Origin: a virus
Lineage: Duplodnaviria; Caudoviricetes
Virus record (IMG/VR): IMGVR_UViG_2885593961_000002
Location: 1 to 64,000 of that record
Direction: 5' to 3' (one strand)
Length of the DNA stretch: 64,000 nucleotides
The number at the start of each line of letters is the position of its first letter. The stretch's first letter is position 1. The position numbers and the translations under genes were made by a program. The notes below the pieces were generated by a model. The model was not told the origin of the DNA. It ran no database searches and saw only the letters and a list, made by a program, of their open reading frames with translations. Shown here one piece after another: positions 1-64,000 of this stretch.

Positions 1-1272
1 ATGCCGCGCCTCCACCACGCGCTCGACGATGTTCAGATCCGACACTGGATCGCCAAAGGGGAACCCGTTGCCAAGGCCGATGGCGACGGCCTGACCTTCA
101 CCCTATCCGGCTCAGGAACCGCGACCTGGGTCCTTCGCTATAGCCGGGGCAACCGCCGCCGTGAGCTGACGATCGGCAACTACCCGGACATGTCGCTTGC
201 ATCCGCCAGAAAAGCTGCTCGCGCGTTCCGAGTCGAGATCGACAAGGGCGAGGACCCTGCCGCTGACAAGAAGACAGAGAAAGCCCGTACCGCCTCCGCG
301 CTGACCGTCCGCCAACTATGTGACGACTACAAGGAAAAGGTGATGGTCAGTCTCGCCGAAGGTTCGATCTACAACCGGAACTGGGATATCGAGAATATGG
401 TGAAGCCGAACCTCGGTTCACTGGAGGCTCGAAAGGTCACGTCGGCCGACATCATCTACATGCTTGAGACCAGTGGGAAATCTTGGAACGTCTGTAATCG
501 TGTGCTGGGGACGGTTTCGATCCTGTTCGACCATGCGATTGGCAAGCGGGTCGTCGAGACCAACCCCACTGCGGGCATTAAGTTGAGAGCATTGCTTGGC
601 GAGCCGCCACCAGTTCGTCAACGACTGATGCTTACTGAGGATGAGCTTAGGGTCTTGTTGCCTGACATCGACGACAAGATCGGTAGCGACAACGGGCTCA
701 TGTTCCGCGTCCTGTTGGCCACGTGCGTTCGCACAAGCGAACTGGTCAAGGCCAGGAAGGAACACTTCGATCTCAAGCGTGGGACGTGGTGGATTCCGCC
801 ACAAAACCTCAAAGCAGGATTCGGCGCGCTCGTACCTCTCGTTCCAACCGTCGTGAAGTGGATCGAGGACTTGATGGCCATATCGGGGGACTCTGAATGG
901 CTCTTGCCAGCGCGGTGTGGCAAGCGACGCAAGCTCGGCGATACTCACATGGGCGTCAAGACGCTGTGGGCCTCCATCTCGCGGGCGTTTGAAAGCAGCA
1001 AGCTTGAGATGCGGTACTTCACTCCGCACGACACACGCAGCACGGCAAAAGGCCACATGAGGAACATGGGCGTCTCGCGGGAAATCAGCGAAATCGCGCT
1101 GAACCACAAAGTGAAAGGTGTAGAAGGGATTTACGACGTGCGGGAGGAGATCCCGGAGAGACGAGCGGCAATGGCGCTGTGGGCAGCCTTCGTGAGTGAT
1201 TGCTGCGAGGGGAAAAATCCGCCGACCGACGTTCAGCCGACGAACGTGCTGCTTTTCAGAAGAGCAAGTTAA
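1..1272 (+). CDS. Tyrosine integrase, P4/IntA-like, with N-terminal Arm DNA-binding domain
   Basis: N-terminus DGDGLTF...TWVLRY...LTIGNYPDMSLASAR; catalytic R (TCVRTSE), HDTR, LNH and GIYD tyrosine all present. Confidence 0.93.
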   Translation: MPRLHHALDDVQIRHWIAKGEPVAKADGDGLTFTLSGSGTATWVLRYSRGNRRRELTIGNYPDMSLASARKAARAFRVEIDKGEDPAADKKTEKARTASALTVRQLCDDYKEKVMVSLAEGSIYNRNWDIENMVKPNLGSLEARKVTSADIIYMLETSGKSWNVCNRVLGTVSILFDHAIGKRVVETNPTAGIKLRALLGEPPPVRQRLMLTEDELRVLLPDIDDKIGSDNGLMFRVLLATCVRTSELVKARKEHFDLKRGTWWIPPQNLKAGFGALVPLVPTVVKWIEDLMAISGDSEWLLPARCGKRRKLGDTHMGVKTLWASISRAFESSKLEMRYFTPHDTRSTAKGHMRNMGVSREISEIALNHKVKGVEGIYDVREEIPERRAAMALWAAFVSDCCEGKNPPTDVQPTNVLLFRRAS

Positions 1273-1301
1273 GATAAACATAACTGACTACAACCAACAC
1301 C

Positions 1302-2465
1302 ATGACCACACCGAATCTGCTCCCGCCTGAACTCATTCCGGTACGCGACGCAGCTAGTAAAGCGTTGGGTGCAGTTCGGCCGGGAAATATCACCGACTTC
1401 CGCACACTTTACGTCGGTCGTCGATCTAACGCTGGACGTGCCCTACCCGCTTATTACTTAGTCTATTTTCTTCTCGTCGAATTACTAGGTTTTGAGAATC
1501 TTGGCCAGGGTGACAAGGTCGCATGGTCAGTTCCCGTTGAATACAAGGGACATATTTATCTGATCGAGCATCGCAAAATGGGGCTTGGCGTGTTCGCCGA
1601 CGACGTTGAAAGCAAAGAGGATGACATTCGCGAAATTGTAATTCGAATTCAAAAAGCCATAAGAAAAGCCGAACCATATTTTGAATGGAAGGCAGATCAA
1701 GGGCTTGCACAATCTGCTGTCAACGTAAGGAACAATAGTAGCGAACTATTTGATCGCTACGAATTTTTCACCAACAGCTTTAAGGTGAAAGCAGCCGACG
1801 CTGAAAAAGCGCGGGAGGACGAGCGTAGTGCAATGAGAGCGGGAAATGCGCCAGTATACGCAAGCTGGCAATTGCGCAAGGAGTCCAGCTGGTTGGCTCT
1901 TGCAGCAATTGATGCCTTCTACAGTTGGACAGAGCACGTCTTCATCCACTTGGCAATCTTGCTAGGCCATGTTCAAACTGCTGATGAGATTACCACTTTA
2001 GCGCAGTCAGAGTGGTCGGCGAAGTACAAAGCAGTTTTCGACCTTACCGAAAGAGAGGCCAAGCTGTATTTTGACAAATTAAGTGATATTCGCTATGAAC
2101 TGCGCAACTTTGTCGCACATGGCGCTTTTGGCAAGCGCGGAGAGGCTTATCATTTTCACTCAGGGGCAGGAGCCGTTCCCGTGTTTCTCCCGCACAAGGC
2201 AGGGAGTCGGAAATATCGCTTAACCGGGGGCATCGCTTTCCGAGAAGAGGATGCTCTAGCCCTGATCGATTCATTCATCAATTTTCTTTGGTCGAATGGA
2301 CGCGAACCAGCAAGGGCATACCTGCACGATACCGAATTGCCGATCATTTTAACCTACGCCAGAAATGGGACCTACGCAGCCGCGATGACCTCGGTAGGGG
2401 ACATGAACGCGTTCATTGAGCACGAACAAGCGGCTTGGGATCGGGCGGCGGATATGGACTATTAA
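1302..2465 (+). CDS. Cargo protein with HEPN-like RxxxxH motif (putative RNase/defence moron)
   Basis: 387 aa, visibly lower GC than neighbours; LRNFVAHG motif preceded by helical AAIDAFYSWTEHVF. Confidence 0.5.
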   Translation: MTTPNLLPPELIPVRDAASKALGAVRPGNITDFRTLYVGRRSNAGRALPAYYLVYFLLVELLGFENLGQGDKVAWSVPVEYKGHIYLIEHRKMGLGVFADDVESKEDDIREIVIRIQKAIRKAEPYFEWKADQGLAQSAVNVRNNSSELFDRYEFFTNSFKVKAADAEKAREDERSAMRAGNAPVYASWQLRKESSWLALAAIDAFYSWTEHVFIHLAILLGHVQTADEITTLAQSEWSAKYKAVFDLTEREAKLYFDKLSDIRYELRNFVAHGAFGKRGEAYHFHSGAGAVPVFLPHKAGSRKYRLTGGIAFREEDALALIDSFINFLWSNGREPARAYLHDTELPIILTYARNGTYAAAMTSVGDMNAFIEHEQAAWDRAADMDY

Positions 2466-2495
2466 TATCCTGAAATACCTTCCCCCACTCCGCAA

Positions 2496-3152
2496 TTACT
2501 TCGGCCCAGCGCTCATTTCGTCGGCCGAATAGAGCTGAAGCATCGCACGTGCGGCCTCGACGTTCTTCGTGTGCAACCACTCGTCGTAGTCGGAAGGTCG
2601 GAGGATCACGACCGACCGCTTCTCGTCGTTCGGTTTGTGCATGCGGGACATGACCGGATGGCCGTCAGCATTGACTGTAAGCATGGACATGCCGATCAAC
2701 GTGCGACCGTCAGCGTCCTCATAGCGCCGCCAAATGCCTGCGACGCAGTACGGTTGCCAATCTGTCAGGCCGATTCGATGCCACACGTTCTTGCCAGTCT
2801 CGTAGCAAGGCTCGTAGACCCAGCGCGCCGGAATTAGACACCTCTGCCCGTCCCGCCATGCCTTGCTATAAAGGCGCGACGTGCCGACCGTTTCCGTCCG
2901 CGCGTTCATGGTATCCAGAGGTCTCTTCTTGCGACCGTTCTCGTCCCGCCGCTCGGGCTGCATGAACTTGGGCCAGAAGCCAAACACGGCTTTGACCACC
3001 TCCAGACCGTCCCCGGCCGCGTAGGCTATCGGGGCACTGTAGTCCGGATACACCTCCAAGTCCCAAGGATCGCGCTTGTACAGGTCGCCGATTCCAATCT
3101 TCAGCTCGCTGATCCCTGGATCTTCGTCTGGCGCACGGTAGTTCGTACACAT
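2496..3152 (-). CDS. yedK: SOS response-associated peptidase (SRAP/YedK/HMCES family abasic-site protein)
   Basis: Start re-placed at ATG 3152 gives the diagnostic MC N-terminus (MCTNY) with GGGGAG SD; NARTET, RCLIPA, EP, H-x-RMH...KRSVVIL motifs. Confidence 0.9.
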   Translation of the reverse strand: MCTNYRAPDEDPGISELKIGIGDLYKRDPWDLEVYPDYSAPIAYAAGDGLEVVKAVFGFWPKFMQPERRDENGRKKRPLDTMNARTETVGTSRLYSKAWRDGQRCLIPARWVYEPCYETGKNVWHRIGLTDWQPYCVAGIWRRYEDADGRTLIGMSMLTVNADGHPVMSRMHKPNDEKRSVVILRPSDYDEWLHTKNVEAARAMLQLYSADEMSAGPK

Positions 3153-3200
3153 GTCGCTCCCCAATTTCAAGACTTGACCAACGCATCTTATCTCGGAATA

Positions 3201-3220
3201 TACTGTACATCCATACAGTA
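3201..3220. promoter_or_regulatory. LexA (SOS) box TACTGTACATCCATACAGTA
   Basis: Perfect CTGT-N8-ACAG; on the minus strand followed directly by TATATT, the same layout as the E. coli recA promoter; lies between divergent SRAP and 3235 genes. Confidence 0.88.
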
Positions 3221-3234
3221 TTTTGAGGTGAACC

Positions 3235-3630
3235 GTGGAACCGCTATGGGAGTACCGCTGGGAGTATGTTGACTCGTACTACGGCGTGATTGATTGCCAG
3301 TTCTGGATGACCGACTATGAGGCGGAACACTGGCATGGGTACGGGAAGGAAGGGACACGGCGTCTAGATGAGACGCGGAGAGATCGGCACTTGCAGCTCC
3401 GCACGCACGAGCGTGCTCGGATGTCCGTGCCGGCGAGGTATTCAGGGCCGTCAAAGGAGCAGCCTCTACCGGAGTTTGTGTCGCCGGACGTCACTCTTTT
3501 GAGGCAGTGGTGGGACAAACCTGACCAGGTAAGTGGCGCAGATGTGAGACGGATGGTGCTTGAAGTAATTGCGCTGCGAAGGCTCCTCAATGCAAGCATC
3601 AAGGTAGCCTCCGAGAGCAGTTCGTCGTGA
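3235..3630 (+). CDS. Hypothetical protein divergent from SRAP
   Basis: GAGGTG SD before GTG start; 131 aa. Confidence 0.65.
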   Translation: MEPLWEYRWEYVDSYYGVIDCQFWMTDYEAEHWHGYGKEGTRRLDETRRDRHLQLRTHERARMSVPARYSGPSKEQPLPEFVSPDVTLLRQWWDKPDQVSGADVRRMVLEVIALRRLLNASIKVASESSSS

Positions 3631-3641
3631 CGAGAGTCGAC

Positions 3642-3860
3642 TTATGCCCGTGGCCTTTGCATAAGTTTCGCTTCTAGCTCCTTGTTGCGCTTCGGCAATG
3701 CAGCCCAGGCGAGGTAATGCTGGCCAACCTCGCCCTGCCACACGCCGATGACCGCAATGCCGCCGATCGTCAGCAGCAGGCACTTGGCCCCACCATGCTG
3801 CGGTTTCCCGTACACCCATTCGGAGACAGGTGCAGTCACGTAGTTCTTGCCAAGTGTCAT
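3642..3860 (-). CDS. Hypothetical phage protein
   Basis: Last gene of the leftward operon; abuts 3861 gene. Confidence 0.6.
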   Translation of the reverse strand: MTLGKNYVTAPVSEWVYGKPQHGGAKCLLLTIGGIAVIGVWQGEVGQHYLAWAALPKRNKELEAKLMQRPRA

Positions 3861-4067
3861 TCAATCCTCCTGCGGGAACGGGGAACGATACGCGCTGTGG
3901 CTCACTTCGAGCGTGCCACCGCAGACCTTGTCCGTGAACATCTCGCCCTTGAAGTCGCCGGCTTCAAGTTCGAGCAACCGGCCGCAGTGCGGGCACTTCA
4001 CGTAGACGTCGTTGCTGGTGCTCTCGCGGTGATACGTTTTCACCACGAGGATTTCGTCAGTAGCCAT
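3861..4067 (-). CDS. Small Zn-finger-like protein
   Basis: CPHC...DKVC; ATG overlaps the upstream TGA at 4067. Confidence 0.6.
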   Translation of the reverse strand: MATDEILVVKTYHRESTSNDVYVKCPHCGRLLELEAGDFKGEMFTDKVCGGTLEVSHSAYRSPFPQED

Positions 4068-4333
4068 CAGCGCGTCTCCTCTGCCCGCATCTCCTGCCAG
4101 CGGATCAAGGTGTCGATCGACTCCTGTATGTCCTTGGTGATGTCCTTCTGGCCACGACCACCGGCAACCAGCAGCTTCTTTACCGCGTGTTGAATGCACG
4201 GATCGACAACGTTGAACAGCTCAAGCACGCGGTACACATCGATACTCGGATACGGGCACGGCTTGTGATAGTGCGCGTGTTTCCGAGGCCCTTGCGGGCC
4301 TTGCGTAGCTGGCGCGGCAAGTTCGGCCATCAT
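4067..4333 (-). CDS. DUF3310-like phage protein
   Basis: HYHK...IDVYRVL...QHAVKKLL..GGRGQKD...DIQES pattern resembles this family; ATG overlaps thyX stop. Confidence 0.45.
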   Translation of the reverse strand: MMAELAAPATQGPQGPRKHAHYHKPCPYPSIDVYRVLELFNVVDPCIQHAVKKLLVAGGRGQKDITKDIQESIDTLIRWQEMRAEETR

Positions 4334-5247
4334 GCCTCGACCTCCCCGCGCTGCGCGACCAGAGCGCGATGCAATCGGACCTCGTCGTTGGTCCACTGCC
4401 GGCGCAGGACGGCAGGAACTTCACCGTCCATCGCGCGGGCCTTCTCGACGTCCTGGCGGTGCTGAAGCCAGCCGTCGAAGTTGCCGCCCTTCTGCGTCGA
4501 CGAGAAAGCCGGCGTCGCTTGGTGCTCGGTCGGAGATGCGTGGATCGGGCGCGCGCCGACCAGCTTAGCGTAGCGCTCGAACTCCTTCGCGTGGCTCGCG
4601 TCGCCGTCAAACGGGTCGTAGGAGATCCGTGCGCAGCGCGCGACGGACAGCTTGATCTGTTCTTCAATCGGCAGCGCCTCGCGCTCAGCCTGGAGGACGT
4701 ATGGCAAGTGCCACTCAGCGATGCGCAACCGGCGCGGCACGCTGACCTCGATCGCGGTCATGATCTCGACGGCCAAGATCTGCATCGTCGGATCGGCGTC
4801 CGGATGGCAGCGCAGTTCGTCGAAGTTGCCCCAGTCGGTCGAGGAAAGCAGGACGTTGATGTACTGGTACGGCTCGGTGACGCGGTTGGCGATTTGCTTG
4901 TGCGCGCCGAGCTTCATGAGCAGCCAGCTATGCAGCGCGGCGAAGCGGGCAGCGCTGCGCCATGTGGCCTTCGCGGCCCACAGACGCCAGCCTTGAAGCT
5001 CCGTTCCTGCCTGCATACCCGGCTGGTTGGTGCCCCACTCCGCGGGACACGCCGGCCGCGACCAGACTTGGCGCAACATGCGACGGATGGGGATAGCGCG
5101 GGAGCTGCCCGCGTTGCGCGAGAACTTGCGGTGCGTCATCAGCTCGCTATGGATGATGCGCGGATACCGCACTTCAACGGTCGTGAGGCGCACGCCGTTC
5201 GAGGCGATCGAATCTTCGATCACCTTGGCCAGAATGATAGGTTTCAT
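4330..5247 (-). CDS. thyX: FAD-dependent thymidylate synthase ThyX (phage type)
   Basis: THRKFSRNAGSSR fits the RHRx7S-type signature; SVARCARISY, HASPTEHQA. Confidence 0.85.
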   Translation of the reverse strand: MKPIILAKVIEDSIASNGVRLTTVEVRYPRIIHSELMTHRKFSRNAGSSRAIPIRRMLRQVWSRPACPAEWGTNQPGMQAGTELQGWRLWAAKATWRSAARFAALHSWLLMKLGAHKQIANRVTEPYQYINVLLSSTDWGNFDELRCHPDADPTMQILAVEIMTAIEVSVPRRLRIAEWHLPYVLQAEREALPIEEQIKLSVARCARISYDPFDGDASHAKEFERYAKLVGARPIHASPTEHQATPAFSSTQKGGNFDGWLQHRQDVEKARAMDGEVPAVLRRQWTNDEVRLHRALVAQRGEVEA

Positions 5248-5294
5248 CTTGTTTTCAGGGCCGGTGGTGGTCGGCCCTTCCTACGTGTGGTGGT

Positions 5295-5873
5295 TTACGA
5301 GTTGCGAGCGTCCAGACCGCCCTTGTCCGCGCGCGCTTCAGCGGCGGCATTCGTGTAGGCATCCGGGAAACGCTGCTTCAGCTTCGCGATGTTCGCCGAC
5401 ATGACTTCTTCGAGAGGCATATCGAGCGCGTCGCAGGCATGGGCCACGCCGCTGAGGATGTTTACGAGGCTGCGCATCGCTCCCGTGCGAGCGCGCGCGT
5501 CTTGATACAGCGGCACTTCATACGTGAAGAAGCCGATCTCGACCGAGATGCGATTCGCGACGATCTGGAGCTGTTCCGCGAGCGGTAGCGCGCTCAGGTC
5601 GAAGTCGAAGAGATGCTGGTATTCGGGGATCTCGAAGTCGAGCGCGTCGGCACCGATGGCCACGTACCAGAGAATGTCGCCCAGCTCTTCGAAGATATGT
5701 TCGCGCATCTCCTGCGTGAGCGGCTTCTGATAGGCCCAAAGGCGTTTGACTTCGGTCGTGAACTCGCCATGTTCGGTCGTAAGACCGAGCGATGCGTGTT
5801 GCAGGCGCAGCAGAGAAGTTGCCAGCGGCTTCTCGGTGCGAAGGGCCAGAGGTTTGTATTGTTCGAAGTTCAT
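5295..5873 (-). CDS. mazG: MazG-like nucleoside triphosphate pyrophosphohydrolase
   Basis: LGLTTEHGEFTTEVKR...EELGDILWYVA...NIAKLKQRFPD; start re-placed at MNFEQY. Confidence 0.85.
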   Translation of the reverse strand: MNFEQYKPLALRTEKPLATSLLRLQHASLGLTTEHGEFTTEVKRLWAYQKPLTQEMREHIFEELGDILWYVAIGADALDFEIPEYQHLFDFDLSALPLAEQLQIVANRISVEIGFFTYEVPLYQDARARTGAMRSLVNILSGVAHACDALDMPLEEVMSANIAKLKQRFPDAYTNAAAEARADKGGLDARNS

Positions 5874-5874
5874 T

Positions 5875-6222
5875 TTAGTAAGTCTCGGGTGGTGCGGTGA
5901 ACCAGAGTCGGCGCGACACGGGACGTTCGACGGGCATCGCATACTGGATGATCATGTCGTCGTCTCGAACCTGAACCATCGTGATCAGCCCTTGATCGTG
6001 CTTCTCACGTGCATTCGCCAGAATCCGTTCAAACCTTTCATTCCAGCGGCGTTCCGCGGGGAACTTGCGCGCGATAATGAAGGCGTAATTTCCAGGGTTT
6101 CCCCAGCCGAAGAGTTCCATCTTGTTCATCTCTTCGACGACACGCTCCAGGGTGGTGTCAAGGAACGTCGCGATAAGCTGGGGGGTGAAGTTTTGATCTA
6201 GTAGCGTTTTAATGGACTCCAT
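5875..6222 (-). CDS. Hypothetical protein
   Basis: GAGG SD; tightly packed in the operon. Confidence 0.7.
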   Translation of the reverse strand: MESIKTLLDQNFTPQLIATFLDTTLERVVEEMNKMELFGWGNPGNYAFIIARKFPAERRWNERFERILANAREKHDQGLITMVQVRDDDMIIQYAMPVERPVSRRLWFTAPPETY

Positions 6223-6229
6223 TAATTCC

Positions 6230-8248
6230 TCATGCGGCCTCTTTCAGTGGAAGTGTGAAGATGTGGTCTGCGATCGGACGCTTGTGCGTGACGATGATCA
6301 CCTGCTTGATGGTCTCCTTCAAACGTTGCAGACACTCGGCGGTGTACTGAGCACGCTGCGCATCCATCGACTCGTCGAACTCGTCGGCCATGAAGACGGA
6401 GAACACCCCATTGGTCAGCACTTGACCGAGACCAATCCGGAGTGCGAGATTCGCGACAGCCTTTCCGGAACCGGACAGCGTTTGCACTGCTTGGCCGTCG
6501 ACCGTGATGTTGAAGTCTTCATCCACCACGATCGACGTACGTGCGCCACCAGTCATCTGGTTGAGCAGCACGGACGCTACTTTGTTGAGCGACGGCACCA
6601 GATGCGACTTGATCACGAGCTTCGCTTCCGCTACTGCTGCCTTCGCTGCGGCCTTGTCATCGGCCGCAGCATTCAACGCATCGAGCTTCGCCTTGTCGAT
6701 GCCGTACGCGGCCATCTGCGCCTCGTACGTGCCCACGGCCTGCTCGTAGGCGCGCGACGCGACCAACTGCTCGTCCAGCTTGCTCAGCTCGGCCTCGACA
6801 CCGGCCAGCTCGGCGACGCGCGCCTCGCGCGCGGCCAGCTTCGCGAAGAACTCGTTGTAGCTGAGCACCTGGGCGTGGTGCGCGACGAGCTGGCCTTCGT
6901 ACGCCTGACGCTCTTTGAGGTCATCGCTACGATCGGGCGTGTTGTCAATCGCTTCCTGAAGGGTCTTGACCGATTGCTCGGTCTCGACCAACGATTGCTC
7001 GGCCTCGACGATCTTCGCCTTTTGAGCGTCGATCGCGGTCTGCGTGTCCTGCTTCGTGCGTTCGATGCGCTCACGAAGCTCGACGACCTCCTGCGTGAGC
7101 GCGGCCCGACGCTCAGCGTTGTCGTGCATAGTCCGCTGCGCGTTCAGATCCTTCTGGCTATACGTGGGCGCAGTAGCGTCCGCGTCGGTTACGTCCGCGT
7201 AGGCTTCGAGCGCCGCTGCCGCGATGGGCCAGTGGTGGTCGCAACTCGGGCAGACGTGCGAGCCCTGCCCCAAAAGCTTTTGGCGCTGGCCCCAGCGGAC
7301 GTGCCGCTCGTGAGCCATCTCGAGGAGCACGATTTCGTTGACCGTAAGCGTCGGCTCGACCAGCGTCGCGATCTGCTTCTCGATACGGACGATCTCGCCC
7401 TCCAGACGGCCCACGGTGCCGTCCGTGGTCACTGCCGTGAGTCCGTCTTTCAGACGCTTCAGCGAAGCCCGCTGATCGGCAGCTGCACTCTCCAGCGTAC
7501 CCTTCGCCGAAACCAGCTCACTGCGGGCCGCAATCAGGCTCTGTAGCGTCTCGACGGTTTCGCCAATGGTGCAGGTGGGGACGACCGGCTCGGACGGCTT
7601 GTGGGCCACCATACCGCGCAGCTGGTTCAGCTCGTTGACCAGGGTCGCGACGTTGTCGCGCTTCTGGCCAAGTGTCGTGCTCGACTCGAAGTCGGCTGGC
7701 TGCTCGGGCTTGACCGGCTCCCGCAGCACCGCGGCGACTCCGTCAGCCTGATTGCGGAACGCGAGGGCCTGCTTGCCGAGATCGGTCACGATTTCGTCGA
7801 GCACGTTCAAGCCGATCGTCTGGTCAACGATCTTGCGGCGCTCGGTCGGCTTCGCGTCCGACAGCTTCTCGATCTGGCCTTGCAGTACAGCGTTGGCCAT
7901 CGTGAATACGTCGTAGTCGTAGCCGAACAGCTCGCGGATCTTGGCATTGACCGGCTTCGTGCCCGTAGCGACGTCCTCACCCCCGCGCGTCAGCTTCGCG
8001 TTCTTCGTCGTGCGGACGATGCGGTACGTCTGGTCTCGCACGATGAATTCGAGCGCGACTTCGAGCTTCTTGTAGTCGTCGGCCGCGCCGCGCAGCGCGA
8101 CGCTACCCCACAGCGCGAACAGGATCATCTCAAGCGTGACGCTCTTGCCCGACTCATTCGGCCCCGTGATGGCGGTCTGCCCCACCGGGAAGGCGAACGT
8201 CGAGTTCGGGTGACGATAGCCGTTCTTGATATTCAGGTTCAGCAGCAT
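6230..8248 (-). CDS. sbcC: SbcC/Rad50-like SMC ATPase
   Basis: Walker A GPNESGKS, coiled coils with CPSC zinc hook, signature LSGSGK, Walker B MADEFD. Confidence 0.92.
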   Translation of the reverse strand: MLLNLNIKNGYRHPNSTFAFPVGQTAITGPNESGKSVTLEMILFALWGSVALRGAADDYKKLEVALEFIVRDQTYRIVRTTKNAKLTRGGEDVATGTKPVNAKIRELFGYDYDVFTMANAVLQGQIEKLSDAKPTERRKIVDQTIGLNVLDEIVTDLGKQALAFRNQADGVAAVLREPVKPEQPADFESSTTLGQKRDNVATLVNELNQLRGMVAHKPSEPVVPTCTIGETVETLQSLIAARSELVSAKGTLESAAADQRASLKRLKDGLTAVTTDGTVGRLEGEIVRIEKQIATLVEPTLTVNEIVLLEMAHERHVRWGQRQKLLGQGSHVCPSCDHHWPIAAAALEAYADVTDADATAPTYSQKDLNAQRTMHDNAERRAALTQEVVELRERIERTKQDTQTAIDAQKAKIVEAEQSLVETEQSVKTLQEAIDNTPDRSDDLKERQAYEGQLVAHHAQVLSYNEFFAKLAAREARVAELAGVEAELSKLDEQLVASRAYEQAVGTYEAQMAAYGIDKAKLDALNAAADDKAAAKAAVAEAKLVIKSHLVPSLNKVASVLLNQMTGGARTSIVVDEDFNITVDGQAVQTLSGSGKAVANLALRIGLGQVLTNGVFSVFMADEFDESMDAQRAQYTAECLQRLKETIKQVIIVTHKRPIADHIFTLPLKEAA

Positions 8249-8258
8249 GATGGTGTCC

Positions 8259-9263
8259 TCAAGCAGCGTTCCGGCGTTCTTGATACATCGCGAGCACTTC
8301 GTTCGAAGTCTCAGCGGTGACGTTATGCTTTGTCAGGCAGCGCGACAGAATGTCGACCATGTCAAACGACTCGGTCTGCATGGTGATGTCGACGTACTCC
8401 TCGCCGTTGTCGGCAATCGGCTTCGTCGTCAGTGCCCACGCGTCAACCGGGAAATCGATCTGCTCGCCCGGTTTGAGCAACACGCGCACGGCCACGTCGT
8501 GGAACTGATCAGGCGTAGTAGCGACGACGGCACGCAGCTCCTCCAGAGTGAGCGTGACGTAGCGACTGTCTTTGTCGTTTTCGCCGTGCGCGTATGGTTG
8601 CATCGAGCCGGGGAAGATGAGGCGCACGCCGTTGAGCGTTTCATCGTACGGCCGGTGATCGTGGCCGCTGACGACCAGCTTCGTGAGCGGGCGCAGCTCA
8701 AACAGCGGAACCGCGTTGTGCGGGTTGTCCTCAAACGTGACACGGTCCCAGTGCCCGACGACCAGGTCGAACTCCTTGTAGCCGTCCTCGACCAGCTTGC
8801 GTGCCATATCCTTCGAATTGGTGAAGGGATGCCAAGGGACAACGCCAAGGCGGAAGATGCCGTGCTCGACGATCTGGACGTCATCCTTCGCGATGACGAT
8901 GTTCTCGACGCCGTTCAGCAGCTGGTACAGCAGATCGAACGAGCTACGCTTGTCGGCATCGCGCGAGGCGTCATGGTTGCCGCGTGTGAGGACAAACCAC
9001 GTGTTGGGCCGAGCGCGCGCCGCTTCGCGGTAGGCCGATGCAACGGCCAGTACGATCTCGGGCGGCACGACAAACGTGTCGAAAATGTCGCCGAGGCAGA
9101 TGTTCACATCGACGTCCGCGAACAACGACTCGACGAACTCGTTCATCTGCATGCGCTCGCGCTCGCCCCGACGATCAAGGGGGACACCAGTCAGGAAAGC
9201 ACGACCAAGATGGGGGTCGCCAAGAAAGCCGACCCGAAGGCCGGCGATAGTTTCGATTTTCAT
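8259..9263 (-). CDS. sbcD: SbcD/Mre11-like metallophosphoesterase nuclease
   Basis: GDPHLG, GDIFD, GNHD, GHDH motifs; adjacent to SbcC. Confidence 0.92.
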   Translation of the reverse strand: MKIETIAGLRVGFLGDPHLGRAFLTGVPLDRRGERERMQMNEFVESLFADVDVNICLGDIFDTFVVPPEIVLAVASAYREAARARPNTWFVLTRGNHDASRDADKRSSFDLLYQLLNGVENIVIAKDDVQIVEHGIFRLGVVPWHPFTNSKDMARKLVEDGYKEFDLVVGHWDRVTFEDNPHNAVPLFELRPLTKLVVSGHDHRPYDETLNGVRLIFPGSMQPYAHGENDKDSRYVTLTLEELRAVVATTPDQFHDVAVRVLLKPGEQIDFPVDAWALTTKPIADNGEEYVDITMQTESFDMVDILSRCLTKHNVTAETSNEVLAMYQERRNAA

Positions 9264-9331
9264 GATTCACAACCTAGTGAAGTGGTGGTACAGCGCGCCG
9301 CAGCGCGCTGCTCTCTCGGTTGCGCTACCGC

Positions 9332-9934
9332 TTACGCTTCGACGACGTCGCCGGCTGCTGCGAGGCTGGGGTGCTTCGTGGAGTGGTCACGCACTGCGTA
9401 CAGGACCTTGAGCTGGTGGAGCACGTCGAACAGCGCGCTATGAGCGTCACCTTCGAACGGGATGTTTCGCTCGAACTCGGGCGGTTGCTGCGGCCAGTAG
9501 CGCCCGCGAATCCATGAATTCATGTCGTTCGTGTCGCGGTAGTGGAACGGGTTGCCGATCTCGAACTCCTTAAAATAACTTTCGAGGAACGGATATTCGA
9601 AGTGCGACGGCTTCGCCCACAATCTCAGCTTCTCGTTGTACGTGTCGACGTCGCGCAGCAGGAAATCGCGGAACGCCTGCATCACGACCTCCGGGCGCTC
9701 CATCCGCGCGTAAATGCCTTGCAGGATCTCGCGCTTGTCCTTGAGCCACCAGTTGCGGGTCTCTTCGTCGAAGAAGCGGCCATGCGGGATCATCAGGCAG
9801 CGGTTGAACATGTCGGGCATGATCTCGCCCGACGCGAAATCGAAGCGAACCGCTGCAATTTCGATGATTGCCGTGCGCTCAGGCTGAGTTCCGGTCGTTT
9901 CCAGGTCGACCATCACGTCGAGATACTTGGTCAT
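9332..9934 (-). CDS. DEDD 3'-5' exonuclease/exoribonuclease
   Basis: VMVDLETTG...HFEYPFL...HSALFD. Confidence 0.85.
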   Translation of the reverse strand: MTKYLDVMVDLETTGTQPERTAIIEIAAVRFDFASGEIMPDMFNRCLMIPHGRFFDEETRNWWLKDKREILQGIYARMERPEVVMQAFRDFLLRDVDTYNEKLRLWAKPSHFEYPFLESYFKEFEIGNPFHYRDTNDMNSWIRGRYWPQQPPEFERNIPFEGDAHSALFDVLHQLKVLYAVRDHSTKHPSLAAAGDVVEA

Positions 9935-9947
9935 GCTTTGATCCTTG

Positions 9948-10355
9948 TTAGATGAGGTAGCCGTCGATCTCGTGCCAGCGGATCGATTTGGCCGTATGGG
10001 TGATGAATACGACTGCCGGGACGACGTACCAGCGCTTTGTCGTCTCGCGGCGAATGTAGAAGCGGTAATGCCCGCCAGCTGCGGTGACCATTCGGGCTGC
10101 TGCCCACTGGCTCTTCTTGATCATGCTGAAGGGAAACGACGGCTCGCTCTGAGTGCTCTTGACCTCAGCGTAGAACGTCGTCCCTTCAAGAGTGATGATG
10201 TAGTCCGACGGTTGCGCATCCTTGAAGGATGCGGCCCGCCCTGTCGAACCGCGAACGTACGCGGTATCGGTCAAGCGCTGCACATGCGCGCGCTTGCCGA
10301 AGGGCGCGAAGAACGATTCGAATTCGCTCTCCGCGTCTTTCCATACAATGCTCAT
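9948..10355 (-). CDS. RecU-like Holliday junction resolvase (PD-(D/E)xK)
   Basis: PSDYII...YAEVKST...IKKSQW. Confidence 0.7.
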   Translation of the reverse strand: MSIVWKDAESEFESFFAPFGKRAHVQRLTDTAYVRGSTGRAASFKDAQPSDYIITLEGTTFYAEVKSTQSEPSFPFSMIKKSQWAAARMVTAAGGHYRFYIRRETTKRWYVVPAVVFITHTAKSIRWHEIDGYLI

Positions 10356-10432
10356 TTTTCTTTTACTGATGTGGTGGTGGTGTGCTAAGCATTATATGGA
10401 GATAACCACCGCAGAAGTTCGGCAACTATATG

Positions 10433-11722
10433 CTAGTTGCCGTCCGGAAACCGCAGAAATACCGGGTTACGCAACGCGTTCTTCTTCGTTACCTCGGTGT
10501 ACTCGACTTCAGCCATACGGCCCACAACCATCTCCGGATGTTTGAAGAAGAGTTCACGCTGATCGTCTGAGAAACCGCCGCCGCAATCGGTCTTGATCTC
10601 GGTGCCATCCTCGATCGCACCTTCGAGCTGGAAGCCGCCGAGACGCCCCTCGTTCCTCCCCGTCTTCTCTCCTTCGTAAATGCCCGTGATCTTCAGCGTA
10701 GCCGTGTGCAGCGGCTTCGCCTTCAGCCAGGACGTCGACCGATCCCACTCGTAGAATGCGTCCGGGTCCTTGACGATCAGGCCTTCGTAACCGAGCGAGA
10801 GTGCTTTATCGAACATCGCGTCCACTTGGGCACGATCTGCGACCGTTTCCTTGTATGACGGGAAGATTTTGCTGAGCGCGAGGTCGCTAATTGCCGCGTC
10901 GAGCATCAAGCTTCGAAGCTCCTGCTTGCGTGAGCACTGGCGCTTCTTCCATTCCGACATCGGCATCCAGTCGTACGCGTAGTAGCGCAGCTTCGAGCGG
11001 TCAGCACCCTCCTTCTTGCAGTTCATCGTAGCCGTCCACGAGGGATGCTTCTTCGTCGGATCAACGACGTGAACCATCGCCTCACCGTCGAGCACCATTG
11101 CCTCGTCGCCGCAGAGGCGCAGGCGCATCGCCTGCATCTCGTCGTCGAACAGCCCTTCGATCCATGGTTGACGCAGCCCTTCGCGCGAGTAGTGCTCGCA
11201 CGGCTGGCCAGGGATGACGAAGACCGTATCGCGCTGGCCGTCCATCTTAAACTCGGCCTGCGCGGGATACGAGATGTCGGAGACGCCCGGCTCCCACTTC
11301 TCAGCCAACATCACGTCGAAGACCGGGATCAAGTCCGGGAAGACCTTGTTAATCTCCGTCGCTCCGATACCTATGCGCAGTTTCTTGCGCAGCACGCAGG
11401 CCATGTTCTCGGCGGTCTCCAGCGTGTAGTGCGACAGCACGTTCGCGATTGCAGACTGCGCGGCCTTCCCGGTGTAGTTGCGCGTCGCGAGATCGTCCAG
11501 CAGCTGGAGGAACATAACGCCAGCGTCAACGTTCTCCACCGAGAAGCCAGTCGGCATATCGAAGTTCTTCACGCCATAGGTCACGAACGGCGAGAGCGCA
11601 GCGACCAGCATCTTCTTTGCGAACTCGTCGTCGTGTGCGCCGAGCTTTGTCAGGGCTTCCGTCTTCTCGATGCGAGATGAGGTCCCACGGCATTCGGCCA
11701 TGAGTCGGTTAAAGCGGTACAT
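10433..11722 (-). CDS. ATP-dependent DNA ligase
   Basis: EFKMDG motif I, LDGE, EGLIVK, WLKAK, C-terminal OB fold; start re-placed at MYRFN with GAAGGA SD. Confidence 0.93.
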   Translation of the reverse strand: MYRFNRLMAECRGTSSRIEKTEALTKLGAHDDEFAKKMLVAALSPFVTYGVKNFDMPTGFSVENVDAGVMFLQLLDDLATRNYTGKAAQSAIANVLSHYTLETAENMACVLRKKLRIGIGATEINKVFPDLIPVFDVMLAEKWEPGVSDISYPAQAEFKMDGQRDTVFVIPGQPCEHYSREGLRQPWIEGLFDDEMQAMRLRLCGDEAMVLDGEAMVHVVDPTKKHPSWTATMNCKKEGADRSKLRYYAYDWMPMSEWKKRQCSRKQELRSLMLDAAISDLALSKIFPSYKETVADRAQVDAMFDKALSLGYEGLIVKDPDAFYEWDRSTSWLKAKPLHTATLKITGIYEGEKTGRNEGRLGGFQLEGAIEDGTEIKTDCGGGFSDDQRELFFKHPEMVVGRMAEVEYTEVTKKNALRNPVFLRFPDGN

Positions 11723-11883
11723 GAATGGTCCTTCGTGGTGGTGGTGTTCTTCAGGGTTGCCAGTTCGTGGTCTTTTTCTTGGATCAGCTGCAAGAGGTCC
11801 AGCACGACCCGCGGAATACACATTCTCCGCAGGTCGTTGCGCTGCTCACGCGTCAGATCCTGGAGCGTGAGCTTCGAGTTCAC
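11670..11883 (-). CDS. Hypothetical protein
   Basis: GTG overlaps the upstream TGA; 3' end overlaps the ligase start. Confidence 0.45.
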
Positions 11884-12095
11884 GTCAGATCCTTCTCGAC
11901 GGCAGCGGTGGCCTCCGCGACGATCTCAGCGACCTTTTCCTTGTCACCATTGATGGTCATGACGCGGACGATCTCGCGCAGGCCCCATTCCAGCGCCTCG
12001 GTGCCGGGGCGATTCTGCGAGCCAGCGCGCGACTCGTAGCCGCTCATGGTCTCGAACGCGACCATAGTGGTCGACTTGGTGACTTTGTTGCTCAT
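11880..12095 (-). CDS. Hypothetical protein
   Basis: ATGA overlap with the polymerase stop; GGAG SD. Confidence 0.6.
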   Translation of the reverse strand: MSNKVTKSTTMVAFETMSGYESRAGSQNRPGTEALEWGLREIVRVMTINGDKEKVAEIVAEATAAVEKDLT

Positions 12096-14776
12096 GCTGC
12101 GCACTCCACTGATTCGTTAGCTGCGACGGGCATGCCGTCGAGGATGTAGTTGAGGATCGCCAGACGCTCTTCGCGCGTGGCTCGTTGTTCCCAGCGGTCT
12201 TCGCTGACGCACGGCAGGCCCCTCTGCATCTCCATGAGTTCGATCTGGCCATCCGGGGCCTTCTTGAGATCCCACGGCTGCATCGTGCGGCCGATCGCGA
12301 GCGACGAGTCGAGCTTCAGGTTCTTGATCAGGCCGGCGTCTTCGATCATCACTTCGTACAGCGTTTCGCAGAAGTCGAGCACCTGCGAGCGCGGGACGGA
12401 GTAGATCAATTCGTCGTGGACCAGCAGGTAGAAGCGGGCGCGGTATCCCATCTCCTTGATCTTGGCCTTCATGCGCTTCATCGCACGCTTCGCGAGCGCC
12501 GCGCACAAGCCTTGAACCTTCGCGTTGACCGATTGGTTTCCGGCGCGTCGGTTGATCTTCTTGATCACCAGCTCGCCGAACGCCGCAATGGCCGGGTCAC
12601 CGTATGACGCGAACTTCTGCCGCATGACGTTCACCCACTCGTACGTCGACTCGTAGCGGTCGCGCCGATGGTGGTCGGGCAGCTGCACGTAGCCGTTGTC
12701 ACGAGCTTCCTGGATCGTGTCGACACGCCACTGCTCCGCGTCCGGGAACGTGCCACGGTAACGATCGACCATCTCCCACATGAAGTCGCTCGACCAGCCA
12801 AGCTTCTCGCCCACGGTGCCCAATGCGCCCGAGTACCAGTAGTTGAAGTTCGCCACCTTGCCGACATCGCGACGCAGCATCTTCCGATCCGGGTGGACGG
12901 CGTACTCTTCGTCGGTGAGGTTCATCAGACCGGTCACGGCCTTCTTGTGCAGGTCCGCGTGAGGGCGCTGGCCGTAGGCCTCACGGAAGCCTGAGTCGTT
13001 CGAGTAGTCGCCCACGATCACCAGCTCGACAGCAGACCAGTCGGCCGACACCAGAACGTGCTCCTCGCCCTCCGCGTCGTCGTCGTCGGCTTCGAAGAAG
13101 CCACGCACGTACACCGAATCGCCATACTTGCTGAGCTGCTGCCCGTTCGGGTCCTGGCACGAGCTGCGGCGCGTCGCGAGCAGCGAGCGTAGCTGCGGAT
13201 ACACACGGCCCGTGTCAGGGTCCACTAGCCGCAGGTAAGGCGTCAGGTAGAGCTTCATCCGCTGCGAGATCGAGGCCAGCTCGTCGTAGCACTGGAAAAT
13301 CATCATGCCGGCTTCGAAGTGGTCGATCTGCATACGCTTGTTCAGCGTCACGCCCAGCTTCAGCGCCGGTGCCACTTCGCCGTTATCGCCGATCTCCAGA
13401 CCAGCGTCGCGGTGACGTTTGATCCAGCGGCGCTTCAGCTCTTCGCGGCAGTCGCCGTCGCTTTGCGTCTTGCCGTTGGACTGCATGTACGAGCCGCGCA
13501 TCAAGTCGTAGATGATCGTCCGCATCGGCATGTAGTGGACGAGGTTGACGCCCGTCGATTCGCGCACTTTGCGCTCCAGCGCCCACGCGTTCGAAACCGG
13601 GCCGCGTGTCTGCATGCACTGAATGAAGTCGTCGTCGCTGTCTGGCGAGTTCGCCCACTTCTCGATCTGAGCGCGATACGTCTGCCACTTCGCGTACCAC
13701 TTGTCGTACTTCAGCAGCTTGTCGTGCGGCTCGTCCGGGAACGGCAACATCGCGCGCACCGCAGCCTTCATCTTGCGCAGGCACGCGGCTTCGTTCGCAC
13801 GCTCTTCGTCCCGCCGACGCAACACGGCCGGCCCGTTCAGCTTGATGCCGTGGCCCCACGTCTCGGCCGCGATGCGAACGAACGGCATCTCCTGTTCCAT
13901 GAACGTGCTGAAGACCGCTGGGTTGGTCTCCATCATGTGCTGAAGCACTCGGTGGAACAGCTGCACGCACCAGTACGCGTCGTCTACGCCGTACTCGTAG
14001 ACTTCCTCGCCGGTCAACATGCCCATGTGGACTTCTTCGCCGAGCGTCTCTTCGAAGGTGGCCATCGCATAGCCGAACCAGCTCTTCACGGCTCGCTTCA
14101 GGTCATAGCCGATCCGCATCGAATCGACGTAGCCATTCCAGCTATGCGCGGCCTTCGACTCCTTGCCGATGACCTTCTGCAACAGCTCTTCTTGCTCGGA
14201 GTTCAGGTCTTGACCCGGTTGGTAGCCAGAAAATACACGAGCAACCACGGGCAGGATCTTCTCGATGCCGCCGAGACCCGGCTCCATGAACTTGTCGCGG
14301 AAGTACGTGTCGGGCGAATACGCCGACACGCAAAGCTGCAACGAGCAGATGACGCGATCTTCCGGGATGTCGAAGCCGAGCGACTTCATCATCATGACCC
14401 ACTCAAACTGAGCGTTGTGGATGATGAAGAAAGAGTCCGGTCGGCGGGCGTCGAGAATCTGGCGCGCGACCTCCCAGGGCACACGGTTCTCGGTATCGGC
14501 GTGCGCGAGGTTGACGTAATAGCCGAGATGGTTGCCGTCCGGGTAGACCGAAAATCCGCACACGGTCGTTCGGTTGGTGTCGAAGATGAGCTTCTTGTTC
14601 GTCCCCCTGCCCTCGTCGTCGACCTTCATGATCTCGGCGAGGCCTGCATGCCTGCGCGAGTCTTCGGTCTCGATGTCGAAACCGATGAATCCGGCCGACG
14701 CTACTTCCGCGATGATCTGCGGCAGGAGAGCGTCGATGTTGCGCGCATCGACAAGGACTTTGCGATCCTTGTCCAT
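12092..14776 (-). CDS. polA: Family A DNA polymerase with 3'-5' exonuclease domain
   Basis: Exo FDIETE, HNAQFE, YGVDDA; motif A ADWSAVEL, motif B KVANFNYWY, motif C VHDEL. Confidence 0.93.
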   Translation of the reverse strand: MDKDRKVLVDARNIDALLPQIIAEVASAGFIGFDIETEDSRRHAGLAEIMKVDDEGRGTNKKLIFDTNRTTVCGFSVYPDGNHLGYYVNLAHADTENRVPWEVARQILDARRPDSFFIIHNAQFEWVMMMKSLGFDIPEDRVICSLQLCVSAYSPDTYFRDKFMEPGLGGIEKILPVVARVFSGYQPGQDLNSEQEELLQKVIGKESKAAHSWNGYVDSMRIGYDLKRAVKSWFGYAMATFEETLGEEVHMGMLTGEEVYEYGVDDAYWCVQLFHRVLQHMMETNPAVFSTFMEQEMPFVRIAAETWGHGIKLNGPAVLRRRDEERANEAACLRKMKAAVRAMLPFPDEPHDKLLKYDKWYAKWQTYRAQIEKWANSPDSDDDFIQCMQTRGPVSNAWALERKVRESTGVNLVHYMPMRTIIYDLMRGSYMQSNGKTQSDGDCREELKRRWIKRHRDAGLEIGDNGEVAPALKLGVTLNKRMQIDHFEAGMMIFQCYDELASISQRMKLYLTPYLRLVDPDTGRVYPQLRSLLATRRSSCQDPNGQQLSKYGDSVYVRGFFEADDDDAEGEEHVLVSADWSAVELVIVGDYSNDSGFREAYGQRPHADLHKKAVTGLMNLTDEEYAVHPDRKMLRRDVGKVANFNYWYSGALGTVGEKLGWSSDFMWEMVDRYRGTFPDAEQWRVDTIQEARDNGYVQLPDHHRRDRYESTYEWVNVMRQKFASYGDPAIAAFGELVIKKINRRAGNQSVNAKVQGLCAALAKRAMKRMKAKIKEMGYRARFYLLVHDELIYSVPRSQVLDFCETLYEVMIEDAGLIKNLKLDSSLAIGRTMQPWDLKKAPDGQIELMEMQRGLPCVSEDRWEQRATREERLAILNYILDGMPVAANESVECAA

Positions 14777-14779
14777 CGC

Positions 14780-14968
14780 TTACCCCGCCGCTTTGTCGGC
14801 AGCTTCAGCGCCGACCAGCGCGAGCGCCATCATCGCGTGAGCCGGTTCCGCTTCGAGCATCGCCCGGAACTGGACGACGATGCTGTCGATCTTCGTGCGA
14901 TCGTCTTCGGGGAGTTTCGAGATCTCATCCTGAATGATGAGAAGCTGAATGCGTTCAGCAGAGGCCAT
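14780..14968 (-). CDS. Small hypothetical protein
   Basis: AAGGATCAAAAC leader; abuts polA. Confidence 0.65.
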   Translation of the reverse strand: MASAERIQLLIIQDEISKLPEDDRTKIDSIVVQFRAMLEAEPAHAMMALALVGAEAADKAAG

Positions 14969-14990
14969 GTTTTGATCCTTGTGGTGGTGG

Positions 14991-15767
14991 TCACATCATG
15001 AAATCTGAAAGAATGTGGTTGATCGCCTTGTCGTCATGCTGGCCAACAACCAGATGCTTCGCGATCAGTTCCGGGTCAACGTCATAGAAGCCCGTGATCT
15101 CCCACATACCCTTCAGTGCAGCTTCGTTTTCCTTAACCCATGCCAACGGCTTCTTGCCGAGGTGGAAGGAACCGGCTTCGCTATCCCAACAGGGCACGTA
15201 GCCCTCGGTGAAAAACTGCATCCAGCGTTCGCGGTCGCAGTGCTCCCACGCCACGTCGCCGAAACCGGGGATGCCGGTAATCTTGTCGGACTTGTCACCG
15301 ACGAGCGTCTTGTACAGACGCACTTCGGTGAAGTCGGTGTTGTCGTATTCGACCTTGTCGCGCCCTTCGAGCTTCGTGTGCTTGCCATCGCACAGCGCGA
15401 GGTAATCGCCATCAGTCGAATGGATGGTGATCGAGTCCGTCTGGTCCTTGTAGAGACGATGCAGTGTGGCGATGACGTCGTCTGCCTCCCATGTCGGGAT
15501 CTCAAGCGACATGCAGCGCGTGAACCGCAGCACTTGCTTGAACAGGTCCATCGTCTTGTAGAACTCGTCTACGGCGCTTTGCCGGCCGACCTTGTATCCG
15601 GGATAGAGCGCTCGGCGTCGGTCCTTCGCGCCGTGTCCATCCCAAACCCAAATGATGGTGTCGAACATCGGCAGCATCTTCATGTCGACCAGCACGTTGC
15701 GAATCGAGCCGCTGGTTTCGAAGATGGTGCGGAAACGGTTGTTTCCGTCGATGAAATGCAAACCCAT
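14991..15767 (-). CDS. 5'-3' exonuclease/flap endonuclease (stand-alone PolI N-terminal domain)
   Basis: IDGNN, WDG, YK.GR, EADDVIA, STDGDY, GDKSDKITGIPGFG; start re-placed at MGLHF (GAGGT SD). Confidence 0.9.
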   Translation of the reverse strand: MGLHFIDGNNRFRTIFETSGSIRNVLVDMKMLPMFDTIIWVWDGHGAKDRRRALYPGYKVGRQSAVDEFYKTMDLFKQVLRFTRCMSLEIPTWEADDVIATLHRLYKDQTDSITIHSTDGDYLALCDGKHTKLEGRDKVEYDNTDFTEVRLYKTLVGDKSDKITGIPGFGDVAWEHCDRERWMQFFTEGYVPCWDSEAGSFHLGKKPLAWVKENEAALKGMWEITGFYDVDPELIAKHLVVGQHDDKAINHILSDFMM

Positions 15768-15785
15768 GATGACCTCGCAGGACAT

Positions 15786-15818
15786 GAAAAAAGCCGCGAG
15801 CTTTTGACTCGCGGCTTT
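15786..15818 (-). terminator. Intrinsic terminator
   Basis: AAAGCCGCGAG-loop-CTCGCGGCTTT followed by a U tract on the minus strand. Confidence 0.8.
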
Positions 15819-15834
15819 CCGTACAGCTTGTGGC

Positions 15835-16548
15835 TTACGCCGGCTCGGCTTCCGCTTCGATGCCCTGGTATTCCCAGGTCATGATGCCCCACGCGTTGTT
15901 GTTCTTGTTGGTCATCCGGAGGAAGCCAACCTTCACGTCCACGCGCTGGCCACCAGCGTTCGCTTCCATGACCTTCTGGTAGAAGTCCTGCCACGCACGC
16001 CAGTTCGTGGTCGACGTCGCGTAACCGACACGCTGACCAGCCTTCGCCAGCACTTCACCGTCCGCGGAGACGATGTCGGCCGTCAGGATCATCGGCACGT
16101 CAGCACTGCGGTACGCGCGGGCCTTCGCGTCGAGGGCGATGGCCTTGGCTTGCGCTTCGGACCAGGGGATGCCCTTGTCGCTCGTGACGCCGTCGTACGT
16201 CGACCAGTATTGCGCCGGGTTGCCGGCTTTGATCGACATCTTGACCATGAAGCCCGTGCCTTCCGTCATGTCGATAACCGCTTCGAACGACTGCACGAGC
16301 TTGGCGCTTGCGCCGACCTGGAGACCGAATTCCTTCGGCTTGATCCACAGATCGACGGCCATGCCCGCCGACATCAGTTGCTCCATCGAGAGCTTCTGGC
16401 CGGGAACTGCAACCGCACCGCCAGCCGCACCTACTGCTGCGACTGCCGTGCCGGTCGTCGGCGCGGCGGCTGCGCCGGCTGCTGCGTTTGCGATTGCGCC
16501 AGCTGCTGCGTCTTTGGCGCGCTGCATTGCTGCTTGGATCGGGTCCAT
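15835..16548 (-). CDS. Hypothetical protein, possible ssDNA-binding protein
   Basis: Between helicase and exonuclease, own promoter and terminator, acidic C-terminal tail (IEAEAEPA); function inferred from context only. Confidence 0.45.
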   Translation of the reverse strand: MDPIQAAMQRAKDAAAGAIANAAAGAAAAPTTGTAVAAVGAAGGAVAVPGQKLSMEQLMSAGMAVDLWIKPKEFGLQVGASAKLVQSFEAVIDMTEGTGFMVKMSIKAGNPAQYWSTYDGVTSDKGIPWSEAQAKAIALDAKARAYRSADVPMILTADIVSADGEVLAKAGQRVGYATSTTNWRAWQDFYQKVMEANAGGQRVDVKVGFLRMTNKNNNAWGIMTWEYQGIEAEAEPA

Positions 16549-16632
16549 ACGTTTCCTTCAAATGTTAGCTGTTTATGCGTCTGTTTCTGCTTCTGTTCTC
16601 TCGCCGTGGTGGTGGACACGTCGAGGAATATG

Positions 16633-16661
16633 ATCGTACCTTCGTTCTACTAACTACACAA
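16633..16661 (-). promoter_or_regulatory. Sigma70-like promoter TTGTGT-17-TACGAT
   Basis: Exact 17-nt spacing; transcript would begin just before the 16600-16625 hairpin. Confidence 0.55.
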
Positions 16662-16691
16662 TGCTGCTCTATACGATATATCGCGCCCTCC

Positions 16692-18137
16692 TTACGCGAA
16701 TTCGGCCATCGATATCTTCCGATCGGTAGCCTTCGATGAATCGAACATCTCTTCCTCTTGCTGACGGCGTTGCTCCGACAACCGGAAGACCTCCTTCGTC
16801 GGATCGACGAGGTTCGCGTCACGCGACTTGTTCTCGATAATCTGCATGATGCGTTGATCGATGGAGTCGCGATACTCCAGCACGTAGATCCGCAGCGGTC
16901 GCGCGCGCTTGCCACGGATGCCTCGCCGATACGCCTGCACGAATGAGTCGTCCATATAGTTCAGTGAAGTGAAGACCATCGTTTCAAGGTGGTGCCAGTT
17001 GAAGCCGACACCGGCCGTATCCGGCGATGCAACCACGCAGTCGAGATCACCGCGGCGAAATGCCTCGTCGATGCGTGCGCGCTGCGTGGACGACACGTGC
17101 CCGTTGATCAGCGCCGTGCGCAGGCCCATCGACTTCGCGATGGCGACGATGCGTTCTTGCTCAGGGACGAGCGCGGCGAACACCGCGATCGGTTCCCCGG
17201 ACACAACCGCGTCCGCAAAGTGGATCTTCAGGCGTTCATCCTTTCCGGTTGTCTCGCCTTTGGCCAGCCCGAAGGTCTCCGGATGGGCCATGATCTGCCG
17301 ACAACGCATCGCGTTGACTGCCGGCGACTGGCCTTCAAGGAACTCGTCTTCCAGCTCGACGAGCGCCATTTCCTCCATTTCCTCGTATGCCTTCCGCTGC
17401 TTGGGCGACATGTCGCACAGCTCAGTGACGATGACCTTCGCTTCCGGACCATGAACCTCTTCGAACGTGTGGCGAACGGCTACGTGCTGAAGGATCTGGC
17501 CCAGCCGCTGGTGGTTGTGCCACCCGATTGTCGTGCCATATTCGTCCTGAAGCCGGTGCTGGGCCAGGAACGCGCCGTACGTGCCGTAGAAGCGCGGCTC
17601 AATTACCTGAAGAGCCGGATACGCGCTCGCGAGCGTGCCCTTGATGATCGTGCCCGTCATGGCCATGAAGCGCTCGATGCTACGCATCGCGATGTACATG
17701 TTCTGCGTGCGGCCGGAATCATGTCCCGAATAGCCAAGGTGCCACTCATCGAAGATCGCGGCATTGAGCTGAGGATGCCACTGCTTCAAACGCTGCCAGT
17801 CGTCTGAAAAGCGTTGGAACCCCATGATGAACACCTTCGCGTTCTCGTTACGCATCTGACGCTCGCGTCGCTTGGCCTCGCCGTCGACGATCTGTATCTC
17901 GCTCGGATGGAAGTTCGTGAACTCCAACAACTCATCCTTGTTCTTTCGCAGCAGCGACATCGGCATGACGAAGTACGACTTGCATCCCAGGTCGTCCCAG
18001 AGGTACTGCGTGTACATGCAGGCCGAGCCAGTCTTTTGCGTCGCAGGGTCCGACAAGTTCATACAACGCGGCGTCATGATGTAGAAAGCGAGATCCGCGA
18101 TCTGGTGCTCGCGCGGCACTTTCTTCTCGATTGTCAC
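16692..18137 (-). CDS. SF2 (SNF2-like) helicase
   Basis: DEWH box, MAMTGT, DTAGVGFN, QAYRRGIRG; atypical Walker A DPATQKT; GTG start overlaps the upstream TGA. Confidence 0.85.
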   Translation of the reverse strand: MTIEKKVPREHQIADLAFYIMTPRCMNLSDPATQKTGSACMYTQYLWDDLGCKSYFVMPMSLLRKNKDELLEFTNFHPSEIQIVDGEAKRRERQMRNENAKVFIMGFQRFSDDWQRLKQWHPQLNAAIFDEWHLGYSGHDSGRTQNMYIAMRSIERFMAMTGTIIKGTLASAYPALQVIEPRFYGTYGAFLAQHRLQDEYGTTIGWHNHQRLGQILQHVAVRHTFEEVHGPEAKVIVTELCDMSPKQRKAYEEMEEMALVELEDEFLEGQSPAVNAMRCRQIMAHPETFGLAKGETTGKDERLKIHFADAVVSGEPIAVFAALVPEQERIVAIAKSMGLRTALINGHVSSTQRARIDEAFRRGDLDCVVASPDTAGVGFNWHHLETMVFTSLNYMDDSFVQAYRRGIRGKRARPLRIYVLEYRDSIDQRIMQIIENKSRDANLVDPTKEVFRLSEQRRQQEEEMFDSSKATDRKISMAEFA

Positions 18138-18421
18138 TTGTTCCTGCTCCCGTCTCGAAAATCCCACCGCTGCCATTCGTCCTCCGGCAGCTCACTCTTG
18201 ACCTGTCTGCCTGCCCACTTTTCGAACGTCTCACGGGTCACGACCGGATAACGTCGTCCGATCCCGACAGCGGGACCGTCGTAGGTGATCGCACCGAGAA
18301 AGTTGATGTGGATGATCACCCGGTCGTTCACGAACCCGTTGGCGTTCGAAGGGCGCTTTCCACGCCACACCTGCCCCACGTGGAATGCCTTGCTTTCTTC
18401 GGGTGTTGTTCTATCGTTCAT
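18134..18421 (-). CDS. Hypothetical protein
   Basis: Start re-placed at MNDRTT with GGAG SD. Confidence 0.6.
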   Translation of the reverse strand: MNDRTTPEESKAFHVGQVWRGKRPSNANGFVNDRVIIHINFLGAITYDGPAVGIGRRYPVVTRETFEKWAGRQVKSELPEDEWQRWDFRDGSRNK

Positions 18422-18452
18422 TTCGATTCTTCGCTCCGAATAGGAGGTCGTC

Positions 18453-18620
18453 ATGAATTGGCTTTGCATCAAGTGCCACCTTGAATTCCCGTTCGATGCC
18501 GAAAAAGTCGGAATCGACTCGTTCGGCATCTACGTGTTCTGCCCACACTGCGGCCGGCGCAACAAGCTCATCAACATCGGAAAGCGCGGCCGCATCGTTC
18601 TCCAACAGACAGGCACGTGA
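18453..18620 (+). CDS. 55-aa zinc-ribbon protein (not in supplied ORF track)
   Basis: AGGAGG SD; MNWLCIKCH...FCPHCGRRN...GT*. Confidence 0.75.
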   Translation: MNWLCIKCHLEFPFDAEKVGIDSFGIYVFCPHCGRRNKLINIGKRGRIVLQQTGT

Positions 18621-18624
18621 CGAA

Positions 18625-18975
18625 TCAGGTCAGCAAAGCCGACACGTTCGAGAAGTAGCTGTACATCTGACGCAGCAGACGCAACTGTTCACTGGTCAAC
18701 ACACGCTTCGACAGTTCATGACCGAGCTGATAGACGGCCTGGACCATGTACTCTCGGGTGTACGACGGCCCAAAGCTGTAGAGACGGACATTGAAACCAA
18801 CGCGGTAGTATTCCGGCACCATGTTGTTCCAGATCATCTTCAAGGTATTGAAGACGTGCCGCGTATCCATCTTCGCCGGGTCGTGCTTGATACCGTGTCG
18901 GTCGCGCCATCTAAAGCAGGCGTCGACGTGCGTACGGCGCTCGATCTGCGCACGCAGTTCGATTGCCGTGCTCAT
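18625..18975 (-). CDS. Hypothetical protein
   Basis: ATGA overlap; GAGGGGAG SD. Confidence 0.65.
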   Translation of the reverse strand: MSTAIELRAQIERRTHVDACFRWRDRHGIKHDPAKMDTRHVFNTLKMIWNNMVPEYYRVGFNVRLYSFGPSYTREYMVQAVYQLGHELSKRVLTSEQLRLLRQMYSYFSNVSALLT

Positions 18976-19700
18976 GCTCCCCTCCCTCGGGCGATGGGAA
19001 GATCGGAAAGCATGTCCTCGCGGCGCGCGTAGCGCCGCAAGACAGCCACACCGAGGCTTTCCAAGGGCAACGACACTATCAGCCCCTCCTCACCGGCAAG
19101 CAGCGCCGTCTTGAGCCGCTGCGCAGGCTTACGAGCCACTACGTCGTACGTGCCGGTGATGATCACCCGGCGTGGCATGTACACCGATTGGTCGATGATC
19201 GTGTCGACGACCCGCTGGTGCTTCGGGTTCGCCTGCGTCAGCACCAGCGGCTGGACGTTGGTGCGTTCCAGTTCCGCGGCGATGTCGTTCGGCGAGAAGT
19301 GCCAGATTGGCCTCACGATCGGCTGGATCGGGCTGCTCATGCGCGAGAGCGTGAGCAGCGTCAGCGTCATCTCGTCGTTCGTGTCCTCCATCACGAATAC
19401 CCCGGCCTCACCATCTGCCTTCGGAATCGGCAGCATGACCTTGACCAACGGGTCCCTTGCCAGCGCCTGAAATTGCCTCCAATGCGTTGGGTCCGGAACT
19501 GCCGCGCTCACGGGGAAAAGGTGGTTGCAAGCAAGCCTGCGCGCCGGCACCACCGCAAAGGGTGATGGTGCCTTCAGCGACAGGAAGTTCGATGCGTTGC
19601 GCCCTTGGTGCAGGTACGCAACGCCTTCAGCGTTCCAGTGAATTCCGTACGTCCGTACTTCGATCTTGTGGTCGCCTTCCTCGTAATGGTGATCCTTCAT
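18972..19700 (-). CDS. Hypothetical protein
   Basis: 242 aa, coupled to neighbours. Confidence 0.7.
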   Translation of the reverse strand: MKDHHYEEGDHKIEVRTYGIHWNAEGVAYLHQGRNASNFLSLKAPSPFAVVPARRLACNHLFPVSAAVPDPTHWRQFQALARDPLVKVMLPIPKADGEAGVFVMEDTNDEMTLTLLTLSRMSSPIQPIVRPIWHFSPNDIAAELERTNVQPLVLTQANPKHQRVVDTIIDQSVYMPRRVIITGTYDVVARKPAQRLKTALLAGEEGLIVSLPLESLGVAVLRRYARREDMLSDLPIARGRGA

Positions 19701-20101
19701 AGCCTTATCAATTCACCCACGTGCTTCTTCGTATACCCCGAGAGATCCATGAGATCGGTGAGCGTCACTTCGTAACGCCCTGTCTCGACGGCAGCGACCT
19801 TGTGCACGGTCCAACCGAGCCGTTCGGAAGCTTCCTTTCGGGTATGTTTGAGTTCGATCGCTCTGCTGAACGCGAGAGTTTCCCCAAGCCGCTCATGAGT
19901 GCGGCCAAGCGTACGTCTCACGGGTTGCCCCGGATGTTCAGCGTTCTCTACCTTCTTCCGCTGAGACGCCTTGACTCCTTTTGCCGCGATGATTGCCCTG
20001 ATCGACGGAACCGACAGGGCGAAATCACGCGCGAGAGCCGAGGCTGACTTGCCGTCGACGTAGAGATCCGCGATCTGTTGATCGCGTTCCTCCTTCGTCA
20101 T
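19697..20101 (-). CDS. Double-HTH DNA-binding regulator
   Basis: N-terminal HTH (SASALARDFALSVPSIRAII) and XRE-like HTH (TRKEASERLGWTVHKVAAVETG). Confidence 0.7.
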   Translation of the reverse strand: MTKEERDQQIADLYVDGKSASALARDFALSVPSIRAIIAAKGVKASQRKKVENAEHPGQPVRRTLGRTHERLGETLAFSRAIELKHTRKEASERLGWTVHKVAAVETGRYEVTLTDLMDLSGYTKKHVGELIRL

Positions 20102-20109
20102 CGCAAGGC

Positions 20110-20337
20110 TCAGACTTTCGTGTAGGGGAAACGAGTGGGATGCTTCTTGATGAGGCCGCTGAAGGCCGAGCCAAACGAATCGGCCGCGACCAGCTGGCCG
20201 ACGAGTTCTTTCGGGACGTTGCTGTACTGATACTCCTCACCGTTCTTGACGAAAACGATGTTGAGCTGCTGATTTTTTTCGTTATAGGCAAATGCGGAGA
20301 TCTGCGACGAGGTCACAGACGTGTAGCCAGATTTCAT
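20110..20337 (-). CDS. KTSC domain protein
   Basis: SSQISAFAYN...L.IVF..NG..YQYSNVP...LVAADSFGSAF...IK pattern. Confidence 0.85.
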   Translation of the reverse strand: MKSGYTSVTSSQISAFAYNEKNQQLNIVFVKNGEEYQYSNVPKELVGQLVAADSFGSAFSGLIKKHPTRFPYTKV

Positions 20338-20452
20338 GTTTCGATCTCTTATAGATTGAAGGTTGCTGTTCAGGTGGTGGTGGCACCCGCTCTACTACGA
20401 AGAGCCTTTACGGGACGCGTGGTGGTGACACGCTTACCGTGCGGCTTTACTA

Positions 20453-20716
20453 CTAACCTGCGTACAACACGACTTCTTCAGGCACTTCGATCGCGACCGG
20501 GGGTTGGCCGATGCCGAACACCGTCAGCTTGATCATCGCGCCGTTGCGCAGCTTCTCGACATCTTGCTGACTCGGTTGCCAATATGACATCCAGACGTTC
20601 TGCTCGTTATCGCGGACGACCGGAAGTGATATGCACTTTCCGTCGCGTTCCTCGTTCCAGTTCGCGGGCCGGCCTAGATCGTGAGTCGTGCGGGCTGTCT
20701 TGACCGGAATCATCAC
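20453..20716 (-). CDS. Hypothetical phage protein
   Basis: Coupled ORF, 87 aa. Confidence 0.65.
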   Translation of the reverse strand: MMIPVKTARTTHDLGRPANWNEERDGKCISLPVVRDNEQNVWMSYWQPSQQDVEKLRNGAMIKLTVFGIGQPPVAIEVPEEVVLYAG

Positions 20717-20922
20717 GTTGCAGCCCTCCAGCCGTCACGCCAAAAGGTCCAGTAGCGGTGAACTTCCGAGTTGAGATAGCCATCGTCCTGCGGATCACGT
20801 TCGAGCGACAGTCCTTCGAGCCATTCGTGCTGCTCGAACTCACGGCGCATCCGGTCGTTCTCAGCGGCCTCGTGTGCAGCAGCGGCAATCGCGAGATTGC
20901 GTGCCAGCGGTGATTGACTCAT
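20713..20922 (-). CDS. Hypothetical protein
   Basis: ATGA overlaps on both sides. Confidence 0.6.
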   Translation of the reverse strand: MSQSPLARNLAIAAAAHEAAENDRMRREFEQHEWLEGLSLERDPQDDGYLNSEVHRYWTFWRDGWRAAT

Positions 20923-21188
20923 GCCGTCACCTTCGTGCGTCGGAGTTCATCACGCAGACGCTTCAGGCGTGCAATCTGCTGCTTGCTCAAGAGACCTGAG
21001 CTGATTGTGTTTTTGACTGCCGAGAACCACGTGTCGCGAGAAATCGGCGACTCGTTCCCTTGACTGTCGGCGACGTTGACGTTTGCGAATTTCCGGAGAG
21101 CTTCCCCGGTCTTGATCAGGGCGTCGACTGCTTTCGGTACATCGGCCAGTGGGTGCGGTCTTGCCTCAGTGGTGGTGGTGAGGTTCAT
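20919..21188 (-). CDS. Hypothetical protein
   Basis: Start re-placed at MNLTTTT (ATGA overlap). Confidence 0.6.
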   Translation of the reverse strand: MNLTTTTEARPHPLADVPKAVDALIKTGEALRKFANVNVADSQGNESPISRDTWFSAVKNTISSGLLSKQQIARLKRLRDELRRTKVTA

Positions 21189-21484
21189 TCTGATTCCGTA
21201 CGGAAGATTCCAACTACAGCGGGCGACTCCATCGATTGCCCGAACCAGTATCCGAGATCGAGACGTGCGTTGACAAGGGCTTTTATCTCCTCCCACATCT
21301 CCAATCCCTCGTTCTGCCAAAACGGGTGATCCTGCATGCGTATCGCCTGCTTCAGCCCGTGTGGCAGGTACTTCTCCTTCAGGTCGACAAAGGCGTTGAT
21401 ATCGACCTTCAGGAGCACAACAAGCGCGACGTCAACGACATCGCGCATCTTGCCGCTCTCGGCGCGATAGGCGATGACTTCCAT
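21185..21484 (-). CDS. Hypothetical protein
   Basis: Abuts neighbours. Confidence 0.6.
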   Translation of the reverse strand: MEVIAYRAESGKMRDVVDVALVVLLKVDINAFVDLKEKYLPHGLKQAIRMQDHPFWQNEGLEMWEEIKALVNARLDLGYWFGQSMESPAVVGIFRTESE

Positions 21485-21700
21485 CTATCGCATCTCGATC
21501 TTCGCGCCGTCCGGTATGTAGCCCACCGGCAGGACAAAGTAGCCCTTGATGACACGAAGCTTTTCCAGCGTCTTCATGGTCCGAACCCAAGCGTCAAGCA
21601 CACGCTCGTGGGTGAAATACTTCGGCTCCATGTGGTTATCCAGGTGGTGGACCTGGATCACCTGCGGCGGATTCAACAAGGTGCCCTTTTCCGATGTCAC
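21485..21700 (-). CDS. Hypothetical protein
   Basis: AAGGAGG SD before GTG. Confidence 0.55.
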   Translation of the reverse strand: MTSEKGTLLNPPQVIQVHHLDNHMEPKYFTHERVLDAWVRTMKTLEKLRVIKGYFVLPVGYIPDGAKIEMR

Positions 21701-22235
21701 GTAGAACCTCCTTTATCAGATCGGGTTGAAAATCGACCATGTACGGGTGATTCATCACGTCCGCAAGGGATCGTGGCTGCGTTACCGCGAGCATGGACTC
21801 CAGCAGCTCGACACATGCCTGCTTCAGTACCGCCATCGCATCGGGATTGCCGCCTTCACTTTCTGTAAGCGTCGGCGGCCCGTTGTCGATGAAGCGCCAA
21901 TGTGTGTAGTTGCAACAAAGCGTGTTGCCGCACTCGTTCACGAGCCTGTATCGGTCGGACTTAGAGACTTCCGGCGTCGCCCACTCGTAGACGATCTTGT
22001 GCACGACTTTCCGCTTCCCTTTACCAACCTTCACAAGCCCGTACGAGGTCACGACCGTGGGCTGGTAGAAAGGAACCATATCGCTTGTTCGAACCATCTT
22101 CAAGCGCGGACCAGCTTTTGTTTTCGCCCCCTTCCACGGCCAGCAGACGTCGAGCTGGCCGAAGTTGTCGATGCGGTCCTTGATACGTGCAACCAGCACC
22201 GCCAGATCGGCCTTACTATCGACGGCCTCAGTCAT
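21636..22235 (-). CDS. His-Me finger (HNH-like) protein, probably degenerate
   Basis: CWPWKG...YG...VHKIVY...CGNTLCCNYTH resembles phage HNH_3; the canonical DH of the HNH motif is not evident. Confidence 0.55.
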   Translation of the reverse strand: MTEAVDSKADLAVLVARIKDRIDNFGQLDVCWPWKGAKTKAGPRLKMVRTSDMVPFYQPTVVTSYGLVKVGKGKRKVVHKIVYEWATPEVSKSDRYRLVNECGNTLCCNYTHWRFIDNGPPTLTESEGGNPDAMAVLKQACVELLESMLAVTQPRSLADVMNHPYMVDFQPDLIKEVLRDIGKGHLVESAAGDPGPPPG

Positions 22236-23130
22236 AGTCAGGGCAACCGTCAGCGATGTATATCGATGCCTTGCCGATCATCTTCTTCGCGTCGCTGATG
22301 ATCTGCTTGTTCACACTCCACGCACCGTGATCGATAACAGCATCGATATGTGACGACACGAGCTGGTCAAGATACTGCGGTGGCAAAGCATCAAGTTCCC
22401 AGCTGGATTCGCCGTACTGGTCGAGATAGGACTTGAACCGAGCATCCGTGGACTTCGCCGGGTTCTCGGGCGGGTTCAGTTCCTCGACTTGAGCCATATT
22501 GAGCGCGATGCGCTTCAGCTCAAACGAGTGCCCGCCGAACATCCGGAGGCGTTCGAGCAAATCGCGCGTCATATCGATCCCACTCGGGTCGTGATCGCCG
22601 AGATGCAGAATGAGACCGCGTTGACCTTCACGCATACTTGGGATGATGTCGCTCAACGCGAACTCGCGCAACACCGTCGACGACGGGTAGCCACGCGCGG
22701 CGAGCAGCGGGGTATCGTAACGATGGCACACACGTTCGAGCACCCCGACGAGAGCTTCTTTCTCGACGATGACGAATACGCGGCGAGATTGACCGATCCA
22801 GAGGTCCTGATGGTACTGGTCCGCGCATGCGTCGATGATCGACGTCGGGGACGTCCAGCGCGAACGGCGAATGAACGCACGCGTTCGATCTTCGAGCATG
22901 TCCCAGTCGATCAGGCCCGCGAGCTTTCCGTCGTTGATGATTGACGCCGCGCGCTTGTACTCCTGCAAATTGTTGGGAATGATGTCGCGAGCGACGAGCT
23001 GGTAATACAGCTGACGCGTGGTCAAGACGTACCCTTGGTTCTGATATTCGCGAACGATGTCGTTGATGATTCCGATCAGTTCGAGGGTAGACGGTTTAAA
23101 CCGCTTCTCCTCATACTTTTGAGTGGCCAT
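22228..23130 (-). CDS. Topoisomerase VI subunit A/Spo11-like protein (WHD tyrosine + Toprim)
   Basis: TTRQLYYQLV, VIVEKEAL, ARGYPS, LGDHDPSG. Confidence 0.7.
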   Translation of the reverse strand: MATQKYEEKRFKPSTLELIGIINDIVREYQNQGYVLTTRQLYYQLVARDIIPNNLQEYKRAASIINDGKLAGLIDWDMLEDRTRAFIRRSRWTSPTSIIDACADQYHQDLWIGQSRRVFVIVEKEALVGVLERVCHRYDTPLLAARGYPSSTVLREFALSDIIPSMREGQRGLILHLGDHDPSGIDMTRDLLERLRMFGGHSFELKRIALNMAQVEELNPPENPAKSTDARFKSYLDQYGESSWELDALPPQYLDQLVSSHIDAVIDHGAWSVNKQIISDAKKMIGKASIYIADGCPDYD

Positions 23131-23213
23131 GCTTTCTCTCGAAAATGTCGAAATAAAAGCCGCATGGCTCAAACCATGCGGCTTCAGTTCGATGAACTAC
23201 TACGCTTCAGCGA

Positions 23214-23624
23214 TTACTGCGACTTCAGCAGCGTCGGTTGGAGCTTGTAGTGCTTCGAGAGGTACGTCAGGATCGCGTCGCCGTGCTCCGCGAGGTTGGC
23301 CAGCAGCTGCTCTTCGGTCGCTGCGACCGGCAGAGCGTAACCTTCGGTGATCACGGTGCCGTCCGCGCCCTTCACCGCCTCGATGTGAACCGGCTTCACG
23401 CCGTGCAGCATGAGGCCAGCGATCTTCTTCAGCGACGTGGTACGCTCGGCGACGAACGCTTCACGGGCCTTCTGCTGCTCCTGGAAACGGGCTTCGTCCG
23501 CGGCCGACCAGTTCGATGCAGCCTTCGGAGCGCCGCGCAGAGCGCGCGGGGACTTGCCGTCGTTGCCGCCCTTGTTCTTCTTCGGAGCAGCGGAGTTCTT
23601 GGTCGTGGTGGTGGTGGGTTCCAT
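23214..23624 (-). CDS. Hypothetical protein
   Basis: AAGGA SD; starts MEPTTTTT. Confidence 0.65.
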   Translation of the reverse strand: MEPTTTTTKNSAAPKKNKGGNDGKSPRALRGAPKAASNWSAADEARFQEQQKAREAFVAERTTSLKKIAGLMLHGVKPVHIEAVKGADGTVITEGYALPVAATEEQLLANLAEHGDAILTYLSKHYKLQPTLLKSQ

Positions 23625-23685
23625 CTTCAATTCCTTCAGGGTTTGTTTTGGTTGAGAGAAGTGATCAGCCTGCCAGGTCGGCCAA

Positions 23686-24066
23686 TCAGGTACGGCCTCT
23701 CATCGACACGGGTAGCAATCCCGCAGCAATGAGATGGTTCAGGACGACAGCCGGCGTGGAGACCGGGAACGTCCTGACACATTCGCTGAGACCCAGTGCG
23801 ATGGCATCGATGGCCTTTTTACGCACGGTCGCAGCTTCAGCTTCGCTGGGTCGCGGGAGGTAAGGCACGAGCGCGCGGCAGATCTGCTCGGCCCGCTCAA
23901 TCAGCCCGTCCGTGATGTCGGTCTCGCTGATGTCGCGATAAGCAAACGTGCTCACGACGGCTTCGACAGACGCCCGCTGATGGGCCTCTACTTCTTCCTT
24001 GCGCGATGCCAGTTCGCGCAGCAGACGCTCGTCGTCGTCCGTCCAGGTTGTGGTGGTGGTGGTCAT
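23686..24066 (-). CDS. Hypothetical protein
   Basis: Starts MTTTTTT. Confidence 0.65.
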   Translation of the reverse strand: MTTTTTTWTDDDERLLRELASRKEEVEAHQRASVEAVVSTFAYRDISETDITDGLIERAEQICRALVPYLPRPSEAEAATVRKKAIDAIALGLSECVRTFPVSTPAVVLNHLIAAGLLPVSMRGRT

Positions 24067-24125
24067 GTCTCAATCCGCGACACAACGACAAGGGCCAGCT
24101 TATCGGTGCATCGGTGTACTTGTCT

Positions 24126-24359
24126 TTACAGGTGACGGTTGTCCGAGATCTCGTTGTTGAAGGCGCGGCCTCGCGCGGTGTTGCCACGCAATGCGAAGGC
24201 ATCCTTCTCGTTCTCGAACTTCTTACCGATGTACTGGCGCAGCTCGACGCCATCCCAATCGGCCGGCATGTGCTCGATGCGCTTCATCACGTCATCCTGC
24301 ACATTCTTGATGAGGTCTTTCACGAACTTTCGTTTCTGTGCTGCCGTTTGCAATGCCAT
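24126..24359 (-). CDS. Hypothetical protein
   Basis: AAAGGTG SD; 77 aa. Confidence 0.65.
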   Translation of the reverse strand: MALQTAAQKRKFVKDLIKNVQDDVMKRIEHMPADWDGVELRQYIGKKFENEKDAFALRGNTARGRAFNNEISDNRHL

Positions 24360-24521
24360 CTTGCTATCACCTTTGGATCGCTAGATCATACATTAGATGA
24401 TCGTCATTTTGTTGAAATATTAACCGTGCAGTTTGCTAAAACCGGTCATCCCGGCATTACCTACTGTGTCGGCTGATGGAGATGCCATTCTATTGAAGAA
24501 ACGCGCCTCGTTCCATCTTGA

Positions 24522-25232
24522 CTATACGATAGTCGGCACATCCCGTTCGGCCCAATGCCGACGCTCGACCTCCTCCCTTCTATTCGCTTCTTGTGAAGTT
24601 TTCACCTGAAAAATCAGGCTTTTTGCGCATTCGAGAGCGACTGTCACGTGGTAGTTCTTGTACGATTCGACGCCACCGACGCTGTCGCTGAAGCGCTCAT
24701 CTTCAACGAGTTCCCCTTCATCGTTTTGACGGAGGAGAACCACCTTGACCCACGTGTATTCCCATTGGTCATTACACCATTGGCGCAGGAATTCGAAATC
24801 GCGGCGAACGGCTTCTGCGCGAATTTCACCACTCGTTAAACGTTTGCTGGGATCTCTTCCAGGCGTTTCCACTGTTTCCCACTCAAGGCGAGGTACGCGC
24901 AGACCATTGACGACGTGATATTGGGCACGCTTTACACGACGCACGCGTTTTCCAGATAGCCGTTTGATCAATTCGGCTTGGTCTTCCTCGCTCAAACCCC
25001 ATCCTTCATCCTTGGCGATCTGGTTGGATGCCGAGATGTCGTAATAGCGTCGCGAGGCACGATCGGATGCCAGCAAGACTTCGCCGGGCCGCTTGTCACG
25101 ACGCGTCCAGTCCGACACCACGCCGTGGCCGTCATGGTGACTCCACGGCTCGCCGATATCGTCGTCTCGTTCGAACTGAGCCTTGAAGCTATATCCTTCA
25201 AGCTCGAAAGTTTCCCCGTTGTACAGGTGCAT
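24522..25232 (-). CDS. Hypothetical phage protein
   Basis: 236 aa, lower GC. Confidence 0.65.
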   Translation of the reverse strand: MHLYNGETFELEGYSFKAQFERDDDIGEPWSHHDGHGVVSDWTRRDKRPGEVLLASDRASRRYYDISASNQIAKDEGWGLSEEDQAELIKRLSGKRVRRVKRAQYHVVNGLRVPRLEWETVETPGRDPSKRLTSGEIRAEAVRRDFEFLRQWCNDQWEYTWVKVVLLRQNDEGELVEDERFSDSVGGVESYKNYHVTVALECAKSLIFQVKTSQEANRREEVERRHWAERDVPTIV

Positions 25233-25239
25233 GGTGTAC

Positions 25240-25554
25240 CTACTTTGTGATCCCTGTTGCCTTTAACGCCTTCGGCCACCAGCGGCGCGCTCGGTCGTTA
25301 GCAGGATGCAGGGAGATGTTGCGGAAGGAGCCGTCGCGAAGATCGCGCTCCCCGTGAGAAGTGATCCAACCTGGGTTCGATGACGGGTAGTCGCTCGGTT
25401 CAGCCCCCGCATATTCGAAGCAGAGTAGGCGAACCAGCTCCTTGAACGTGTATGAAACGTCCTGCCAGTCGAAGCCCGTCTCGTCGACATCGCCCTGTTC
25501 AGCACTCTCGTCCGTGATGACCGCATAGGTCTGGTGGAATTTCATTGGTGTCAT
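25240..25554 (-). CDS. Hypothetical protein
   Basis: ATGA-coupled. Confidence 0.6.
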   Translation of the reverse strand: MTPMKFHQTYAVITDESAEQGDVDETGFDWQDVSYTFKELVRLLCFEYAGAEPSDYPSSNPGWITSHGERDLRDGSFRNISLHPANDRARRWWPKALKATGITK

Positions 25555-25715
25555 ACGATGATCCTTGCCATTGCGCGGACGTCTGCATCCGACATGTCAT
25601 GAAGCTGCTGCGTGACGAGGGAACGAAACGATTCCTCGAAACCCACCTTGCGTGCACGCTCAACGGTCGCCGCTACGAGGTACGTCCGCAAAACTTGCGT
25701 ATCAGACATGAACAT
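25551..25715 (-). CDS. 54-aa hypothetical protein (not in supplied ORF track)
   Basis: AAAAGGATC leader; MFMSDTQVL...ARIIV*; TGA overlaps the next ATG. Confidence 0.6.
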   Translation of the reverse strand: MFMSDTQVLRTYLVAATVERARKVGFEESFRSLVTQQLHDMSDADVRAMARIIV

Positions 25716-25747
25716 GTACAGATCCTTTTGTGCTGAATTGAGAAAAT

Positions 25748-25774
25748 AAAAAAGCCCACCGAGTGGCGGGCTTT
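25748..25774 (-). terminator. Intrinsic terminator
   Basis: AAAGCCCGCC-ACTC-GGTGGGCTTT plus U tract. Confidence 0.75.
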
Positions 25775-25801
25775 GAACATGGTTTCGCGACTAGACGTCG
25801 C

Positions 25802-26215
25802 TCATTCAAGGGCAGGTTGCAACAACACCCCGCTCGCAGAATCGAGGCGGTATGTTCTGTATCGACTTGGAACGTTGATCAGGATGGACTGTGGCTCAAC
25901 ACTTGTCCACACGCCATTACGCGCCGAAAGCATGTGCTCGCCAGTGGGGAGGAATAGATCGACGCGCTCATCGGTCGCCATTGATGCGATCTTCACACCA
26001 TCGGCCAACAGTTCGTAGCGCGCACCCCCACCCGAGATAAACGAGCCCCCAGTGCGTATAACCGTGATCTTCTGCGCACCTTCCACCGGTTGCGCATACT
26101 TCGTCGAATAGATCCTGTCCGCAGGAACGTCCTTTGCCTGCTCAAATGGAAGAGTTCTAGACGCACACGCCGTCAAACACCCCGTAAGAGCCATGCAGAG
26201 AATCACCTTGTTCAC
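25802..26215 (-). CDS. Lipoprotein (moron-like)
   Basis: MNK-hydrophobic stretch-LTAC lipobox; lower GC; followed by a terminator. Confidence 0.75.
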   Translation of the reverse strand: MNKVILCMALTGCLTACASRTLPFEQAKDVPADRIYSTKYAQPVEGAQKITVIRTGGSFISGGGARYELLADGVKIASMATDERVDLFLPTGEHMLSARNGVWTSVEPQSILINVPSRYRTYRLDSASGVLLQPALE

Positions 26216-26259
26216 TTCCGCCCTCTTTGTCTATAAAAGGACTAGAAGTATGCCCTACC

Positions 26260-27018
26260 TCAGTCGAGGAGGTCGCGCGCAATCTGGTGGATGACGCCAT
26301 CCATGTAGATGACTTGCCCGGTTGTGCAGCGTCCCCAAACGATCAGACCGCAAATATCGCGATTGACCATCTCACCCTGCTCTTCGAGTTTGCTCGCCAG
26401 CCAACCGGAGACGATCCAGTGCTCGTAGGCTTCGCGTGTGTGCGGGCTGATACTGTTCGATTCGCATGCCGCGCGCCACGCTTCTTGTTCGTCGTTGTAC
26501 CAGTCGTCGACGTAGTGCTTATTGAGGTAGGAGGTCAATACCGCATGTTCGGTATCTGCCTCGAAGAACATGCCATCGGTCTCACCGCCGTCGTCGCGAG
26601 CCTTCGCGGTCGCGATGATTGCGCTGATCTTCGCCTGATCGGGCGCATCCAGTTCTTTGATCTCGTCGACCGCTTCTTCCGGAAGGACATAGAACTTCCC
26701 GGCGTGTTCGAAGTAACCGAGGTTGTCGAGAGTGAGATTCCCCTTCACATCGTCTTCCGGCTGAAGTGCGACGTACTCTCCATATTCGTTCTCGAACAGC
26801 ACGTAGTCTTCGTCTTCAGCTGCGGACTTATAGTCGTCCTGCACGCAGATGCCGATCAGTTCATCTTGATCGATACTTACCTCACGCAGTAGGCCGGGGT
26901 CGGCACCAGCGACGAGCGTGCTGAGGTCGCTGATTAACATGCTGACACACGCATGCACTTCTTCGCGGACGAGCTGGCGCGCGCGCTCGTCGAGCGCGGA
27001 CTTGTCAATATTGGTCAT
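26260..27018 (-). CDS. Acidic hypothetical phage protein
   Basis: 252 aa. Confidence 0.7.
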   Translation of the reverse strand: MTNIDKSALDERARQLVREEVHACVSMLISDLSTLVAGADPGLLREVSIDQDELIGICVQDDYKSAAEDEDYVLFENEYGEYVALQPEDDVKGNLTLDNLGYFEHAGKFYVLPEEAVDEIKELDAPDQAKISAIIATAKARDDGGETDGMFFEADTEHAVLTSYLNKHYVDDWYNDEQEAWRAACESNSISPHTREAYEHWIVSGWLASKLEEQGEMVNRDICGLIVWGRCTTGQVIYMDGVIHQIARDLLD

Positions 27019-27092
27019 CGTTGTGGTGGTGGATTGTTAGCGTTTCGGTGAACGAGGGTCGTGGCCAGACGCGCCTCGTTCAACTTGAACTT

Positions 27093-27323
27093 TCAAATGG
27101 CAGCTGCCATCGACGCTTGCGCTTCGCGCTGGTATTGGCGATCGTCCTCAGAGACATGTGCCGCCAAGCGTGTTTCGCGTGCTTCGAGCTTCGCGACTTC
27201 CGCCTGGAAATGTTCCAGTGCGCCGCGCGCTTCGAGCAGCGCGAGGCGCGTCATGCGCAATTGGTTCTTCGCTTCCTTAGCAGGCGACTTTCCCGTGAAC
27301 ATCGTGATGATTGCACTCAACAT
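27093..27323 (-). CDS. Small coiled-coil hypothetical protein
   Basis: GAGGT SD before MLSAII. Confidence 0.6.
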   Translation of the reverse strand: MLSAIITMFTGKSPAKEAKNQLRMTRLALLEARGALEHFQAEVAKLEARETRLAAHVSEDDRQYQREAQASMAAAI

Positions 27324-27345
27324 GGTGGTTACCTCGGTGTGGTGG

Positions 27346-27618
27346 TTATGCTTTCCGCTCGATACAGAGGAGGTAGCGAATCTCCCCAACGCGCGTTGCC
27401 ATAACTGCTGTGAAAAGGTTTGTACTGAACTTCGAGTCGCGCATTTCCGCCGGCCTGCGGCTGGCAGGGGTATTGATGGTCCGCATCAACTGCGGATAGC
27501 CCTCAACAGTCGTCTCTATGTAGTGCCGTTCGCCTACTTCCATCATGGATAGCATTTCGTTCCATGATCCGGCTCTTACTCCGTAGGACTTTCGAGGACT
27601 AACGTCCGTCTTTTTCAT
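27346..27618 (-). CDS. Hypothetical protein
   Basis: Coupled ORF. Confidence 0.6.
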   Translation of the reverse strand: MKKTDVSPRKSYGVRAGSWNEMLSMMEVGERHYIETTVEGYPQLMRTINTPASRRPAEMRDSKFSTNLFTAVMATRVGEIRYLLCIERKA

Positions 27619-27621
27619 CTT

Positions 27622-28299
27622 CTACCCCTGGTGAATCAATCCGTCGTCACCGATGTATAGCTCTCGGCTTCCCGCCTGACGTGCTGCGTCGGATAGCTGG
27701 TCACGCAAGTCGCGCGGTAGTTGGCGGCGATCCCAATAGCCAGCACCGTGGCCAGCTCGCGTGAGCCAGAAATCATGCCCCGCCTCGACCGCCTTGTAGC
27801 CGTTGCAATCAATTGCACGACGCAACTGCGGCTCGGCGAAGTCACAGAAATTCTTGCAGTCTTCGCGGAACTTCGTTTTCGCCTCTTCGTGCAGTTCGTA
27901 GCCATCGTCGAGATGCACCGTCTCCTCCTCCCCCTCTTCGTTCTTAATCGTGTCGATGCTCGACCACAGTGCGGCTTCTTCGTAGCCTGCCAAGAATTCT
28001 TCAAACCAGCGTTCGCGCGGTGTTTCGATGATTTCCGCGTTTGGATACAGCTCACGAACGTCTTCCAGTACCTCCCAGCGGTCTTTGCTGCGCAGGAAGA
28101 ATTCCACATCCCCATCGGGTTCGATAGCCCGCCACAGCGGCTCCCCCGCTCCCCAGTACGCCCCACCTTCGTCGTAGGCGCCGTCGACAAAGGGACAGTG
28201 GTGGACGACAAGTTTTATGGCAGCATCGTGGTCACCGTGGTGCGCGAGCCGGCCCATTGGAGCGCCGCGCGAGCCGTCCAGTTGCGACAGTGGTCTCAT
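27622..28299 (-). CDS. Hypothetical phage protein (GHDFWLTRAGHGAGYWDR motif)
   Basis: 225 aa. Confidence 0.7.
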   Translation of the reverse strand: MRPLSQLDGSRGAPMGRLAHHGDHDAAIKLVVHHCPFVDGAYDEGGAYWGAGEPLWRAIEPDGDVEFFLRSKDRWEVLEDVRELYPNAEIIETPRERWFEEFLAGYEEAALWSSIDTIKNEEGEEETVHLDDGYELHEEAKTKFREDCKNFCDFAEPQLRRAIDCNGYKAVEAGHDFWLTRAGHGAGYWDRRQLPRDLRDQLSDAARQAGSRELYIGDDGLIHQG

Positions 28300-28481
28300 A
28301 TTGGCTTCGTCCCCAGTTCGCGCTTACAGAGGCGCGTCATTGCGTTCATGAAGTCGGTCACCGAGTCCCGCTCCGTGACCTCTTTCGCGATCTCCGTGAC
28401 GACGCCAAGTTCGACAGCGCGGTGCATGGCGTCACGTAGTTCGATCAGCGAGGTGAACTGGGCCGCAGTTAGCATCTTCAT
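28296..28481 (-). CDS. Hypothetical protein
   Basis: ATGA-coupled. Confidence 0.55.
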   Translation of the reverse strand: MKMLTAAQFTSLIELRDAMHRAVELGVVTEIAKEVTERDSVTDFMNAMTRLCKRELGTKPI

Positions 28482-28972
28482 ACGGCCTCCGCGAGTTCAT
28501 CTGGCAGTTCGATCTCGGCCCCGCAGATCTCGGCCACGTAGCAGCGCATCGCGGCGATGAGCGCGGTCGGGCCGTACGTCAGGCTTGCCACGTAAAACTG
28601 ATACATTGCGTCATGCTGCTGATGCTCGGTCGATTCTGACCAGGTTTGCTGTCCGCGCTCGGCGCACCATACCGGGATACGGACATTGTTGGTGTAGCCT
28701 TGCGCATCCCTGCCCCAGTCGTCATCGCTGCGAATGATGCTGATACCCTCGCGCTCAACGATCTCGAACCCTTGGACGCGATCGGTCGACGGGCTGAAGC
28801 GGTGGTAATGCGGAGCCGAGCCAGGGGAATTCTCGCGCTCGATCCACGCGGGAGTTGTCGCCTCCATGCGGCAGATCTTCACCACGCGGGCTTCCTTGAA
28901 CTGCGTCTCGAGCGCCGCGGAGACTGCCCAGTCGAGCGCCGCGCCCTTGAGTTCTTTTGTTTTGATCTTCAT
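28478..28972 (-). CDS. DUF2591/NinX-like phage protein
   Basis: LKGAALDWAV...FSPSTD...GPTALIAAMRCYVA. Confidence 0.7.
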   Translation of the reverse strand: MKIKTKELKGAALDWAVSAALETQFKEARVVKICRMEATTPAWIERENSPGSAPHYHRFSPSTDRVQGFEIVEREGISIIRSDDDWGRDAQGYTNNVRIPVWCAERGQQTWSESTEHQQHDAMYQFYVASLTYGPTALIAAMRCYVAEICGAEIELPDELAEAV

Positions 28973-28975
28973 GGG

Positions 28976-29557
28976 TTATCCGATATCCTTCACTCGTGCG
29001 ATAACGTGATTGCGGACGGCGTCCGGAAGATCGACGAATCGAATCAACTTTCCCAGGTACGCCCCCGGTTGCTGGCCCTTCGGCAACTCTCCCCACATGC
29101 TGACGCCAGTATTCGGCGAGGATGGGGAAATGTTGAAGCCGAGATACGCGCGTCGAGTGGCATCGTCTTTGTCGTCACTCATCCAGTACGGGAACACGGT
29201 GTATCGGTCGTTGTCCTGCGGCCCAGAGTCGTACGTCAACCAGCTCTCCTGCTCGACGGCGAGCAGCGCTTCGTTGATCGTGGGTAAGGTGTGTGCGTCA
29301 CCGAATCCGCTTGCCTTGGAGACCTCCTCGACGAAACCCTGCGCCGTTCGCAATGCCTCGACCAGCTTCTGGTGGGTGTTGACTGCAACGGTGATCGCAT
29401 GCGCGTCGAGAAACGGCATCGCGAAAAAGCCGCTCTCGGTGTAGCAAACCGTGTCGCCTTCAGCGTCAACAACACGCTCAACTCGATCGGCAAAGTCCGC
29501 TCGATCCTCTTGCGACAAGTATTCGCTTGCCATTTCAATGCGAATCGGAAGCTTCAC
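28976..29557 (-). CDS. Hypothetical protein
   Basis: Coupled ORF. Confidence 0.6.
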   Translation of the reverse strand: MKLPIRIEMASEYLSQEDRADFADRVERVVDAEGDTVCYTESGFFAMPFLDAHAITVAVNTHQKLVEALRTAQGFVEEVSKASGFGDAHTLPTINEALLAVEQESWLTYDSGPQDNDRYTVFPYWMSDDKDDATRRAYLGFNISPSSPNTGVSMWGELPKGQQPGAYLGKLIRFVDLPDAVRNHVIARVKDIG

Positions 29558-29904
29558 GATTTGCCCCCCCGCAGAACTGCCAGCGCCTCGTTGTAGCGCT
29601 TACGCTCGGGGGCATACTCCTCGTATGGTCCCTCGTAGCGTTCCTTGATCTCCGACATCGCCCAGGTGAATTGCTGCTCCAGTTGCCAGACGCGGTAGCG
29701 CAGTTGCTCCTTGTCGGCTTCTTCACGCGTCAGCGTGTGCAGCAGCAACTCAGCCTCTTCCTTCTTCAGCAGTTCGTCGCTGTAGCGGCCACCGACCTTC
29801 GCGCGGGAGATGACGTAACGCGGCGGCTCGTCGACACGTTGCAGGGTCTCGATCGTGAACGGGTACGGGGTGAAGTAACGGACGGGTTCTTTCATGATCA
29901 CCAC
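29554..29904 (-). CDS. Hypothetical protein
   Basis: Coupled ORF; start uncertain. Confidence 0.6.
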   Translation of the reverse strand: MVIMKEPVRYFTPYPFTIETLQRVDEPPRYVISRAKVGGRYSDELLKKEEAELLLHTLTREEADKEQLRYRVWQLEQQFTWAMSEIKERYEGPYEEYAPERKRYNEALAVLRGGKS

Positions 29905-30563
29905 CGTTGAATGTCAGCGCCGCTCAAACCGAGCGCGTTGCACTTCTCTCGGATGAACGAGAGGACATCGTTCAGGGTCTTCATTGCAGGCATGGTCTCG
30001 CGGCAGAAGTCAGTGCCGTCACTACCCTTGAAGACGATCTGCCACTTCACACCAACGTAGTGGAAGGTGTTCTCGGCGAGCGCACGGTTGTAGCTATGCG
30101 TGACCTTGATCGGTCTCGGCGGAGGCGGCTCAGGACGCTTCACGGAATCGATCAGCTCAGCGATTTTCCGATTCGCGAACTCGTCGACATCACCGATGTA
30201 GTTTTGCTTTTCGTCCTCGCTGCGGGATTCCCATTCGACGTCGAATTCGTCGGCCCATGCCTTCACGAGATCGCACAAACCGCGCGAACCGTCATGGTGG
30301 TCCATGATGTCGCCAGTGAGCTGGTCGGAGAACGTGTGCCAGCGGTTGCCCAGCGTGAACGAAAGGTCGAAGAGGATCTCCTGCTTGCGGAGGAGCGCCG
30401 GATGTTCGTTCACCGCGTCACGGATGTAGATGGCATGCTCCTGCGTCTGCGGTGTCTTATCGAACTCACAGATCACCTGCTCACCCACTTCTTTCAGCAG
30501 CAACCCGACGCCTTTATGATCGGACTCGGACAGGATTAGAGAGGTTTTGAACGGGCTGCTCAT
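29898..30563 (-). CDS. Hypothetical protein
   Basis: GGAGG SD; ATGA overlap. Confidence 0.65.
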   Translation of the reverse strand: MSSPFKTSLILSESDHKGVGLLLKEVGEQVICEFDKTPQTQEHAIYIRDAVNEHPALLRKQEILFDLSFTLGNRWHTFSDQLTGDIMDHHDGSRGLCDLVKAWADEFDVEWESRSEDEKQNYIGDVDEFANRKIAELIDSVKRPEPPPPRPIKVTHSYNRALAENTFHYVGVKWQIVFKGSDGTDFCRETMPAMKTLNDVLSFIREKCNALGLSGADIQRW

Positions 30564-31024
30564 TTCAGCGCCTCCCGCCCCAGTGCCAGGACCGCTTGAG
30601 CGTTCGCGATCATCTGCGGATTCGCAAGCCAGTCGTCCTGCCAGTCGTCGATCGAGAGCATGCTTTCAAGCGCGTCGACCAGTTGCTTGGTGAGCGCGAG
30701 ATTGTCTGCTGGCGCGATTCCCCCGAATTGGTTCAGGTTGAACCATTCGACGCGGCCCGCCTTGGTGACGATCGCCATCTTGTCTTCCTTGATGACGATC
30801 TTGCCTGCTTCAGTTGCCCCCTGCTCAGCCAGCTGGGCCATCTTTTTGCCCAGGATCGATTCGCGTTCTTTTCTGAAGTGGTCATTGATCTGATCCACCT
30901 TCTTGGCGAGGCTGAACAGCTCCGCTTCAGCGTGCTTCTTGCCTTCTTCGGTGCCATCGCGCAACGAGGCGACGAGCACGCCCATGACGCCCGACCAAGC
31001 CGGGGTCAATACGATAGTTTTCAT
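30560..31024 (-). CDS. Hypothetical protein
   Basis: Start re-placed at MKTIV. Confidence 0.6.
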   Translation of the reverse strand: MKTIVLTPAWSGVMGVLVASLRDGTEEGKKHAEAELFSLAKKVDQINDHFRKERESILGKKMAQLAEQGATEAGKIVIKEDKMAIVTKAGRVEWFNLNQFGGIAPADNLALTKQLVDALESMLSIDDWQDDWLANPQMIANAQAVLALGREALK

Positions 31025-31047
31025 GATGTGTGGTGGTGATGGGGGTA

Positions 31048-31080
31048 TAAAAAGAGCGCACTGGCCAGAGCGCACTCTTC
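31048..31080 (-). terminator. Intrinsic terminator
   Basis: GAGTGCGCT-loop-AGTGCGCTC followed by TTTTT. Confidence 0.65.
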
Positions 31081-31098
31081 CTTACTCAACCGGCTGAA

Positions 31099-31461
31099 TC
31101 AGTGCAGAAACGCCCTCGAAGCGATCTGTGCAGCGGTAGCGAGAACCGTCAATGTCACGAGCCACGTGATCATGGAGGTTTTCGCTTTCTCGATTTCGAC
31201 ACGAAACTCCCCACGCGTCTCCGTGAGGCCGAGCTTCATGTCTGCGCGGACGTTGTCGATTTCACGACGCAGATCGGTACGCGTCGCGTCGACCTTCTGC
31301 TCAACCGCCGTCTGCGTGTTGAGTAGATCCTGCTTTGTCGCCAGGGTCTGGTCGATCGCATCAGCCAGCGCCTCGGCCTGCATCACCGCGGTCTCGCGCG
31401 GGACCCCGCCTTGTTCGAGGCGCTTGACGTAAGCCAAGGTGTCGAAAGCGACAGACATCAT
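31099..31461 (-). CDS. DUF1640/CCDC90-like coiled-coil membrane-anchored protein
   Basis: AFDTLAYVKRLEQGG...QAEAL...ATKQDL plus C-terminal TM helix; AGGAG SD. Confidence 0.85.
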   Translation of the reverse strand: MMSVAFDTLAYVKRLEQGGVPRETAVMQAEALADAIDQTLATKQDLLNTQTAVEQKVDATRTDLRREIDNVRADMKLGLTETRGEFRVEIEKAKTSMITWLVTLTVLATAAQIASRAFLH

Positions 31462-31495
31462 GATTTCTCCTTGTACTTTGTAAGTTGATTCTACG

Positions 31496-31702
31496 CTATG
31501 CGGCAGTGGTTTCGGGAGCGCATCGACCCCAATTGCTGACGACCTTGTGACTGGTCGCCGTCGTGCGCTCGACATAGCCATACGCGCCCTCGTTGGCAAG
31601 CTGCTTGGCATGGGTTTCTGCATTCTTCTGCGAGCGGAATTCCCGGACGCGGTACTTGCCGCCTTGCGTCGTGAAGCGGGTGCGATAGATCGGCTTGCTC
31701 AT
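31496..31702 (-). CDS. Hypothetical protein
   Basis: Small early ORF. Confidence 0.5.
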   Translation of the reverse strand: MSKPIYRTRFTTQGGKYRVREFRSQKNAETHAKQLANEGAYGYVERTTATSHKVVSNWGRCAPETTAA

Positions 31703-31707
31703 ATTTT

Positions 31708-31914
31708 TCACAATGTGAAATTAGGATCGTGCAGGGTGCGCCACGCGGCGTCGCGAGCCTTCCGGCCCGACAACCCCTGCCGCTTGAACTGCTCGGTCAG
31801 CTGCCGGCGCGCGCGCCGGTCGGCCATGTCCGGGTTTGTGTACAGGTCCAGCTCAAGCTCGGCGACGCGCGCTTCCAGGCGCTGGATGCACTCCAGCAGT
31901 TGCTCCGGGTTCAT
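31708..31914 (-). CDS. Hypothetical protein
   Basis: ATGA-coupled. Confidence 0.6.
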   Translation of the reverse strand: MNPEQLLECIQRLEARVAELELDLYTNPDMADRRARRQLTEQFKRQGLSGRKARDAAWRTLHDPNFTL

Positions 31915-32240
31915 CCGTGTTGCTCAGCCAGCTGATTGGCCAGTTCGGTCGCCCCCTTGAGGACGTCGTCCAGGCACAAGTGATGGTCACAAACAACATC
32001 CCAACCATCGTTACCGTAGACGAGGTACACAGAGCCGACGTGGTTGTCGTCTTTCCAGAAGCGCAGATACTCCTCATCGCAGGCAAACAGCTCTGCGAGG
32101 ATCTTGTCCTTATCCGTGCTCTTCGAAATGGCCGTCTGCTCACCATCAAAGACGCTCAGCTTGAAACCTGCGGCGAGCGCGTCGACGACAATCTTTTCGA
32201 CGATCTGCTTCTCGATCGCAATGCGTTGTTCGATATTCAT
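31911..32240 (-). CDS. Hypothetical protein
   Basis: AAGGATCAACAC leader. Confidence 0.7.
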   Translation of the reverse strand: MNIEQRIAIEKQIVEKIVVDALAAGFKLSVFDGEQTAISKSTDKDKILAELFACDEEYLRFWKDDNHVGSVYLVYGNDGWDVVCDHHLCLDDVLKGATELANQLAEQHG

Positions 32241-32272
32241 GTGTTGATCCTTGGTTCAACTTGAACTTGTGA

Positions 32273-32629
32273 TCATTCGTCGACGGGAAACTGCACGCCG
32301 AGCGTCTTCGCCAGACGTGTGGCTTTCTCACGGATTTCGGCTGTTCCAAGAGGCGCTGAGAAAGAGTTGAACTCCCCCTCCACGCTGTAGCAGTCGACCA
32401 GCTCTGCGAGAAAGTCCGCCACGTTCGAGACAACATCTTTGGTGAGCGGATCTCTCGGTGTATCTCCTTCGTGAGCGGTAGCAGTTCCGCTACTCTCGCA
32501 GTCAAAGGCTTCGGAGCCATGCTGTGCGTATGCCTCCAACGCTGCCTTCTTCGCTTCTTCCGAGTTGGACGCTTCGAAGTCGTGCGTGTAGTACGTTGGC
32601 CGCGCGACAGTGATGGTGAATCTAGCCAT
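32273..32629 (-). CDS. Hypothetical protein
   Basis: GGAGGG SD before MARFT. Confidence 0.6.
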   Translation of the reverse strand: MARFTITVARPTYYTHDFEASNSEEAKKAALEAYAQHGSEAFDCESSGTATAHEGDTPRDPLTKDVVSNVADFLAELVDCYSVEGEFNSFSAPLGTAEIREKATRLAKTLGVQFPVDE

Positions 32630-33056
32630 GAGTGCCCTCCCCACGAATCACCGCCTCGATGCGTTCGACGACATCTGAAGGGGGTGTTGCACGCCCCACT
32701 TCGTATTCATGGTGCGAGAACAGGTAATCAGCGGTAGGCCGATCGATTTCGAAGAAGGCACACACTGCCTCCCACGACTCCTTGCCGTCAAAGGTGGGGC
32801 TGAGTGCCGAGCTGTAGCAGACCTCATCCCACTTGTAGCTGAGACCTTGGGCCTGGAACTCGGGCGTCGTGCAGGCCCAACCAACTGCGCACGCGGTCGT
32901 GCCGCACTCCACGATGCGCTGAGGGAGACCGCTGCTGGGGATGGCCAGTGCTTCTCGCGTCGACCAAGGGCTATCGACCCAGTCGCCGAGATCGAAGTGG
33001 TTCGGATTGACGGTCCTGAGCATATTGCTCAGCATCTTGAGACGTTCGATGTGCAT
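32622..33056 (-). CDS. Hypothetical phage protein
   Basis: GGGGAG SD before MHIERL; CGTTACAVGW motif. Confidence 0.65.
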   Translation of the reverse strand: MHIERLKMLSNMLRTVNPNHFDLGDWVDSPWSTREALAIPSSGLPQRIVECGTTACAVGWACTTPEFQAQGLSYKWDEVCYSSALSPTFDGKESWEAVCAFFEIDRPTADYLFSHHEYEVGRATPPSDVVERIEAVIRGEGTHG

Positions 33057-33057
33057 G

Positions 33058-33333
33058 TCAGTGCTCCCCGTATGCCGATTCGATCGACTTCCCCGAGTGA
33101 ACACAAACCATGTTCGCGTCTTCCCAGTTGATATCCATCGCGATCACCTTCCAGCCACCGTGCTTGTCATTTGCGATGATCGCGTCGCGGACAAGACCTG
33201 CGTTTTCTTTTGCGGCCTCGAACGACAGCGTTTCGCAATCGGATGTGATGAAGTAACACGGATAGCCGCCCGGCCAAGTGTAGGGACCGTGGTCCAGCGC
33301 CTTGTTGAAGTCGAATACGTGCTTGATGTTCAT
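33058..33333 (-). CDS. Hypothetical phage protein
   Basis: GAGG SD; YTWPGGYP motif. Confidence 0.65.
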   Translation of the reverse strand: MNIKHVFDFNKALDHGPYTWPGGYPCYFITSDCETLSFEAAKENAGLVRDAIIANDKHGGWKVIAMDINWEDANMVCVHSGKSIESAYGEH

Positions 33334-33343
33334 CGCATCCGCC

Positions 33344-33649
33344 TCAGAAGACGTACTCGTCGTTGTGGTAGACGGTCAGCACCACCGGGGTGTCGGCCGT
33401 CATGTACGGGTTGTAGGCGATACCCGTAACCTTTGCTCCGGTCTCGCGTTCGAATCGAGCGATCGTCTTTCTGATGTGGTCGCTCAACTGAAACTGGAGA
33501 ATGTCACGAGCGAACTTCACTTCTCGCTTCGTGTAAGGGGTAGGTTCAGGTTGAATCGTTGCGTTGGCGATCAGCTTGTCGATAGCGACAACGGCAGCGG
33601 TGTTTGCGTCATCGTCCTTCGTGATCGGGGCCAGTTCTTGCGTGCTCAT
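33344..33649 (-). CDS. Hypothetical protein
   Basis: AGGATCAAAAC leader before MSTQEL. Confidence 0.65.
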   Translation of the reverse strand: MSTQELAPITKDDDANTAAVVAIDKLIANATIQPEPTPYTKREVKFARDILQFQLSDHIRKTIARFERETGAKVTGIAYNPYMTADTPVVLTVYHNDEYVF

Positions 33650-33674
33650 GTTTTGATCCTGCGTGGTGGTGGTG

Positions 33675-33851
33675 TTAGCTTGCCCGGTACTCCGGGTACA
33701 TCTGAGCAATTTCGGATCGACTCGTGACCGTGTAGTCGTCGTGCATCCAACGGCCGATAAAGCTCTGCGCGTCGGCTGCGGAGTCGAAACCCGCGACGAT
33801 GAATTTCGTCTTGCGGTTGATCACGTAATACGGGAAGTTGGGGTTGGTCAC
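33675..33851 (-). CDS. 58-aa hypothetical protein (not in supplied ORF track)
   Basis: GTG overlaps the upstream TGA; VTNPNFPYYV...YRAS*. Confidence 0.55.
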   Translation of the reverse strand: MTNPNFPYYVINRKTKFIVAGFDSAADAQSFIGRWMHDDYTVTSRSEIAQMYPEYRAS

Positions 33852-34492
33852 GCCGGCACTCCCTCGCGCTCCTCTCGCACTCTGTCGTAGCTCGGGTCGC
33901 TGTACTTCGCGAAGAGATGCGGAAACGCTTCTTCGATCCGTCGACAGTTCGACATGTCAGCGTTGATCCATGCGTGGGCCAGTTTCCGAGCAAACTCGCC
34001 GGCGAAGTCGCGCATGTTGAATGCCATGCGCTGCCGCTCAGCGTAGGACCGCGACGAGATCGGATGCGGGCGTTGCTTCAGGCACATGCGACCGTGCTGT
34101 GCGTACATGGCAGCAAGACGCTGCTCGTGTGTCTCCTGCATGCCAGCAAAATGCTCGAGCATCGCCGTCAGGTGGAGAATCACGTCACGCTCGTTGAGCG
34201 ATTCAGCTCGATCAGTCACGGTGCGTTGATCCTCCAGCTCGTAATACCAAGCCTTGCGTAGATGCGGGCCGTCTTGATGGTTCTTGATCACCATGCCGCA
34301 CTGCTTGGCCATGTTGTCGATGAGCACGTCGAGCGGCAGGTTCACGTCGCGTTGTTCATCGTTCAGCTGCTCGAACACGCTTGCAGTAAGCACAATCTGC
34401 ATCGCTCGTTCGACGTATGGTGCGCGCTGGCCAGCGTCGCTCATCATCTCTTCGAAACTTTCAAACGGGCCGTAGGTGGTGGTGTTGCCCAT
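33848..34492 (-). CDS. Hypothetical protein
   Basis: AAGGATCAAACATC leader. Confidence 0.65.
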   Translation of the reverse strand: MGNTTTYGPFESFEEMMSDAGQRAPYVERAMQIVLTASVFEQLNDEQRDVNLPLDVLIDNMAKQCGMVIKNHQDGPHLRKAWYYELEDQRTVTDRAESLNERDVILHLTAMLEHFAGMQETHEQRLAAMYAQHGRMCLKQRPHPISSRSYAERQRMAFNMRDFAGEFARKLAHAWINADMSNCRRIEEAFPHLFAKYSDPSYDRVREEREGVPA

Positions 34493-34509
34493 GATGTTTG
34501 ATCCTTGGT

Positions 34510-34788
34510 TCAGGTTGAACCAATCAGAGCGTCGAACTCTTCTTGGTCAAGGTGGTAGTTGCGTTGGGATTGCGCGTCCTCCGTTACGAGGCGTGCCGCG
34601 ACGTCCCAGGTCTCAGCCGTATTGCGCTGGCAACCGTAGACAAAGTAGTCCCAATGCCCGTCGTCACGCGGCACGATGAAGACCGGAAGGCCCTTCACCA
34701 GCGCGCAATCAACGATCGGCTTGCCCGCGATACTCGGGCACCGACCTTTTCTCCATTCGACGGGATTGGGCCGACGTGAGAACAACAT
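34510..34788 (-). CDS. Hypothetical protein
   Basis: GGAGGGG SD. Confidence 0.6.
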   Translation of the reverse strand: MLFSRRPNPVEWRKGRCPSIAGKPIVDCALVKGLPVFIVPRDDGHWDYFVYGCQRNTAETWDVAARLVTEDAQSQRNYHLDQEEFDALIGST

Positions 34789-34809
34789 GGCCCCTCCTAG
34801 AAAATCCGC

Positions 34810-35100
34810 TCAGCTGTAGACCGGCTCCAGCGGCAGATGCGTAGCCGCGTTGCTGAACTCCTGCAACACGTCACGGATGACTCTTGCGTTGCGTCGATTG
34901 AGAACCAGCGTTGCGCACATGCGATCGAACGTTGCCTGCTCGATCTTGCTCGTGATCGCGCCGTGCTCTTCCTGATAGAACTTCAACAGGCGCTGCCTCA
35001 ATTTCGCCGGCACCGTGGTCGAGCATTCGTGTTCGGCACATTCGCGCTGCGTGGCGAACTCCCTGCCGTCCGAACTGGTGTACTTGCGGATCTCACGCAT
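34810..35100 (-). CDS. Hypothetical protein (paralogue of the 35104 gene)
   Basis: KYTSSDGREFATQRECAEHE. Confidence 0.65.
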   Translation of the reverse strand: MREIRKYTSSDGREFATQRECAEHECSTTVPAKLRQRLLKFYQEEHGAITSKIEQATFDRMCATLVLNRRNARVIRDVLQEFSNAATHLPLEPVYS

Positions 35101-35103
35101 GGC

Positions 35104-35418
35104 TCACCCCAGGATCGATTGCGACTGGGAACGCTCGGTGGCCTGCTGCACGAGTTCCAACCCGTCGAGTTCGAGCCTGCCACTCTTGATCTGCTCAAGA
35201 ATCTTCTCGACTTGCTGGAGGTTGTTGATGACCCCGTCGACGATCTTCATCAGCGGCTCGTCCTGCAACGCAACGCCGCACGACGCCTTCGCGTACTCAT
35301 CGTTGATGATCTGCGCGAGGTTGTCGGGTAATACCACGGTCACTTCGTGGCGCAATGCCTCGACGTAATTGGTGAACTGCCGGCCATCGGCCGTCACATA
35401 TGTCTCGATAGTCTTCAT
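35104..35418 (-). CDS. Hypothetical protein (paralogue of the 34810 gene)
   Basis: TYVTADGRQFTNYVEALRHE. Confidence 0.65.
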   Translation of the reverse strand: MKTIETYVTADGRQFTNYVEALRHEVTVVLPDNLAQIINDEYAKASCGVALQDEPLMKIVDGVINNLQQVEKILEQIKSGRLELDGLELVQQATERSQSQSILG

Positions 35419-35457
35419 GGTGGTGGGTTCTCTTCAGGGAATGCAGGCCGATCTCTG

Positions 35458-35574
35458 TCAGCTCGTGAACACGGTCAAGATCGGTCGAATGTCCTGCTCA
35501 CTGTCTTCACGCGACTTGAACAGCTCGTCGATTGCGTCAAACAGTTGGGGAGCCTCGGAATAGATAGAGTTCAT
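35458..35574 (-). CDS. 38-aa peptide ORF
   Basis: Fills the gap in the operon; MNSIYSEAPQL...VFTS*. Confidence 0.4.
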   Translation of the reverse strand: MNSIYSEAPQLFDAIDELFKSREDSEQDIRPILTVFTS

Positions 35575-35614
35575 GGTCTACGTTGATTCTTCTTGTTAGG
35601 TCTCAGGCGATGGT

Positions 35615-36022
35615 TCAAGTTGAACCTATCGGGTGTGGGTCGACGCCTTGAAACAACGCGTGATGAAAGACGTCGTGCAGGTAATCCTTGATGCTGTTCC
35701 GGTTTCGGCCAGTGATCCGGATAACAGCCCCCGTTTCCAGCGATGGCGTGACGATCACGTGGTGTTCCGACCATCCGTCGTACATCCCGTGTCCGTTCAT
35801 GTGGTGAAAATCAGCTTGAAATACCAGCTTGTTGCTCTTGCATTCGCCTTCGAGCAGTTGCGTGCCCGAGTCAAGGCCCGAGCCTGAAGGAAGCATGTCG
35901 AGCAGCTTTCGGAGGTGCGCTTCGTGGTTTGGCAGGAAGGAGCTGCGTGCGGACTTGCAGCGCTCGATAGTCGCGAGCGTGGACGCAATCGCGGCATAAA
36001 GCGGCATGGTGGTGGTGTGCAT
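35615..36022 (-). CDS. Hypothetical phage protein
   Basis: AGGA SD; LPSGSGLDSG motif. Confidence 0.7.
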   Translation of the reverse strand: MHTTTMPLYAAIASTLATIERCKSARSSFLPNHEAHLRKLLDMLPSGSGLDSGTQLLEGECKSNKLVFQADFHHMNGHGMYDGWSEHHVIVTPSLETGAVIRITGRNRNSIKDYLHDVFHHALFQGVDPHPIGST

Positions 36023-36146
36023 GATTCCTAGCGGAATGGTTTTGCCAGAGGCTCTATATGCCGCTGGCGTTGTTTTAGGCTAGGTGGGTATACGGGAGAT
36101 CCCGCAGTGCCCGCCTGGGCCTGGGAAAACGGTCTGGCCCGGAGAT

Positions 36147-36542
36147 TCAGCCGAAGATGTGCGCCCACACTCCGATCACGGCCAGTATCACGGTCGCGAG
36201 AGCGCACAGTCTGCCGATGGTGCGATCGGCGGAATCAGCGGAAGCCAGCTCGCGAGCGGTGAGTTCCACCCGGACGTTCCAGCCGCGGATGGTTCGAGTC
36301 GTCGAGACCGTGGTCGTCCGCACATAGGCTCGGGCGTCATACAGCGAAGGTGCAAGTTGCACGTTTCGCGGAGCACGAGCTGGAGCGAGGACGACGAGCG
36401 CGCGGCCTGCTACTGGAGCACGAGCTAGAGCACGAGCTGGAGCGGTAGCGAGCAACGCGTTTCTTTGAGCGGTCTCGATTACTTGCTGCGAGGGGGACAA
36501 GCATATCCGGTTTACAGGTGTAATTTTCATTGTCTTTGGCAT
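36147..36542 (-). CDS. Ala/Arg-rich hypothetical protein with C-terminal hydrophobic segment
   Basis: Contains three GAGCACGAGCTR repeats (36371-36443) encoding APARA-type units. Confidence 0.45.
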   Translation of the reverse strand: MPKTMKITPVNRICLSPSQQVIETAQRNALLATAPARALARAPVAGRALVVLAPARAPRNVQLAPSLYDARAYVRTTTVSTTRTIRGWNVRVELTARELASADSADRTIGRLCALATVILAVIGVWAHIFG

Positions 36543-36593
36543 TTATCGTATAGACGCGACAGAAACGCGATTCGGTAGCGCGTCGCAAATTCA

Positions 36594-36700
36594 GAGGGGA
36601 CAAGGATGGAGGTCTGATTCGTTTCTTATATAAAACTAGAACTATCAGATAGATGCGATCTCGCAATGAAGTCGACTTTGGCGCTCATCCTTGTCCCCTC
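36594..36700. repeat. 15-bp perfect inverted repeat enclosing a central palindrome
   Basis: GAGGGGACAAGGATG (36594-36608) and CATCCTTGTCCCCTC (36686-36700); axis 36647 is the centre of CTATC-A-GATAG. Confidence 0.9.
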
Positions 36701-36786
36701 CCTTTTCTTCTTCGGAACGGAAAGAGAAAGAGAAAAAGAAGAGAAGTTAAATAGCTAAGTCATTGATTACAGACGACAAACCAACA

Positions 36787-36803
36787 CAACTATCAGATAG
36801 TTG
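36787..36803. promoter_or_regulatory. Palindrome CAACTATC-A-GATAGTTG (putative protein-binding site)
   Basis: Perfect 8-bp arms; related copies at 36640-36652, 36969-36981 and 42916-42925. Confidence 0.65.
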
Positions 36804-37133
36804 CCGCTGCGCTTTGCACCCCTCCTGGCCATTGACCGGAGCTGGAGTTGGAGGGGGCGTGGTAGCGGACTAGGGACAAGGAAAATTATGTTGTATAGAA
36901 ACAACATAGTTTCAGGTGCCGGGTTACGCTCCGCACATTCGCTACCGCTCCCACAAAATCTCCCGGTCCAACTATCAGATATATGTGCGCGTTTCGCGTA
37001 ACGCGGAATACCGCACGATTAACCATTTCGGTTCAAGTTGAACGTTTGCACTCGCTTTATTTCCCACTTATCGAATGCGCCCCATACCAATAACGACACG
37101 ATCGCCAATGCCGCTACCGCTCCCGCGACCATG

Positions 37134-37514
37134 TCAGCGCCCTCCGCGCAGCGCGCGCAACGTTGCCCCGTCGCGGACGGTCGCGCCCCATGCGTCGACC
37201 AGCCGGCCGAGATCGCACCGGACCTCCTGGACCTGCACTTCGCGCCTGTATCGCGCCTCTGCCGCCCGCTGCCGCTTCCGCGTCATGGGTTGTGCTACCG
37301 CTTCTGCCGCAGGAGCGGTAGCGGCTTCGCGGGCGAACTCGGGCCATTCGTCTTCCGGGAGGTTGGCCCGGATCATCGCGATGCACGCCAGCCGCTCGGC
37401 GCGCTCGCCGTGCTGCTGATCAAACCGGAACGCGCGCTGATACTGGCGCTGCGCGTCAAGGCCGCTGGAAATCGCTTTCGAATAGTTGCTGATCGTCGGA
37501 TCAAGGTAGCGCAT
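37134..37514 (-). CDS. Hypothetical protein
   Basis: GGAG SD; palindrome 16 nt upstream. Confidence 0.6.
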   Translation of the reverse strand: MRYLDPTISNYSKAISSGLDAQRQYQRAFRFDQQHGERAERLACIAMIRANLPEDEWPEFAREAATAPAAEAVAQPMTRKRQRAAEARYRREVQVQEVRCDLGRLVDAWGATVRDGATLRALRGGR

Positions 37515-37719
37515 CGGAATTCTCCGGATAGTTCAACTTGCACTTTTCATCCAGTTTCCCGATCAAGCCGCCTACTGGGCGCTACTATGCCTGCCGCAGA
37601 GGCATGACCGGATTCATGGATGTGAAGGTGCCCTTGCGACCGGCGCGTAAGCGGTAGCGCCGGCCCCCTATAGGGCGAAGAAAAAGGAACGACTCACGCC
37701 ACCACGCGCGAGCCGTTCA

Positions 37720-37751
37720 AACCTGCCCAGTCTGGCAACTGGGCGGGGTTG
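37720..37751 (-). terminator. Probable terminator hairpin
   Basis: CCCGCCCAGT-loop-ACTGGGCAGG followed by TTT right after the 37754 stop. Confidence 0.5.
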
Positions 37752-37753
37752 AC

Positions 37754-38512
37754 TTACGCTGCTACCGTTTCAGTCTCAGCGACTGCGATATTCAGGGCTG
37801 CTGCTGCCTGAACGTCAGCGAGAATCGTTTGTGCAAAGAACTGCCGATCCGAATCGGACATGCCAGCCATGACCGCACGCACGGATTCAGCGAAACGCGC
37901 CGCGTTTTCGCGCGATACGTCCGCAACGCTGCGGTTATCGGCTTCTTTCACCTCTGCGGCCGGCGCTTGTGCGGGTTGTGCATCGCTCGCGGGCACTTCA
38001 GGCGTGCTGCTCGTCACTTCAGACGGAGTCTTTGCGGTTGCGCCTTTCGGCTCGCGCTTGCCGGCCGCTTTTGCGAACCCGAACGCGGCAAACAACGCGT
38101 CTTGCGATGTGCAGCCCATGCCGAGAAGCCACGCGCGCACGATACCGGCCGCGTCTTCGTCTTTCTCTGCGTTCGCGATTTCCGTCACGGGCGCACCCTT
38201 GTCGGCTGCTTGCTTCGCGATGCCAACCGATTTTTCCGCGTAACGCTTCGCGGTCGGAAACGCGGCGCGCGTGGCGCTAACACGATCGGCCGCGCCCATC
38301 TCCGCCCACTTTTTACCGGCGCGTTGCTCGGCGATTTGCTCGCTCAACACGTCAATCAAACGAGCCGCGTAGCCGCGCGCGCCGTGATTGTCGTCGCGAA
38401 GGCACAAGGCAACGATTGCCGAGTAAGCGCGCGTGATTGCGCTGCGTTCCGTGCCGATGATTTCCTTCGCGGCATAGGTTGCCGCGCCCGATGCAATTTG
38501 AAACTCAGCCAT
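37754..38512 (-). CDS. Ala-rich hypothetical protein
   Basis: 252 aa; GGGG SD. Confidence 0.7.
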   Translation of the reverse strand: MAEFQIASGAATYAAKEIIGTERSAITRAYSAIVALCLRDDNHGARGYAARLIDVLSEQIAEQRAGKKWAEMGAADRVSATRAAFPTAKRYAEKSVGIAKQAADKGAPVTEIANAEKDEDAAGIVRAWLLGMGCTSQDALFAAFGFAKAAGKREPKGATAKTPSEVTSSTPEVPASDAQPAQAPAAEVKEADNRSVADVSRENAARFAESVRAVMAGMSDSDRQFFAQTILADVQAAAALNIAVAETETVAA

Positions 38513-38977
38513 GTTAGTACCCCTAAGCGTAGGTTGCGAATGGCGCGGGATTGCGCCGTTTGCTTTGGTTCAACTTGCACCTTTCATCTACTGCGCTGCG
38601 AAAGGTTCAACGTTGCACCTTTGGGACTGACCCGTGCGCAAGGCGCACGTCTCCCCCAGCGCGCACGGGGCGCATGCCCCGCGGTCGCTGCGTTACTGCA
38701 TTTACCACGGTTATAAGGATACTATGATTTAGCGCGAAGGGGTTGCGCTGCGGTTTCGACTATGGTAGGCACACTGTTTTTGAATTTTTCGATTTTCCAA
38801 CCATAGTATGTTTTATACTGATTGCGCTACCGCCCCAGCCCCTAGCCGTGCGGCCGGCAAGCGTCGACGCAACCGAAACATCTGGTAACAACATTTTGGG
38901 GACGGATATTGCGGCATAGGCCGCTTGGACTCCGAATGTTCTGGCCCCCGCTCTCAGCACGACCCCATGAAGCAGAG

Positions 38978-39553
38978 ATGACAATGGAGAAAGAGAAACT
39001 AAAGCGCCAAGACTTTACAGTTGAGATGGCGCGTGAGCACTTTGGCTACGATCCGGTAGTCGGTCGCGTTATTCGTCTGACAAACAGCCCAAGAGGACCT
39101 AAGTCTGCCGGAAAAGTCGCCAGCTCCTTACATAAGGCGTCAGGTTTTCGGCAGATAGTTTTCAAAGGGCTTGTCATCTATGAGCATCATCTCGTATGGG
39201 CACTAGCTTATGGATACTGGCCTACAGGGTCGATTCGACATCGCGACAATGACAAGCAAAACAACCAGGTAGAGAACCTGTTTGACCCCGCTCAAGTTGT
39301 AACCGTAAGTAACCTTGCAGACACGAAAGACGCCTTCCCTGGCGTCATCGTTACTAACTCCGGGAACTATCGAGCGACAATTTATCGAGATAAGGCAATC
39401 CACCTTGGTACGTTCGCAAGCCCTGTAGAAGCGCATGAGATGTACCTTGCTGCCAAAGTCGTTCTTCATAGTCCTCTTAACAGAGGAGTAAGTACCGATG
39501 AACTCTTAAAACCTCTTTTGATAAGCCGAAAGGGACTTGCAAAGGTAGGATGA
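38978..39553 (+). CDS. HNH endonuclease with C-terminal AP2-like domain
   Basis: YEHHLVWALAYG...IRHRDNDKQNNQVENL; PGV...NYRATI...HLGTFASPVEAHEMYLAAK; low GC. Confidence 0.82.
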   Translation: MTMEKEKLKRQDFTVEMAREHFGYDPVVGRVIRLTNSPRGPKSAGKVASSLHKASGFRQIVFKGLVIYEHHLVWALAYGYWPTGSIRHRDNDKQNNQVENLFDPAQVVTVSNLADTKDAFPGVIVTNSGNYRATIYRDKAIHLGTFASPVEAHEMYLAAKVVLHSPLNRGVSTDELLKPLLISRKGLAKVG

Positions 39554-39700
39554 GACAGGTACAGTTAACAAAGTGCTTGATGATCTGTGGTGGTGAGTCA
39601 AGCATGACAGGTTGAGAGACTTGTCTCAGACAGTCGAGGTGGCCAGCCTCACTGTCAGCCCTCTTCAGGGGCATGTTTTGATCAATGTTAGCTGTTAGGT

Positions 39701-39737
39701 CGCCCCGAGGATTAGCTACCCTCGGGGCGATTTTTTT
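39701..39737 (+). terminator. Intrinsic terminator
   Basis: CGCCCCGAGG-loop-CCTCGGGGCG plus T7. Confidence 0.8.
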
Positions 39738-39785
39738 CGTACTCGCGTTTTTAATAGTTCTCTTCGCGGTTGTACATGCTCAACA

Positions 39786-42305
39786 TCAAGCGGCGATGGG
39801 CTTCACGCCAGAAGGGGCCGTCGACGTACTCTGCGAACCCGACGATCCCACAAGTGTGAGGTTTTCGTACTGAATCTCCTGCCCACCCAGCTCCGTGTTT
39901 CTGATCGTAAGCTTGAATCCGAACTCGGTAGCCAATTCCCGCATCTTGGCTCTGAACTGCGTCGATCCAACAGGCTTGGCACTTCCCGGCCCTACGCAGA
40001 AGGACCAGTATGTCTGATAGAGCTTCGTTTCCACCACCGAGATGGGGGCTGAACTCCTCGACCCAGCGGATGCCTCCTGTTGGAGAGCGCCCATCCGCAC
40101 CTTGCCACTCTCCGTGAGAAAAAACCGGACACTGTTGTTGAGGTTGGCTACTTCCCGCATGGTCTGCTTATGCGAGTCGGGCAACGTGAACTCGTTGTGC
40201 GCCTTCAACCGGCTCATCGACTGCACGGCCCACGCGACGATAGCTTCACGCTCTTCGACGACAATCACATCACCGAGGTCCAGGCGGCGCTCGGAGGCCT
40301 TCACGGGCCGGTTGAACTGAAGCACGAGCCATCGACGGTTAAACCCCTCGGACGTATCTTCCGTGCGCGGGTAGTGATTCGAGGCGAACCAGTGCGTGCA
40401 GATCGGCCGGAATCGGAAGATCTGCCCTCCCTTCAGCTGCCCCGACATCTCCGCGCCATCGATAATGTCCTTGAAGCGCTGGCCATCAACCAGTTTCTTC
40501 TCGCTCAGCTCGCCCGCGACATTGATGATCTTCTCGAACATCTGAGTCGGCAGGAACTTGTCGGCCCACTCGTTCGGCGGCACCGCAGCGCGCGCGTTGT
40601 CGGGCACAAGCGATTGCGCGATCTTCAACAACTGGCTCTTCCCGGACTTCGGCGCACCCTGGAGCAGCACAGCACGCTGGAAGCGCGGGCCGAGACCGAA
40701 CAACGTGACGGCCAGCGCCTCTTGAATAGCGTCGAGCTTCTGCTGGTAGTCCTCGTCCTCACCCCAGCTCTTCTTCAGGAATTCGAAGAACATCGGGCAA
40801 TTTCCCGAGATTTCCGGCAGGTAACGAAACGGCAACGTATAGATCATGCCGTAGCCGGGGTCGTGATTCAGCAGTTTCAGGTCTTCCGTGAGGAAGCCGT
40901 TCGCGAAGTTCACGCCGCGCACGTCGAGTGTGCGGATACCCTGCGGCAAGATGGTCTTCATCAGGTTGTGAATGCCACGGATGTCGTTGAACTTCTTGCA
41001 CGCCGTCAGATGTCCATAGTCGGCCGAGATCTTCGACAGCACGTAGTTGTCGTCGAGCTTTTCCCAGTGCGAACCGGCCCACTTCCAGAGAAAGCCGTTG
41101 TGCGCGCGCACGGGAAACATCTGCTCAAGGTCCTTGATGACGGCCCGTGCTACTTCCGACTGGTCTTGACCCTTGATCTCACCCATACGCAGCTCTTTGA
41201 TGCGCGCCTTGAGCGAAGAAAGCTTCAGACCCATGCCACCCGACGTCGAAATGAAGTCGAGAATGCGGTCCTCTTCGAGCTTGTTGAGGCTCGACGTCGT
41301 GGCCACCTTGTGCAACGCCTTGTCGATTGACTGGCTGCGCTGCGGTGAATCCTTCGGAAACCGCTCGAATTCATCCAGGAGGAACTGCTTGAGGTCGTCG
41401 AAACCCCACTCTTCCTGCTCTTTCGTGAATTCAAGGCTGTACGCCTGCTTCTCTTCATCGGTCAGACCATCGTCCCAACCGCTCGGCAGCACCTTCTGCT
41501 TATCGTAGACGTCACGGTGCAGGAACTTGATCATGTTCTTGACATGCTTGTCGACGTCGATCGGATCGCCGGCAACGTTCTCGACGAAATCAGCGGCGTA
41601 CGCCTGAAGCATGCCAATCGCCTCCTTCAACGACCGGTCGCCTCGCATAACTGCATACGCGAAAAGGCCAGCGCGCTCCGTCAGCGATGTGTCGCGAGAG
41701 CCGGCCGATGCAAAGTCGACCACGCGCGTCCAACCCGAGTGCGACAGCTCGACGCCAGCCTCCTGCAACGCAGCGCGTAGCATCGACTCGATCTGCTGGT
41801 CGAGCGCCGGCAACATGTGGACGACGTCAACCAGATCGCAGTTCGCCTCGTACGGGCGCTTCGTGTCCGGGTGGATCGACGGCGGCAGTACGGATTGGGT
41901 ACGAGCCGACAGCATTTCGCAGATCGTCTCGCCCGACGTGTTCTTGATACGGAACGTCTTCAGGCCAGTGTACTTGAAGGCCAGCATCATCCCCTTCTTA
42001 CCGATACGACACCAAGGCGACGTTGGCAGCAAGCTCTGAATGATAGACGTCAGCCGCTGGTCGACCGTGTCGATGTCCATCATGACGATGCCCGACTGCG
42101 GGCCGAGCACGATGCCGATGTTTGACGTCGGACACTGCTCAATCCACGCTTGCTGCTGCTCGGGCTCGACCGGATGATCGAAGTAGCGCGACCAATCGTT
42201 CGGGATCGGCTTCTTCTCTTCGGGGTACAGCGGGATAACAGGCAGGCCCTTTGCGTAGTACCTCGGTGCAGTCTGCGCGAAGATCGGTTGACGTTCAGTT
42301 CTCAT
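39786..42305 (-). CDS. Bifunctional primase-polymerase (Prim-Pol) fused to D5-like SF3 helicase
   Basis: GLPVIPL...NIGIVLG...MDID; GSRDTSL; Walker A GAPKSGKS; NRRWLVLQFN; start re-placed at MRTER. Confidence 0.9.
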   Translation of the reverse strand: MRTERQPIFAQTAPRYYAKGLPVIPLYPEEKKPIPNDWSRYFDHPVEPEQQQAWIEQCPTSNIGIVLGPQSGIVMMDIDTVDQRLTSIIQSLLPTSPWCRIGKKGMMLAFKYTGLKTFRIKNTSGETICEMLSARTQSVLPPSIHPDTKRPYEANCDLVDVVHMLPALDQQIESMLRAALQEAGVELSHSGWTRVVDFASAGSRDTSLTERAGLFAYAVMRGDRSLKEAIGMLQAYAADFVENVAGDPIDVDKHVKNMIKFLHRDVYDKQKVLPSGWDDGLTDEEKQAYSLEFTKEQEEWGFDDLKQFLLDEFERFPKDSPQRSQSIDKALHKVATTSSLNKLEEDRILDFISTSGGMGLKLSSLKARIKELRMGEIKGQDQSEVARAVIKDLEQMFPVRAHNGFLWKWAGSHWEKLDDNYVLSKISADYGHLTACKKFNDIRGIHNLMKTILPQGIRTLDVRGVNFANGFLTEDLKLLNHDPGYGMIYTLPFRYLPEISGNCPMFFEFLKKSWGEDEDYQQKLDAIQEALAVTLFGLGPRFQRAVLLQGAPKSGKSQLLKIAQSLVPDNARAAVPPNEWADKFLPTQMFEKIINVAGELSEKKLVDGQRFKDIIDGAEMSGQLKGGQIFRFRPICTHWFASNHYPRTEDTSEGFNRRWLVLQFNRPVKASERRLDLGDVIVVEEREAIVAWAVQSMSRLKAHNEFTLPDSHKQTMREVANLNNSVRFFLTESGKVRMGALQQEASAGSRSSAPISVVETKLYQTYWSFCVGPGSAKPVGSTQFRAKMRELATEFGFKLTIRNTELGGQEIQYENLTLVGSSGSQSTSTAPSGVKPIAA

Positions 42306-42846
42306 TCGAAGACTCTTGTGTGGTGGTGGGCGTAGCGTCATCATCCGAACGACGAGTGGTGATTGCGCTGCGCAAGCGCTCCATGACCTCGGTACGCTGA
42401 TCCGGCGACATGCACTCTTCCATGATGCTCAGTACCGTGTCCTGGAAGTCCCGGATCTGCTTGATCCCCAGTGCGCGCTCCCGAGCTGTCACCAAACGTT
42501 CGAGAAGACTGGTCGCCGTGCGGAAATAAGCCATGCGCTCCGTCTGGTCGGATTGAGGGATGGTCTTTCCGTAGTTCTTGAGGTCGGTGAAGACTCGATA
42601 CAAGTCGATGTCGAGACTCGAATCGATCTGGTCTTCGGTGATCTCGAAATCCGCTATGTCAACCTTCTTCTGCTCAGGTTGAATCTGACGACGGATCAAG
42701 TTCGAGATCACTTTCTTGAATTCAGCACCGTAAGGGCATGCTTCATCGTCGAGGTAGGCCGCGTTCTCCGTGGCCAGGGTAAGGATCATCTTGATCGACC
42801 ACTCCACGTGATCGGTGATGACCGGATAGTGAAAGTCGTTGCTCAT
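42295..42846 (-). CDS. Hypothetical helical protein divergent from terL (possible small terminase)
   Basis: 183 aa; function by position only. Confidence 0.5.
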   Translation of the reverse strand: MSNDFHYPVITDHVEWSIKMILTLATENAAYLDDEACPYGAEFKKVISNLIRRQIQPEQKKVDIADFEITEDQIDSSLDIDLYRVFTDLKNYGKTIPQSDQTERMAYFRTATSLLERLVTARERALGIKQIRDFQDTVLSIMEECMSPDQRTEVMERLRSAITTRRSDDDATPTTTQESSNEN

Positions 42847-43051
42847 AGGGTTCTCGCTGAAGAGGAGTGCAAGAATACCGGCCGGCCTCTCCGCGAAGAA
42901 TGGAAATCACGACGTCTATCTGATAAATCCTCGCCTCTATCATCTGATGCCCATGGGAGGGACAACAACTGCCCCGTGCATCAGATTTTCTTTGTACTCC
43001 GATGACCGGCCGCGTAAAAATAGCGCCTGCTTAGATGGCCGAATCATCTCC

Positions 43052-44836
43052 ATGTCCAACCAGTATCTCCAACAGCTCTACGAACGCGCAGCGAACCGCT
43101 GGTCGAAAGACCGCGCGTCAATGACCTATGGCGACTGGATCTGCGAGAACACCACGCACAACGACAGAGCTTTCTCGTTCAAGCGTTATCCCTTCCAGAA
43201 GCAGATCGCGGACGACATGCACGACAACCTCGACTGCATTAAGCCGTCTCAGGTTGGCCTGACCGAAGTGCAGATCCGGAAGGTGCTCGCGTTCATTGCT
43301 CGCAACCGCGGTGTAAATGTCATCTACACGCTGCCCGACGAGGCCATGATGGAGCGGATCTCTGTCGGCCGCGTTCGCCCACTCGTCGACGAGGAGCACG
43401 CATTCAACCTCGAATCACTCGGCGGCAAGAAGCCGACGCGCACGAAGGAGATCATTCAAGTCGGCAAAAGCTTCCTCTACCTCACCGCTGCCGGCGAAGG
43501 TGCGGCGACGTCCATCTCCGCAGACATGGTCGTCAACGACGAAGTGGATTTGACTGATCAGTCGATGCTTGCCCTCTTCAACTCGCGACTTCAAGGCTCA
43601 GACTGGAAGCTGAATCACCGCTTTTCGACGCCAACCTTCCAGGACTACGGCATCGACCAGACGTTCAAGGTCAGCGACCAGCACGAGTACATGTTGAAGT
43701 GCGCCTGCTGCAACCACTGGCAGGTGCCCGACTTCGAGCGCCCGTTCGTACGAATCCCTGGCCTTCCCGACAGTCTGGATTTCGAGGAGATCGAAGAGGC
43801 GATGATCGACGCCGGCACGATCGACCTCGACGCCGTCTCCATCCACTGCGAGCATTGTGGCGCGCCGCTGAACCTTGGTGACCATGAGCGCCGCGCATGG
43901 GTGCCGAAGTACCCGCAGCGCAAGCATGCGCGCGGCTATCGCGTGCGCGCCTTCTCTACCGAACGCCTACCGCCGAAGTACATCCTGCGTCAGCTCTTCA
44001 TCTACAAGCGCAAGGACTTCATCCGCGGCTGGTACAACACCGTGCTCGGTCGCTCCCACACGGGGGGCGACCAGCGCCTGAATGACGCGGACATCAACGC
44101 GGCGTTCACCGAGTTTCAACTGGTCCGCCCGTCGAACAATGCGATGCCGGCGTGGCTTGGCATAGACATTGGTCAGACCTGCCACATCGTCGTCGGCGAA
44201 GGCTATGACGTGTCTTCGATTCATGTGGTCGAGTTCCTAACCGTTCCTGTCGGCCGCTTGCTTGAGGAGATCGCGCGCATCCTGACGACCTACCGCCTCG
44301 TTGCCGGTGGCTGTGACCGTCACCCGTACACGCCTACCGCTGAGGCAGTGCGCGACGCGTCCCATCGCCGCGTCCTGCCGAACGAGTACCGCGGCTCCAA
44401 GGAAATCAATCTCGTGAAGGACCCCGCCGGCGAGATCACACACATGCAATCCAACCGGACGCTCCTCCTCGACGAAGTGGCCCGAGCCATCCGGCTGCGC
44501 AAGATCAAGTTCTCCGGTTACGGGACGCACCGCTCGGCGATCGTTGAGCACCTGAAAGACATGGTTCGCAACGAAGAACCAGAGAAAGAAGCGGAATGGA
44601 AGAAGCTGAACGGTAACGATCACTTCTTCCATGCCTTGGGCTTCATGTTGTCTGCCGTGAAGCTACACACCACCAACGCATCCGCCCTCTTCAACACGGA
44701 AACGCGCAGTGTCATCCAGATCGTCGGCGCGACCGTGGGCATCAACGAGACCAGTCAACTCACGCTGGCCAATACCAAACACACCACTGGCAACTTGATC
44801 TATGGCAACGACCACCACCCGCAACTCTTCTTCTAA
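43052..44836 (+). CDS. Terminase large subunit, GpA-like
   Basis: KPSQVGLTE Walker A variant, DEVD, STPT, CxxC...CxxC, IDIG nuclease, NDHFFHA; start re-placed at MSNQY. Confidence 0.9.
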   Translation: MSNQYLQQLYERAANRWSKDRASMTYGDWICENTTHNDRAFSFKRYPFQKQIADDMHDNLDCIKPSQVGLTEVQIRKVLAFIARNRGVNVIYTLPDEAMMERISVGRVRPLVDEEHAFNLESLGGKKPTRTKEIIQVGKSFLYLTAAGEGAATSISADMVVNDEVDLTDQSMLALFNSRLQGSDWKLNHRFSTPTFQDYGIDQTFKVSDQHEYMLKCACCNHWQVPDFERPFVRIPGLPDSLDFEEIEEAMIDAGTIDLDAVSIHCEHCGAPLNLGDHERRAWVPKYPQRKHARGYRVRAFSTERLPPKYILRQLFIYKRKDFIRGWYNTVLGRSHTGGDQRLNDADINAAFTEFQLVRPSNNAMPAWLGIDIGQTCHIVVGEGYDVSSIHVVEFLTVPVGRLLEEIARILTTYRLVAGGCDRHPYTPTAEAVRDASHRRVLPNEYRGSKEINLVKDPAGEITHMQSNRTLLLDEVARAIRLRKIKFSGYGTHRSAIVEHLKDMVRNEEPEKEAEWKKLNGNDHFFHALGFMLSAVKLHTTNASALFNTETRSVIQIVGATVGINETSQLTLANTKHTTGNLIYGNDHHPQLFF

Positions 44837-46385
44837 GGGAATCGGCGGGGCGCTCGGCGCGGCGCTCTCCATTATCCTGCCGCGTCGTTCCGCGAAGGGC
44901 GGCATGTCGATGCCTGGCACTTATAACCCGAGCGCGCCAACTCAGCTGCTCACGATGCCGACGTATCGCGAGCATTTGACCGACATCTTCAGTTCGCGCA
45001 CGGCGAACGACTCGCGCGCCCTGATCAAGACCCTACTCGTCCAGGACCCGGACGTGTCGGCCGCAGCTAACGCGTACCTGACCGTGGCCAACACCGACCT
45101 GATGGCCGTCGTCTACGACGTGAACGGGATGATCGACCGCGACGGACAGAAAATCCTCAACGCAGTGATGCAAGGTTACGAGGTCCGCAACGACTACTCT
45201 AAGGGCTTCGACTTCAGGCCGTCGTTCAAGGAGCTGGCCGAGAACTTCCGGTACATGATCCTCGCGGGCGGCTCGCTGCCATGCGAAATGGTGCTCGACA
45301 AGACCTTCGTGCCGACCGAATTCCGCATGCTCGACCCGAAGACCCTCTGGTGGATCGAACCTCAACCGGGCGTCTTCACGCCTGAGCAACGCACGTCGGC
45401 CGGCGACACCATCGACCTGACGATCCCGACGTTCTTCTGCAAATTCTTCCGGCGTGACCCGACGACGATCTACACCTACTCGCCGTTTGTGTCCGCCATC
45501 AACACAATCGCCGGCCGGCAACAGGTGATCAACGACCTGTACCGGATCATGCAGTTGACCGGTTACCCTCGTCTCGAAGTGAAGGTGCTGGAAGACGTCA
45601 TCACGCGCAATGCGCCGCTCGACACGAAAGCCAACCCCGTCAAGTTGCAGCAGTACGTCGCGAGCGTGATCAACGGGATCAGCGGTCAGATCGCGAACAT
45701 TCGGCCGGATCAGGCGTTCGTCCATACGGACTCGTCGGAGGTCAAGATGATCAATGACAAGGCACCGGGGATGGGCATCGACATCTCGTCGATCATCGAG
45801 ACGCTGAACGCGCAGAACCAAGCTGGCCTGCGCACGATGGGGACGATTCTCGGCAGGGGCAACGCTGGCGTGAACACAGCCTCGGTCGAAGCGCGCCTCT
45901 TCAGCATGACGGCCGAAGAGATCAACCAGCCGATCGCTGACCTGTTCTCAGACATGTTGACGCTCGCGATTCGTCTGCAAGGCTCGCAGTCCCGCGTGGT
46001 ATGCAAATTCCGCCCCGCCGAGATGCGCCCGCTTACCGAGCTGGAACCGCAGCTCACGATGCGCGCGTCGCGCCTGAAGGCTGACCTGTCGCTGGGCATC
46101 ATCGACGACGACGAGTACCACCTTGAGATGTACGGACGAATTCGACCCGACTCGGCTCCGATCCTCAGTGGCACGAACTTCATGCCGGGTACAAACGTCC
46201 AGGTCTTGACCGCTCAAGATAACCTTGACCAGCCGAACTCAGGTGGTTCTGGAGGAGACTCGGGAAAGACGAATGGCCCGCACGGCCCGGACGTCAGCAA
46301 GGTCAGCCCCAACTCCGACCCACTCGGCCGGTCGCTTTCCTCAAAAGGTTCGAAGTCCGCCGCGAGTAACGCGGTGAAGCCCTAA
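44802..46385 (+). CDS. Portal protein
   Basis: 527 aa directly after terL. Confidence 0.8.
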   Translation: MATTTTRNSSSKGIGGALGAALSIILPRRSAKGGMSMPGTYNPSAPTQLLTMPTYREHLTDIFSSRTANDSRALIKTLLVQDPDVSAAANAYLTVANTDLMAVVYDVNGMIDRDGQKILNAVMQGYEVRNDYSKGFDFRPSFKELAENFRYMILAGGSLPCEMVLDKTFVPTEFRMLDPKTLWWIEPQPGVFTPEQRTSAGDTIDLTIPTFFCKFFRRDPTTIYTYSPFVSAINTIAGRQQVINDLYRIMQLTGYPRLEVKVLEDVITRNAPLDTKANPVKLQQYVASVINGISGQIANIRPDQAFVHTDSSEVKMINDKAPGMGIDISSIIETLNAQNQAGLRTMGTILGRGNAGVNTASVEARLFSMTAEEINQPIADLFSDMLTLAIRLQGSQSRVVCKFRPAEMRPLTELEPQLTMRASRLKADLSLGIIDDDEYHLEMYGRIRPDSAPILSGTNFMPGTNVQVLTAQDNLDQPNSGGSGGDSGKTNGPHGPDVSKVSPNSDPLGRSLSSKGSKSAASNAVKP

Positions 46386-46392
46386 AAACTCT

Positions 46393-46421
46393 TTGACTCT
46401 CATTTAGCTGGTCGAAATAAT
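46393..46421 (+). promoter_or_regulatory. Sigma70-like promoter TTGACT-17-AATAAT
   Basis: Intergenic, upstream of the head genes. Confidence 0.55.
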
Positions 46422-46464
46422 ACGGGCTACATTCACCGGGCAGCATGAAAAGCACCACACTGGC

Positions 46465-47592
46465 ATGGCTAAGAGCGTTCCGATCACACCGAGAATTCAG
46501 AATCTGATCACCCGCAACAACGGGGGTGATCAGGTCGACTTCAACGCGATCGTCGTATTCGAAGCCTCGGTCACTAACACGCGCCCGCTGACGAAGCCCG
46601 GTTCGATTTTCGACAAAGGCCAGATCCAGGTTGACACGCTCAACCAGATGGCCAGCTATCTGAATAGCGGCGGCTTTGTCCCCCTCCAGACCCTTCACCC
46701 GAACGGAGACGAACTCCCCCTCGGTCGATTCTTCTACGGCGAAGTCCTCCCGTCGACGCTCGGCGACGGATCGAGCGAACTGGTCTGCCTCTTTTACCTG
46801 CCGAAAGACGATCCGAATGTCGCGAAGCTCGACAACGGGATCATCGACGAGGTCAGCGTAGGGTTTGTCGGCCAACAGCTGCTCTGTTCGAAGTGCAGTT
46901 GGGACTGGCGTGGCCCCGACGCCAGCTTCTCGAACTTCTACGACCGCGTGTGCGGCAATGATCACGTGCTCGGCGAAGACGGCGCGTATCTGAAGATCAA
47001 CGGGCTGGATCGATGGACTGAAACGTCGCTCGTGTCGAAAGGCGCAGCGAACAACGCGAAGATTTTGGGCCGCACGAAGCAGCGGCTCGGCCAAGAGCAG
47101 TATGACCGCTTGGCAGCTTCGGGCGTCGCACCCGAGCATTTGATGCTGATTGCCACCACCACCACATCCCCTCGGAGTACGACGAAGATGGATAAGGAAC
47201 TGATCGAAGAGCTGGCCAACCTGAAGGCGGGCCAGAAGATTCACGAACACACGATTTCGCTGAAAGAAGCGGAAATCGCGGCGCTCAAGACGACCAACGA
47301 GGCGTTGAGCACCGAGAACAAGACGCTGAAGGAAGGTACGGAGCTGAAGGCAGCGCAAACCTCGCTGGCCGAGTCGCAAGCGAAGGTGACGGAGCTGGAA
47401 GCTTCGGCAAAGACTGCTGAAACCGAGGTCGCCGATCTGAAGGCGAAGCTCGCGACCGCAGAAGCGCAGGTTGAAGTCCTGAAAGCGGGTGCCGGCAACG
47501 GTGGCCGCTCGCAAGGGTCCGATACCGGCACTGGTGCAACGAAGGGGACGACGCTTCACGCGTCGAGCGCGTTCAAGTCCGCGCCGCGTTAA
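46465..47592 (+). CDS. Prohead protease with C-terminal coiled-coil scaffold
   Basis: QTLH..., DEVSVGF, ETSLVSKGA; coiled coil; position. Confidence 0.75.
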   Translation: MAKSVPITPRIQNLITRNNGGDQVDFNAIVVFEASVTNTRPLTKPGSIFDKGQIQVDTLNQMASYLNSGGFVPLQTLHPNGDELPLGRFFYGEVLPSTLGDGSSELVCLFYLPKDDPNVAKLDNGIIDEVSVGFVGQQLLCSKCSWDWRGPDASFSNFYDRVCGNDHVLGEDGAYLKINGLDRWTETSLVSKGAANNAKILGRTKQRLGQEQYDRLAASGVAPEHLMLIATTTTSPRSTTKMDKELIEELANLKAGQKIHEHTISLKEAEIAALKTTNEALSTENKTLKEGTELKAAQTSLAESQAKVTELEASAKTAETEVADLKAKLATAEAQVEVLKAGAGNGGRSQGSDTGTGATKGTTLHASSAFKSAPR

Positions 47593-47619
47593 GCGAACCC
47601 GCAACACGAGAGGTAATTC

Positions 47620-48042
47620 ATGAGCAACGCTATCGGTAACGGCGTCTCCCTTCGTGGTCTCTACGATGAGGATTCGCAGTATCCGTTCAACCTGGCCGCG
47701 GGCATCAAGAAAGGTCAGGACGAAGGCAAGGCAGTGTCGATCGACCCGACCGCGCCCAATACGGTGAAGCTGGCCGGCGACGGTGATCTGCTCGCCGGCC
47801 GACTCGAAACGATCGAAAACCGCGTGACCGAAGGCCTGAACGTCGGCACCGTCTCGCTGGAAGGTGGCCTCGACTTCCTGGTCAAAGCGGGCTACGCCGC
47901 GACGCCGGGTGACCGCCTCGTCGGCGGTGGCGGCGGCACGGTTCGCAAGGCCGACCCTGCGAAGGACGCATTCGGTGGTTACTCGCCGTGGTGCGTCGTC
48001 GAAGTGCTGGCCAGCGGCAACGTGGTCGCGATCGAGCTGTAA
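47620..48042 (+). CDS. Capsid decoration/cement protein
   Basis: 140 aa Gly-rich, between protease and MCP. Confidence 0.65.
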   Translation: MSNAIGNGVSLRGLYDEDSQYPFNLAAGIKKGQDEGKAVSIDPTAPNTVKLAGDGDLLAGRLETIENRVTEGLNVGTVSLEGGLDFLVKAGYAATPGDRLVGGGGGTVRKADPAKDAFGGYSPWCVVEVLASGNVVAIEL

Positions 48043-48167
48043 AGAATGGCGGCAGATGACCTCGCCCACCACCGGGTTCATCTGCTGGAAGAGCTGCAAA
48101 ACCCTCGTCAATTCCGACCACCACCGGGCTGACGAAGGTTCAAAAACAACTGACAACGGATCAAAAC

Positions 48168-49361
48168 ATGGCAGATCTGATCGACATCGAACGCCGCGCA
48201 CCTGCGGAAGTTCTCGCCGGCCTCAAACCGGACGACACCACCGACGTCCAGCGCTCGATCAACGCTGGCCAGCGCCTCGTGCGCCTCGCCGCAGACTCGG
48301 GCCTCAACCTGCGTGACTATCTCACGCTCGCGATCGACCCGCGCCGTGCCGACGACGCAGGCCGCTACGATGGCCTGAACGGCTACGAAGCTGCGCTCGC
48401 CTACCTCAACCTGCCCGTCCGCCAGGATCTCTCGCAAGGCGTCCTGCTGCAAGCTGCATCGGAAACGTTCCAGACGTATCCGGGCACCCGCGCGATGTTC
48501 CCGGAAGTCATGGACGACATCCTGCGCTGGAAGAACCGCCAGGACCAGATCGAACAGGTCGCTCCGCTCGTCGCGCAGTCGCGCACGATCAACGGCACCG
48601 AGATGATCTCGACGTTCGTCGAAGACGACTCGAACGAGCGCACGACGCATACGATCCCGGAACTGGGCCGCATCCCGGTTCGCACGATCCGCACGTCGCA
48701 GCAGACGGTCGGCATCTTCAAGCACGGCTCGGGCTATCGTACCTCGTACGAATTCAACCGCCGTGCTTCGCTCGACATCATGACGCCGTTTGCAGCGCGC
48801 GTCGGCCGCGAGCTGGAGATCTCGAAGGTGCGCGCCGCGACGGCCATCCTGATCAACGGCGACGGCGTCAATGGTGCAGCTGGCGTGGTCAAGGTATCGG
48901 ACTTCGGCGGCGATGCCACCAAGGCATTCTCGTCGAACTACAAGGCGCTCGCGAAGTGGCTCATGGCCCGCGCGAAGGCTGGCTACCCGATCGACACGAT
49001 TATCGGCAACTACGACATGTTCGTAGAGCTGCTGTTCATGTTCCAGCCGGTGACGGGCATCTCGGGCGCGCATGCGACCGATATCGAAGCGCTGGTTGCG
49101 CAAGGTACGCCGAAGATCAACACCCAGGTCCCGATCCTCAACCAGTCGGTGAACTTCCACCTGTCGTCGGCGGTGCCGGAAGGAAAGCTGGTCGGCTTCA
49201 CGAAGGCTGAAACGCTGGAAGAGCTGATCGAAGCCGGCTCGAACATCTCGGAAAACGAGCGTTCGATCCTGAACCAGTCGATCACCTACGTGCGTACGGA
49301 AAACACCGGCTACAAGCTGGCGTTCCCGGACACGCGCCAAGTCCTCGACGTGACCGCGTAA
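48168..49361 (+). CDS. Major capsid protein
   Basis: 397 aa; position; followed by a strong terminator. Confidence 0.85.
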   Translation: MADLIDIERRAPAEVLAGLKPDDTTDVQRSINAGQRLVRLAADSGLNLRDYLTLAIDPRRADDAGRYDGLNGYEAALAYLNLPVRQDLSQGVLLQAASETFQTYPGTRAMFPEVMDDILRWKNRQDQIEQVAPLVAQSRTINGTEMISTFVEDDSNERTTHTIPELGRIPVRTIRTSQQTVGIFKHGSGYRTSYEFNRRASLDIMTPFAARVGRELEISKVRAATAILINGDGVNGAAGVVKVSDFGGDATKAFSSNYKALAKWLMARAKAGYPIDTIIGNYDMFVELLFMFQPVTGISGAHATDIEALVAQGTPKINTQVPILNQSVNFHLSSAVPEGKLVGFTKAETLEELIEAGSNISENERSILNQSITYVRTENTGYKLAFPDTRQVLDVTA

Positions 49362-49380
49362 ACCTCCGGTCGAGAGCCTG

Positions 49381-49410
49381 AAAGCCCGCCCCTCTCGGGC
49401 GGGCTTTTTT
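49381..49410 (+). terminator. Intrinsic terminator
   Basis: AAAGCCCGCCC-ctctc-GGGCGGGCTTTTTT. Confidence 0.88.
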
Positions 49411-49428
49411 ATGTCCTTTTATGGATAG

Positions 49429-49764
49429 ATGATGAAGATGAAGAAGATCCTCGCACACACCACTGGCAAGTTCATGTTGCTCGACGGCATGAGCGGCGAC
49501 GAGCTGGACGCTTTCCGCCCCTCGGTCGTTCGTCAAACCCCGTTCATCAACACTCGTGTCGGTCTGAATCAGGTTGAGATCGTCGCGGAGTTGAAGCCCG
49601 ACGCCACGGACGCCGAATACGTCCGCTTCTTGAAGGAAGCAGATGGCGACTTCGACGTGGCCAACGAGTCGTTCCTCGCTCGATATGGCATCGACGCCGA
49701 GCCGACCGAGGCCGGTGAAGATGCCGAAGCCGCCCCGGCAACGTCCCGCCGTCGCCGCTCGTAA
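49429..49764 (+). CDS. Hypothetical virion protein
   Basis: Position in the head-tail block. Confidence 0.65.
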   Translation: MMKMKKILAHTTGKFMLLDGMSGDELDAFRPSVVRQTPFINTRVGLNQVEIVAELKPDATDAEYVRFLKEADGDFDVANESFLARYGIDAEPTEAGEDAEAAPATSRRRRS

Positions 49765-49775
49765 GGAGACGCGCC

Positions 49776-50504
49776 ATGCAGTGGTTCCAGGCTGGTGAAG
49801 ACCTGACCTTCGAAGTCGAGCTAATGGCCGGTGGCGTGCAAGCCCAACCTGATGCCGGTTCCGTGACGTACACCGTGCGTGACCAGAGCGGCGCTGTCCT
49901 GGCCGGCCTGGACCACGCTGCGCTCGATGTACCGGGCACGACCGCCCAAATCCTGCTGCCAGCTCACGTGAACGGCATCACCGCGGGAAACGACACCGAG
50001 ACCCGATTCGTCTTCCTCGCCTTCAAAACGTCCGGGCAGAGCCGCCAGCAGCAGGTGGCCTATGGTCTACACCCCTTCATACCGATGAGCGCCGATGCGG
50101 ACGCCGTGCGCGGTCTGATGGGGGTTTCCGTCGACGAGCTGCCAGACGAAGCGATCGACCTGATCCCGGCGTACTACTCGCTGCGCGCCGACTATGGTAC
50201 GGACTTCACAAACGCCCTCGTGGTCGGGGACAGCCGTACGCGCTCGGCCGCGAATCGCGCTCTCGCCGCGCGCGCCGCGATCGACGCATTGCCCTCCTTC
50301 CAGTTGCGGCTCGTGCAGTCGAAACAAGTTGAGAACTCGAACTTCTCACGCTGGGACTGGGTCGACCTAGACAAGCTGAAGGAAGACCTGACAACTCAAC
50401 TCGGCGCGAGCCTCGCGCAGCTGAGCGACACACTGGCCCGATCCGTCGCCGTGACGCCGACGATCTTCGTGGTCTCCTCCCCAACTGACCCGGTGACAGG
50501 CTAG
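49776..50504 (+). CDS. Putative head-tail adaptor
   Basis: AAGGAG SD; position. Confidence 0.55.
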   Translation: MQWFQAGEDLTFEVELMAGGVQAQPDAGSVTYTVRDQSGAVLAGLDHAALDVPGTTAQILLPAHVNGITAGNDTETRFVFLAFKTSGQSRQQQVAYGLHPFIPMSADADAVRGLMGVSVDELPDEAIDLIPAYYSLRADYGTDFTNALVVGDSRTRSAANRALAARAAIDALPSFQLRLVQSKQVENSNFSRWDWVDLDKLKEDLTTQLGASLAQLSDTLARSVAVTPTIFVVSSPTDPVTG

Positions 50505-50506
50505 TC

Positions 50507-51025
50507 ATGACCACTCTACCTCAGCTCACCCGAATCCTCGTGAACGTATCACGAGGCAACGCCAAGGTGTACGGCATCGTCTCCTCACCGTCCGCGAAGT
50601 CGTCGTCCGAGCAGTTCACGACGCCCCAACGCATGCTTCATGTGCGCCGTGGCTCTGTCGCAAACCCCGGCGACACGGTCAACGACCTCGGGTTCTACTA
50701 CGTCCTCGGGGATTTCAGCCGGACGGCAAACGATGCGATCTTCCGTATGTTCCATCTCCCGTTCAACGGGGATGTTCAACGTATCTCGCGCCAGACCGAC
50801 CCCGTGTCCGGCTTCGCACGTAACGAGGCGATGTCGATGATCGGTAAGACGTGGTACGACGTACGCCCGCTCGGCCAGACCACTGACGTCAGTAACTCTA
50901 AGCGTCAGCGCTATCGAGTCATCACCGGGTTCCCGTTGCAAGAGGGTGACCTGATCGGGCCGAACAACTATCGCGTCTCGAATGTGAAGTTCGAGCTGGG
51001 CGTCACCGTGGCCGAGGCTGAGTAA
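50507..51025 (+). CDS. Putative head closure protein
   Basis: Position. Confidence 0.5.
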   Translation: MTTLPQLTRILVNVSRGNAKVYGIVSSPSAKSSSEQFTTPQRMLHVRRGSVANPGDTVNDLGFYYVLGDFSRTANDAIFRMFHLPFNGDVQRISRQTDPVSGFARNEAMSMIGKTWYDVRPLGQTTDVSNSKRQRYRVITGFPLQEGDLIGPNNYRVSNVKFELGVTVAEAE

Positions 51026-51786
51026 TGGCAGACGTCAAGGCTGTTCAAGACAGCGTGATGCAGTTCGTCCAGAACTTTATCTTTCAGAACGTCACGAACA
51101 GCCTTGCCGATTACGCCGACAAGGTTTCGGTGAAAATCAAGGATGAGATAACGAAGAAGCTGGACTCTTTCTTCACCGACCTTGTCGGGACCGGTTCGAT
51201 CGGCTCGTCCGACCCACCCATGTGGCTCGGTCAAGTAGGCGCTCACTGGAACGAACTGACGTACTTCTATCTCCATTACGAGAAGAATGATCACGTCAAC
51301 TATTTCCAGTACAGCACCCTCCCGCGCCGGGTGAAGAACAGTCCTGAGTCACGTCGTATGCGCCGCAAGCACATCGGTGATGCCAAGCAGATAAAGAACT
51401 CGCTGCGTAACGAGTTGATGCGTCTCGGCAACCCGTCGCAGTATTTCGGCGAGGTAAAGGTGACAATCGACGCGACTCGCATGCAGGGCCTTGGCCGCTA
51501 CCCTGCTGGGACGATGCGCAATGGGGTCAAGGTCGGTGGACGATACTACAGCCGTCCGTCCGATACCGTTCGCATCGTAGTCGACTGGCTACCGAAGCTC
51601 AATAACATGAACGTGATGGTCGCCAACATGGTGGAGCAGTATCTGCCTGAGACAAACAACCTCGCCGCAAAGCTGACGAACAACCGGCGCGGTGCATACC
51701 GCCCGCTGGTGAGCGCATACATCCTCTGGTATCAGCAGAACATGATCTTTCCGATCATCAACCGAGCAGTCAAACCATACCTATGA
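51025..51786 (+). CDS. Putative tail completion/neck protein
   Basis: Position. Confidence 0.45.
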   Translation: MADVKAVQDSVMQFVQNFIFQNVTNSLADYADKVSVKIKDEITKKLDSFFTDLVGTGSIGSSDPPMWLGQVGAHWNELTYFYLHYEKNDHVNYFQYSTLPRRVKNSPESRRMRRKHIGDAKQIKNSLRNELMRLGNPSQYFGEVKVTIDATRMQGLGRYPAGTMRNGVKVGGRYYSRPSDTVRIVVDWLPKLNNMNVMVANMVEQYLPETNNLAAKLTNNRRGAYRPLVSAYILWYQQNMIFPIINRAVKPYL

Positions 51787-52244
51787 AAAGCGAAAACCTC
51801 TATGGCGATCATCTGTCGAGTCTCCTGCGATTCTGCGCAGACCAGGCGACAAGCCTTCAGGCCTCGACGGGCATCGCGCTTCAACCCGTCTTCTTCGACT
51901 CTTACAACGACTACGACAAGCTACCGTCCGGTAATCTGATTGGAGTCGCACAGTATTCGCTCGACTTCGACGAACATCTGACGACGGTGTCAGCTGTCGT
52001 TGGTGTCGCGACCGAGAACGATACAAACGACTTTGATCTCACGCGAGTGATGAGCGCACTGGTTCAGCGGCTGCTACCGACGAAGTCGATCGACGTGCTC
52101 GATGCGTTGAAGGGGGAAAAGCTGGGGACGATGGTGGTGCAAAACGGCGTTCGCGTCTTGCCCGTAGGCGGTGGGCTGGGACGATCCATGAAGTGGGTCG
52201 CGTTCATGGCATCGTCCACGGTTACTGCGGATCTTTCTTCGTAA
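51783..52244 (+). CDS. Putative tail terminator
   Basis: 153 aa, last gene before the major tail gene. Confidence 0.5.
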   Translation: MKSENLYGDHLSSLLRFCADQATSLQASTGIALQPVFFDSYNDYDKLPSGNLIGVAQYSLDFDEHLTTVSAVVGVATENDTNDFDLTRVMSALVQRLLPTKSIDVLDALKGEKLGTMVVQNGVRVLPVGGGLGRSMKWVAFMASSTVTADLSS

Positions 52245-52416
52245 TGCTGCTGATGAGCTTTTGATCGGCGCTCGTAGCATTGTCGATCGCAGTTTCAAGC
52301 AGATGGATGATCTCTGCATTCCGCGTTCGACGGTTAACTCTCGCACGCTGCTTGATCTGAACGTCGAGCGTGACGGGGATGCGTACCGTAAAGGCTTCGC
52401 GCTCTTCCAACTCCAT
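52222..52416 (-). CDS. Arc-like ribbon-helix-helix DNA-binding protein
   Basis: FTVRIPVTL...IKQRARVNRRTRNAEIIHLLE; GGAGG SD. Confidence 0.85.
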   Translation of the reverse strand: MELEEREAFTVRIPVTLDVQIKQRARVNRRTRNAEIIHLLETAIDNATSADQKLISSITKKDPQ

Positions 52417-52448
52417 TGCGTGGTTCCTCCATATACCAATAAAAACCT

Positions 52449-52477
52449 TTGATTCGGGAAGGTATCACACGTAGGAT
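52449..52477 (+). promoter_or_regulatory. Sigma70-like promoter TTGATT-17-TAGGAT
   Basis: Between the arc-like gene and the major tail gene. Confidence 0.55.
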
Positions 52478-52511
52478 CGCCCCACCAGAATTTTAAACCG
52501 GAGAACTAACG

Positions 52512-53303
52512 ATGGCTGGTGAAGCAAAGTCCGAAAAGTTCATGCTGGGGTCGGCCACCGTGATGATCGGCCCCCAAGCTGACCTGTTCAACCTCAATCC
52601 CGACGAGCACTCGATCGGTCTCGTGAAAAACTTCACGATCAGCGGCCAGCCGGCATACACCGAGCTGACGCAGGGTGTGAAGAACAGCGTCGTTTACTCG
52701 GTGATGACCGGCAACCCCGTGACCGCCACGATGGAAGTGTTCGAGCACACGTCGAAGAACCTCGCGTACGGCTTGGGCCTCGACGGTTCGGCACTGACCC
52801 CGTCCACAGTCAAGACCACGCTGAACGCCGACGTGCCCGCGAACGCTGCCGGCGCGGACACGCTGCCGGTCACATCGGCCACCGGCTTCGCGGTCGGCGA
52901 CTGGATTCAGGCGGTTGTGCCGGGTTACAGCGACCGGATGCTCGTCGCCAAGGTCAAGACGATCGACTCGACGGCGAAGACGCTGCAAGTCGTCAGCTCG
53001 CAGAAGTTCGACTACCAGCTGCCGATCGGCACGGTGGTCCAGAAGGTCAACGTCGTGGGCATCGGCTCGAAGGCCAACCAGCCGTTCCTCGCCGCGAAGG
53101 TGGTCGGCAACCTGGCCGACAACACGCCGGTCGCACTGCTGATCCCGAAGATCCGAATCACGGGCGGCTTCACGCTGGCGTTCAAGACCGACGCATTCGG
53201 CAACCTGCCGTACAAGTTCCAGCCGTACGATCTGGTTTCGACGGACCCGTTCTACGACGACTTCCTGCCGTTCGGGCAAGCGATGCTGGCGTCGGCAAAC
53301 TAA
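52512..53303 (+). CDS. Major tail tube protein
   Basis: 263 aa, GGAG SD, followed by a terminator then chaperones and TMP. Confidence 0.8.
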   Translation: MAGEAKSEKFMLGSATVMIGPQADLFNLNPDEHSIGLVKNFTISGQPAYTELTQGVKNSVVYSVMTGNPVTATMEVFEHTSKNLAYGLGLDGSALTPSTVKTTLNADVPANAAGADTLPVTSATGFAVGDWIQAVVPGYSDRMLVAKVKTIDSTAKTLQVVSSQKFDYQLPIGTVVQKVNVVGIGSKANQPFLAAKVVGNLADNTPVALLIPKIRITGGFTLAFKTDAFGNLPYKFQPYDLVSTDPFYDDFLPFGQAMLASAN

Positions 53304-53340
53304 GGTTCACTCCGGTACGGAGAAAAACCTTGAAGCACCA

Positions 53341-53372
53341 ATCCCCGCGACTCATAATCGTGGGGATTTTTC
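53341..53372 (+). terminator. Intrinsic terminator
   Basis: ATCCCCGCGA-loop-TCGTGGGGAT-TTTT. Confidence 0.8.
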
Positions 53373-53388
53373 ATTAGGGAACCAAAAC

Positions 53389-53790
53389 ATGTCGACCACC
53401 ACCACGCGACAAGCCCCGCCCGCAAAACTCGAAATCACCCTGGCCGGCGCGAAGAAGATCTTGTTCATGTCCTTTGGCTTGCTCAATGAACTGTGCCGAG
53501 GTATTGGAGATGCTCAAGGCGCGTTGCAAGTCACCGCGAACTCTCAACTTCGCGATTTTGTACTGATGGTTGTGCTTTCCGATCGAGACGAAGAAGGTAA
53601 CGTCGTCAAGCCGATCAACGTCAATCGCATCGAGATGTCCATCGAAGACGGTGAACGCCTGCTCGACTGGGTATCGCAGCACGCGACAGATTTTTTCGTC
53701 CGGACGATGGAGAGAATCGTCACGGGGCACAAGGACAAGGAAAGCCGGTTGAAGGCCCTGAAAGAGCTGGCCGAAAACCCGGCAAGCTAA
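53389..53790 (+). CDS. Tail assembly chaperone (gpG-like)
   Basis: Between MTP and TMP; slippery A-AAC-CCG near the 3' end. Confidence 0.75.
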   Translation: MSTTTTRQAPPAKLEITLAGAKKILFMSFGLLNELCRGIGDAQGALQVTANSQLRDFVLMVVLSDRDEEGNVVKPINVNRIEMSIEDGERLLDWVSQHATDFFVRTMERIVTGHKDKESRLKALKELAENPAS

Positions 53791-54101
53791 CCGCATACAC
53801 GGACTGGTTCCGCGACCTCACTTTCAGCGAGGCAGTGTGCTGGGCATTCGATACAGTTCCTTCTGCACTGCCTATTATTTTCTGGAAGTACAGTCGCGAG
53901 GACATTAAAATCCGCACACGGTTGAAGCTCGGCGAATGCCAAGCAAACCACGTGCAACAGTTCCAGACGTTGGCGATCCTTCTCTCCGAAGTCCTCGGCA
54001 CAGGGACTGCTTCGAGCACATCCGAATCCTCCCAAGAAGACGTGCCCAAAGACTTCGCGGACGCCCAACGCCGGTTGGCAGCAGTCTTCGGGAAACGATA
54101 A
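53775..54101 (+). CDS. -1 frameshift extension (gpGT-like)
   Basis: The -1 frame is open from the heptamer to TAA at 54099-54101, immediately before the TMP ATG. Confidence 0.65.
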   Translation, partial: KPGKLTAYTDWFRDLTFSEAVCWAFDTVPSALPIIFWKYSREDIKIRTRLKLGECQANHVQQFQTLAILLSEVLGTGTASSTSESSQEDVPKDFADAQRRLAAVFGKR

Positions 54102-57100
54102 ATGGCGGGCGAGAATCAAGTACAACAGGGGCAACTGGACCTATCCCTTGGTCCGAAGATCTTTCAGGACGCGCAGTCCCTCTCGACCCTCCTCACCGAG
54201 ATCTTCAAGCGCCTCAACGACATCAGCGGGATCGCGAAGCAGATCTCGATCCCCGGCGTCTCTTCCACCGATCCAAGTCAATCCAACATCCTGGCCGCGA
54301 TCGGTGGTCTTCAGCGCGACATGCGAACCATGCTCGCGACGGTGCGTACGGGCGGGCCGCAGGCGCAGATCAACCAAGCCCTGGTGCAAGGCACGCGCTC
54401 GCAAGCACTGTTCGGCTCCGACAATCGTGCGCAGCTCGAACAGCTAACCGCACTCAATGCCGCCGCGGAACGCCGCGTGCTCCTCGAGCGGCAACTTCAG
54501 GTCGCACAAGAGGCGAACCGCGAATACTCGACGGCGCAGATGAGTGCCGCGACGCGGATCTACGAGATCACGGCGCGGATCACCGACGCCCAGCAGCGGT
54601 ACAAGCAAGCGATCATCGACAGCGACACCGCGACTCAGGCAGCGGCGAAGCGTGACATGCGCGATGGCCAGCAGCGTCTCGACCAATTGAAGCAGGAAAT
54701 CGATCTGCGCGAGCGCGGGGCACGCGTGCGCCTCGGCCGCGCGCTCGACAGCGGCCAGAACGTTGATGTCGCGCAGGCCCAACTAGCCATCGTGAACGCC
54801 GACAAGGCGGATCTCTCGACGTCGCTGCGCACTACGGTCGGTGCTCAGCAGCGCGCCGAGCGTGAAGCGGCGAAAGCCCTGAGTAATGAGCGCAAGCAAC
54901 TCGAAAAGGACTGGACCGCAGCACTCACTGAGGAACGTAGCCGCCAAGCCGCGATCGAAAAGGCATGGAATCAAGCCATTGTCGAAGACCGTCAGCGTAC
55001 ACAACGCGCCGACGCCACGTTCGAAAGACAACTGCGGGCCGCGCAGGTTGAAGACCACAAGCGCGCGCGTGATGCCGAGGCGTCGTTTGACAAGACCTGG
55101 AATTCAGCGCATCTCGAAAACCTCAAGCGCGACAAGGCTACGGAACGAAAATTCCTGGCTGACTGGGATGCCGCAATCCTTGAGGACCATAGACGGTCGA
55201 AGACAGCACAGAAGAAGCTCGAAGACGATTGGGATAGTGCCATTCGAGAGAATCGTCGCCGGCAGCAGCAGGCTGACGAGGCAGCGGCACGCGCCGCTGC
55301 TCAGTTTGGTCCCGATCGCGCGACGCTTATGCGCCTGCGTGACGCACACGCCGAGAACAACCGTCGCAACAGTCCGGAATTCCTGGATGAGCAGGACGCA
55401 GCCACGCGTGCTCGTCGCTATCGCCAGACATTTGGCGATGGTGGAGCATCAGTCGCGCTGACGCAGACCGCCCTCCTCGCCAACTACAGCGTGACCCGTG
55501 GAGTGCAGACTGCATTCACGTCCGCGTTGCAAAATACGATCCAGTACGAAGAAGCGCTGGCGCACCTCAAGACGATCACTTCCGCGACCGATCTTCAGCT
55601 CGCCTCGCTCGCTTCAACCATCGAGACTGTCTCGAATGCGACACGCTACAGCGCCACGGATCTGACCAAGGCAGCTGCCGCCTTGTCGGAGACTGGTGTG
55701 ACCACCAATCAGCTCGGTGTAGCACTGCGCGGCGTCGCTGACCTCGCCACCGCAACGGGCGAAGACTTCAACAAGACGGTTGACACCGTTACCGGCTCGC
55801 TCGGCGCATTCAAGATCTCCGCGAGCGATACGGTTCAGGTGACGAACATGATCGCACAAGCGGTCAATTCTTCGCGCTTGACGATGGACAAGCTCAAGAC
55901 GTCTATCGAAACCGCTGGTGAAACCGCGAGTGAAGCCGGCGTCTCATTCAAGGAAATGCTGTCGGCGACTGTGTCGATTACGAACACTGGTACTGCCTCG
56001 GGTGCGACACTTGGTGGCGGGCTGCGTCAGCTCTTGATCGACCTCGAAAAGCCGAGCCAGAAGTTCAAGGCGACGCTGGATCAGCTGGGTCTCACGCAGG
56101 AGGATATCAACGTCAAGTCCCAAGGCTTGTACGGTGCGCTGAAGAACCTCAAGGATGCGGGCTTTACTGCCGCCGACGCCATGCAGGCATTCGAGGCGCG
56201 CAGTGCATCGGCCTTCACGGCGCTCTCGGGCAACCTGTCCGAGATGAACGACTTTTCGTCGACACTCAACCACACCGACGCCGCAGTGCGCGCGAACGCC
56301 GAGCAGATGGAAACGCTCGGCGCGCAGTATGACCGCTTCAAGAACCAGACGTCGCTGCTGGTCGGCGAAGGATTCACGCCTTTGCTCGATGGCCTGAAGC
56401 ACCTGCTCGACCTTACGTCGAGTGCCGAAACCGCGCTGAAGAACTACGCAGGTGTCACGGAGACAGTTGGCACGTTGATCGGAACCGGAGCACTCGCAGT
56501 CGGCCTAAAGTACGTTGGGGGTCTGCTTGGCGGCATCGCAGGCATGACGTTTGGTGGCTTCGAAGCTGCGGCTGGTCTCGCTGCAATGGGTGGTCAAGTC
56601 GGCCTCGTGGTCGGAGCCATTGCGGGCCTGACGGCTGGCGTCGTCTATCTCGTCAACAAGCTGAATGATTCGAAGCAGGCATTCGAGGACCAGCGCACTG
56701 CTGTCAACGCGGCTAAGGATGCCGTGACCTCTTCGAAGCAGTCGTTCGACAGCATCGGCAAGCAGATCGACACCCTGCGCTACAAGATGGCCGCGCTCAA
56801 CGAGCACCCTGAACAGCTCAAGCGCGAGATCGACGACGTCAGCATGCAGTTCGAGAAGTATGGGGTGACGCTAGACAAGAGTGCTATCAGCAAGACCGAA
56901 GACCTGATCGATAGCCTGCAACGGCTGCAAGTTGAGCTTGGCAAGCGCTACGAGATGAACACGAGCGTGCTTGGCGCGCAACTCGATGTCATGGTTGAGC
57001 GTGCGAAAGAAGCCGCTGGCCAAGCCGCTGGAGATTTCCAGAAGGGGGCATTCTCCGGGCCACGCGACAAGCTCGAACGCGCGCCGGGTATGAGCACTCC

Positions 57101-59960
57101 CGGCGTCGGCATGATGGACGAGACCGCATTGTCCGGGTATGAGCCGAGCCGCTTCAACGCCCTGCCGGGAGGCAAGCAGTCAACCGGATATCTGCCCATC
57201 GACGAGGGGGTGAACAAGGACACCATTCCGGCAATCATCCAGTACCTGAAGGATGCCGGCGCGGACGTGTCTGGCAAGGTCCAAGCGGGCTTGGTGGACG
57301 CGGCCGGCATCAACGGCCAACCGCGCGACTTGGACGCCCAATCGGCCTTCGCAACGGCCGTGAACGCAGCAATCGCGAAGGCAATTCAGGCACGGGCCAC
57401 GCCGGGGATCTCGGACGCCGAAAAGGCAAACTCGTATGCCGAGGAGCAGGCGCTATCCAACCTCCTGACGAATCTCCAGAAGGTTACGAACGGCCTGCAA
57501 ACGGCACAGGGTTACCAGCACGAACTGGATCGAACGAACACGTCTCTAGCGAGCCAGCGCTATGCCAACTCAAATCCCGTCGCGCAGGAAATCATCACCG
57601 CAGTCACCGCGGCGGTCACGCGTACGAGGGGCGCACTCGGCTCGCCGGAATCGCGCCTAGACGCCCTCTGGACCGCCCTCAAGACGCAGGAGAGCGGCAA
57701 CCGGCAGTTCGACGCCAACGGGCTTCCGGTCACGTCGAGCAAGGGCGCGATCGGCATCGCCCAGGTGATGCCAGACACTGCCCCCGAAGCTGCACGGCTG
57801 GCCGGCCTGCCGTGGGACGACAAGCGCTACCGGAACGACGCCGCTTACAACGAGGCGATCGGCCGCGCATACCTCAACGCGCAACTGAAGAAGTACGGCA
57901 ACAACTCGACGCTCGCGCTCGCGGCCTACAACGGTGGCCCCGGCTATGTCGACAAACTGCTGGCCACTACAAGCGCAGACGGGCGGTCGATGGACTTCCG
58001 CAATCCAACCGGCGTCACCGAGACCGAGTTCGTCAGCGCGCTCAAGCCTGAGACGCGCAACTACGTGCAGCGCATCGGCAGCGGCGCTGGTGCGTTCGGC
58101 CGCTACCAGAGCCTCCTGAACAACCCGGATCTGGCGAGTCAAGGCGCGGCCAACAGCCAGCTTATGCGCCAACTTCAGACCCAGCTGGAAGCGTCCGACG
58201 ACGACATCCAGAAGGCATTCCTACGCGCACAGATCGACCGGTTGAAGGTTGCGCAAAACGATATCCAGCGCAAGATCGAAAACGCACGCGTCGAGGCTGC
58301 ACCGTCGTTGAAAGCGACAAACTCGGCCGCGCAGCGCGCGCTTCAAGCACAACTGGCCGAAGTCGAGACCCAAGCCGGGATTACCCGCGACCCAGACAAG
58401 GCACGGCAGCTTGGCGACGTCGCCGTCGAGCTGATCAAGAACCAGTACAACCGCACGATCGACACGCTGAAGAGGACCAGCCCGACGCTTCAGGTTGGCG
58501 ACCACCGCGACTACGCTGACGACGTGAAGCAGCAGCTTCAGTCGTTGCAAGACGAGATGGACGCGAAGGTACGTTCGCAGATCGACAAGAACACAGAACG
58601 CGTTCGCAAGCTCAACGAGCAGATTAAGGCTGCGCAGTTCAAGGAGGACGAGGATCGGGCGCGAATGGCGTTCAACGCCTTCATGACCACTCTCAAGGGC
58701 GATGAGAAAACTCGTTCGAACAATCAAGCGATCGAACTGAAGCGAAACTCGTACCCCGTGGTTGCCGATCAGGCCGCGTCGGCATACATGAGTGATCCAC
58801 GCTACTCAGCCCAGTTCAGCCAGGTTCAACGTCAATCGCTCAGCATGAAGGCAGCGGCGGATCAGGACGTCGTAGACGCGCGGAACCTCGTCACATATCA
58901 GGCGAACATCGCCCAACTGCGCGGCGAAATCGAGCAGTTGGGGAAACAAGTCAACGCCCGGACGGCGATGCTTGGCGAGGAAGCTGACGGCGCTGGTTCA
59001 CCCGCAACAGGCCTGTACGCGCAGCTCGCCGCGGCGAAGGCTGATCCTGCGAAGCGGGAGGAACAAGCACGTCTCGAAGCGACGATCGTGCGCCTCACCA
59101 CGGAACGCACCGCGCAGCAGGGGGAACTCAACGCGCTGCAAGATAAATCTAACGCACTTGTCGAGAGTCAGGAGCGTTTGCAGGAGAAGCTGGCGGCGAA
59201 GACCACCACGGGTTCATTCTCACTGATGCAGGGCATCAACGAAGCAAACAAAAACTTCCTCGACACGCACAACGCAACTTCAATGGCGATCGACGGATAC
59301 GCCAACATGCTGAACGGCACCGACAACGCGTTGATCCAGTTCTTCGATGACTTGACCACCCACTCGAAGACCGCTGGTCAGGCCGTTAGGGATTTCGGCG
59401 TGTCGTTCCTGAAGATGGTCTTGCAGATCCTCGAACAGCAGGCCGCGCTCATGCTTATCAAGGGCGTCCTCAGCATGTTCGGGACTGCTGCTTCTGCTTC
59501 CGCCGCTCCCGCGGCTACGGGTGGCTTCGATATGCCCTCGACCGGCACTGCGTTAGCTGTCCAGGGTGGTTCTGTCAGCAACGGCCTAGTCTCTCGCTCG
59601 GCCGGCGTGAAGCGTTTCGTGTCGGGTGGCAGCGTGACGGGCGGGATGCCCGGTCGTGACTCCGTACATGCTCTTTTGAAAGAAGGCGAGTATGTGCTAA
59701 ACGATGGGGCCGTGTCGACGGTAGGCACGGACTTCCTCGACAACCTCAACGCACACGGCAACCGCGTCATCTCGAAGAGCACGCCGGCCCCCAAGCCTGA
59801 ACGTGAGAAGCAGCCACAGCACGTCAATGTGTGGGTCGTCGCTCCGGATCAGAAGCCACAGATGGGGCCGAATGACGTCGTCGCCGCGATTAGCAACGAC
59901 ATCGTCACGGGCGGTTCTACGAAGAAACTGATCAAGCAAGTTGCACTGGGTCAAATGTAA
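54102..59960 (+). CDS. Tape measure protein with internal soluble lytic transglycosylase domain
   Basis: 1952 aa; TMP core; QESGN...GAIGIAQVMP...ALAAYNGGPG. Confidence 0.92.
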   Translation: MAGENQVQQGQLDLSLGPKIFQDAQSLSTLLTEIFKRLNDISGIAKQISIPGVSSTDPSQSNILAAIGGLQRDMRTMLATVRTGGPQAQINQALVQGTRSQALFGSDNRAQLEQLTALNAAAERRVLLERQLQVAQEANREYSTAQMSAATRIYEITARITDAQQRYKQAIIDSDTATQAAAKRDMRDGQQRLDQLKQEIDLRERGARVRLGRALDSGQNVDVAQAQLAIVNADKADLSTSLRTTVGAQQRAEREAAKALSNERKQLEKDWTAALTEERSRQAAIEKAWNQAIVEDRQRTQRADATFERQLRAAQVEDHKRARDAEASFDKTWNSAHLENLKRDKATERKFLADWDAAILEDHRRSKTAQKKLEDDWDSAIRENRRRQQQADEAAARAAAQFGPDRATLMRLRDAHAENNRRNSPEFLDEQDAATRARRYRQTFGDGGASVALTQTALLANYSVTRGVQTAFTSALQNTIQYEEALAHLKTITSATDLQLASLASTIETVSNATRYSATDLTKAAAALSETGVTTNQLGVALRGVADLATATGEDFNKTVDTVTGSLGAFKISASDTVQVTNMIAQAVNSSRLTMDKLKTSIETAGETASEAGVSFKEMLSATVSITNTGTASGATLGGGLRQLLIDLEKPSQKFKATLDQLGLTQEDINVKSQGLYGALKNLKDAGFTAADAMQAFEARSASAFTALSGNLSEMNDFSSTLNHTDAAVRANAEQMETLGAQYDRFKNQTSLLVGEGFTPLLDGLKHLLDLTSSAETALKNYAGVTETVGTLIGTGALAVGLKYVGGLLGGIAGMTFGGFEAAAGLAAMGGQVGLVVGAIAGLTAGVVYLVNKLNDSKQAFEDQRTAVNAAKDAVTSSKQSFDSIGKQIDTLRYKMAALNEHPEQLKREIDDVSMQFEKYGVTLDKSAISKTEDLIDSLQRLQVELGKRYEMNTSVLGAQLDVMVERAKEAAGQAAGDFQKGAFSGPRDKLERAPGMSTPGVGMMDETALSGYEPSRFNALPGGKQSTGYLPIDEGVNKDTIPAIIQYLKDAGADVSGKVQAGLVDAAGINGQPRDLDAQSAFATAVNAAIAKAIQARATPGISDAEKANSYAEEQALSNLLTNLQKVTNGLQTAQGYQHELDRTNTSLASQRYANSNPVAQEIITAVTAAVTRTRGALGSPESRLDALWTALKTQESGNRQFDANGLPVTSSKGAIGIAQVMPDTAPEAARLAGLPWDDKRYRNDAAYNEAIGRAYLNAQLKKYGNNSTLALAAYNGGPGYVDKLLATTSADGRSMDFRNPTGVTETEFVSALKPETRNYVQRIGSGAGAFGRYQSLLNNPDLASQGAANSQLMRQLQTQLEASDDDIQKAFLRAQIDRLKVAQNDIQRKIENARVEAAPSLKATNSAAQRALQAQLAEVETQAGITRDPDKARQLGDVAVELIKNQYNRTIDTLKRTSPTLQVGDHRDYADDVKQQLQSLQDEMDAKVRSQIDKNTERVRKLNEQIKAAQFKEDEDRARMAFNAFMTTLKGDEKTRSNNQAIELKRNSYPVVADQAASAYMSDPRYSAQFSQVQRQSLSMKAAADQDVVDARNLVTYQANIAQLRGEIEQLGKQVNARTAMLGEEADGAGSPATGLYAQLAAAKADPAKREEQARLEATIVRLTTERTAQQGELNALQDKSNALVESQERLQEKLAAKTTTGSFSLMQGINEANKNFLDTHNATSMAIDGYANMLNGTDNALIQFFDDLTTHSKTAGQAVRDFGVSFLKMVLQILEQQAALMLIKGVLSMFGTAASASAAPAATGGFDMPSTGTALAVQGGSVSNGLVSRSAGVKRFVSGGSVTGGMPGRDSVHALLKEGEYVLNDGAVSTVGTDFLDNLNAHGNRVISKSTPAPKPEREKQPQHVNVWVVAPDQKPQMGPNDVVAAISNDIVTGGSTKKLIKQVALGQM

Positions 59961-60353
59961 ATGGCAACGTCACTCACTTTCGATTTCCCGAATCATCTGG
60001 TCGAAGAAAAGTACCCCGAGTCTGGCACGCGTATCCAGCTCGGGAATTCGTATGTCTTCGCAACACCCCCCACCGCTCCGGAACAACGCACGTTCGTTCT
60101 CTCCTTTGAAACGATGTGGCGCGGTATCAACGCGGACGGCACCGTGGACACCACCACGAATCCGCTCAACAACATGGGTCTTCTGAAAGAGTTCTACGAA
60201 ACGTACAGACTCTACAAGACATTTCAGTATAAGCACCCCTGGCTGGGGATCTTGAATGTCCGTTTCAGCAAGCCTCTCGAAATGCCGAAGGGTAAGAAAG
60301 GGGCCGACGGGTGGTCTGAGTCATTCAGCATCGAGTTTGTGGAGATGCCGTGA
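59961..60353 (+). CDS. Distal tail/minor tail protein (gpM-like)
   Basis: Directly after TMP. Confidence 0.6.
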   Translation: MATSLTFDFPNHLVEEKYPESGTRIQLGNSYVFATPPTAPEQRTFVLSFETMWRGINADGTVDTTTNPLNNMGLLKEFYETYRLYKTFQYKHPWLGILNVRFSKPLEMPKGKKGADGWSESFSIEFVEMP

Positions 60354-60844
60354 GAGCCGATCTTCCTGATACCCATGTCTCCCAATCCTTCGAGTTGTCA
60401 GCCGATGGATTGGTCGACCTATTCAAGCTCGAACTCAACAGCATCTCAGGCGGTACGGTTCTTTGTATGACGGCCAAGAATCAAGTCACCTGGCAAGGCA
60501 TGGTATTCGAGTCCATTCCGATCACCCTCGCCGGCGAGGGTGTTCGCACGGACGGCCAGTGGAATCGACCGAAGCTTACAGTTGCCAACCCTGACGGCAT
60601 TTTCTCGGCGTTCATTGCACAGGGCAAGACCGACAGCGCAACAGTGACACGCTACCGCTGCCATCTTGAGGACGTAAAAAACAATGTCGGCCGATATCAA
60701 ATCAACATCTGGCGTGTTTCGAAGACTTTGAGCATGAGCAATTCAATGGCGACGTTCGAACTGCGCACCCCACTCGACGGACAGATGTTCTATCTGCCGG
60801 CGCGTGCCTTCTACCCCCCGGAGTTCCCACATGTCTCTCTATGA
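60350..60844 (+). CDS. Minor tail protein L-like
   Basis: LFKLEL...WQGMVFESIPI...RPKLTVAN...FELRTPLD. Confidence 0.75.
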   Translation: MRADLPDTHVSQSFELSADGLVDLFKLELNSISGGTVLCMTAKNQVTWQGMVFESIPITLAGEGVRTDGQWNRPKLTVANPDGIFSAFIAQGKTDSATVTRYRCHLEDVKNNVGRYQINIWRVSKTLSMSNSMATFELRTPLDGQMFYLPARAFYPPEFPHVSL

Positions 60845-61373
60845 AAAATACATTGAAGGGTTCGAGGGAATCCCATATGTGGAAGGCCGCGATGATTGCT
60901 ACGGCCTCGTGCGCAGATGGCTGAACAAGACATATGGAATGAAGCTGACGAACTACGCTCGGCCGTGTGCCTGGGAAAACGATGGCTTCAATTTGCTTGG
61001 TGACTACTTCAACCGTGAGGGGTTCGTACTCGTCAACACGCCGTTGAATCGCTTGCAGATCGGCGACCTGTTGATGATGCACGTCGCCAGCAGGACAGGC
61101 ATCTCGAACCACATCGGCGTCTACGTCGGCAACCAGTACGTATTGCATCACCTGTATGGACAGGTATCGAAAGCCGACCCTCTGAACGATCGATGGAAGA
61201 ACCGCATCCTCGATGTCATCCGGCATCCGGACATCGCAGCCAAGAATCAGGAGCAAACAGAGTCCGTCGACTTCATGACCCTGTTGCCACCCCACTTGAG
61301 AGAGAAGTATGAACGACGACTTGTTGAGACTCTGGACTCCCCTGACCGAACGGTGCGGCTTCCTCCTAAATGA
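60831..61373 (+). CDS. NlpC/P60 tail assembly protein (K C-terminal-like)
   Basis: DDCYGLVR, NHIGVYVG, LHH. Confidence 0.85.
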   Translation: MSLYEKYIEGFEGIPYVEGRDDCYGLVRRWLNKTYGMKLTNYARPCAWENDGFNLLGDYFNREGFVLVNTPLNRLQIGDLLMMHVASRTGISNHIGVYVGNQYVLHHLYGQVSKADPLNDRWKNRILDVIRHPDIAAKNQEQTESVDFMTLLPPHLREKYERRLVETLDSPDRTVRLPPK

Positions 61374-61677
61374 CGGGTCGATCGTCGAGTGCCAAAACGT
61401 CCATGAGCAACCCGAAATAGGCTTTGAAATTACCCCCGCGTCTATCCGACAATACGAGGATCAAATTGCTGCCACATGGCACACGCATCCGCGCACGGGG
61501 CCTAACCTATCTGCTGAGGACTACCGTGCATTTCAGGCGTGGCCAAGGTGGTTCCACTACATCATTGGCGAGCACGATGTTTGGTGCTACTACGTCAGAA
61601 ACAACGCGGTGATTCTGCTCGATGAAGACGATCTATCTGCATGGCTCCCTGAAGGAACTGCACCCGGAACCGATTAA
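61309..61677 (+). CDS. JAB/MPN metallopeptidase (K N-terminal-like)
   Basis: ERCGFL...WHTHP...LSAED. Confidence 0.85.
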   Translation: MNDDLLRLWTPLTERCGFLLNDGSIVECQNVHEQPEIGFEITPASIRQYEDQIAATWHTHPRTGPNLSAEDYRAFQAWPRWFHYIIGEHDVWCYYVRNNAVILLDEDDLSAWLPEGTAPGTD

Positions 61678-62251
61678 AGTTCATGCCACCACTGCTGCTG
61701 AAGCGCTGACGGTGCTGAAGCAGCTCCCCGGCTTTGATGCGGAGAACCCCATCGACGTGCGCGTCGACGGCTTCGATTGCCGTGACGCGCTATTCGTCCA
61801 GACCGAGAAGACGGAGCTGCACGTCTACCCTGCCCTGCGTGGCGCGGGCGGCAACGGCGGCTTCCTACAGATCCTGATTGGGGCCGTCATGGTCGTGGTC
61901 GGCGCGGTCCTATGGTGGACCGGTCCAGCAGGGGCCACGATGGCTCAGGTAGGCATCGGCATGATGATGGGGGGCGCGATGATGATGCTTGGCGGGATCA
62001 TTTCAATGCTCGCCCCACAACCTAAGCTGGGAACAGGTTCAGCGACGAACTCTAGCTTGATTATCCCTGCCAGCCAGAACACCGTGAAAATCGGAACTCG
62101 ACTACCCCTCCTGTTCGGCCGCGTGAAACATTTCGGGCACTACCTGTCGTTCAACGTCGACGCGAAGCGGTACGACGATTCCAACATGGTCCTTGGTGGC
62201 TACTGCAACCAGAACGGGGACGGTCAGGCACTCCACTGCGTGCTCGCATAA
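61622..62251 (+). CDS. Tail assembly protein I-like (ubiquitin-like fold + TM/Gly-rich segment)
   Basis: IYLHGSL...LHVYPALRGAGG; PLLFGR. Confidence 0.8.
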   Translation: MKTIYLHGSLKELHPEPIKVHATTAAEALTVLKQLPGFDAENPIDVRVDGFDCRDALFVQTEKTELHVYPALRGAGGNGGFLQILIGAVMVVVGAVLWWTGPAGATMAQVGIGMMMGGAMMMLGGIISMLAPQPKLGTGSATNSSLIIPASQNTVKIGTRLPLLFGRVKHFGHYLSFNVDAKRYDDSNMVLGGYCNQNGDGQALHCVLA

Positions 62252-62263
62252 CGAAACCAAATA

Positions 62264-64000
62264 ATGATTGTCGAAGAAGAACGCCCTATCCAGAGCATCC
62301 GTGGCGCGAGCGGCGGTGGCTCCAGCTCGCCCACGCGAACGGACGACAACCTGTTTTCCCGAGACGTCGTCGAGATCGTCCTTGGACTTTCTCAAGGCCC
62401 GATTCGAGGACTGGTCGACGGCATGAAGACCTTCTACGTCGGCGGGACGCCTCTCATGTCGCAGGACGGATCGCTGAACTTCAGCTCGTTCAATCTCGGC
62501 GTCAAGCTCGGCACCGCGCACGACTCTCCGGTCAACTACGTCCTTGGGGGCGAAAGCTCGAACACCCAGGTCGGCACGCGGCTATTTCAAGGGACGTGGG
62601 TCAACCGACAGACCGACCAGTCGTTGAAAGGCGTGATCGACCAACTGCAAGTACGAATGCAGTTCAATGTCCTCTACGTTCAGAACAACGACGGCTCCTT
62701 CAACAACACGGCGCGCTTCCGAATCCAGTATCGTCCAGCGTCCAGCTACGCCGCGTGGTCAGAGGTTCAGGGCGGATTGATCAAGGTTACCGGCAAGACC
62801 ACGAGCGGCTACATGGTCGACTACTCGTGGGACGTACCTCGTATCAACGACAACTGGGTAATTCGGGTACTGAAGGAGAATCCGGACGCCAGTACGACGG
62901 AGTTCTGCGACCTGACCTGGGAAAGCTTCCAGATGGTCACGAAAGGGAACCGCTCGTACAACCAAGTCGCGCTCCTGCATCTGGTCGCCAAGGCGACGAG
63001 CCAGTTCAGCTCGATCCCCGACTTCGCTGGCATCTACGACGGGCTGGAAATCCTCGTGCCGACGAACTACAACGGCGACATGCACTCGTACGACGCGAGC
63101 GGCCCGTGGAACGGGACATTCAAGCTCGCGTGGACGAACAACCCGGCGTGGATTCTGTACAACCTCATCATGAACCCCACATGGGGTCTCGCGAAATATT
63201 ACCCGTGGATCACCTGCAACCGCTTCGATTTCTATGATGCGGGGCGCTGGTGTGACGAGATGGTCCCTGACGGTCGCGGTGGCTGGCAACCGCGCTACAC
63301 TTTCAACCTCGCTCTGACCGACCAGCAGACCGGCCTTGACATGCTGCGATACGTCGCCGGCAGCTTTGGTGCGGTCATCTTCGACGACGCAACAGGCATG
63401 GTTCACCTCCGCGTCGACAAGTGGGAAGAACCTACCTTGATGTTCACGCCCGAGAACGTGACGCCGGAAGGCTTCAGCTACACGTTCACGGACATGTCGA
63501 CACGCTACAACGACTACGAGGTCCAGTTCGTCAACCCTGACATTGACTGGAACGTCGACCATCGGCGTGTCCCATATGACGAGCACATCGCGCTCAACGG
63601 CAGCATTCCCTATCAGTTTCAGGCGATCGGCTGCACGAACGAGCACGAAGCCGTTCGCCGCGCCACTTATCAGCTGATCACGTCGACCACTGAGTGTGCG
63701 ACCGTATCGTTCATGACCGCGCGCCTTGGCCGCGTCATCGACCCTTACAAGCCGATCTACGTCGCCGACCCGATCACCGGCTGGTCGTCGGGCGGTCGCA
63801 TTAAGTCCATCTTCAACAACAAGATCTATCTGCGCGACCCGGTCTACTTTACGATCAACCAAAACTACAACCTTCGGCTTCAGTCTGTCGACGGATTGTG
63901 GAACCTCGTCGTGAACCCCGGCAAGACCGGGGCCGTGACTGAGTTGACGATCGTGAGCGGCGTCATTCCGCCGAACATTCCGGATCGCACGGTTTTCACG
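62264..64000 (+). CDS. Tail tip/host-specificity protein J-like, partial (runs off the window)
   Basis: MIVEEERPIQSIRGASGGG...LSQGPIRGL...WTNNPAWILY...YDAGRWCDEMVPDGRGG..PRYTFN; no stop seen before 64000. Confidence 0.88.
   Translation, partial: MIVEEERPIQSIRGASGGGSSSPTRTDDNLFSRDVVEIVLGLSQGPIRGLVDGMKTFYVGGTPLMSQDGSLNFSSFNLGVKLGTAHDSPVNYVLGGESSNTQVGTRLFQGTWVNRQTDQSLKGVIDQLQVRMQFNVLYVQNNDGSFNNTARFRIQYRPASSYAAWSEVQGGLIKVTGKTTSGYMVDYSWDVPRINDNWVIRVLKENPDASTTEFCDLTWESFQMVTKGNRSYNQVALLHLVAKATSQFSSIPDFAGIYDGLEILVPTNYNGDMHSYDASGPWNGTFKLAWTNNPAWILYNLIMNPTWGLAKYYPWITCNRFDFYDAGRWCDEMVPDGRGGWQPRYTFNLALTDQQTGLDMLRYVAGSFGAVIFDDATGMVHLRVDKWEEPTLMFTPENVTPEGFSYTFTDMSTRYNDYEVQFVNPDIDWNVDHRRVPYDEHIALNGSIPYQFQAIGCTNEHEAVRRATYQLITSTTECATVSFMTARLGRVIDPYKPIYVADPITGWSSGGRIKSIFNNKIYLRDPVYFTINQNYNLRLQSVDGLWNLVVNPGKTGAVTELTIVSGVIPPNIPDRTVFT

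Follow-up and report, generated by a model that had tools for sequence, protein, structure and literature searches.

The Mini-A gene and its place in the provirus

The stretch of DNA analysed here (the window, 64,000 nucleotides, positions 1 to 64,000 of the IMG/VR provirus record IMGVR_UViG_2885593961_000002) encodes on its minus strand, at 22228..23130, a protein of 300 residues (P0001), translated from a stop-free frame. The protein is made of an N-terminal winged-helix (5Y-CAP) domain, spanning about residues 10-90, and a Toprim domain (about residues 109-265), followed by a C-terminal helix. Its translation contains R39-Q-L-Y42-Y43-Q-L, in which the codons for R39 to Y43 (23002..23016, minus strand) form an RxxY/FY motif, identified from the homologue alignment and from the description of this motif in PMC7671362, with Y43 (23002-23004, minus strand) as the presumed catalytic tyrosine. 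In the Toprim domain, V122-E123-K124-E125 includes the metal-binding glutamate E123 (22762..22764, minus strand), and G178-D179-H180-D181-P-S-G184 includes the metal-binding DxDxxG motif (D179 to G184, 22579..22596, minus strand), both supported by translation and homologue alignment. The same two sources place an exact WELDAL sequence, known as the T2BI box, at W244-E-L-D-A-L249 (22384..22401, minus strand), directly preceded by S243. The motifs on which the initial annotation had relied (RQLYYQL, VEKE and DHD) are all found within a single intact ORF.

The ATG at 23130 is favoured as the start codon because the alignments with homologues, close as well as distant, begin at residues 1-6, while the longer frame that starts with TTG at 23172 would collide with a terminator-like hairpin. 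This putative element (23148..23185, minus strand) follows the upstream ORF (23214-23630), precedes the Mini-A ATG by about 25 nt, and consists of a 13-bp stem and a 4-nt loop, followed by UUUUAUUU. RNA folding yielded -31.3 kcal/mol (z -2.9), none of 200 shuffled sequences folded as well, and the inner part of the hairpin was also detected in a pattern scan. On the other side of the gene, a 199-residue ORF (21636..22235, minus strand) begins with an ATG that overlaps the stop of Mini-A by 8 nt. In its N-terminal half, the product resembles HNH-type endonucleases (PHROG 1872, 'endonuclease', E 2e-11); tblastn matches to it were found in six close and two other loci (n=80), and it is a lineage-specific gene, not a general partner of Mini-A.

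The record carries integrase, terminase, portal, capsid and tape measure genes and corresponds to a siphovirus-type provirus of a temperate phage; the closest relatives of its proteins occur in Burkholderia. The attribution of the locus to a phage was thus correct, the phage being an integrated one. Its replication genes encode a PrimPol-helicase, PolA, a FEN-like exonuclease, a ligase and a SNF2 helicase. Mini-A is surrounded by small phage ORFs, in addition to the HNH-like gene, and occupies a variable part of the block of early and DNA-metabolism genes. This became apparent from the comparison with a sister provirus, G052, which is 100% complete according to CheckV and syntenic from integrase to capsid. 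Both proviruses share PolA at 72% identity, SbcC at 59% and SbcD at 76%, and the sister has retained the replication module in full along with SbcCD, yet it lacks Mini-A together with its five flanking small genes, as well as the 199-residue HNH-like ORF. In the place of Mini-A it contains a cassette made of a 391-residue ORF and small ORFs, for which no PHROG, Pfam or Atlas lead was obtained. Mini-A therefore sits in a replaceable cassette and is dispensable for this lineage of Burkholderia phages, and it is only for this lineage that the sister provirus demonstrates a non-essential role.

Family membership, conservation and predicted fold

The gene is a typical member of an already known family, Mini-A, described by Takahashi, Da Cunha, Krupovic, Mayer, Forterre and Gadelle as virus-borne, stand-alone homologues of the A subunit found in type IIB topoisomerases (PMC7671362). 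According to that report, Mini-A proteins are about 300 residues long and consist of the latter half of the 5Y-CAP domain and a Toprim domain; they display the RxxY/FY motif, in which the catalytic Tyr is preceded by Y or F and by an Arg four residues before, and which they share with Topo VI, the E and DxDxxG Toprim motifs, and the WELDAL box. This C-terminal T2BI box, which reads xWELDAL in Mini-A and RVELNAM in Topo VIII, sets the family apart from Topo VI as well as from Topo VIII, and the carriers described are free or integrated viruses, the element being devoid of a B subunit with the Bergerat (GHKL) fold (PMC7671362). P0001 displays the expected length and all of these sequence signatures, and it is encoded by a provirus without a B subunit. 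Membership was established not only from the signatures but also by direct homology to named members: tblastn matched P0001 to a gene of Salmonella phage BP12C (64% identity over 95%, E 3e-120) and to one of Achromobacter phage JWF (59% identity over 100%), both of which are Mini-A entries in Table S2 of PMC7671362. The protein also matched PHROG 6247 ('DNA topoisomerase') with an E-value of 9e-122. The initial annotation was hence right in labelling the gene as Topo VI-A/Spo11-like, but it did not identify the published Mini-A family. Likeness to the published Mini-A proteins is full, and the differences lie in the host lineage (a Burkholderia provirus) and in the position within a variable cassette. 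The family is large, with 7022 clusters at 50% identity. No GenBank phage was matched by megablast when the surrounding 4 kb served as query, and neither NCBIfam nor PADLOC contained a match for P0001 or its two neighbours.

The alignment of 271 Mini-A homologues revealed an almost complete conservation of the candidate catalytic residues: Y43 is kept in 270 sequences, R39 in 268 and D179 in 270, and E123, K124 and D181 are present in all 271. The WELDAL box is nearly as constant (W in 263, E in 267 and D in 267 of the 271). Such retention indicates that the motifs noticed at the outset are not due to chance. One homologue, P0173, bears an intein-like insertion immediately ahead of the VEK motif. 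Comparison with four close relatives yielded dN/dS values of 0.04-0.13, showing that the gene is under strong purifying selection. Taken together, the near-invariant catalytic residues and these low ratios suggest that P0001 is most likely an active enzyme that cleaves DNA covalently, and not a decoy. Pfam analysis of 23 longer homologues revealed one fusion to DUF1643 (P0202), one weak zinc-ribbon and no fusion to an ATPase. No report on the biochemical activity of any Mini-A protein was found in the literature searched, and a review from 2024 still refers to the role of Mini-A as unexplored.

The relationship to Topo VI-A and Spo11 becomes visible at the level of the predicted structure. The AlphaFold model of P0001 (pLDDT 95.5, pTM 0.88) retrieved Topo VI-A 1d3y (chain 1d3y_B) as the top Foldseek match, with an E-value of 1.6e-5 and a probability of 1.00, followed by the Topo VI-A structures 9o8p, 2q2e and 2zbk and then by MksG (8b7f), Spo11 (8urq) and JetD (7til). 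When the Toprim part (residues 109-265) was compared (VIA), 1d3y_B gave a Z of 11.5 over 143 residues (rmsd 3.1), compared with 10.6 for MksG and 8.8 for Spo11 (8uru_A), so that in the Foldseek and the VIA search alike Topo VI-A came out ahead of MksG and JetD. Superposing the whole chains with Foldseek gave a poor fit to Topo VI-A (TM of about 0.37 and rmsd of about 17 A), which suggests that the two domains may be arranged otherwise than in Topo VI-A. Judging from the model, the fold of the cleavage core is shared with Topo VI-A and Spo11, and the claim of a winged-helix tyrosine combined with a Toprim domain in a Topo VI-A/Spo11-like protein has been borne out by the Foldseek comparison that had been proposed as a check. 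At the sequence level the distance is considerable: Pfam TP6A did not match P0001 at E <= 1, phmmer found no match among PDB sequences, and a profile built from 78 homologues retrieved no Topo VI chain from the PDB sequences, its only hit being a chance one to a phage neck appendage protein (E 0.6). The sole Pfam signal was DUF2399 (E 0.045), which at 14 bits falls below the cut-off of 23.4.

With Topo VI-A and Spo11 (1d3y, 2q2e, 2zbk and 9o8p; 8urq/8uru), P0001 has in common the same two-domain fold and the same set of catalytic Tyr, Arg, Glu and DxD residues. It differs from them in lacking a Top6B/Top6BL partner and a TP6A match, in having the WELDAL box, and in its N-terminus, which is about 60-100 residues shorter; the part of the 5Y-CAP that binds the B subunit is described as absent from Mini-A (PMC7671362). 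P0001 is devoid of the GHKL/transducer moiety of Topo VIII and reads WELDAL where Topo VIII has the RVELNAM box. These Topo VIII proteins are reportedly plasmid-borne type IIB enzymes with fused or split B and A moieties. JetD and MksG (7til, 8b7f), nuclease subunits of the Wadjet/MksBEFG plasmid-defence systems, resemble P0001 in having a Topo VI-A-like Toprim domain and no GHKL ATPase. These two proteins cut DNA hydrolytically and are not known to have a conserved tyrosine. In contrast, P0001 is encoded outside any jetABCD or mksBEFG operon, has no PADLOC match and belongs to a family in which the Tyr is invariant.

Candidate partners: GHKL proteins, neighbouring genes and SbcCD

The initial annotation had noted that no GHKL ATPase accompanies the gene, and this absence extends well beyond the window. 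Pfam detected no GHKL domain among the 89 predicted proteins of the 78.4-kb provirus record, and a six-frame search with PF13589 and PF02518 was negative in all 51 virus records carrying Mini-A, that is, the present one and 50 others. A partner of any other type was sought in the gene content. Mini-A is present in each of 35 near-complete genomes of Mini-A phages and the next family, a SNF2 helicase, in only 15 of them, so that no other gene family is common to most of these genomes; families were clustered with blastp-fast at E 1e-6, and a fast-evolving partner would be missed. Likewise, when the 68 proteins of the window were compared by tblastn with 80 viral loci, only Mini-A proved general, all others being found in at most eight. 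All-against-all clustering of the ORFs in the 80 loci gave non-overlapping clusters no larger than 14 of 80, with no conserved adjacent gene; those seen at offset 0 arise from Mini-A itself, read in alternative frames. The PHROG class of DNA metabolism accounts for the nearest upstream ORF in 15 of 71 loci and for the nearest downstream one in 19 of 69, and these neighbours in other phages include ligase, Sak4-like annealase, helicases, PolA and exonucleases (directly downstream, Sak4-like in 7/69 and exonuclease VIII in 1/69).

An SbcCD pair does exist in the window, as had been pointed out. The SbcC-like gene (6230-8248, minus strand) matches PHROG 77 (E 7e-55) and Pfam SMC_N/AAA_23, and the SbcD-like gene (8259-9263, minus strand) matches PHROG 100 (E 3.7e-20) and Pfam Metallophos; both are about 13 kb away from Mini-A, with roughly 20 ORFs in between. 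The proposal that the pair and Mini-A act as specific partners was accompanied by the suggestion to examine their co-occurrence across phages, and the co-occurrence turned out to be weak. Of 50 virus records with Mini-A, 15 have a firm SbcC-like match (E <= 1e-9), and these matches concentrate in the large records (11 of the 15 that reach at least 70 kb, compared with 4 of the 35 smaller ones), indicating that the presence of SbcCD tracks genome size rather than Mini-A. Phage BP12C (G002), a named Mini-A carrier, has no firm SbcC-like match, an SbcC-like protein is the nearest upstream neighbour in only 2 of 71 loci, and the sister provirus keeps SbcCD without Mini-A. A set of loci anchored on the PolA of the window, intended as a control for a 2x2 table of SbcC and Mini-A, contained six members, too small a number for statistics, but the informative sister provirus G052 came from it. 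The specific partnership is thus unsupported, and it could still be the SbcCD of the host that acts on breaks made by Mini-A.

Possible roles in phage DNA replication and recombination

The reading that integrates these observations, and which we consider highly probable as a whole, is that the provirus encodes a Mini-A protein, a stand-alone, putative DNA-cleaving enzyme. Within this reading we favour an accessory role in the replication or recombination of phage DNA, the protein representing neither an essential replication function nor one half of a dedicated two-part machine with SbcCD. By analogy with Topo VI-A and Spo11, Mini-A would sit on duplex DNA as a dimer, assumed to act in trans, in which Arg39 would position Tyr43 for the attack on the DNA backbone and E123, D179 and D181 would hold Mg2+. 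A 5'-phosphotyrosyl covalent intermediate would result, and no ATP-driven strand passage would be needed. From this intermediate two outcomes can be envisaged: the break would be resealed, so that replicating phage DNA is relaxed or unlinked independently of ATP, or a protein-capped break would be left for recombination. Judged from sequence, Mini-A may be a nuclease or may reseal in the manner of a topoisomerase.

Several other explanations have to be weighed against this one. The initial annotation envisaged a Spo11-like maker of double-strand breaks whose products would be uncapped and resected by the phage's own SbcCD, resembling Mre11-Rad50, for recombination-dependent replication or for the destruction of host or competitor DNA. 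Mre11-Rad50/SbcCD can process protein-capped DNA ends; moreover, SbcCD and Mini-A lie on the same strand and in one early block of the provirus, the residues for covalent catalysis are invariant across the family, and the two loci with an upstream SbcC-like gene and the Sak4-like or exonuclease VIII genes found downstream in some lineages point in the same direction. The 35 of 50 records without a firm SbcC-like match (a figure that depends on record size), the lack of such a match in BP12C, the 13 kb between both genes and the retention of SbcC and SbcD by the sister provirus make this explanation unlikely. Slightly less probable still is a replication initiator, in which the Tyr of Mini-A would nick the origin and prime rolling-circle or sigma replication. 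This idea was put forward in print for skuldviruses of Asgard archaea, which are described there as having no other replication gene (bioRxiv 10.1101/2021.07.29.453957), and it was repeated in 10.64898/2026.02.13.705702; the conserved covalent tyrosine chemistry and the location of Mini-A inside the replication cassette of two P2-like proviruses (L018 and L019) would agree with it. However, in these same two proviruses Mini-A adjoins a protein of PHROG 91 ('nicking at origin of replication'), implying that an initiator nickase is already present, and the provirus studied here has a replication module of its own, from PrimPol-helicase to SNF2 helicase, which the sister maintains in the absence of Mini-A.

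An equally small probability is assigned to a true type IIB topoisomerase whose ATPase or clamp partner would come either from the host or from another place in the phage genome, in the latter case as a non-GHKL 'Mini-B'. The catalytic core of the A subunit is complete, and the possibility is kept open in the discussion of such a partner in PMC7671362; nevertheless, no GHKL domain emerged in the 51 records, no family besides Mini-A exceeded 15 of the 35 near-complete genomes, and the 80 loci had no conserved adjacent gene. Least probable of all, and in our opinion very improbable, is a hydrolytic Toprim nuclease of the JetD/MksG kind, or a mimic of it, devoted to the degradation of host DNA or to counter-defence. 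In favour of this notion, MksG and JetD are among the structural matches and DUF2399, the sub-threshold Pfam signal, is the C-terminal family of JetD. Yet Topo VI-A outranks both, PADLOC gave 0 families at E <= 1, no jetABC-like genes are nearby (the only protein with an SMC fold is the distant SbcC, paired with SbcD), and the family has preserved a Tyr and an Arg, neither of which a purely hydrolytic nuclease would need.

The existence of the family, along with its motifs, its occurrence in viruses and the missing B subunit, was published in 2019/2020 (PMC7671362). To this, the present analysis adds that no comparably conserved family accompanies Mini-A in 35 near-complete genomes, that SbcCD presence follows genome size instead of Mini-A, and that in this type of Burkholderia phage Mini-A is located in a replaceable cassette. 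A far-reaching proposal, which we regard as improbable, is that Mini-A represents the counterpart of Spo11 in prokaryotic viruses: an ATP-independent dimer that would introduce programmed, protein-capped double-strand breaks into the DNA of the phage or the host, to be uncapped by the Mre11-Rad50-type SbcCD of the phage or, mostly, of the host, for recombination-dependent replication. If it were true, a stand-alone A subunit would be ancestral to the type IIB enzymes. The general question to which these observations relate is what a universally conserved, stand-alone cleavage core of the Spo11/Topo VI-A type does across thousands of phage lineages.

A member of the Mini-A family

The Mini-A gene (22228-23130, minus strand) is an unbroken ORF of 300 codons, and its translation, P0001, contains the motifs R39-Q-L-Y42-Y43-Q-L, V-E123-K-E and G-D179-H-D181-P-S-G, all three already recognized in the initial annotation, as well as W244-E-L-D-A-L249 near the C-terminus. 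Translation probably begins with the ATG at 23130, because the alignments of homologues to P0001 begin at residues 1-6 of this frame. An alternative TTG start, at 23172, is less likely, as it would fall within a strong hairpin. The plus-strand ORFs overlying the gene (e.g. 22489-22944) recur in relatives, but solely as shadows, in another frame, of this conserved gene. The hairpin, terminator-like and located at 23148-23185 (minus strand), has a 13-bp stem followed by UUUUAUUU and lies ~25 nt 5' of the Mini-A start codon; therefore, either Mini-A is transcribed through read-through or antitermination, or the hairpin represents the 3' end or a processing site of the upstream transcript.

The comparison of P0001 with Pfam yielded DUF2399 alone, below threshold (E 0.045), and that with PDB sequences gave no match, while PHROG 6247, denoted 'DNA topoisomerase', spanned the protein end to end (E 9e-122). 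Its nearest named protein relatives are Burkholderia hypothetical proteins (83-95% identity). Tblastn detected relatives in 81 GenBank phage records, with at least 80% query coverage in 73 of them, the best, 64% identical across 95% of the query, being that of Salmonella phage BP12C; the relative in Achromobacter phage JWF showed 59% identity over 100%. Takahashi et al. (PMC7671362) define Mini-A by an RxxY/FY motif, a Glu plus DxDxxG, and a C-terminal WELDAL box, describe its genes as virus- or provirus-encoded, lacking a 'Mini-B' and of unknown function, and include BP12C (60,606 bp) and JWF (81,541 bp) among the carriers in Table S2. P0001 displays all of these hallmarks and, because the BP12C and JWF records matched by tblastn are those in that table, its membership is direct: it is an ordinary member of an already published family. 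This family is very large, with E <= 1e-3 reached by 7022 clusters at 50% identity and E <= 1e-30 by 994, and all except 5 of 8000 scored 90%-identity clusters match.

Predicted fold and active site

An AlphaFold2 model of P0001, built on an alignment of 78 diverse homologues, reached a mean pLDDT of 95.5 and a pTM of 0.88. Foldseek against the PDB placed Topo VI-A at the top (1d3y_B, E 1.6e-5), followed by 9o8p, 2q2e, 2zbk and 9o0g, with the MksG nuclease (8b7f, E 2.6e-4), the Spo11 core complex (8urq/8uru) and JetD (7til) interleaved with and beneath the Topo VI-A entries. A Foldseek-independent search with VIA superposed residues 109-265 onto 1d3y_B (Z 11.5; 143 residues, rmsd 3.1), with lower scores for MksG (Z 10.6) and Spo11 (Z 8.8), and residues ~10-90 resembled generic winged-helix domains. 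The proposal of a Topo VI-A/Spo11-like fold was correct. Over the whole chain, TM-scores reach just ~0.37 (rmsd ~17 A), so that in the monomer model the two domains appear to be placed differently with respect to each other than in the Topo VI-A crystal forms.

Conservation was evaluated in an alignment of 271 homologues (P0001, 120 relatives at the 90%-identity level and 150 from 50%-identity clusters). E123, K124 and D181 were kept in all 271, Y43, R84 and D179 in 270, and R39 in 268; the non-conserved cases at R39, Y43 and R84 stem from gaps in the alignment, and the sole sequence without Y43, P0242, is an N-terminally truncated fragment. The Trp, Glu and Asp of the WELDAL box were kept in 263, 267 and 267 sequences, respectively, the four lacking Glu and Asp having gaps at those columns. 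The dN/dS of the gene against four close relatives was 0.04-0.13. In one homologue (P0173, 677 aa), an insertion of ~370 aa, with Cys first and His-Asn then Cys last, immediately precedes the Toprim motif W-V-E-K; it matched no Pfam family at E <= 0.001 and appears intein-like, as would be expected of an intein lodged in an active site. Another homologue (P0202, 457 aa) carries a DUF1643 domain fused N-terminally to Mini-A (Pfam E 7.6e-23); in the scan of the 23 longer homologues, no other domain fusion exceeded the cut-off of its Pfam family.

The provirus and its Mini-A cassette

The provirus record (78,431 bases, 96% complete by CheckV; the window being bases 1-64000) shows, in PHROG and Pfam scans, the gene layout of a temperate siphovirus. 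The integrase (1-1272, plus strand) is followed by a long minus-strand early and DNA-metabolism block that includes SRAP, a thymidylate-synthase-like protein, MazG, SbcC (6230-8248), SbcD (8259-9263), a DEDD exonuclease, a RecU-like resolvase, an ATP-dependent ligase, PolA, a FEN-like exonuclease, an SNF2 helicase, a PrimPol-helicase (39786-42344) and many small ORFs, and the structural genes (terminase, portal, capsid, tape measure and tail) run from 42839 on the plus strand. The SRAP gene (SOS-response-associated peptidase, of the abasic-site crosslinking family; 2496-3170, minus strand) lies close to the integrase end. The thymidylate-synthase-like protein (4330-5247, minus strand) matched PHROG 85 at E 8e-67 and no Pfam family at E <= 0.001, and adjoins the MazG-like pyrophosphatase gene (5295-5942, minus strand); both could form a divergent pyrimidine-modifying enzyme pair. 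The tape measure protein (54102-59960, plus strand) is very long, 1952 aa, and carries an internal endolysin-like segment (residues 1107-1516, PHROG 1044), and a radical-SAM protein (L002:6566-7915) is found among the tail-fibre genes. Two genes at the far provirus end, encoding a PAAR-domain protein and the type VI secretion amidase effector Tae4 (L002:14889-16096, record bases ~76889-78099, outside the window), are likely to be cargo or flanking host DNA.

A sister provirus, G052 (L208-L212; 81.8 kb, 100% complete by CheckV), shares synteny with the window between integrase and capsid, with identities of 59% for SbcC, 76% for SbcD, 72% for PolA, 81% for PrimPol and 84% for MCP. No Mini-A match was found in it, nor any match to the flanking ORFs, so that a six-gene cassette (o71, HNH-like, Mini-A, o138, o126 and o77; 21485-24359) lacks a counterpart; G052 holds instead, at L209:3623-6118, an ORF of 391 aa that is unrelated, along with small ORFs, without PHROG, Pfam or Atlas matches. 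Therefore, Mini-A in this phage type is part of a replaceable accessory cassette. The HNH-like member (199 aa, 21636-22235, minus strand), restricted to the lineage of the window, has an 8-nt overlap with the Mini-A stop (ATGACTGA); the resemblance to HNH-type endonucleases (PHROG 1872) is in its N-terminal half, and its last 80 residues have no assignment.

Candidate partners and likely role

The absence of a GHKL partner noted in the initial annotation was borne out, as Pfam revealed no such ATPase among the 89 predicted provirus proteins, and six-frame searches with PF13589 and PF02518, both of which matched in 14/14 control genomes, gave none in 51 virus records (50 with Mini-A and that of the window). 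Of the viral loci with a match, at least 581 in number, the best 80 (48-98% identical to P0001) were compared for their neighbourhoods. When 68 window proteins were searched by tblastn, Mini-A was present in 80/80 loci and every other protein in at most 8; when the ORFs of these loci were clustered, the largest non-overlapping neighbour clusters spanned 14 loci. The nearest same-strand ORFs within 400 nt (71 upstream and 69 downstream, excluding three near-duplicates and two loci without an intact ORF) were heterogeneous in PHROG scans. DNA metabolism accounted for 15/71 and 19/69, respectively, including ATP ligase (4), Sak4-like annealase (7), SbcC-like genes (2), helicases, PolA, thymidylate synthases, HNH endonucleases and P2-type replication genes; the ligase and most Sak4-like neighbours adjoin copies 53-54% identical to P0001, the tblastn band of PaMx25/NP1-type Pseudomonas phages. 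At the whole-genome level (34 near-complete Mini-A records plus that of the window; 9,989 ORFs), Mini-A occurred in 35/35 and, its frame shadows aside, the next families were SNF2 helicase (15/35), PHROG 69 exonuclease (13), head protease (12), primase (12) and PolA (11), so that Mini-A has no companion gene of similar conservation, in a clustering (blastp-fast, E 1e-6) that a fast-evolving or host partner would escape.

A Mini-A/SbcCD pairing had been suggested from the presence of both SbcC and SbcD genes in the window, which is indeed the case. A six-frame search with PHROG 77 matched 18/50 Mini-A records at E <= 1e-3 (16/42 of those at least 90% complete), 3 of the 18 being marginal (E ~1e-4), and firm matches (E <= 1e-9) remained in 15/50 (14/42), one SbcC-like match occurring in JWF and none in BP12C. 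Because firm SbcC was present in 11/15 records of at least 70 kb vs 4/35 smaller ones, its presence follows genome size and lineage. Furthermore, G052 keeps SbcC and SbcD without Mini-A, so SbcCD in this phage type is independent of it. A specific partnership is thus not supported, a lack of phylogenetic co-occurrence being what the initial annotation itself had named as refuting a dedicated pairing; the use of host SbcCD would be compatible with these results.

No report of Mini-A activity was found in the titles, abstracts and passages available, and a 2024 review (PMC11894792) calls its role unexplored. The only functional hypothesis found in print in these sources is rolling-circle initiation, put forward for skuldviruses (10.1101/2021.07.29.453957) and repeated in 10.64898/2026.02.13.705702. 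In this provirus such a role is unlikely, because the element has a full replication module of its own, and because two P2-like proviruses of 30-33 kb (L018 and L019) hold Mini-A with a gpB-like 'replication initiation protein' on one side and a 759-aa PHROG 91 protein ('nicking at origin of replication') on the other, implying that Mini-A coexists with a classical origin nickase. As to the chemistry, JetD is among the structural matches to the model, but that the tyrosine is kept alongside the Toprim triad points to covalent chemistry of the topoisomerase/Spo11 type and makes a nuclease that is purely hydrolytic, as in JetD, less likely. Considering conservation and predicted fold, it is most likely that P0001 would act as a dimer, without ATP, carrying out Tyr43/Mg2+-dependent covalent DNA cleavage as an accessory to the replication or recombination of phage DNA.

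Follow-up and report, generated by a model that had tools for sequence, protein, structure and literature searches.

A start-associated CCACCAC motif, partly displayed in the loops of covarying hairpins, as a candidate translation-initiation element in a clade of JWF-like siphophages

The 64,000-nt stretch of DNA analysed here (the window) comprises most of a 78.4-kb siphophage genome. Its nearest named relative is Achromobacter phage JWF, with approximately 73% nucleotide identity over the head genes; phage 2-1 is also related, and Caulobacter phage Seuss and Xylophilus phage Lumi are more distant. Judging from sequence, the host is probably Burkholderia, since a relative with 95% capsid identity is found in a contig of Burkholderia paludis MSh1. 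The direction of transcription splits at approximately 42.8 kb, with leftward genes on one side and rightward genes on the other. The rightward genes include those for the large terminase, the portal, a phrog_37797 protein, a 140-aa protein, the major head protein, and a 1952-aa tape measure. On the opposite strand, 9332-9934 (-) encodes a 200-aa protein with an Rv2179c-like 3′-5′ exoribonuclease domain (PF16473, E 7e-25), which the JWF annotation names merely as an exonuclease.

The major head (capsid) protein (phrog_3922) is encoded at 48168-49361 (+), and the gene for the 140-aa protein precedes it at 47620-48042, which leaves a gap of 125 nt. This capsid leader contains two hairpins that an earlier note on this DNA had described, and their sequence is exactly as quoted there. 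The distal hairpin (48051-48086, +) presents the loop CCCACCAC at 48065-48072, ending 95 nt before the ATG, and the proximal hairpin (48101-48139, +) presents the loop ACCACCAC at 48117-48124, ending 43 nt before the ATG. Both are more stable than shuffled controls, a check that the earlier note had proposed: the distal hairpin reaches -21.1 kcal/mol (z -3.7; 1 of 200 shuffles as good) and the proximal one -16.4 kcal/mol (z -3.4; 0 of 200), and the entire leader folds with a z of -2.3. For the distal hairpin, ViennaRNA favours a 6-nt loop because of a G to U change in this genome; the relatives back the 8-nt loop.

A promoter-like, sigma-70-like sequence (TTGACT-17-AATAAT) is located at 46393-46421 (+), and a GC hairpin with a T6 terminator at 49384-49400 (+) closes a three-gene unit whose last gene is that of the capsid. 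These two elements flank the unit, and the capsid-leader hairpins are therefore intercistronic and not themselves terminators. An intrinsic terminator has a GC-rich stem, a short loop, and a U-tract. A scan of the plus strand across 48051-48139 found no U-tract terminator, the tails being GGUUCAAAA and similar, and this identity was ruled out for the capsid hairpins because no U-tract follows the stems. RNase III site, Chi site, and G-quadruplex were, like terminator, each dismissed on anatomy.

The start region of the capsid gene (48155-48170, +) reads CGGATCAAAAC-ATG, with a weak Shine-Dalgarno (SD) sequence (GGA) and an A-rich spacer, and its duplex with the 16S tail is predicted at -4.9 kcal/mol. 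This cassette recurs at other motif-bearing genes, and both GGATCAA and CAAAACA are over-represented upstream of starts. The form GGATC(A/G)AAAC-ATG is common to many such genes (48155-48167, the 33640s, the 14970s, and in relatives). GGAUCA is also the sequence found in the 16S 3′ tail directly 5′ of the anti-SD.

The capsid loci of relatives with 79–100% capsid identity were taken from IMG/VR, and all of these except L010 have leader hairpins in matching places. The orthologous hairpins of L005-L009 and L011-L016 have unlike stems and an identical loop. The stems are fully rewritten by compensatory changes (for example GGCAGAUGACCUCG, GCCGGCCCUG, CGUCAGCUCUG, and CGGUCGGCUCCG), and the loop is invariably NCCACCAC, closed by a G-C pair. 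The end of the proximal loop is 41–45 nt from the ATG in 12 of 12 orthologues, and one relative, L029, has a single hairpin with one unstructured copy of the motif. In the main alignment, orthologous capsid leaders were anchored by position, with no selection for pairing; 79% of cells pair, compared to 64% when shuffled and 32–58% when slid. The covariation score in this alignment is 0.50 versus 0.25, a value reached by none of 500 shuffles, and double-sided changes occur in 10 of the 12 pairs. When 33 hairpins of six genomes were aligned separately, the picture was similar; only the outer pairs count as independent there because the inner pairs were used for selection. The earlier note had described a conserved loop on unrelated stems and had proposed looking for covariation and loop conservation in related phages; the description is confirmed, with stems that covary around a fixed NCCACCAC loop.

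The JWF capsid leader is a plain 46-nt spacer, and other orthologous intergenic sites in JWF carry ordinary U-tract terminators that meet the definition given above. The early region of JWF also contains approximately 10 copies of a 15-bp palindrome, GGTTCGT-A-ACGAACC, just 5′ of ribosome-binding sites (for example at record positions 69001, 71207, 75026, 77584, and 78606; L001/L002). These palindromes look like operators and are unrelated to the loop motif CCACCAC.

Four further hairpins reported in the earlier note, at 5257-5278, 16600-16625, 20371-20389, and 20411-20439, are present in the window, with the minus strand as the sense strand and z values of -0.9 to -3.2. The first, AGGGCCG[ACCACCAC]CGGCCCT (5257-5278, -; z -3.2), has its loop end 17 nt before the ATG of a ThyX-like gene (4330-5247); a second, unstructured CCACCAC lies at 5287-5293 (-), immediately 3′ of a MazG stop codon. 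Orthologues of the ThyX-like gene in G001, G003, G004, and G005 have hairpins with covarying stems 14–18 nt from the start. The hairpin CTCGaCGTG[TCCACCAC]CACGgCGAG (16600-16625, -) is in the leader of gene 15835-16548, approximately 60 nt before its ATG. The upstream motif of this gene is kept in G001-G004, and its hairpin is 58–62 nt from the start in this genome, G001, G003, and G004. The remaining two (20411-20439 and 20371-20389, -), with CCACCAC/UCACCAC loops, are upstream of gene 20110-20337, whose KTSC domain was confirmed and whose distal motif is kept in 4 of 5 relatives. In addition, ATCCAG[GUCCACCAC]CUGGAU (21636-21664, -; z -2.0) overlaps the stop codon of gene 21636-22235, and GGCACUC[ACCACCACCACA]GAGU.., ahead of a gene at 70383, is conserved in all relatives. 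The idea that such hairpins are used in pairs does not hold generally, as only the capsid and KTSC leaders have two, and L029 has one with an unstructured copy. Within one mismatch, CCACCACCGGG was seen 6 times versus 1.05 expected. Exact 8-nt NCCACCAC loops are found in 36 hairpins of the six related genomes, which corresponds to 10% of motif copies, compared to 0–5% for control heptamers.

The heptamer CCACCAC occurs in 15 copies on the plus strand and 39 on the minus strand of the window, nearly all of them sense to the local genes. Among the 7-mers that are over-represented in the 50 nt before starts, it has the most copies, with 22 observed versus 1.2 expected from gene bodies. The six related genomes are this one and the whole relatives G001-G005, and JWF and 2-1 were compared alongside. 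Between -60 and +24 of starts, the sense/antisense counts are 33/0 in this genome, 21/4 in G001, 18/7 in G002, 29/0 in G003, 22/1 in G004, and 16/0 in G005, compared to 1/0 in JWF and 0/3 in 2-1. Inheritance from the JWF lineage was rejected on the single sense copy of JWF and the lack of any in 2-1. Pooled over the six genomes, 139 of the 151 start-region copies are sense and 12 antisense (p 1e-28), and the density is 2.57 per kb around starts versus 0.21 per kb in gene bodies, a 12-fold difference. The signal is post-transcriptional and phage-wide, as the earlier note had proposed, because the conserved loop invariably lies on the strand that is transcribed as sense and is found at sites throughout the genome.

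Approximately 90% of CCACCAC copies have no hairpin and lie between -25 and +14 of start codons, and the hairpin is therefore not the unit of the signal. Rather, the hairpins are its less common, structured form: the signal itself is a phage-wide, single-stranded CCACCAC found beside the starts of about 20–30 genes with weak ribosome-binding sites. With gene starts from a purpose-made simple caller scored on GC3 and SD, which could bias both distances and SD energies, the distance from motif to ATG peaks at 12–16 nt, with a second group at 0–2 nt and the hairpin class at approximately 40–100 nt. Unstructured sense copies 0–25 nt upstream of starts are spread over 9282-42329 (-) and begin at 9282, 10371, 11735, 14981, 27023, 27339, 31030, 33663, 35420, 36009, and 42320; the one at 35420, for instance, reads CCACCACcATG, and the one at 27023 reads CCACCACcacaacgATG. 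A fourth class is located inside genes, in codons 2–5, and reads Thr-Thr(-Thr). Its members are at 21169-21178, 23605-23617, 24050-24062, and 34476-34482 (-), and at 44812-44818 (in the portal gene) and 53396-53405 (+). Across the six genomes, 21 of the 22 intragenic copies are in the ACC frame, and 17 begin precisely 4 or 7 nt past the A of the ATG. No frame bias is seen among the copies that lie upstream (19/22/14), which are therefore not hidden coding sequence. The 12–16 nt peak, the 0–2 nt group, and the coding copies 4 or 7 nt after the A match the footprint of the 30S subunit.

The association of the motif with particular genes is conserved. Its presence and its class (proximal or distal) are kept gene by gene across the relatives (Fisher p 1e-5), being proximal at the ThyX-like gene, the primase gene, and the gene at 70383, and distal at the capsid gene, the KTSC gene, and gene 15835. 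Early and late genes both carry the motif, which is therefore not a temporal-class switch. Several copies are 9–20 nt 3′ of TATAAT or TAAAAT boxes, at predicted transcript 5′ ends, among them the hairpin ahead of the gene at 70383. G002 (loci L039-L043), which otherwise has few hairpin-borne copies, contains a (CCA)14 run 16 nt before an ATG (reverse-strand offset approximately 13323, or approximately 69.5 kb on the forward strand; L042), and this run suggests that the motif can expand by slippage.

Genes with the motif also differ from other genes in their initiation signals. Predicted pairing with the 16S tail, computed on the start choices of the same GC3- and SD-scored caller, is weaker in motif genes (-3.85 versus -6.21 kcal/mol, p 6e-12). 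Where the motif is outside the SD window, the SD is still weaker, at -5.1 (p 0.006) for upstream copies and -5.4 (p 0.08) for downstream copies, and is typically the cassette GGAUC(A/G)AAAC-AUG. All 196 overlapping or coupled genes lack the motif, which 38% of genes with spacers of 31–150 nt carry. Moreover, the start-linked motif is predicted to be unpaired, with a mean P(unpaired) of 0.85; shuffling the flanks lowers this to 0.68 (p 9e-11), and copies in gene bodies have 0.67 (p 1e-6).

Because of this position spectrum, the association with weak SD sequences, and the absence from coupled genes, the evidence points to translation initiation over antitermination, which had been one option of the earlier note. 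The preferred reading, to which a probability of roughly 0.5 is given, takes CCACCAC, or (CCA)n in general, to be a cis-acting element that the host ribosome reads at translation initiation in this clade of JWF-like siphophages. From the patterns above we infer both an effect on ribosome loading and a ribosomal or accessory component that reads the motif. As single-stranded RNA within or beside the 30S footprint, (CCA)n would substitute for or reinforce a weak SD and would aid de novo ribosome loading on genes that have no translational coupling. In short leaders the motif would act in the open, 0–25 nt before the ATG or in codons 2–5. In long leaders (capsid, KTSC, and gene 15835) the hairpin would hold the motif open in its 8-nt loop, where it would serve for standby or recruitment, and the stem may also stabilise the mRNA.

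Several findings fit less well with a ribosome-read element. A Burkholderia 16S rRNA (L059) contains neither GUGGUGG nor GUGGUG, only UGGUGG at 89 and 249, which is about chance level; pairing with 16S rRNA was dropped as the means of reading because no 7-nt complement exists in L059. The 16S search of the B. paludis draft found no rRNA. A general host start signal was ruled out by the split of 5 sense and 5 antisense copies near starts in 301 genes of a 400-kb piece of Burkholderia chromosome. A general habit of Burkholderia phages was rejected on KS14 and BcepNazgul, which show at most a marginal CCACC excess (n = 3–4). This lack of motif use in host genes and in two unrelated Burkholderia phages would be odd if the host ribosome were the sole reader. 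In addition, the loops, which end 43–95 nt from the ATG and have a fixed sequence and closing pair, resemble a specific binding site more than a generic enhancer. Finally, C-rich sites of this kind performed poorly in vivo in E. coli (PMC3310771).

A second explanation, possible but rather doubtful, sees in the motif an operator for a dedicated trans-acting reader that co-regulates a fixed regulon of about 20–30 phage genes, perhaps in the manner of T4 RegA, CsrA, or GcvB. The reader would bind (CCA)n in loops and leaders, and could be a phage protein of no known family, possibly the KTSC protein, or a small RNA with GUGGUGG. Such a reader would account for the exactness of the heptamer, the invariant loop and closing G-C pair on covarying stems, the fixed distances of the distal loops from the ATG, the gene-specific conservation, and the restriction of the motif to this clade, which neither the host nor other Burkholderia phages share. 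Against it, searches of the phage for CsrA, S1, and cold-shock domains found none, and the CsrA control search worked; the searches with PF03861 (ANTAR) and PF11438, which we take to be the lambda N family, carry no weight either way, since their controls were silent too. A tRNA search of the phage found none. Only one gene is shared by all five relatives with the motif yet missing from both JWF and 2-1. Located at 27622-28299 (-), it encodes an acidic 225-aa protein (phrog_1915) containing GHDFWLTRAGHGAGYWD, which was set aside as reader because it does not look like an RNA binder. The KTSC gene has two such hairpins in its own leader, but KTSC is also present in the motif-less JWF and 2-1, and the literature yielded no evidence of RNA binding by KTSC, so that this protein too was rejected.

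In favour of a trans-acting reader, a terminator-like hairpin between two leftward ORFs, at 37679-37717 (-), has a 13-bp stem, GAACGGCUCGCGC[GUGGUG]GCGUGAGUCGUUC, followed by CUUUUUCUUCG, and its loop is the exact complement of CACCAC. The orthologous terminators of G001 and G003 lack this loop, and an antisense RNA from this terminator was rejected on that ground. The occurrence of the motif on early and late genes alike also speaks against a dedicated reader acting as a temporal-class switch. A related formulation, held only tentatively, is a private post-transcriptional code in which a phage-encoded or hijacked factor reads (CCA)n in 8-nt loops or open leaders and sets the translation of about 20–30 conserved genes, including those for the capsid, primase, tail fibre, and KTSC protein. 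If this were true, it would amount to ribosome recruitment or repression separate from the host Shine-Dalgarno system, and to a previously undescribed regulon.

It is unlikely that the hairpins are elements of mRNA processing or stability, whether as barriers to an exonuclease or RNase E or as sites at which cleavage would release a stable capsid mRNA, with the G- and U-free motif as mere RNase-E-resistant, non-pairing filler. The capsid hairpins do separate cistrons within a single unit bounded by the promoter at 46393 and the terminator at 49384; several copies are at the predicted 5′ ends noted above; and JWF has hairpins, which are classic terminators, at orthologous intergenic sites. However, stability hairpins do not need an invariant 8-nt loop, stems of 6–14 bp are too short for RNase III, and the hairpins, having no U-tract, are not intrinsic terminators. 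Processing also leaves unexplained the roughly 90% of copies that have no stem, the copies in codons 2–5, the 12–16 nt spacing, and the link to weak SD sequences. Least probable is a signal read on DNA, such as a single-strand hairpin (non-template or lagging-template) that serves a P4-type primase, a Chi-like GTGGTGG, or a piece of a phage promoter. In its favour, the motif switches strand where transcription, and probably replication, changes direction, and some copies are at a fixed 9–10 nt after -10-like boxes. Against it, the clustering at -25 to +14 of starts, the Thr-frame copies, and the SD relationship have no rationale on DNA, there is no enrichment in gene bodies, a promoter-like box is lacking near most copies, and approximately 31 copies on both strands of the 400-kb host sample are far too few for Chi.

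Start-associated motifs have been known in phages since 2011 and are still unexplained. CCACCAC is an unusually clean case, as it combines an exact, G-free heptamer with rules of strand and position, a link to weak SD sequences, and display in hairpins whose stems covary. Read as a translation-initiation element, it may represent the first equivalent in nature, and in vivo, of CCACC-type sites, which until now only selection in vitro has revealed; on the other reading, its copies could be the operators of a new RNA-binding regulator. Both readings are open to direct test by reporter fusions in Burkholderia, and the motif bears on start-codon annotation and on the design of expression signals in these phages.

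The earlier note did not recognise the system as one already described. An Rfam search had no match even at E<=1, and a literature search on CCACCAC with phage and stem-loop found nothing relevant. It had drawn analogies with boxB, ANTAR, and CsrA, which share with the capsid hairpins a conserved loop on variable stems in mRNA leaders, sometimes in tandem. These analogies break down over loop sequence and over the requirement for a stem; nor did the phage yield a cognate protein, the CsrA search being negative and the ANTAR and N searches uninformative because their controls were silent. An ANTAR target RNA consists of tandem hexaloop hairpins (conserved A1 and G4), the second of which overlaps a terminator, together with an ANTAR protein; here the loops are 8-nt NCCACCAC and no terminator follows the proximal hairpin, so that there is nothing to antiterminate. 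A lambda nut site has a 5-bp stem, a GNRA-like pentaloop, an upstream boxA, and the N protein, with few sites per genome, whereas here the loops are C-rich and 8 nt long, and at least 9 hairpins accompany dozens of unstructured copies. CsrA/RsmA sites have GGA in a hairpin loop or overlapping the SD, together with CsrA protein, and here the loop contains no G and the phage has no CsrA.

The closest parallel in distribution is provided by the start-associated sequences (SAS) and their extended form (ESAS) in Cluster K mycobacteriophages, which were reported in 2011 (PMC3203893) and surveyed in 2025 (PMC12699233). SAS are defined by a 13-nt consensus, GGGATAGGAGCCC, with 2 mismatches or fewer, located 3–8 nt upstream of start codons (PMC12699233). 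About half of SAS genes have an adjoining inverted repeat, the ESAS; the SAS includes the SD, conservation extends to the arms of the ESAS, and little support for an RNA hairpin was seen by the authors (PMC3203893; PMC12699233). Like CCACCAC, the SAS is a short phage-specific motif in nearly one orientation, just 5′ of the starts of a subset of genes, with a gene-by-gene association conserved across related genomes and a function that is still open. CCACCAC or (CCA)n does not match the SAS consensus; it shares the single orientation (139 versus 12), the link to starts, and the conservation in orthologues (Fisher p 1e-5), which makes for a functional likeness and not membership. Unlike the SAS, CCACCAC is G-free, is accompanied by a weak or absent SD, and lies 0–25 nt upstream or in codons 2–5. 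In contrast to the ESAS arms, the stems here are free and covarying, and it is the loop that is conserved. The two also come from different host phyla and phage lineages.

In sequence, the nearest match is to the C-rich non-SD ribosome-binding sites obtained by ribosome display for fast translation in a reconstituted E. coli system, in which CCACC was the top pentamer (Barendt et al. 2012, PMC3310771). These sites showed little position dependence, AC repeats enhanced SD function, and C-rich 5′ UTRs in Burkholderia phages were remarked upon (PMC3310771). The selected sites were weak in E. coli cells, and they were explained by broad 16S complementarity (PMC3310771). CCACCAC is of the same CCACC class. 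Such a site is C-rich, lies within approximately 18 nt upstream of the AUG, and drives initiation with no SD; CCACCAC fits it in sequence and position and has a weak SD at its genes, and it would be a candidate for the same activity. However, no 7-nt 16S complement was found here, and display in a loop was not described for the selected sites.

A further comparison is with C/A-rich ACA elements upstream of the SD, which are proven enhancers in enterobacteria and are targeted by the small RNA GcvB (Yang et al. 2014, PMC3879156). Like CCACCAC, these are single-stranded C/A-rich modules 5′ of the SD with flexible spacing, and the ACA elements raise translation. They differ in that their core is ACA and not CCACCAC, they belong to host genes, and a conserved GU-rich partner RNA was not found here. 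By analogy, the GcvB case suggests that one GU-rich RNA could silence many such sites together.
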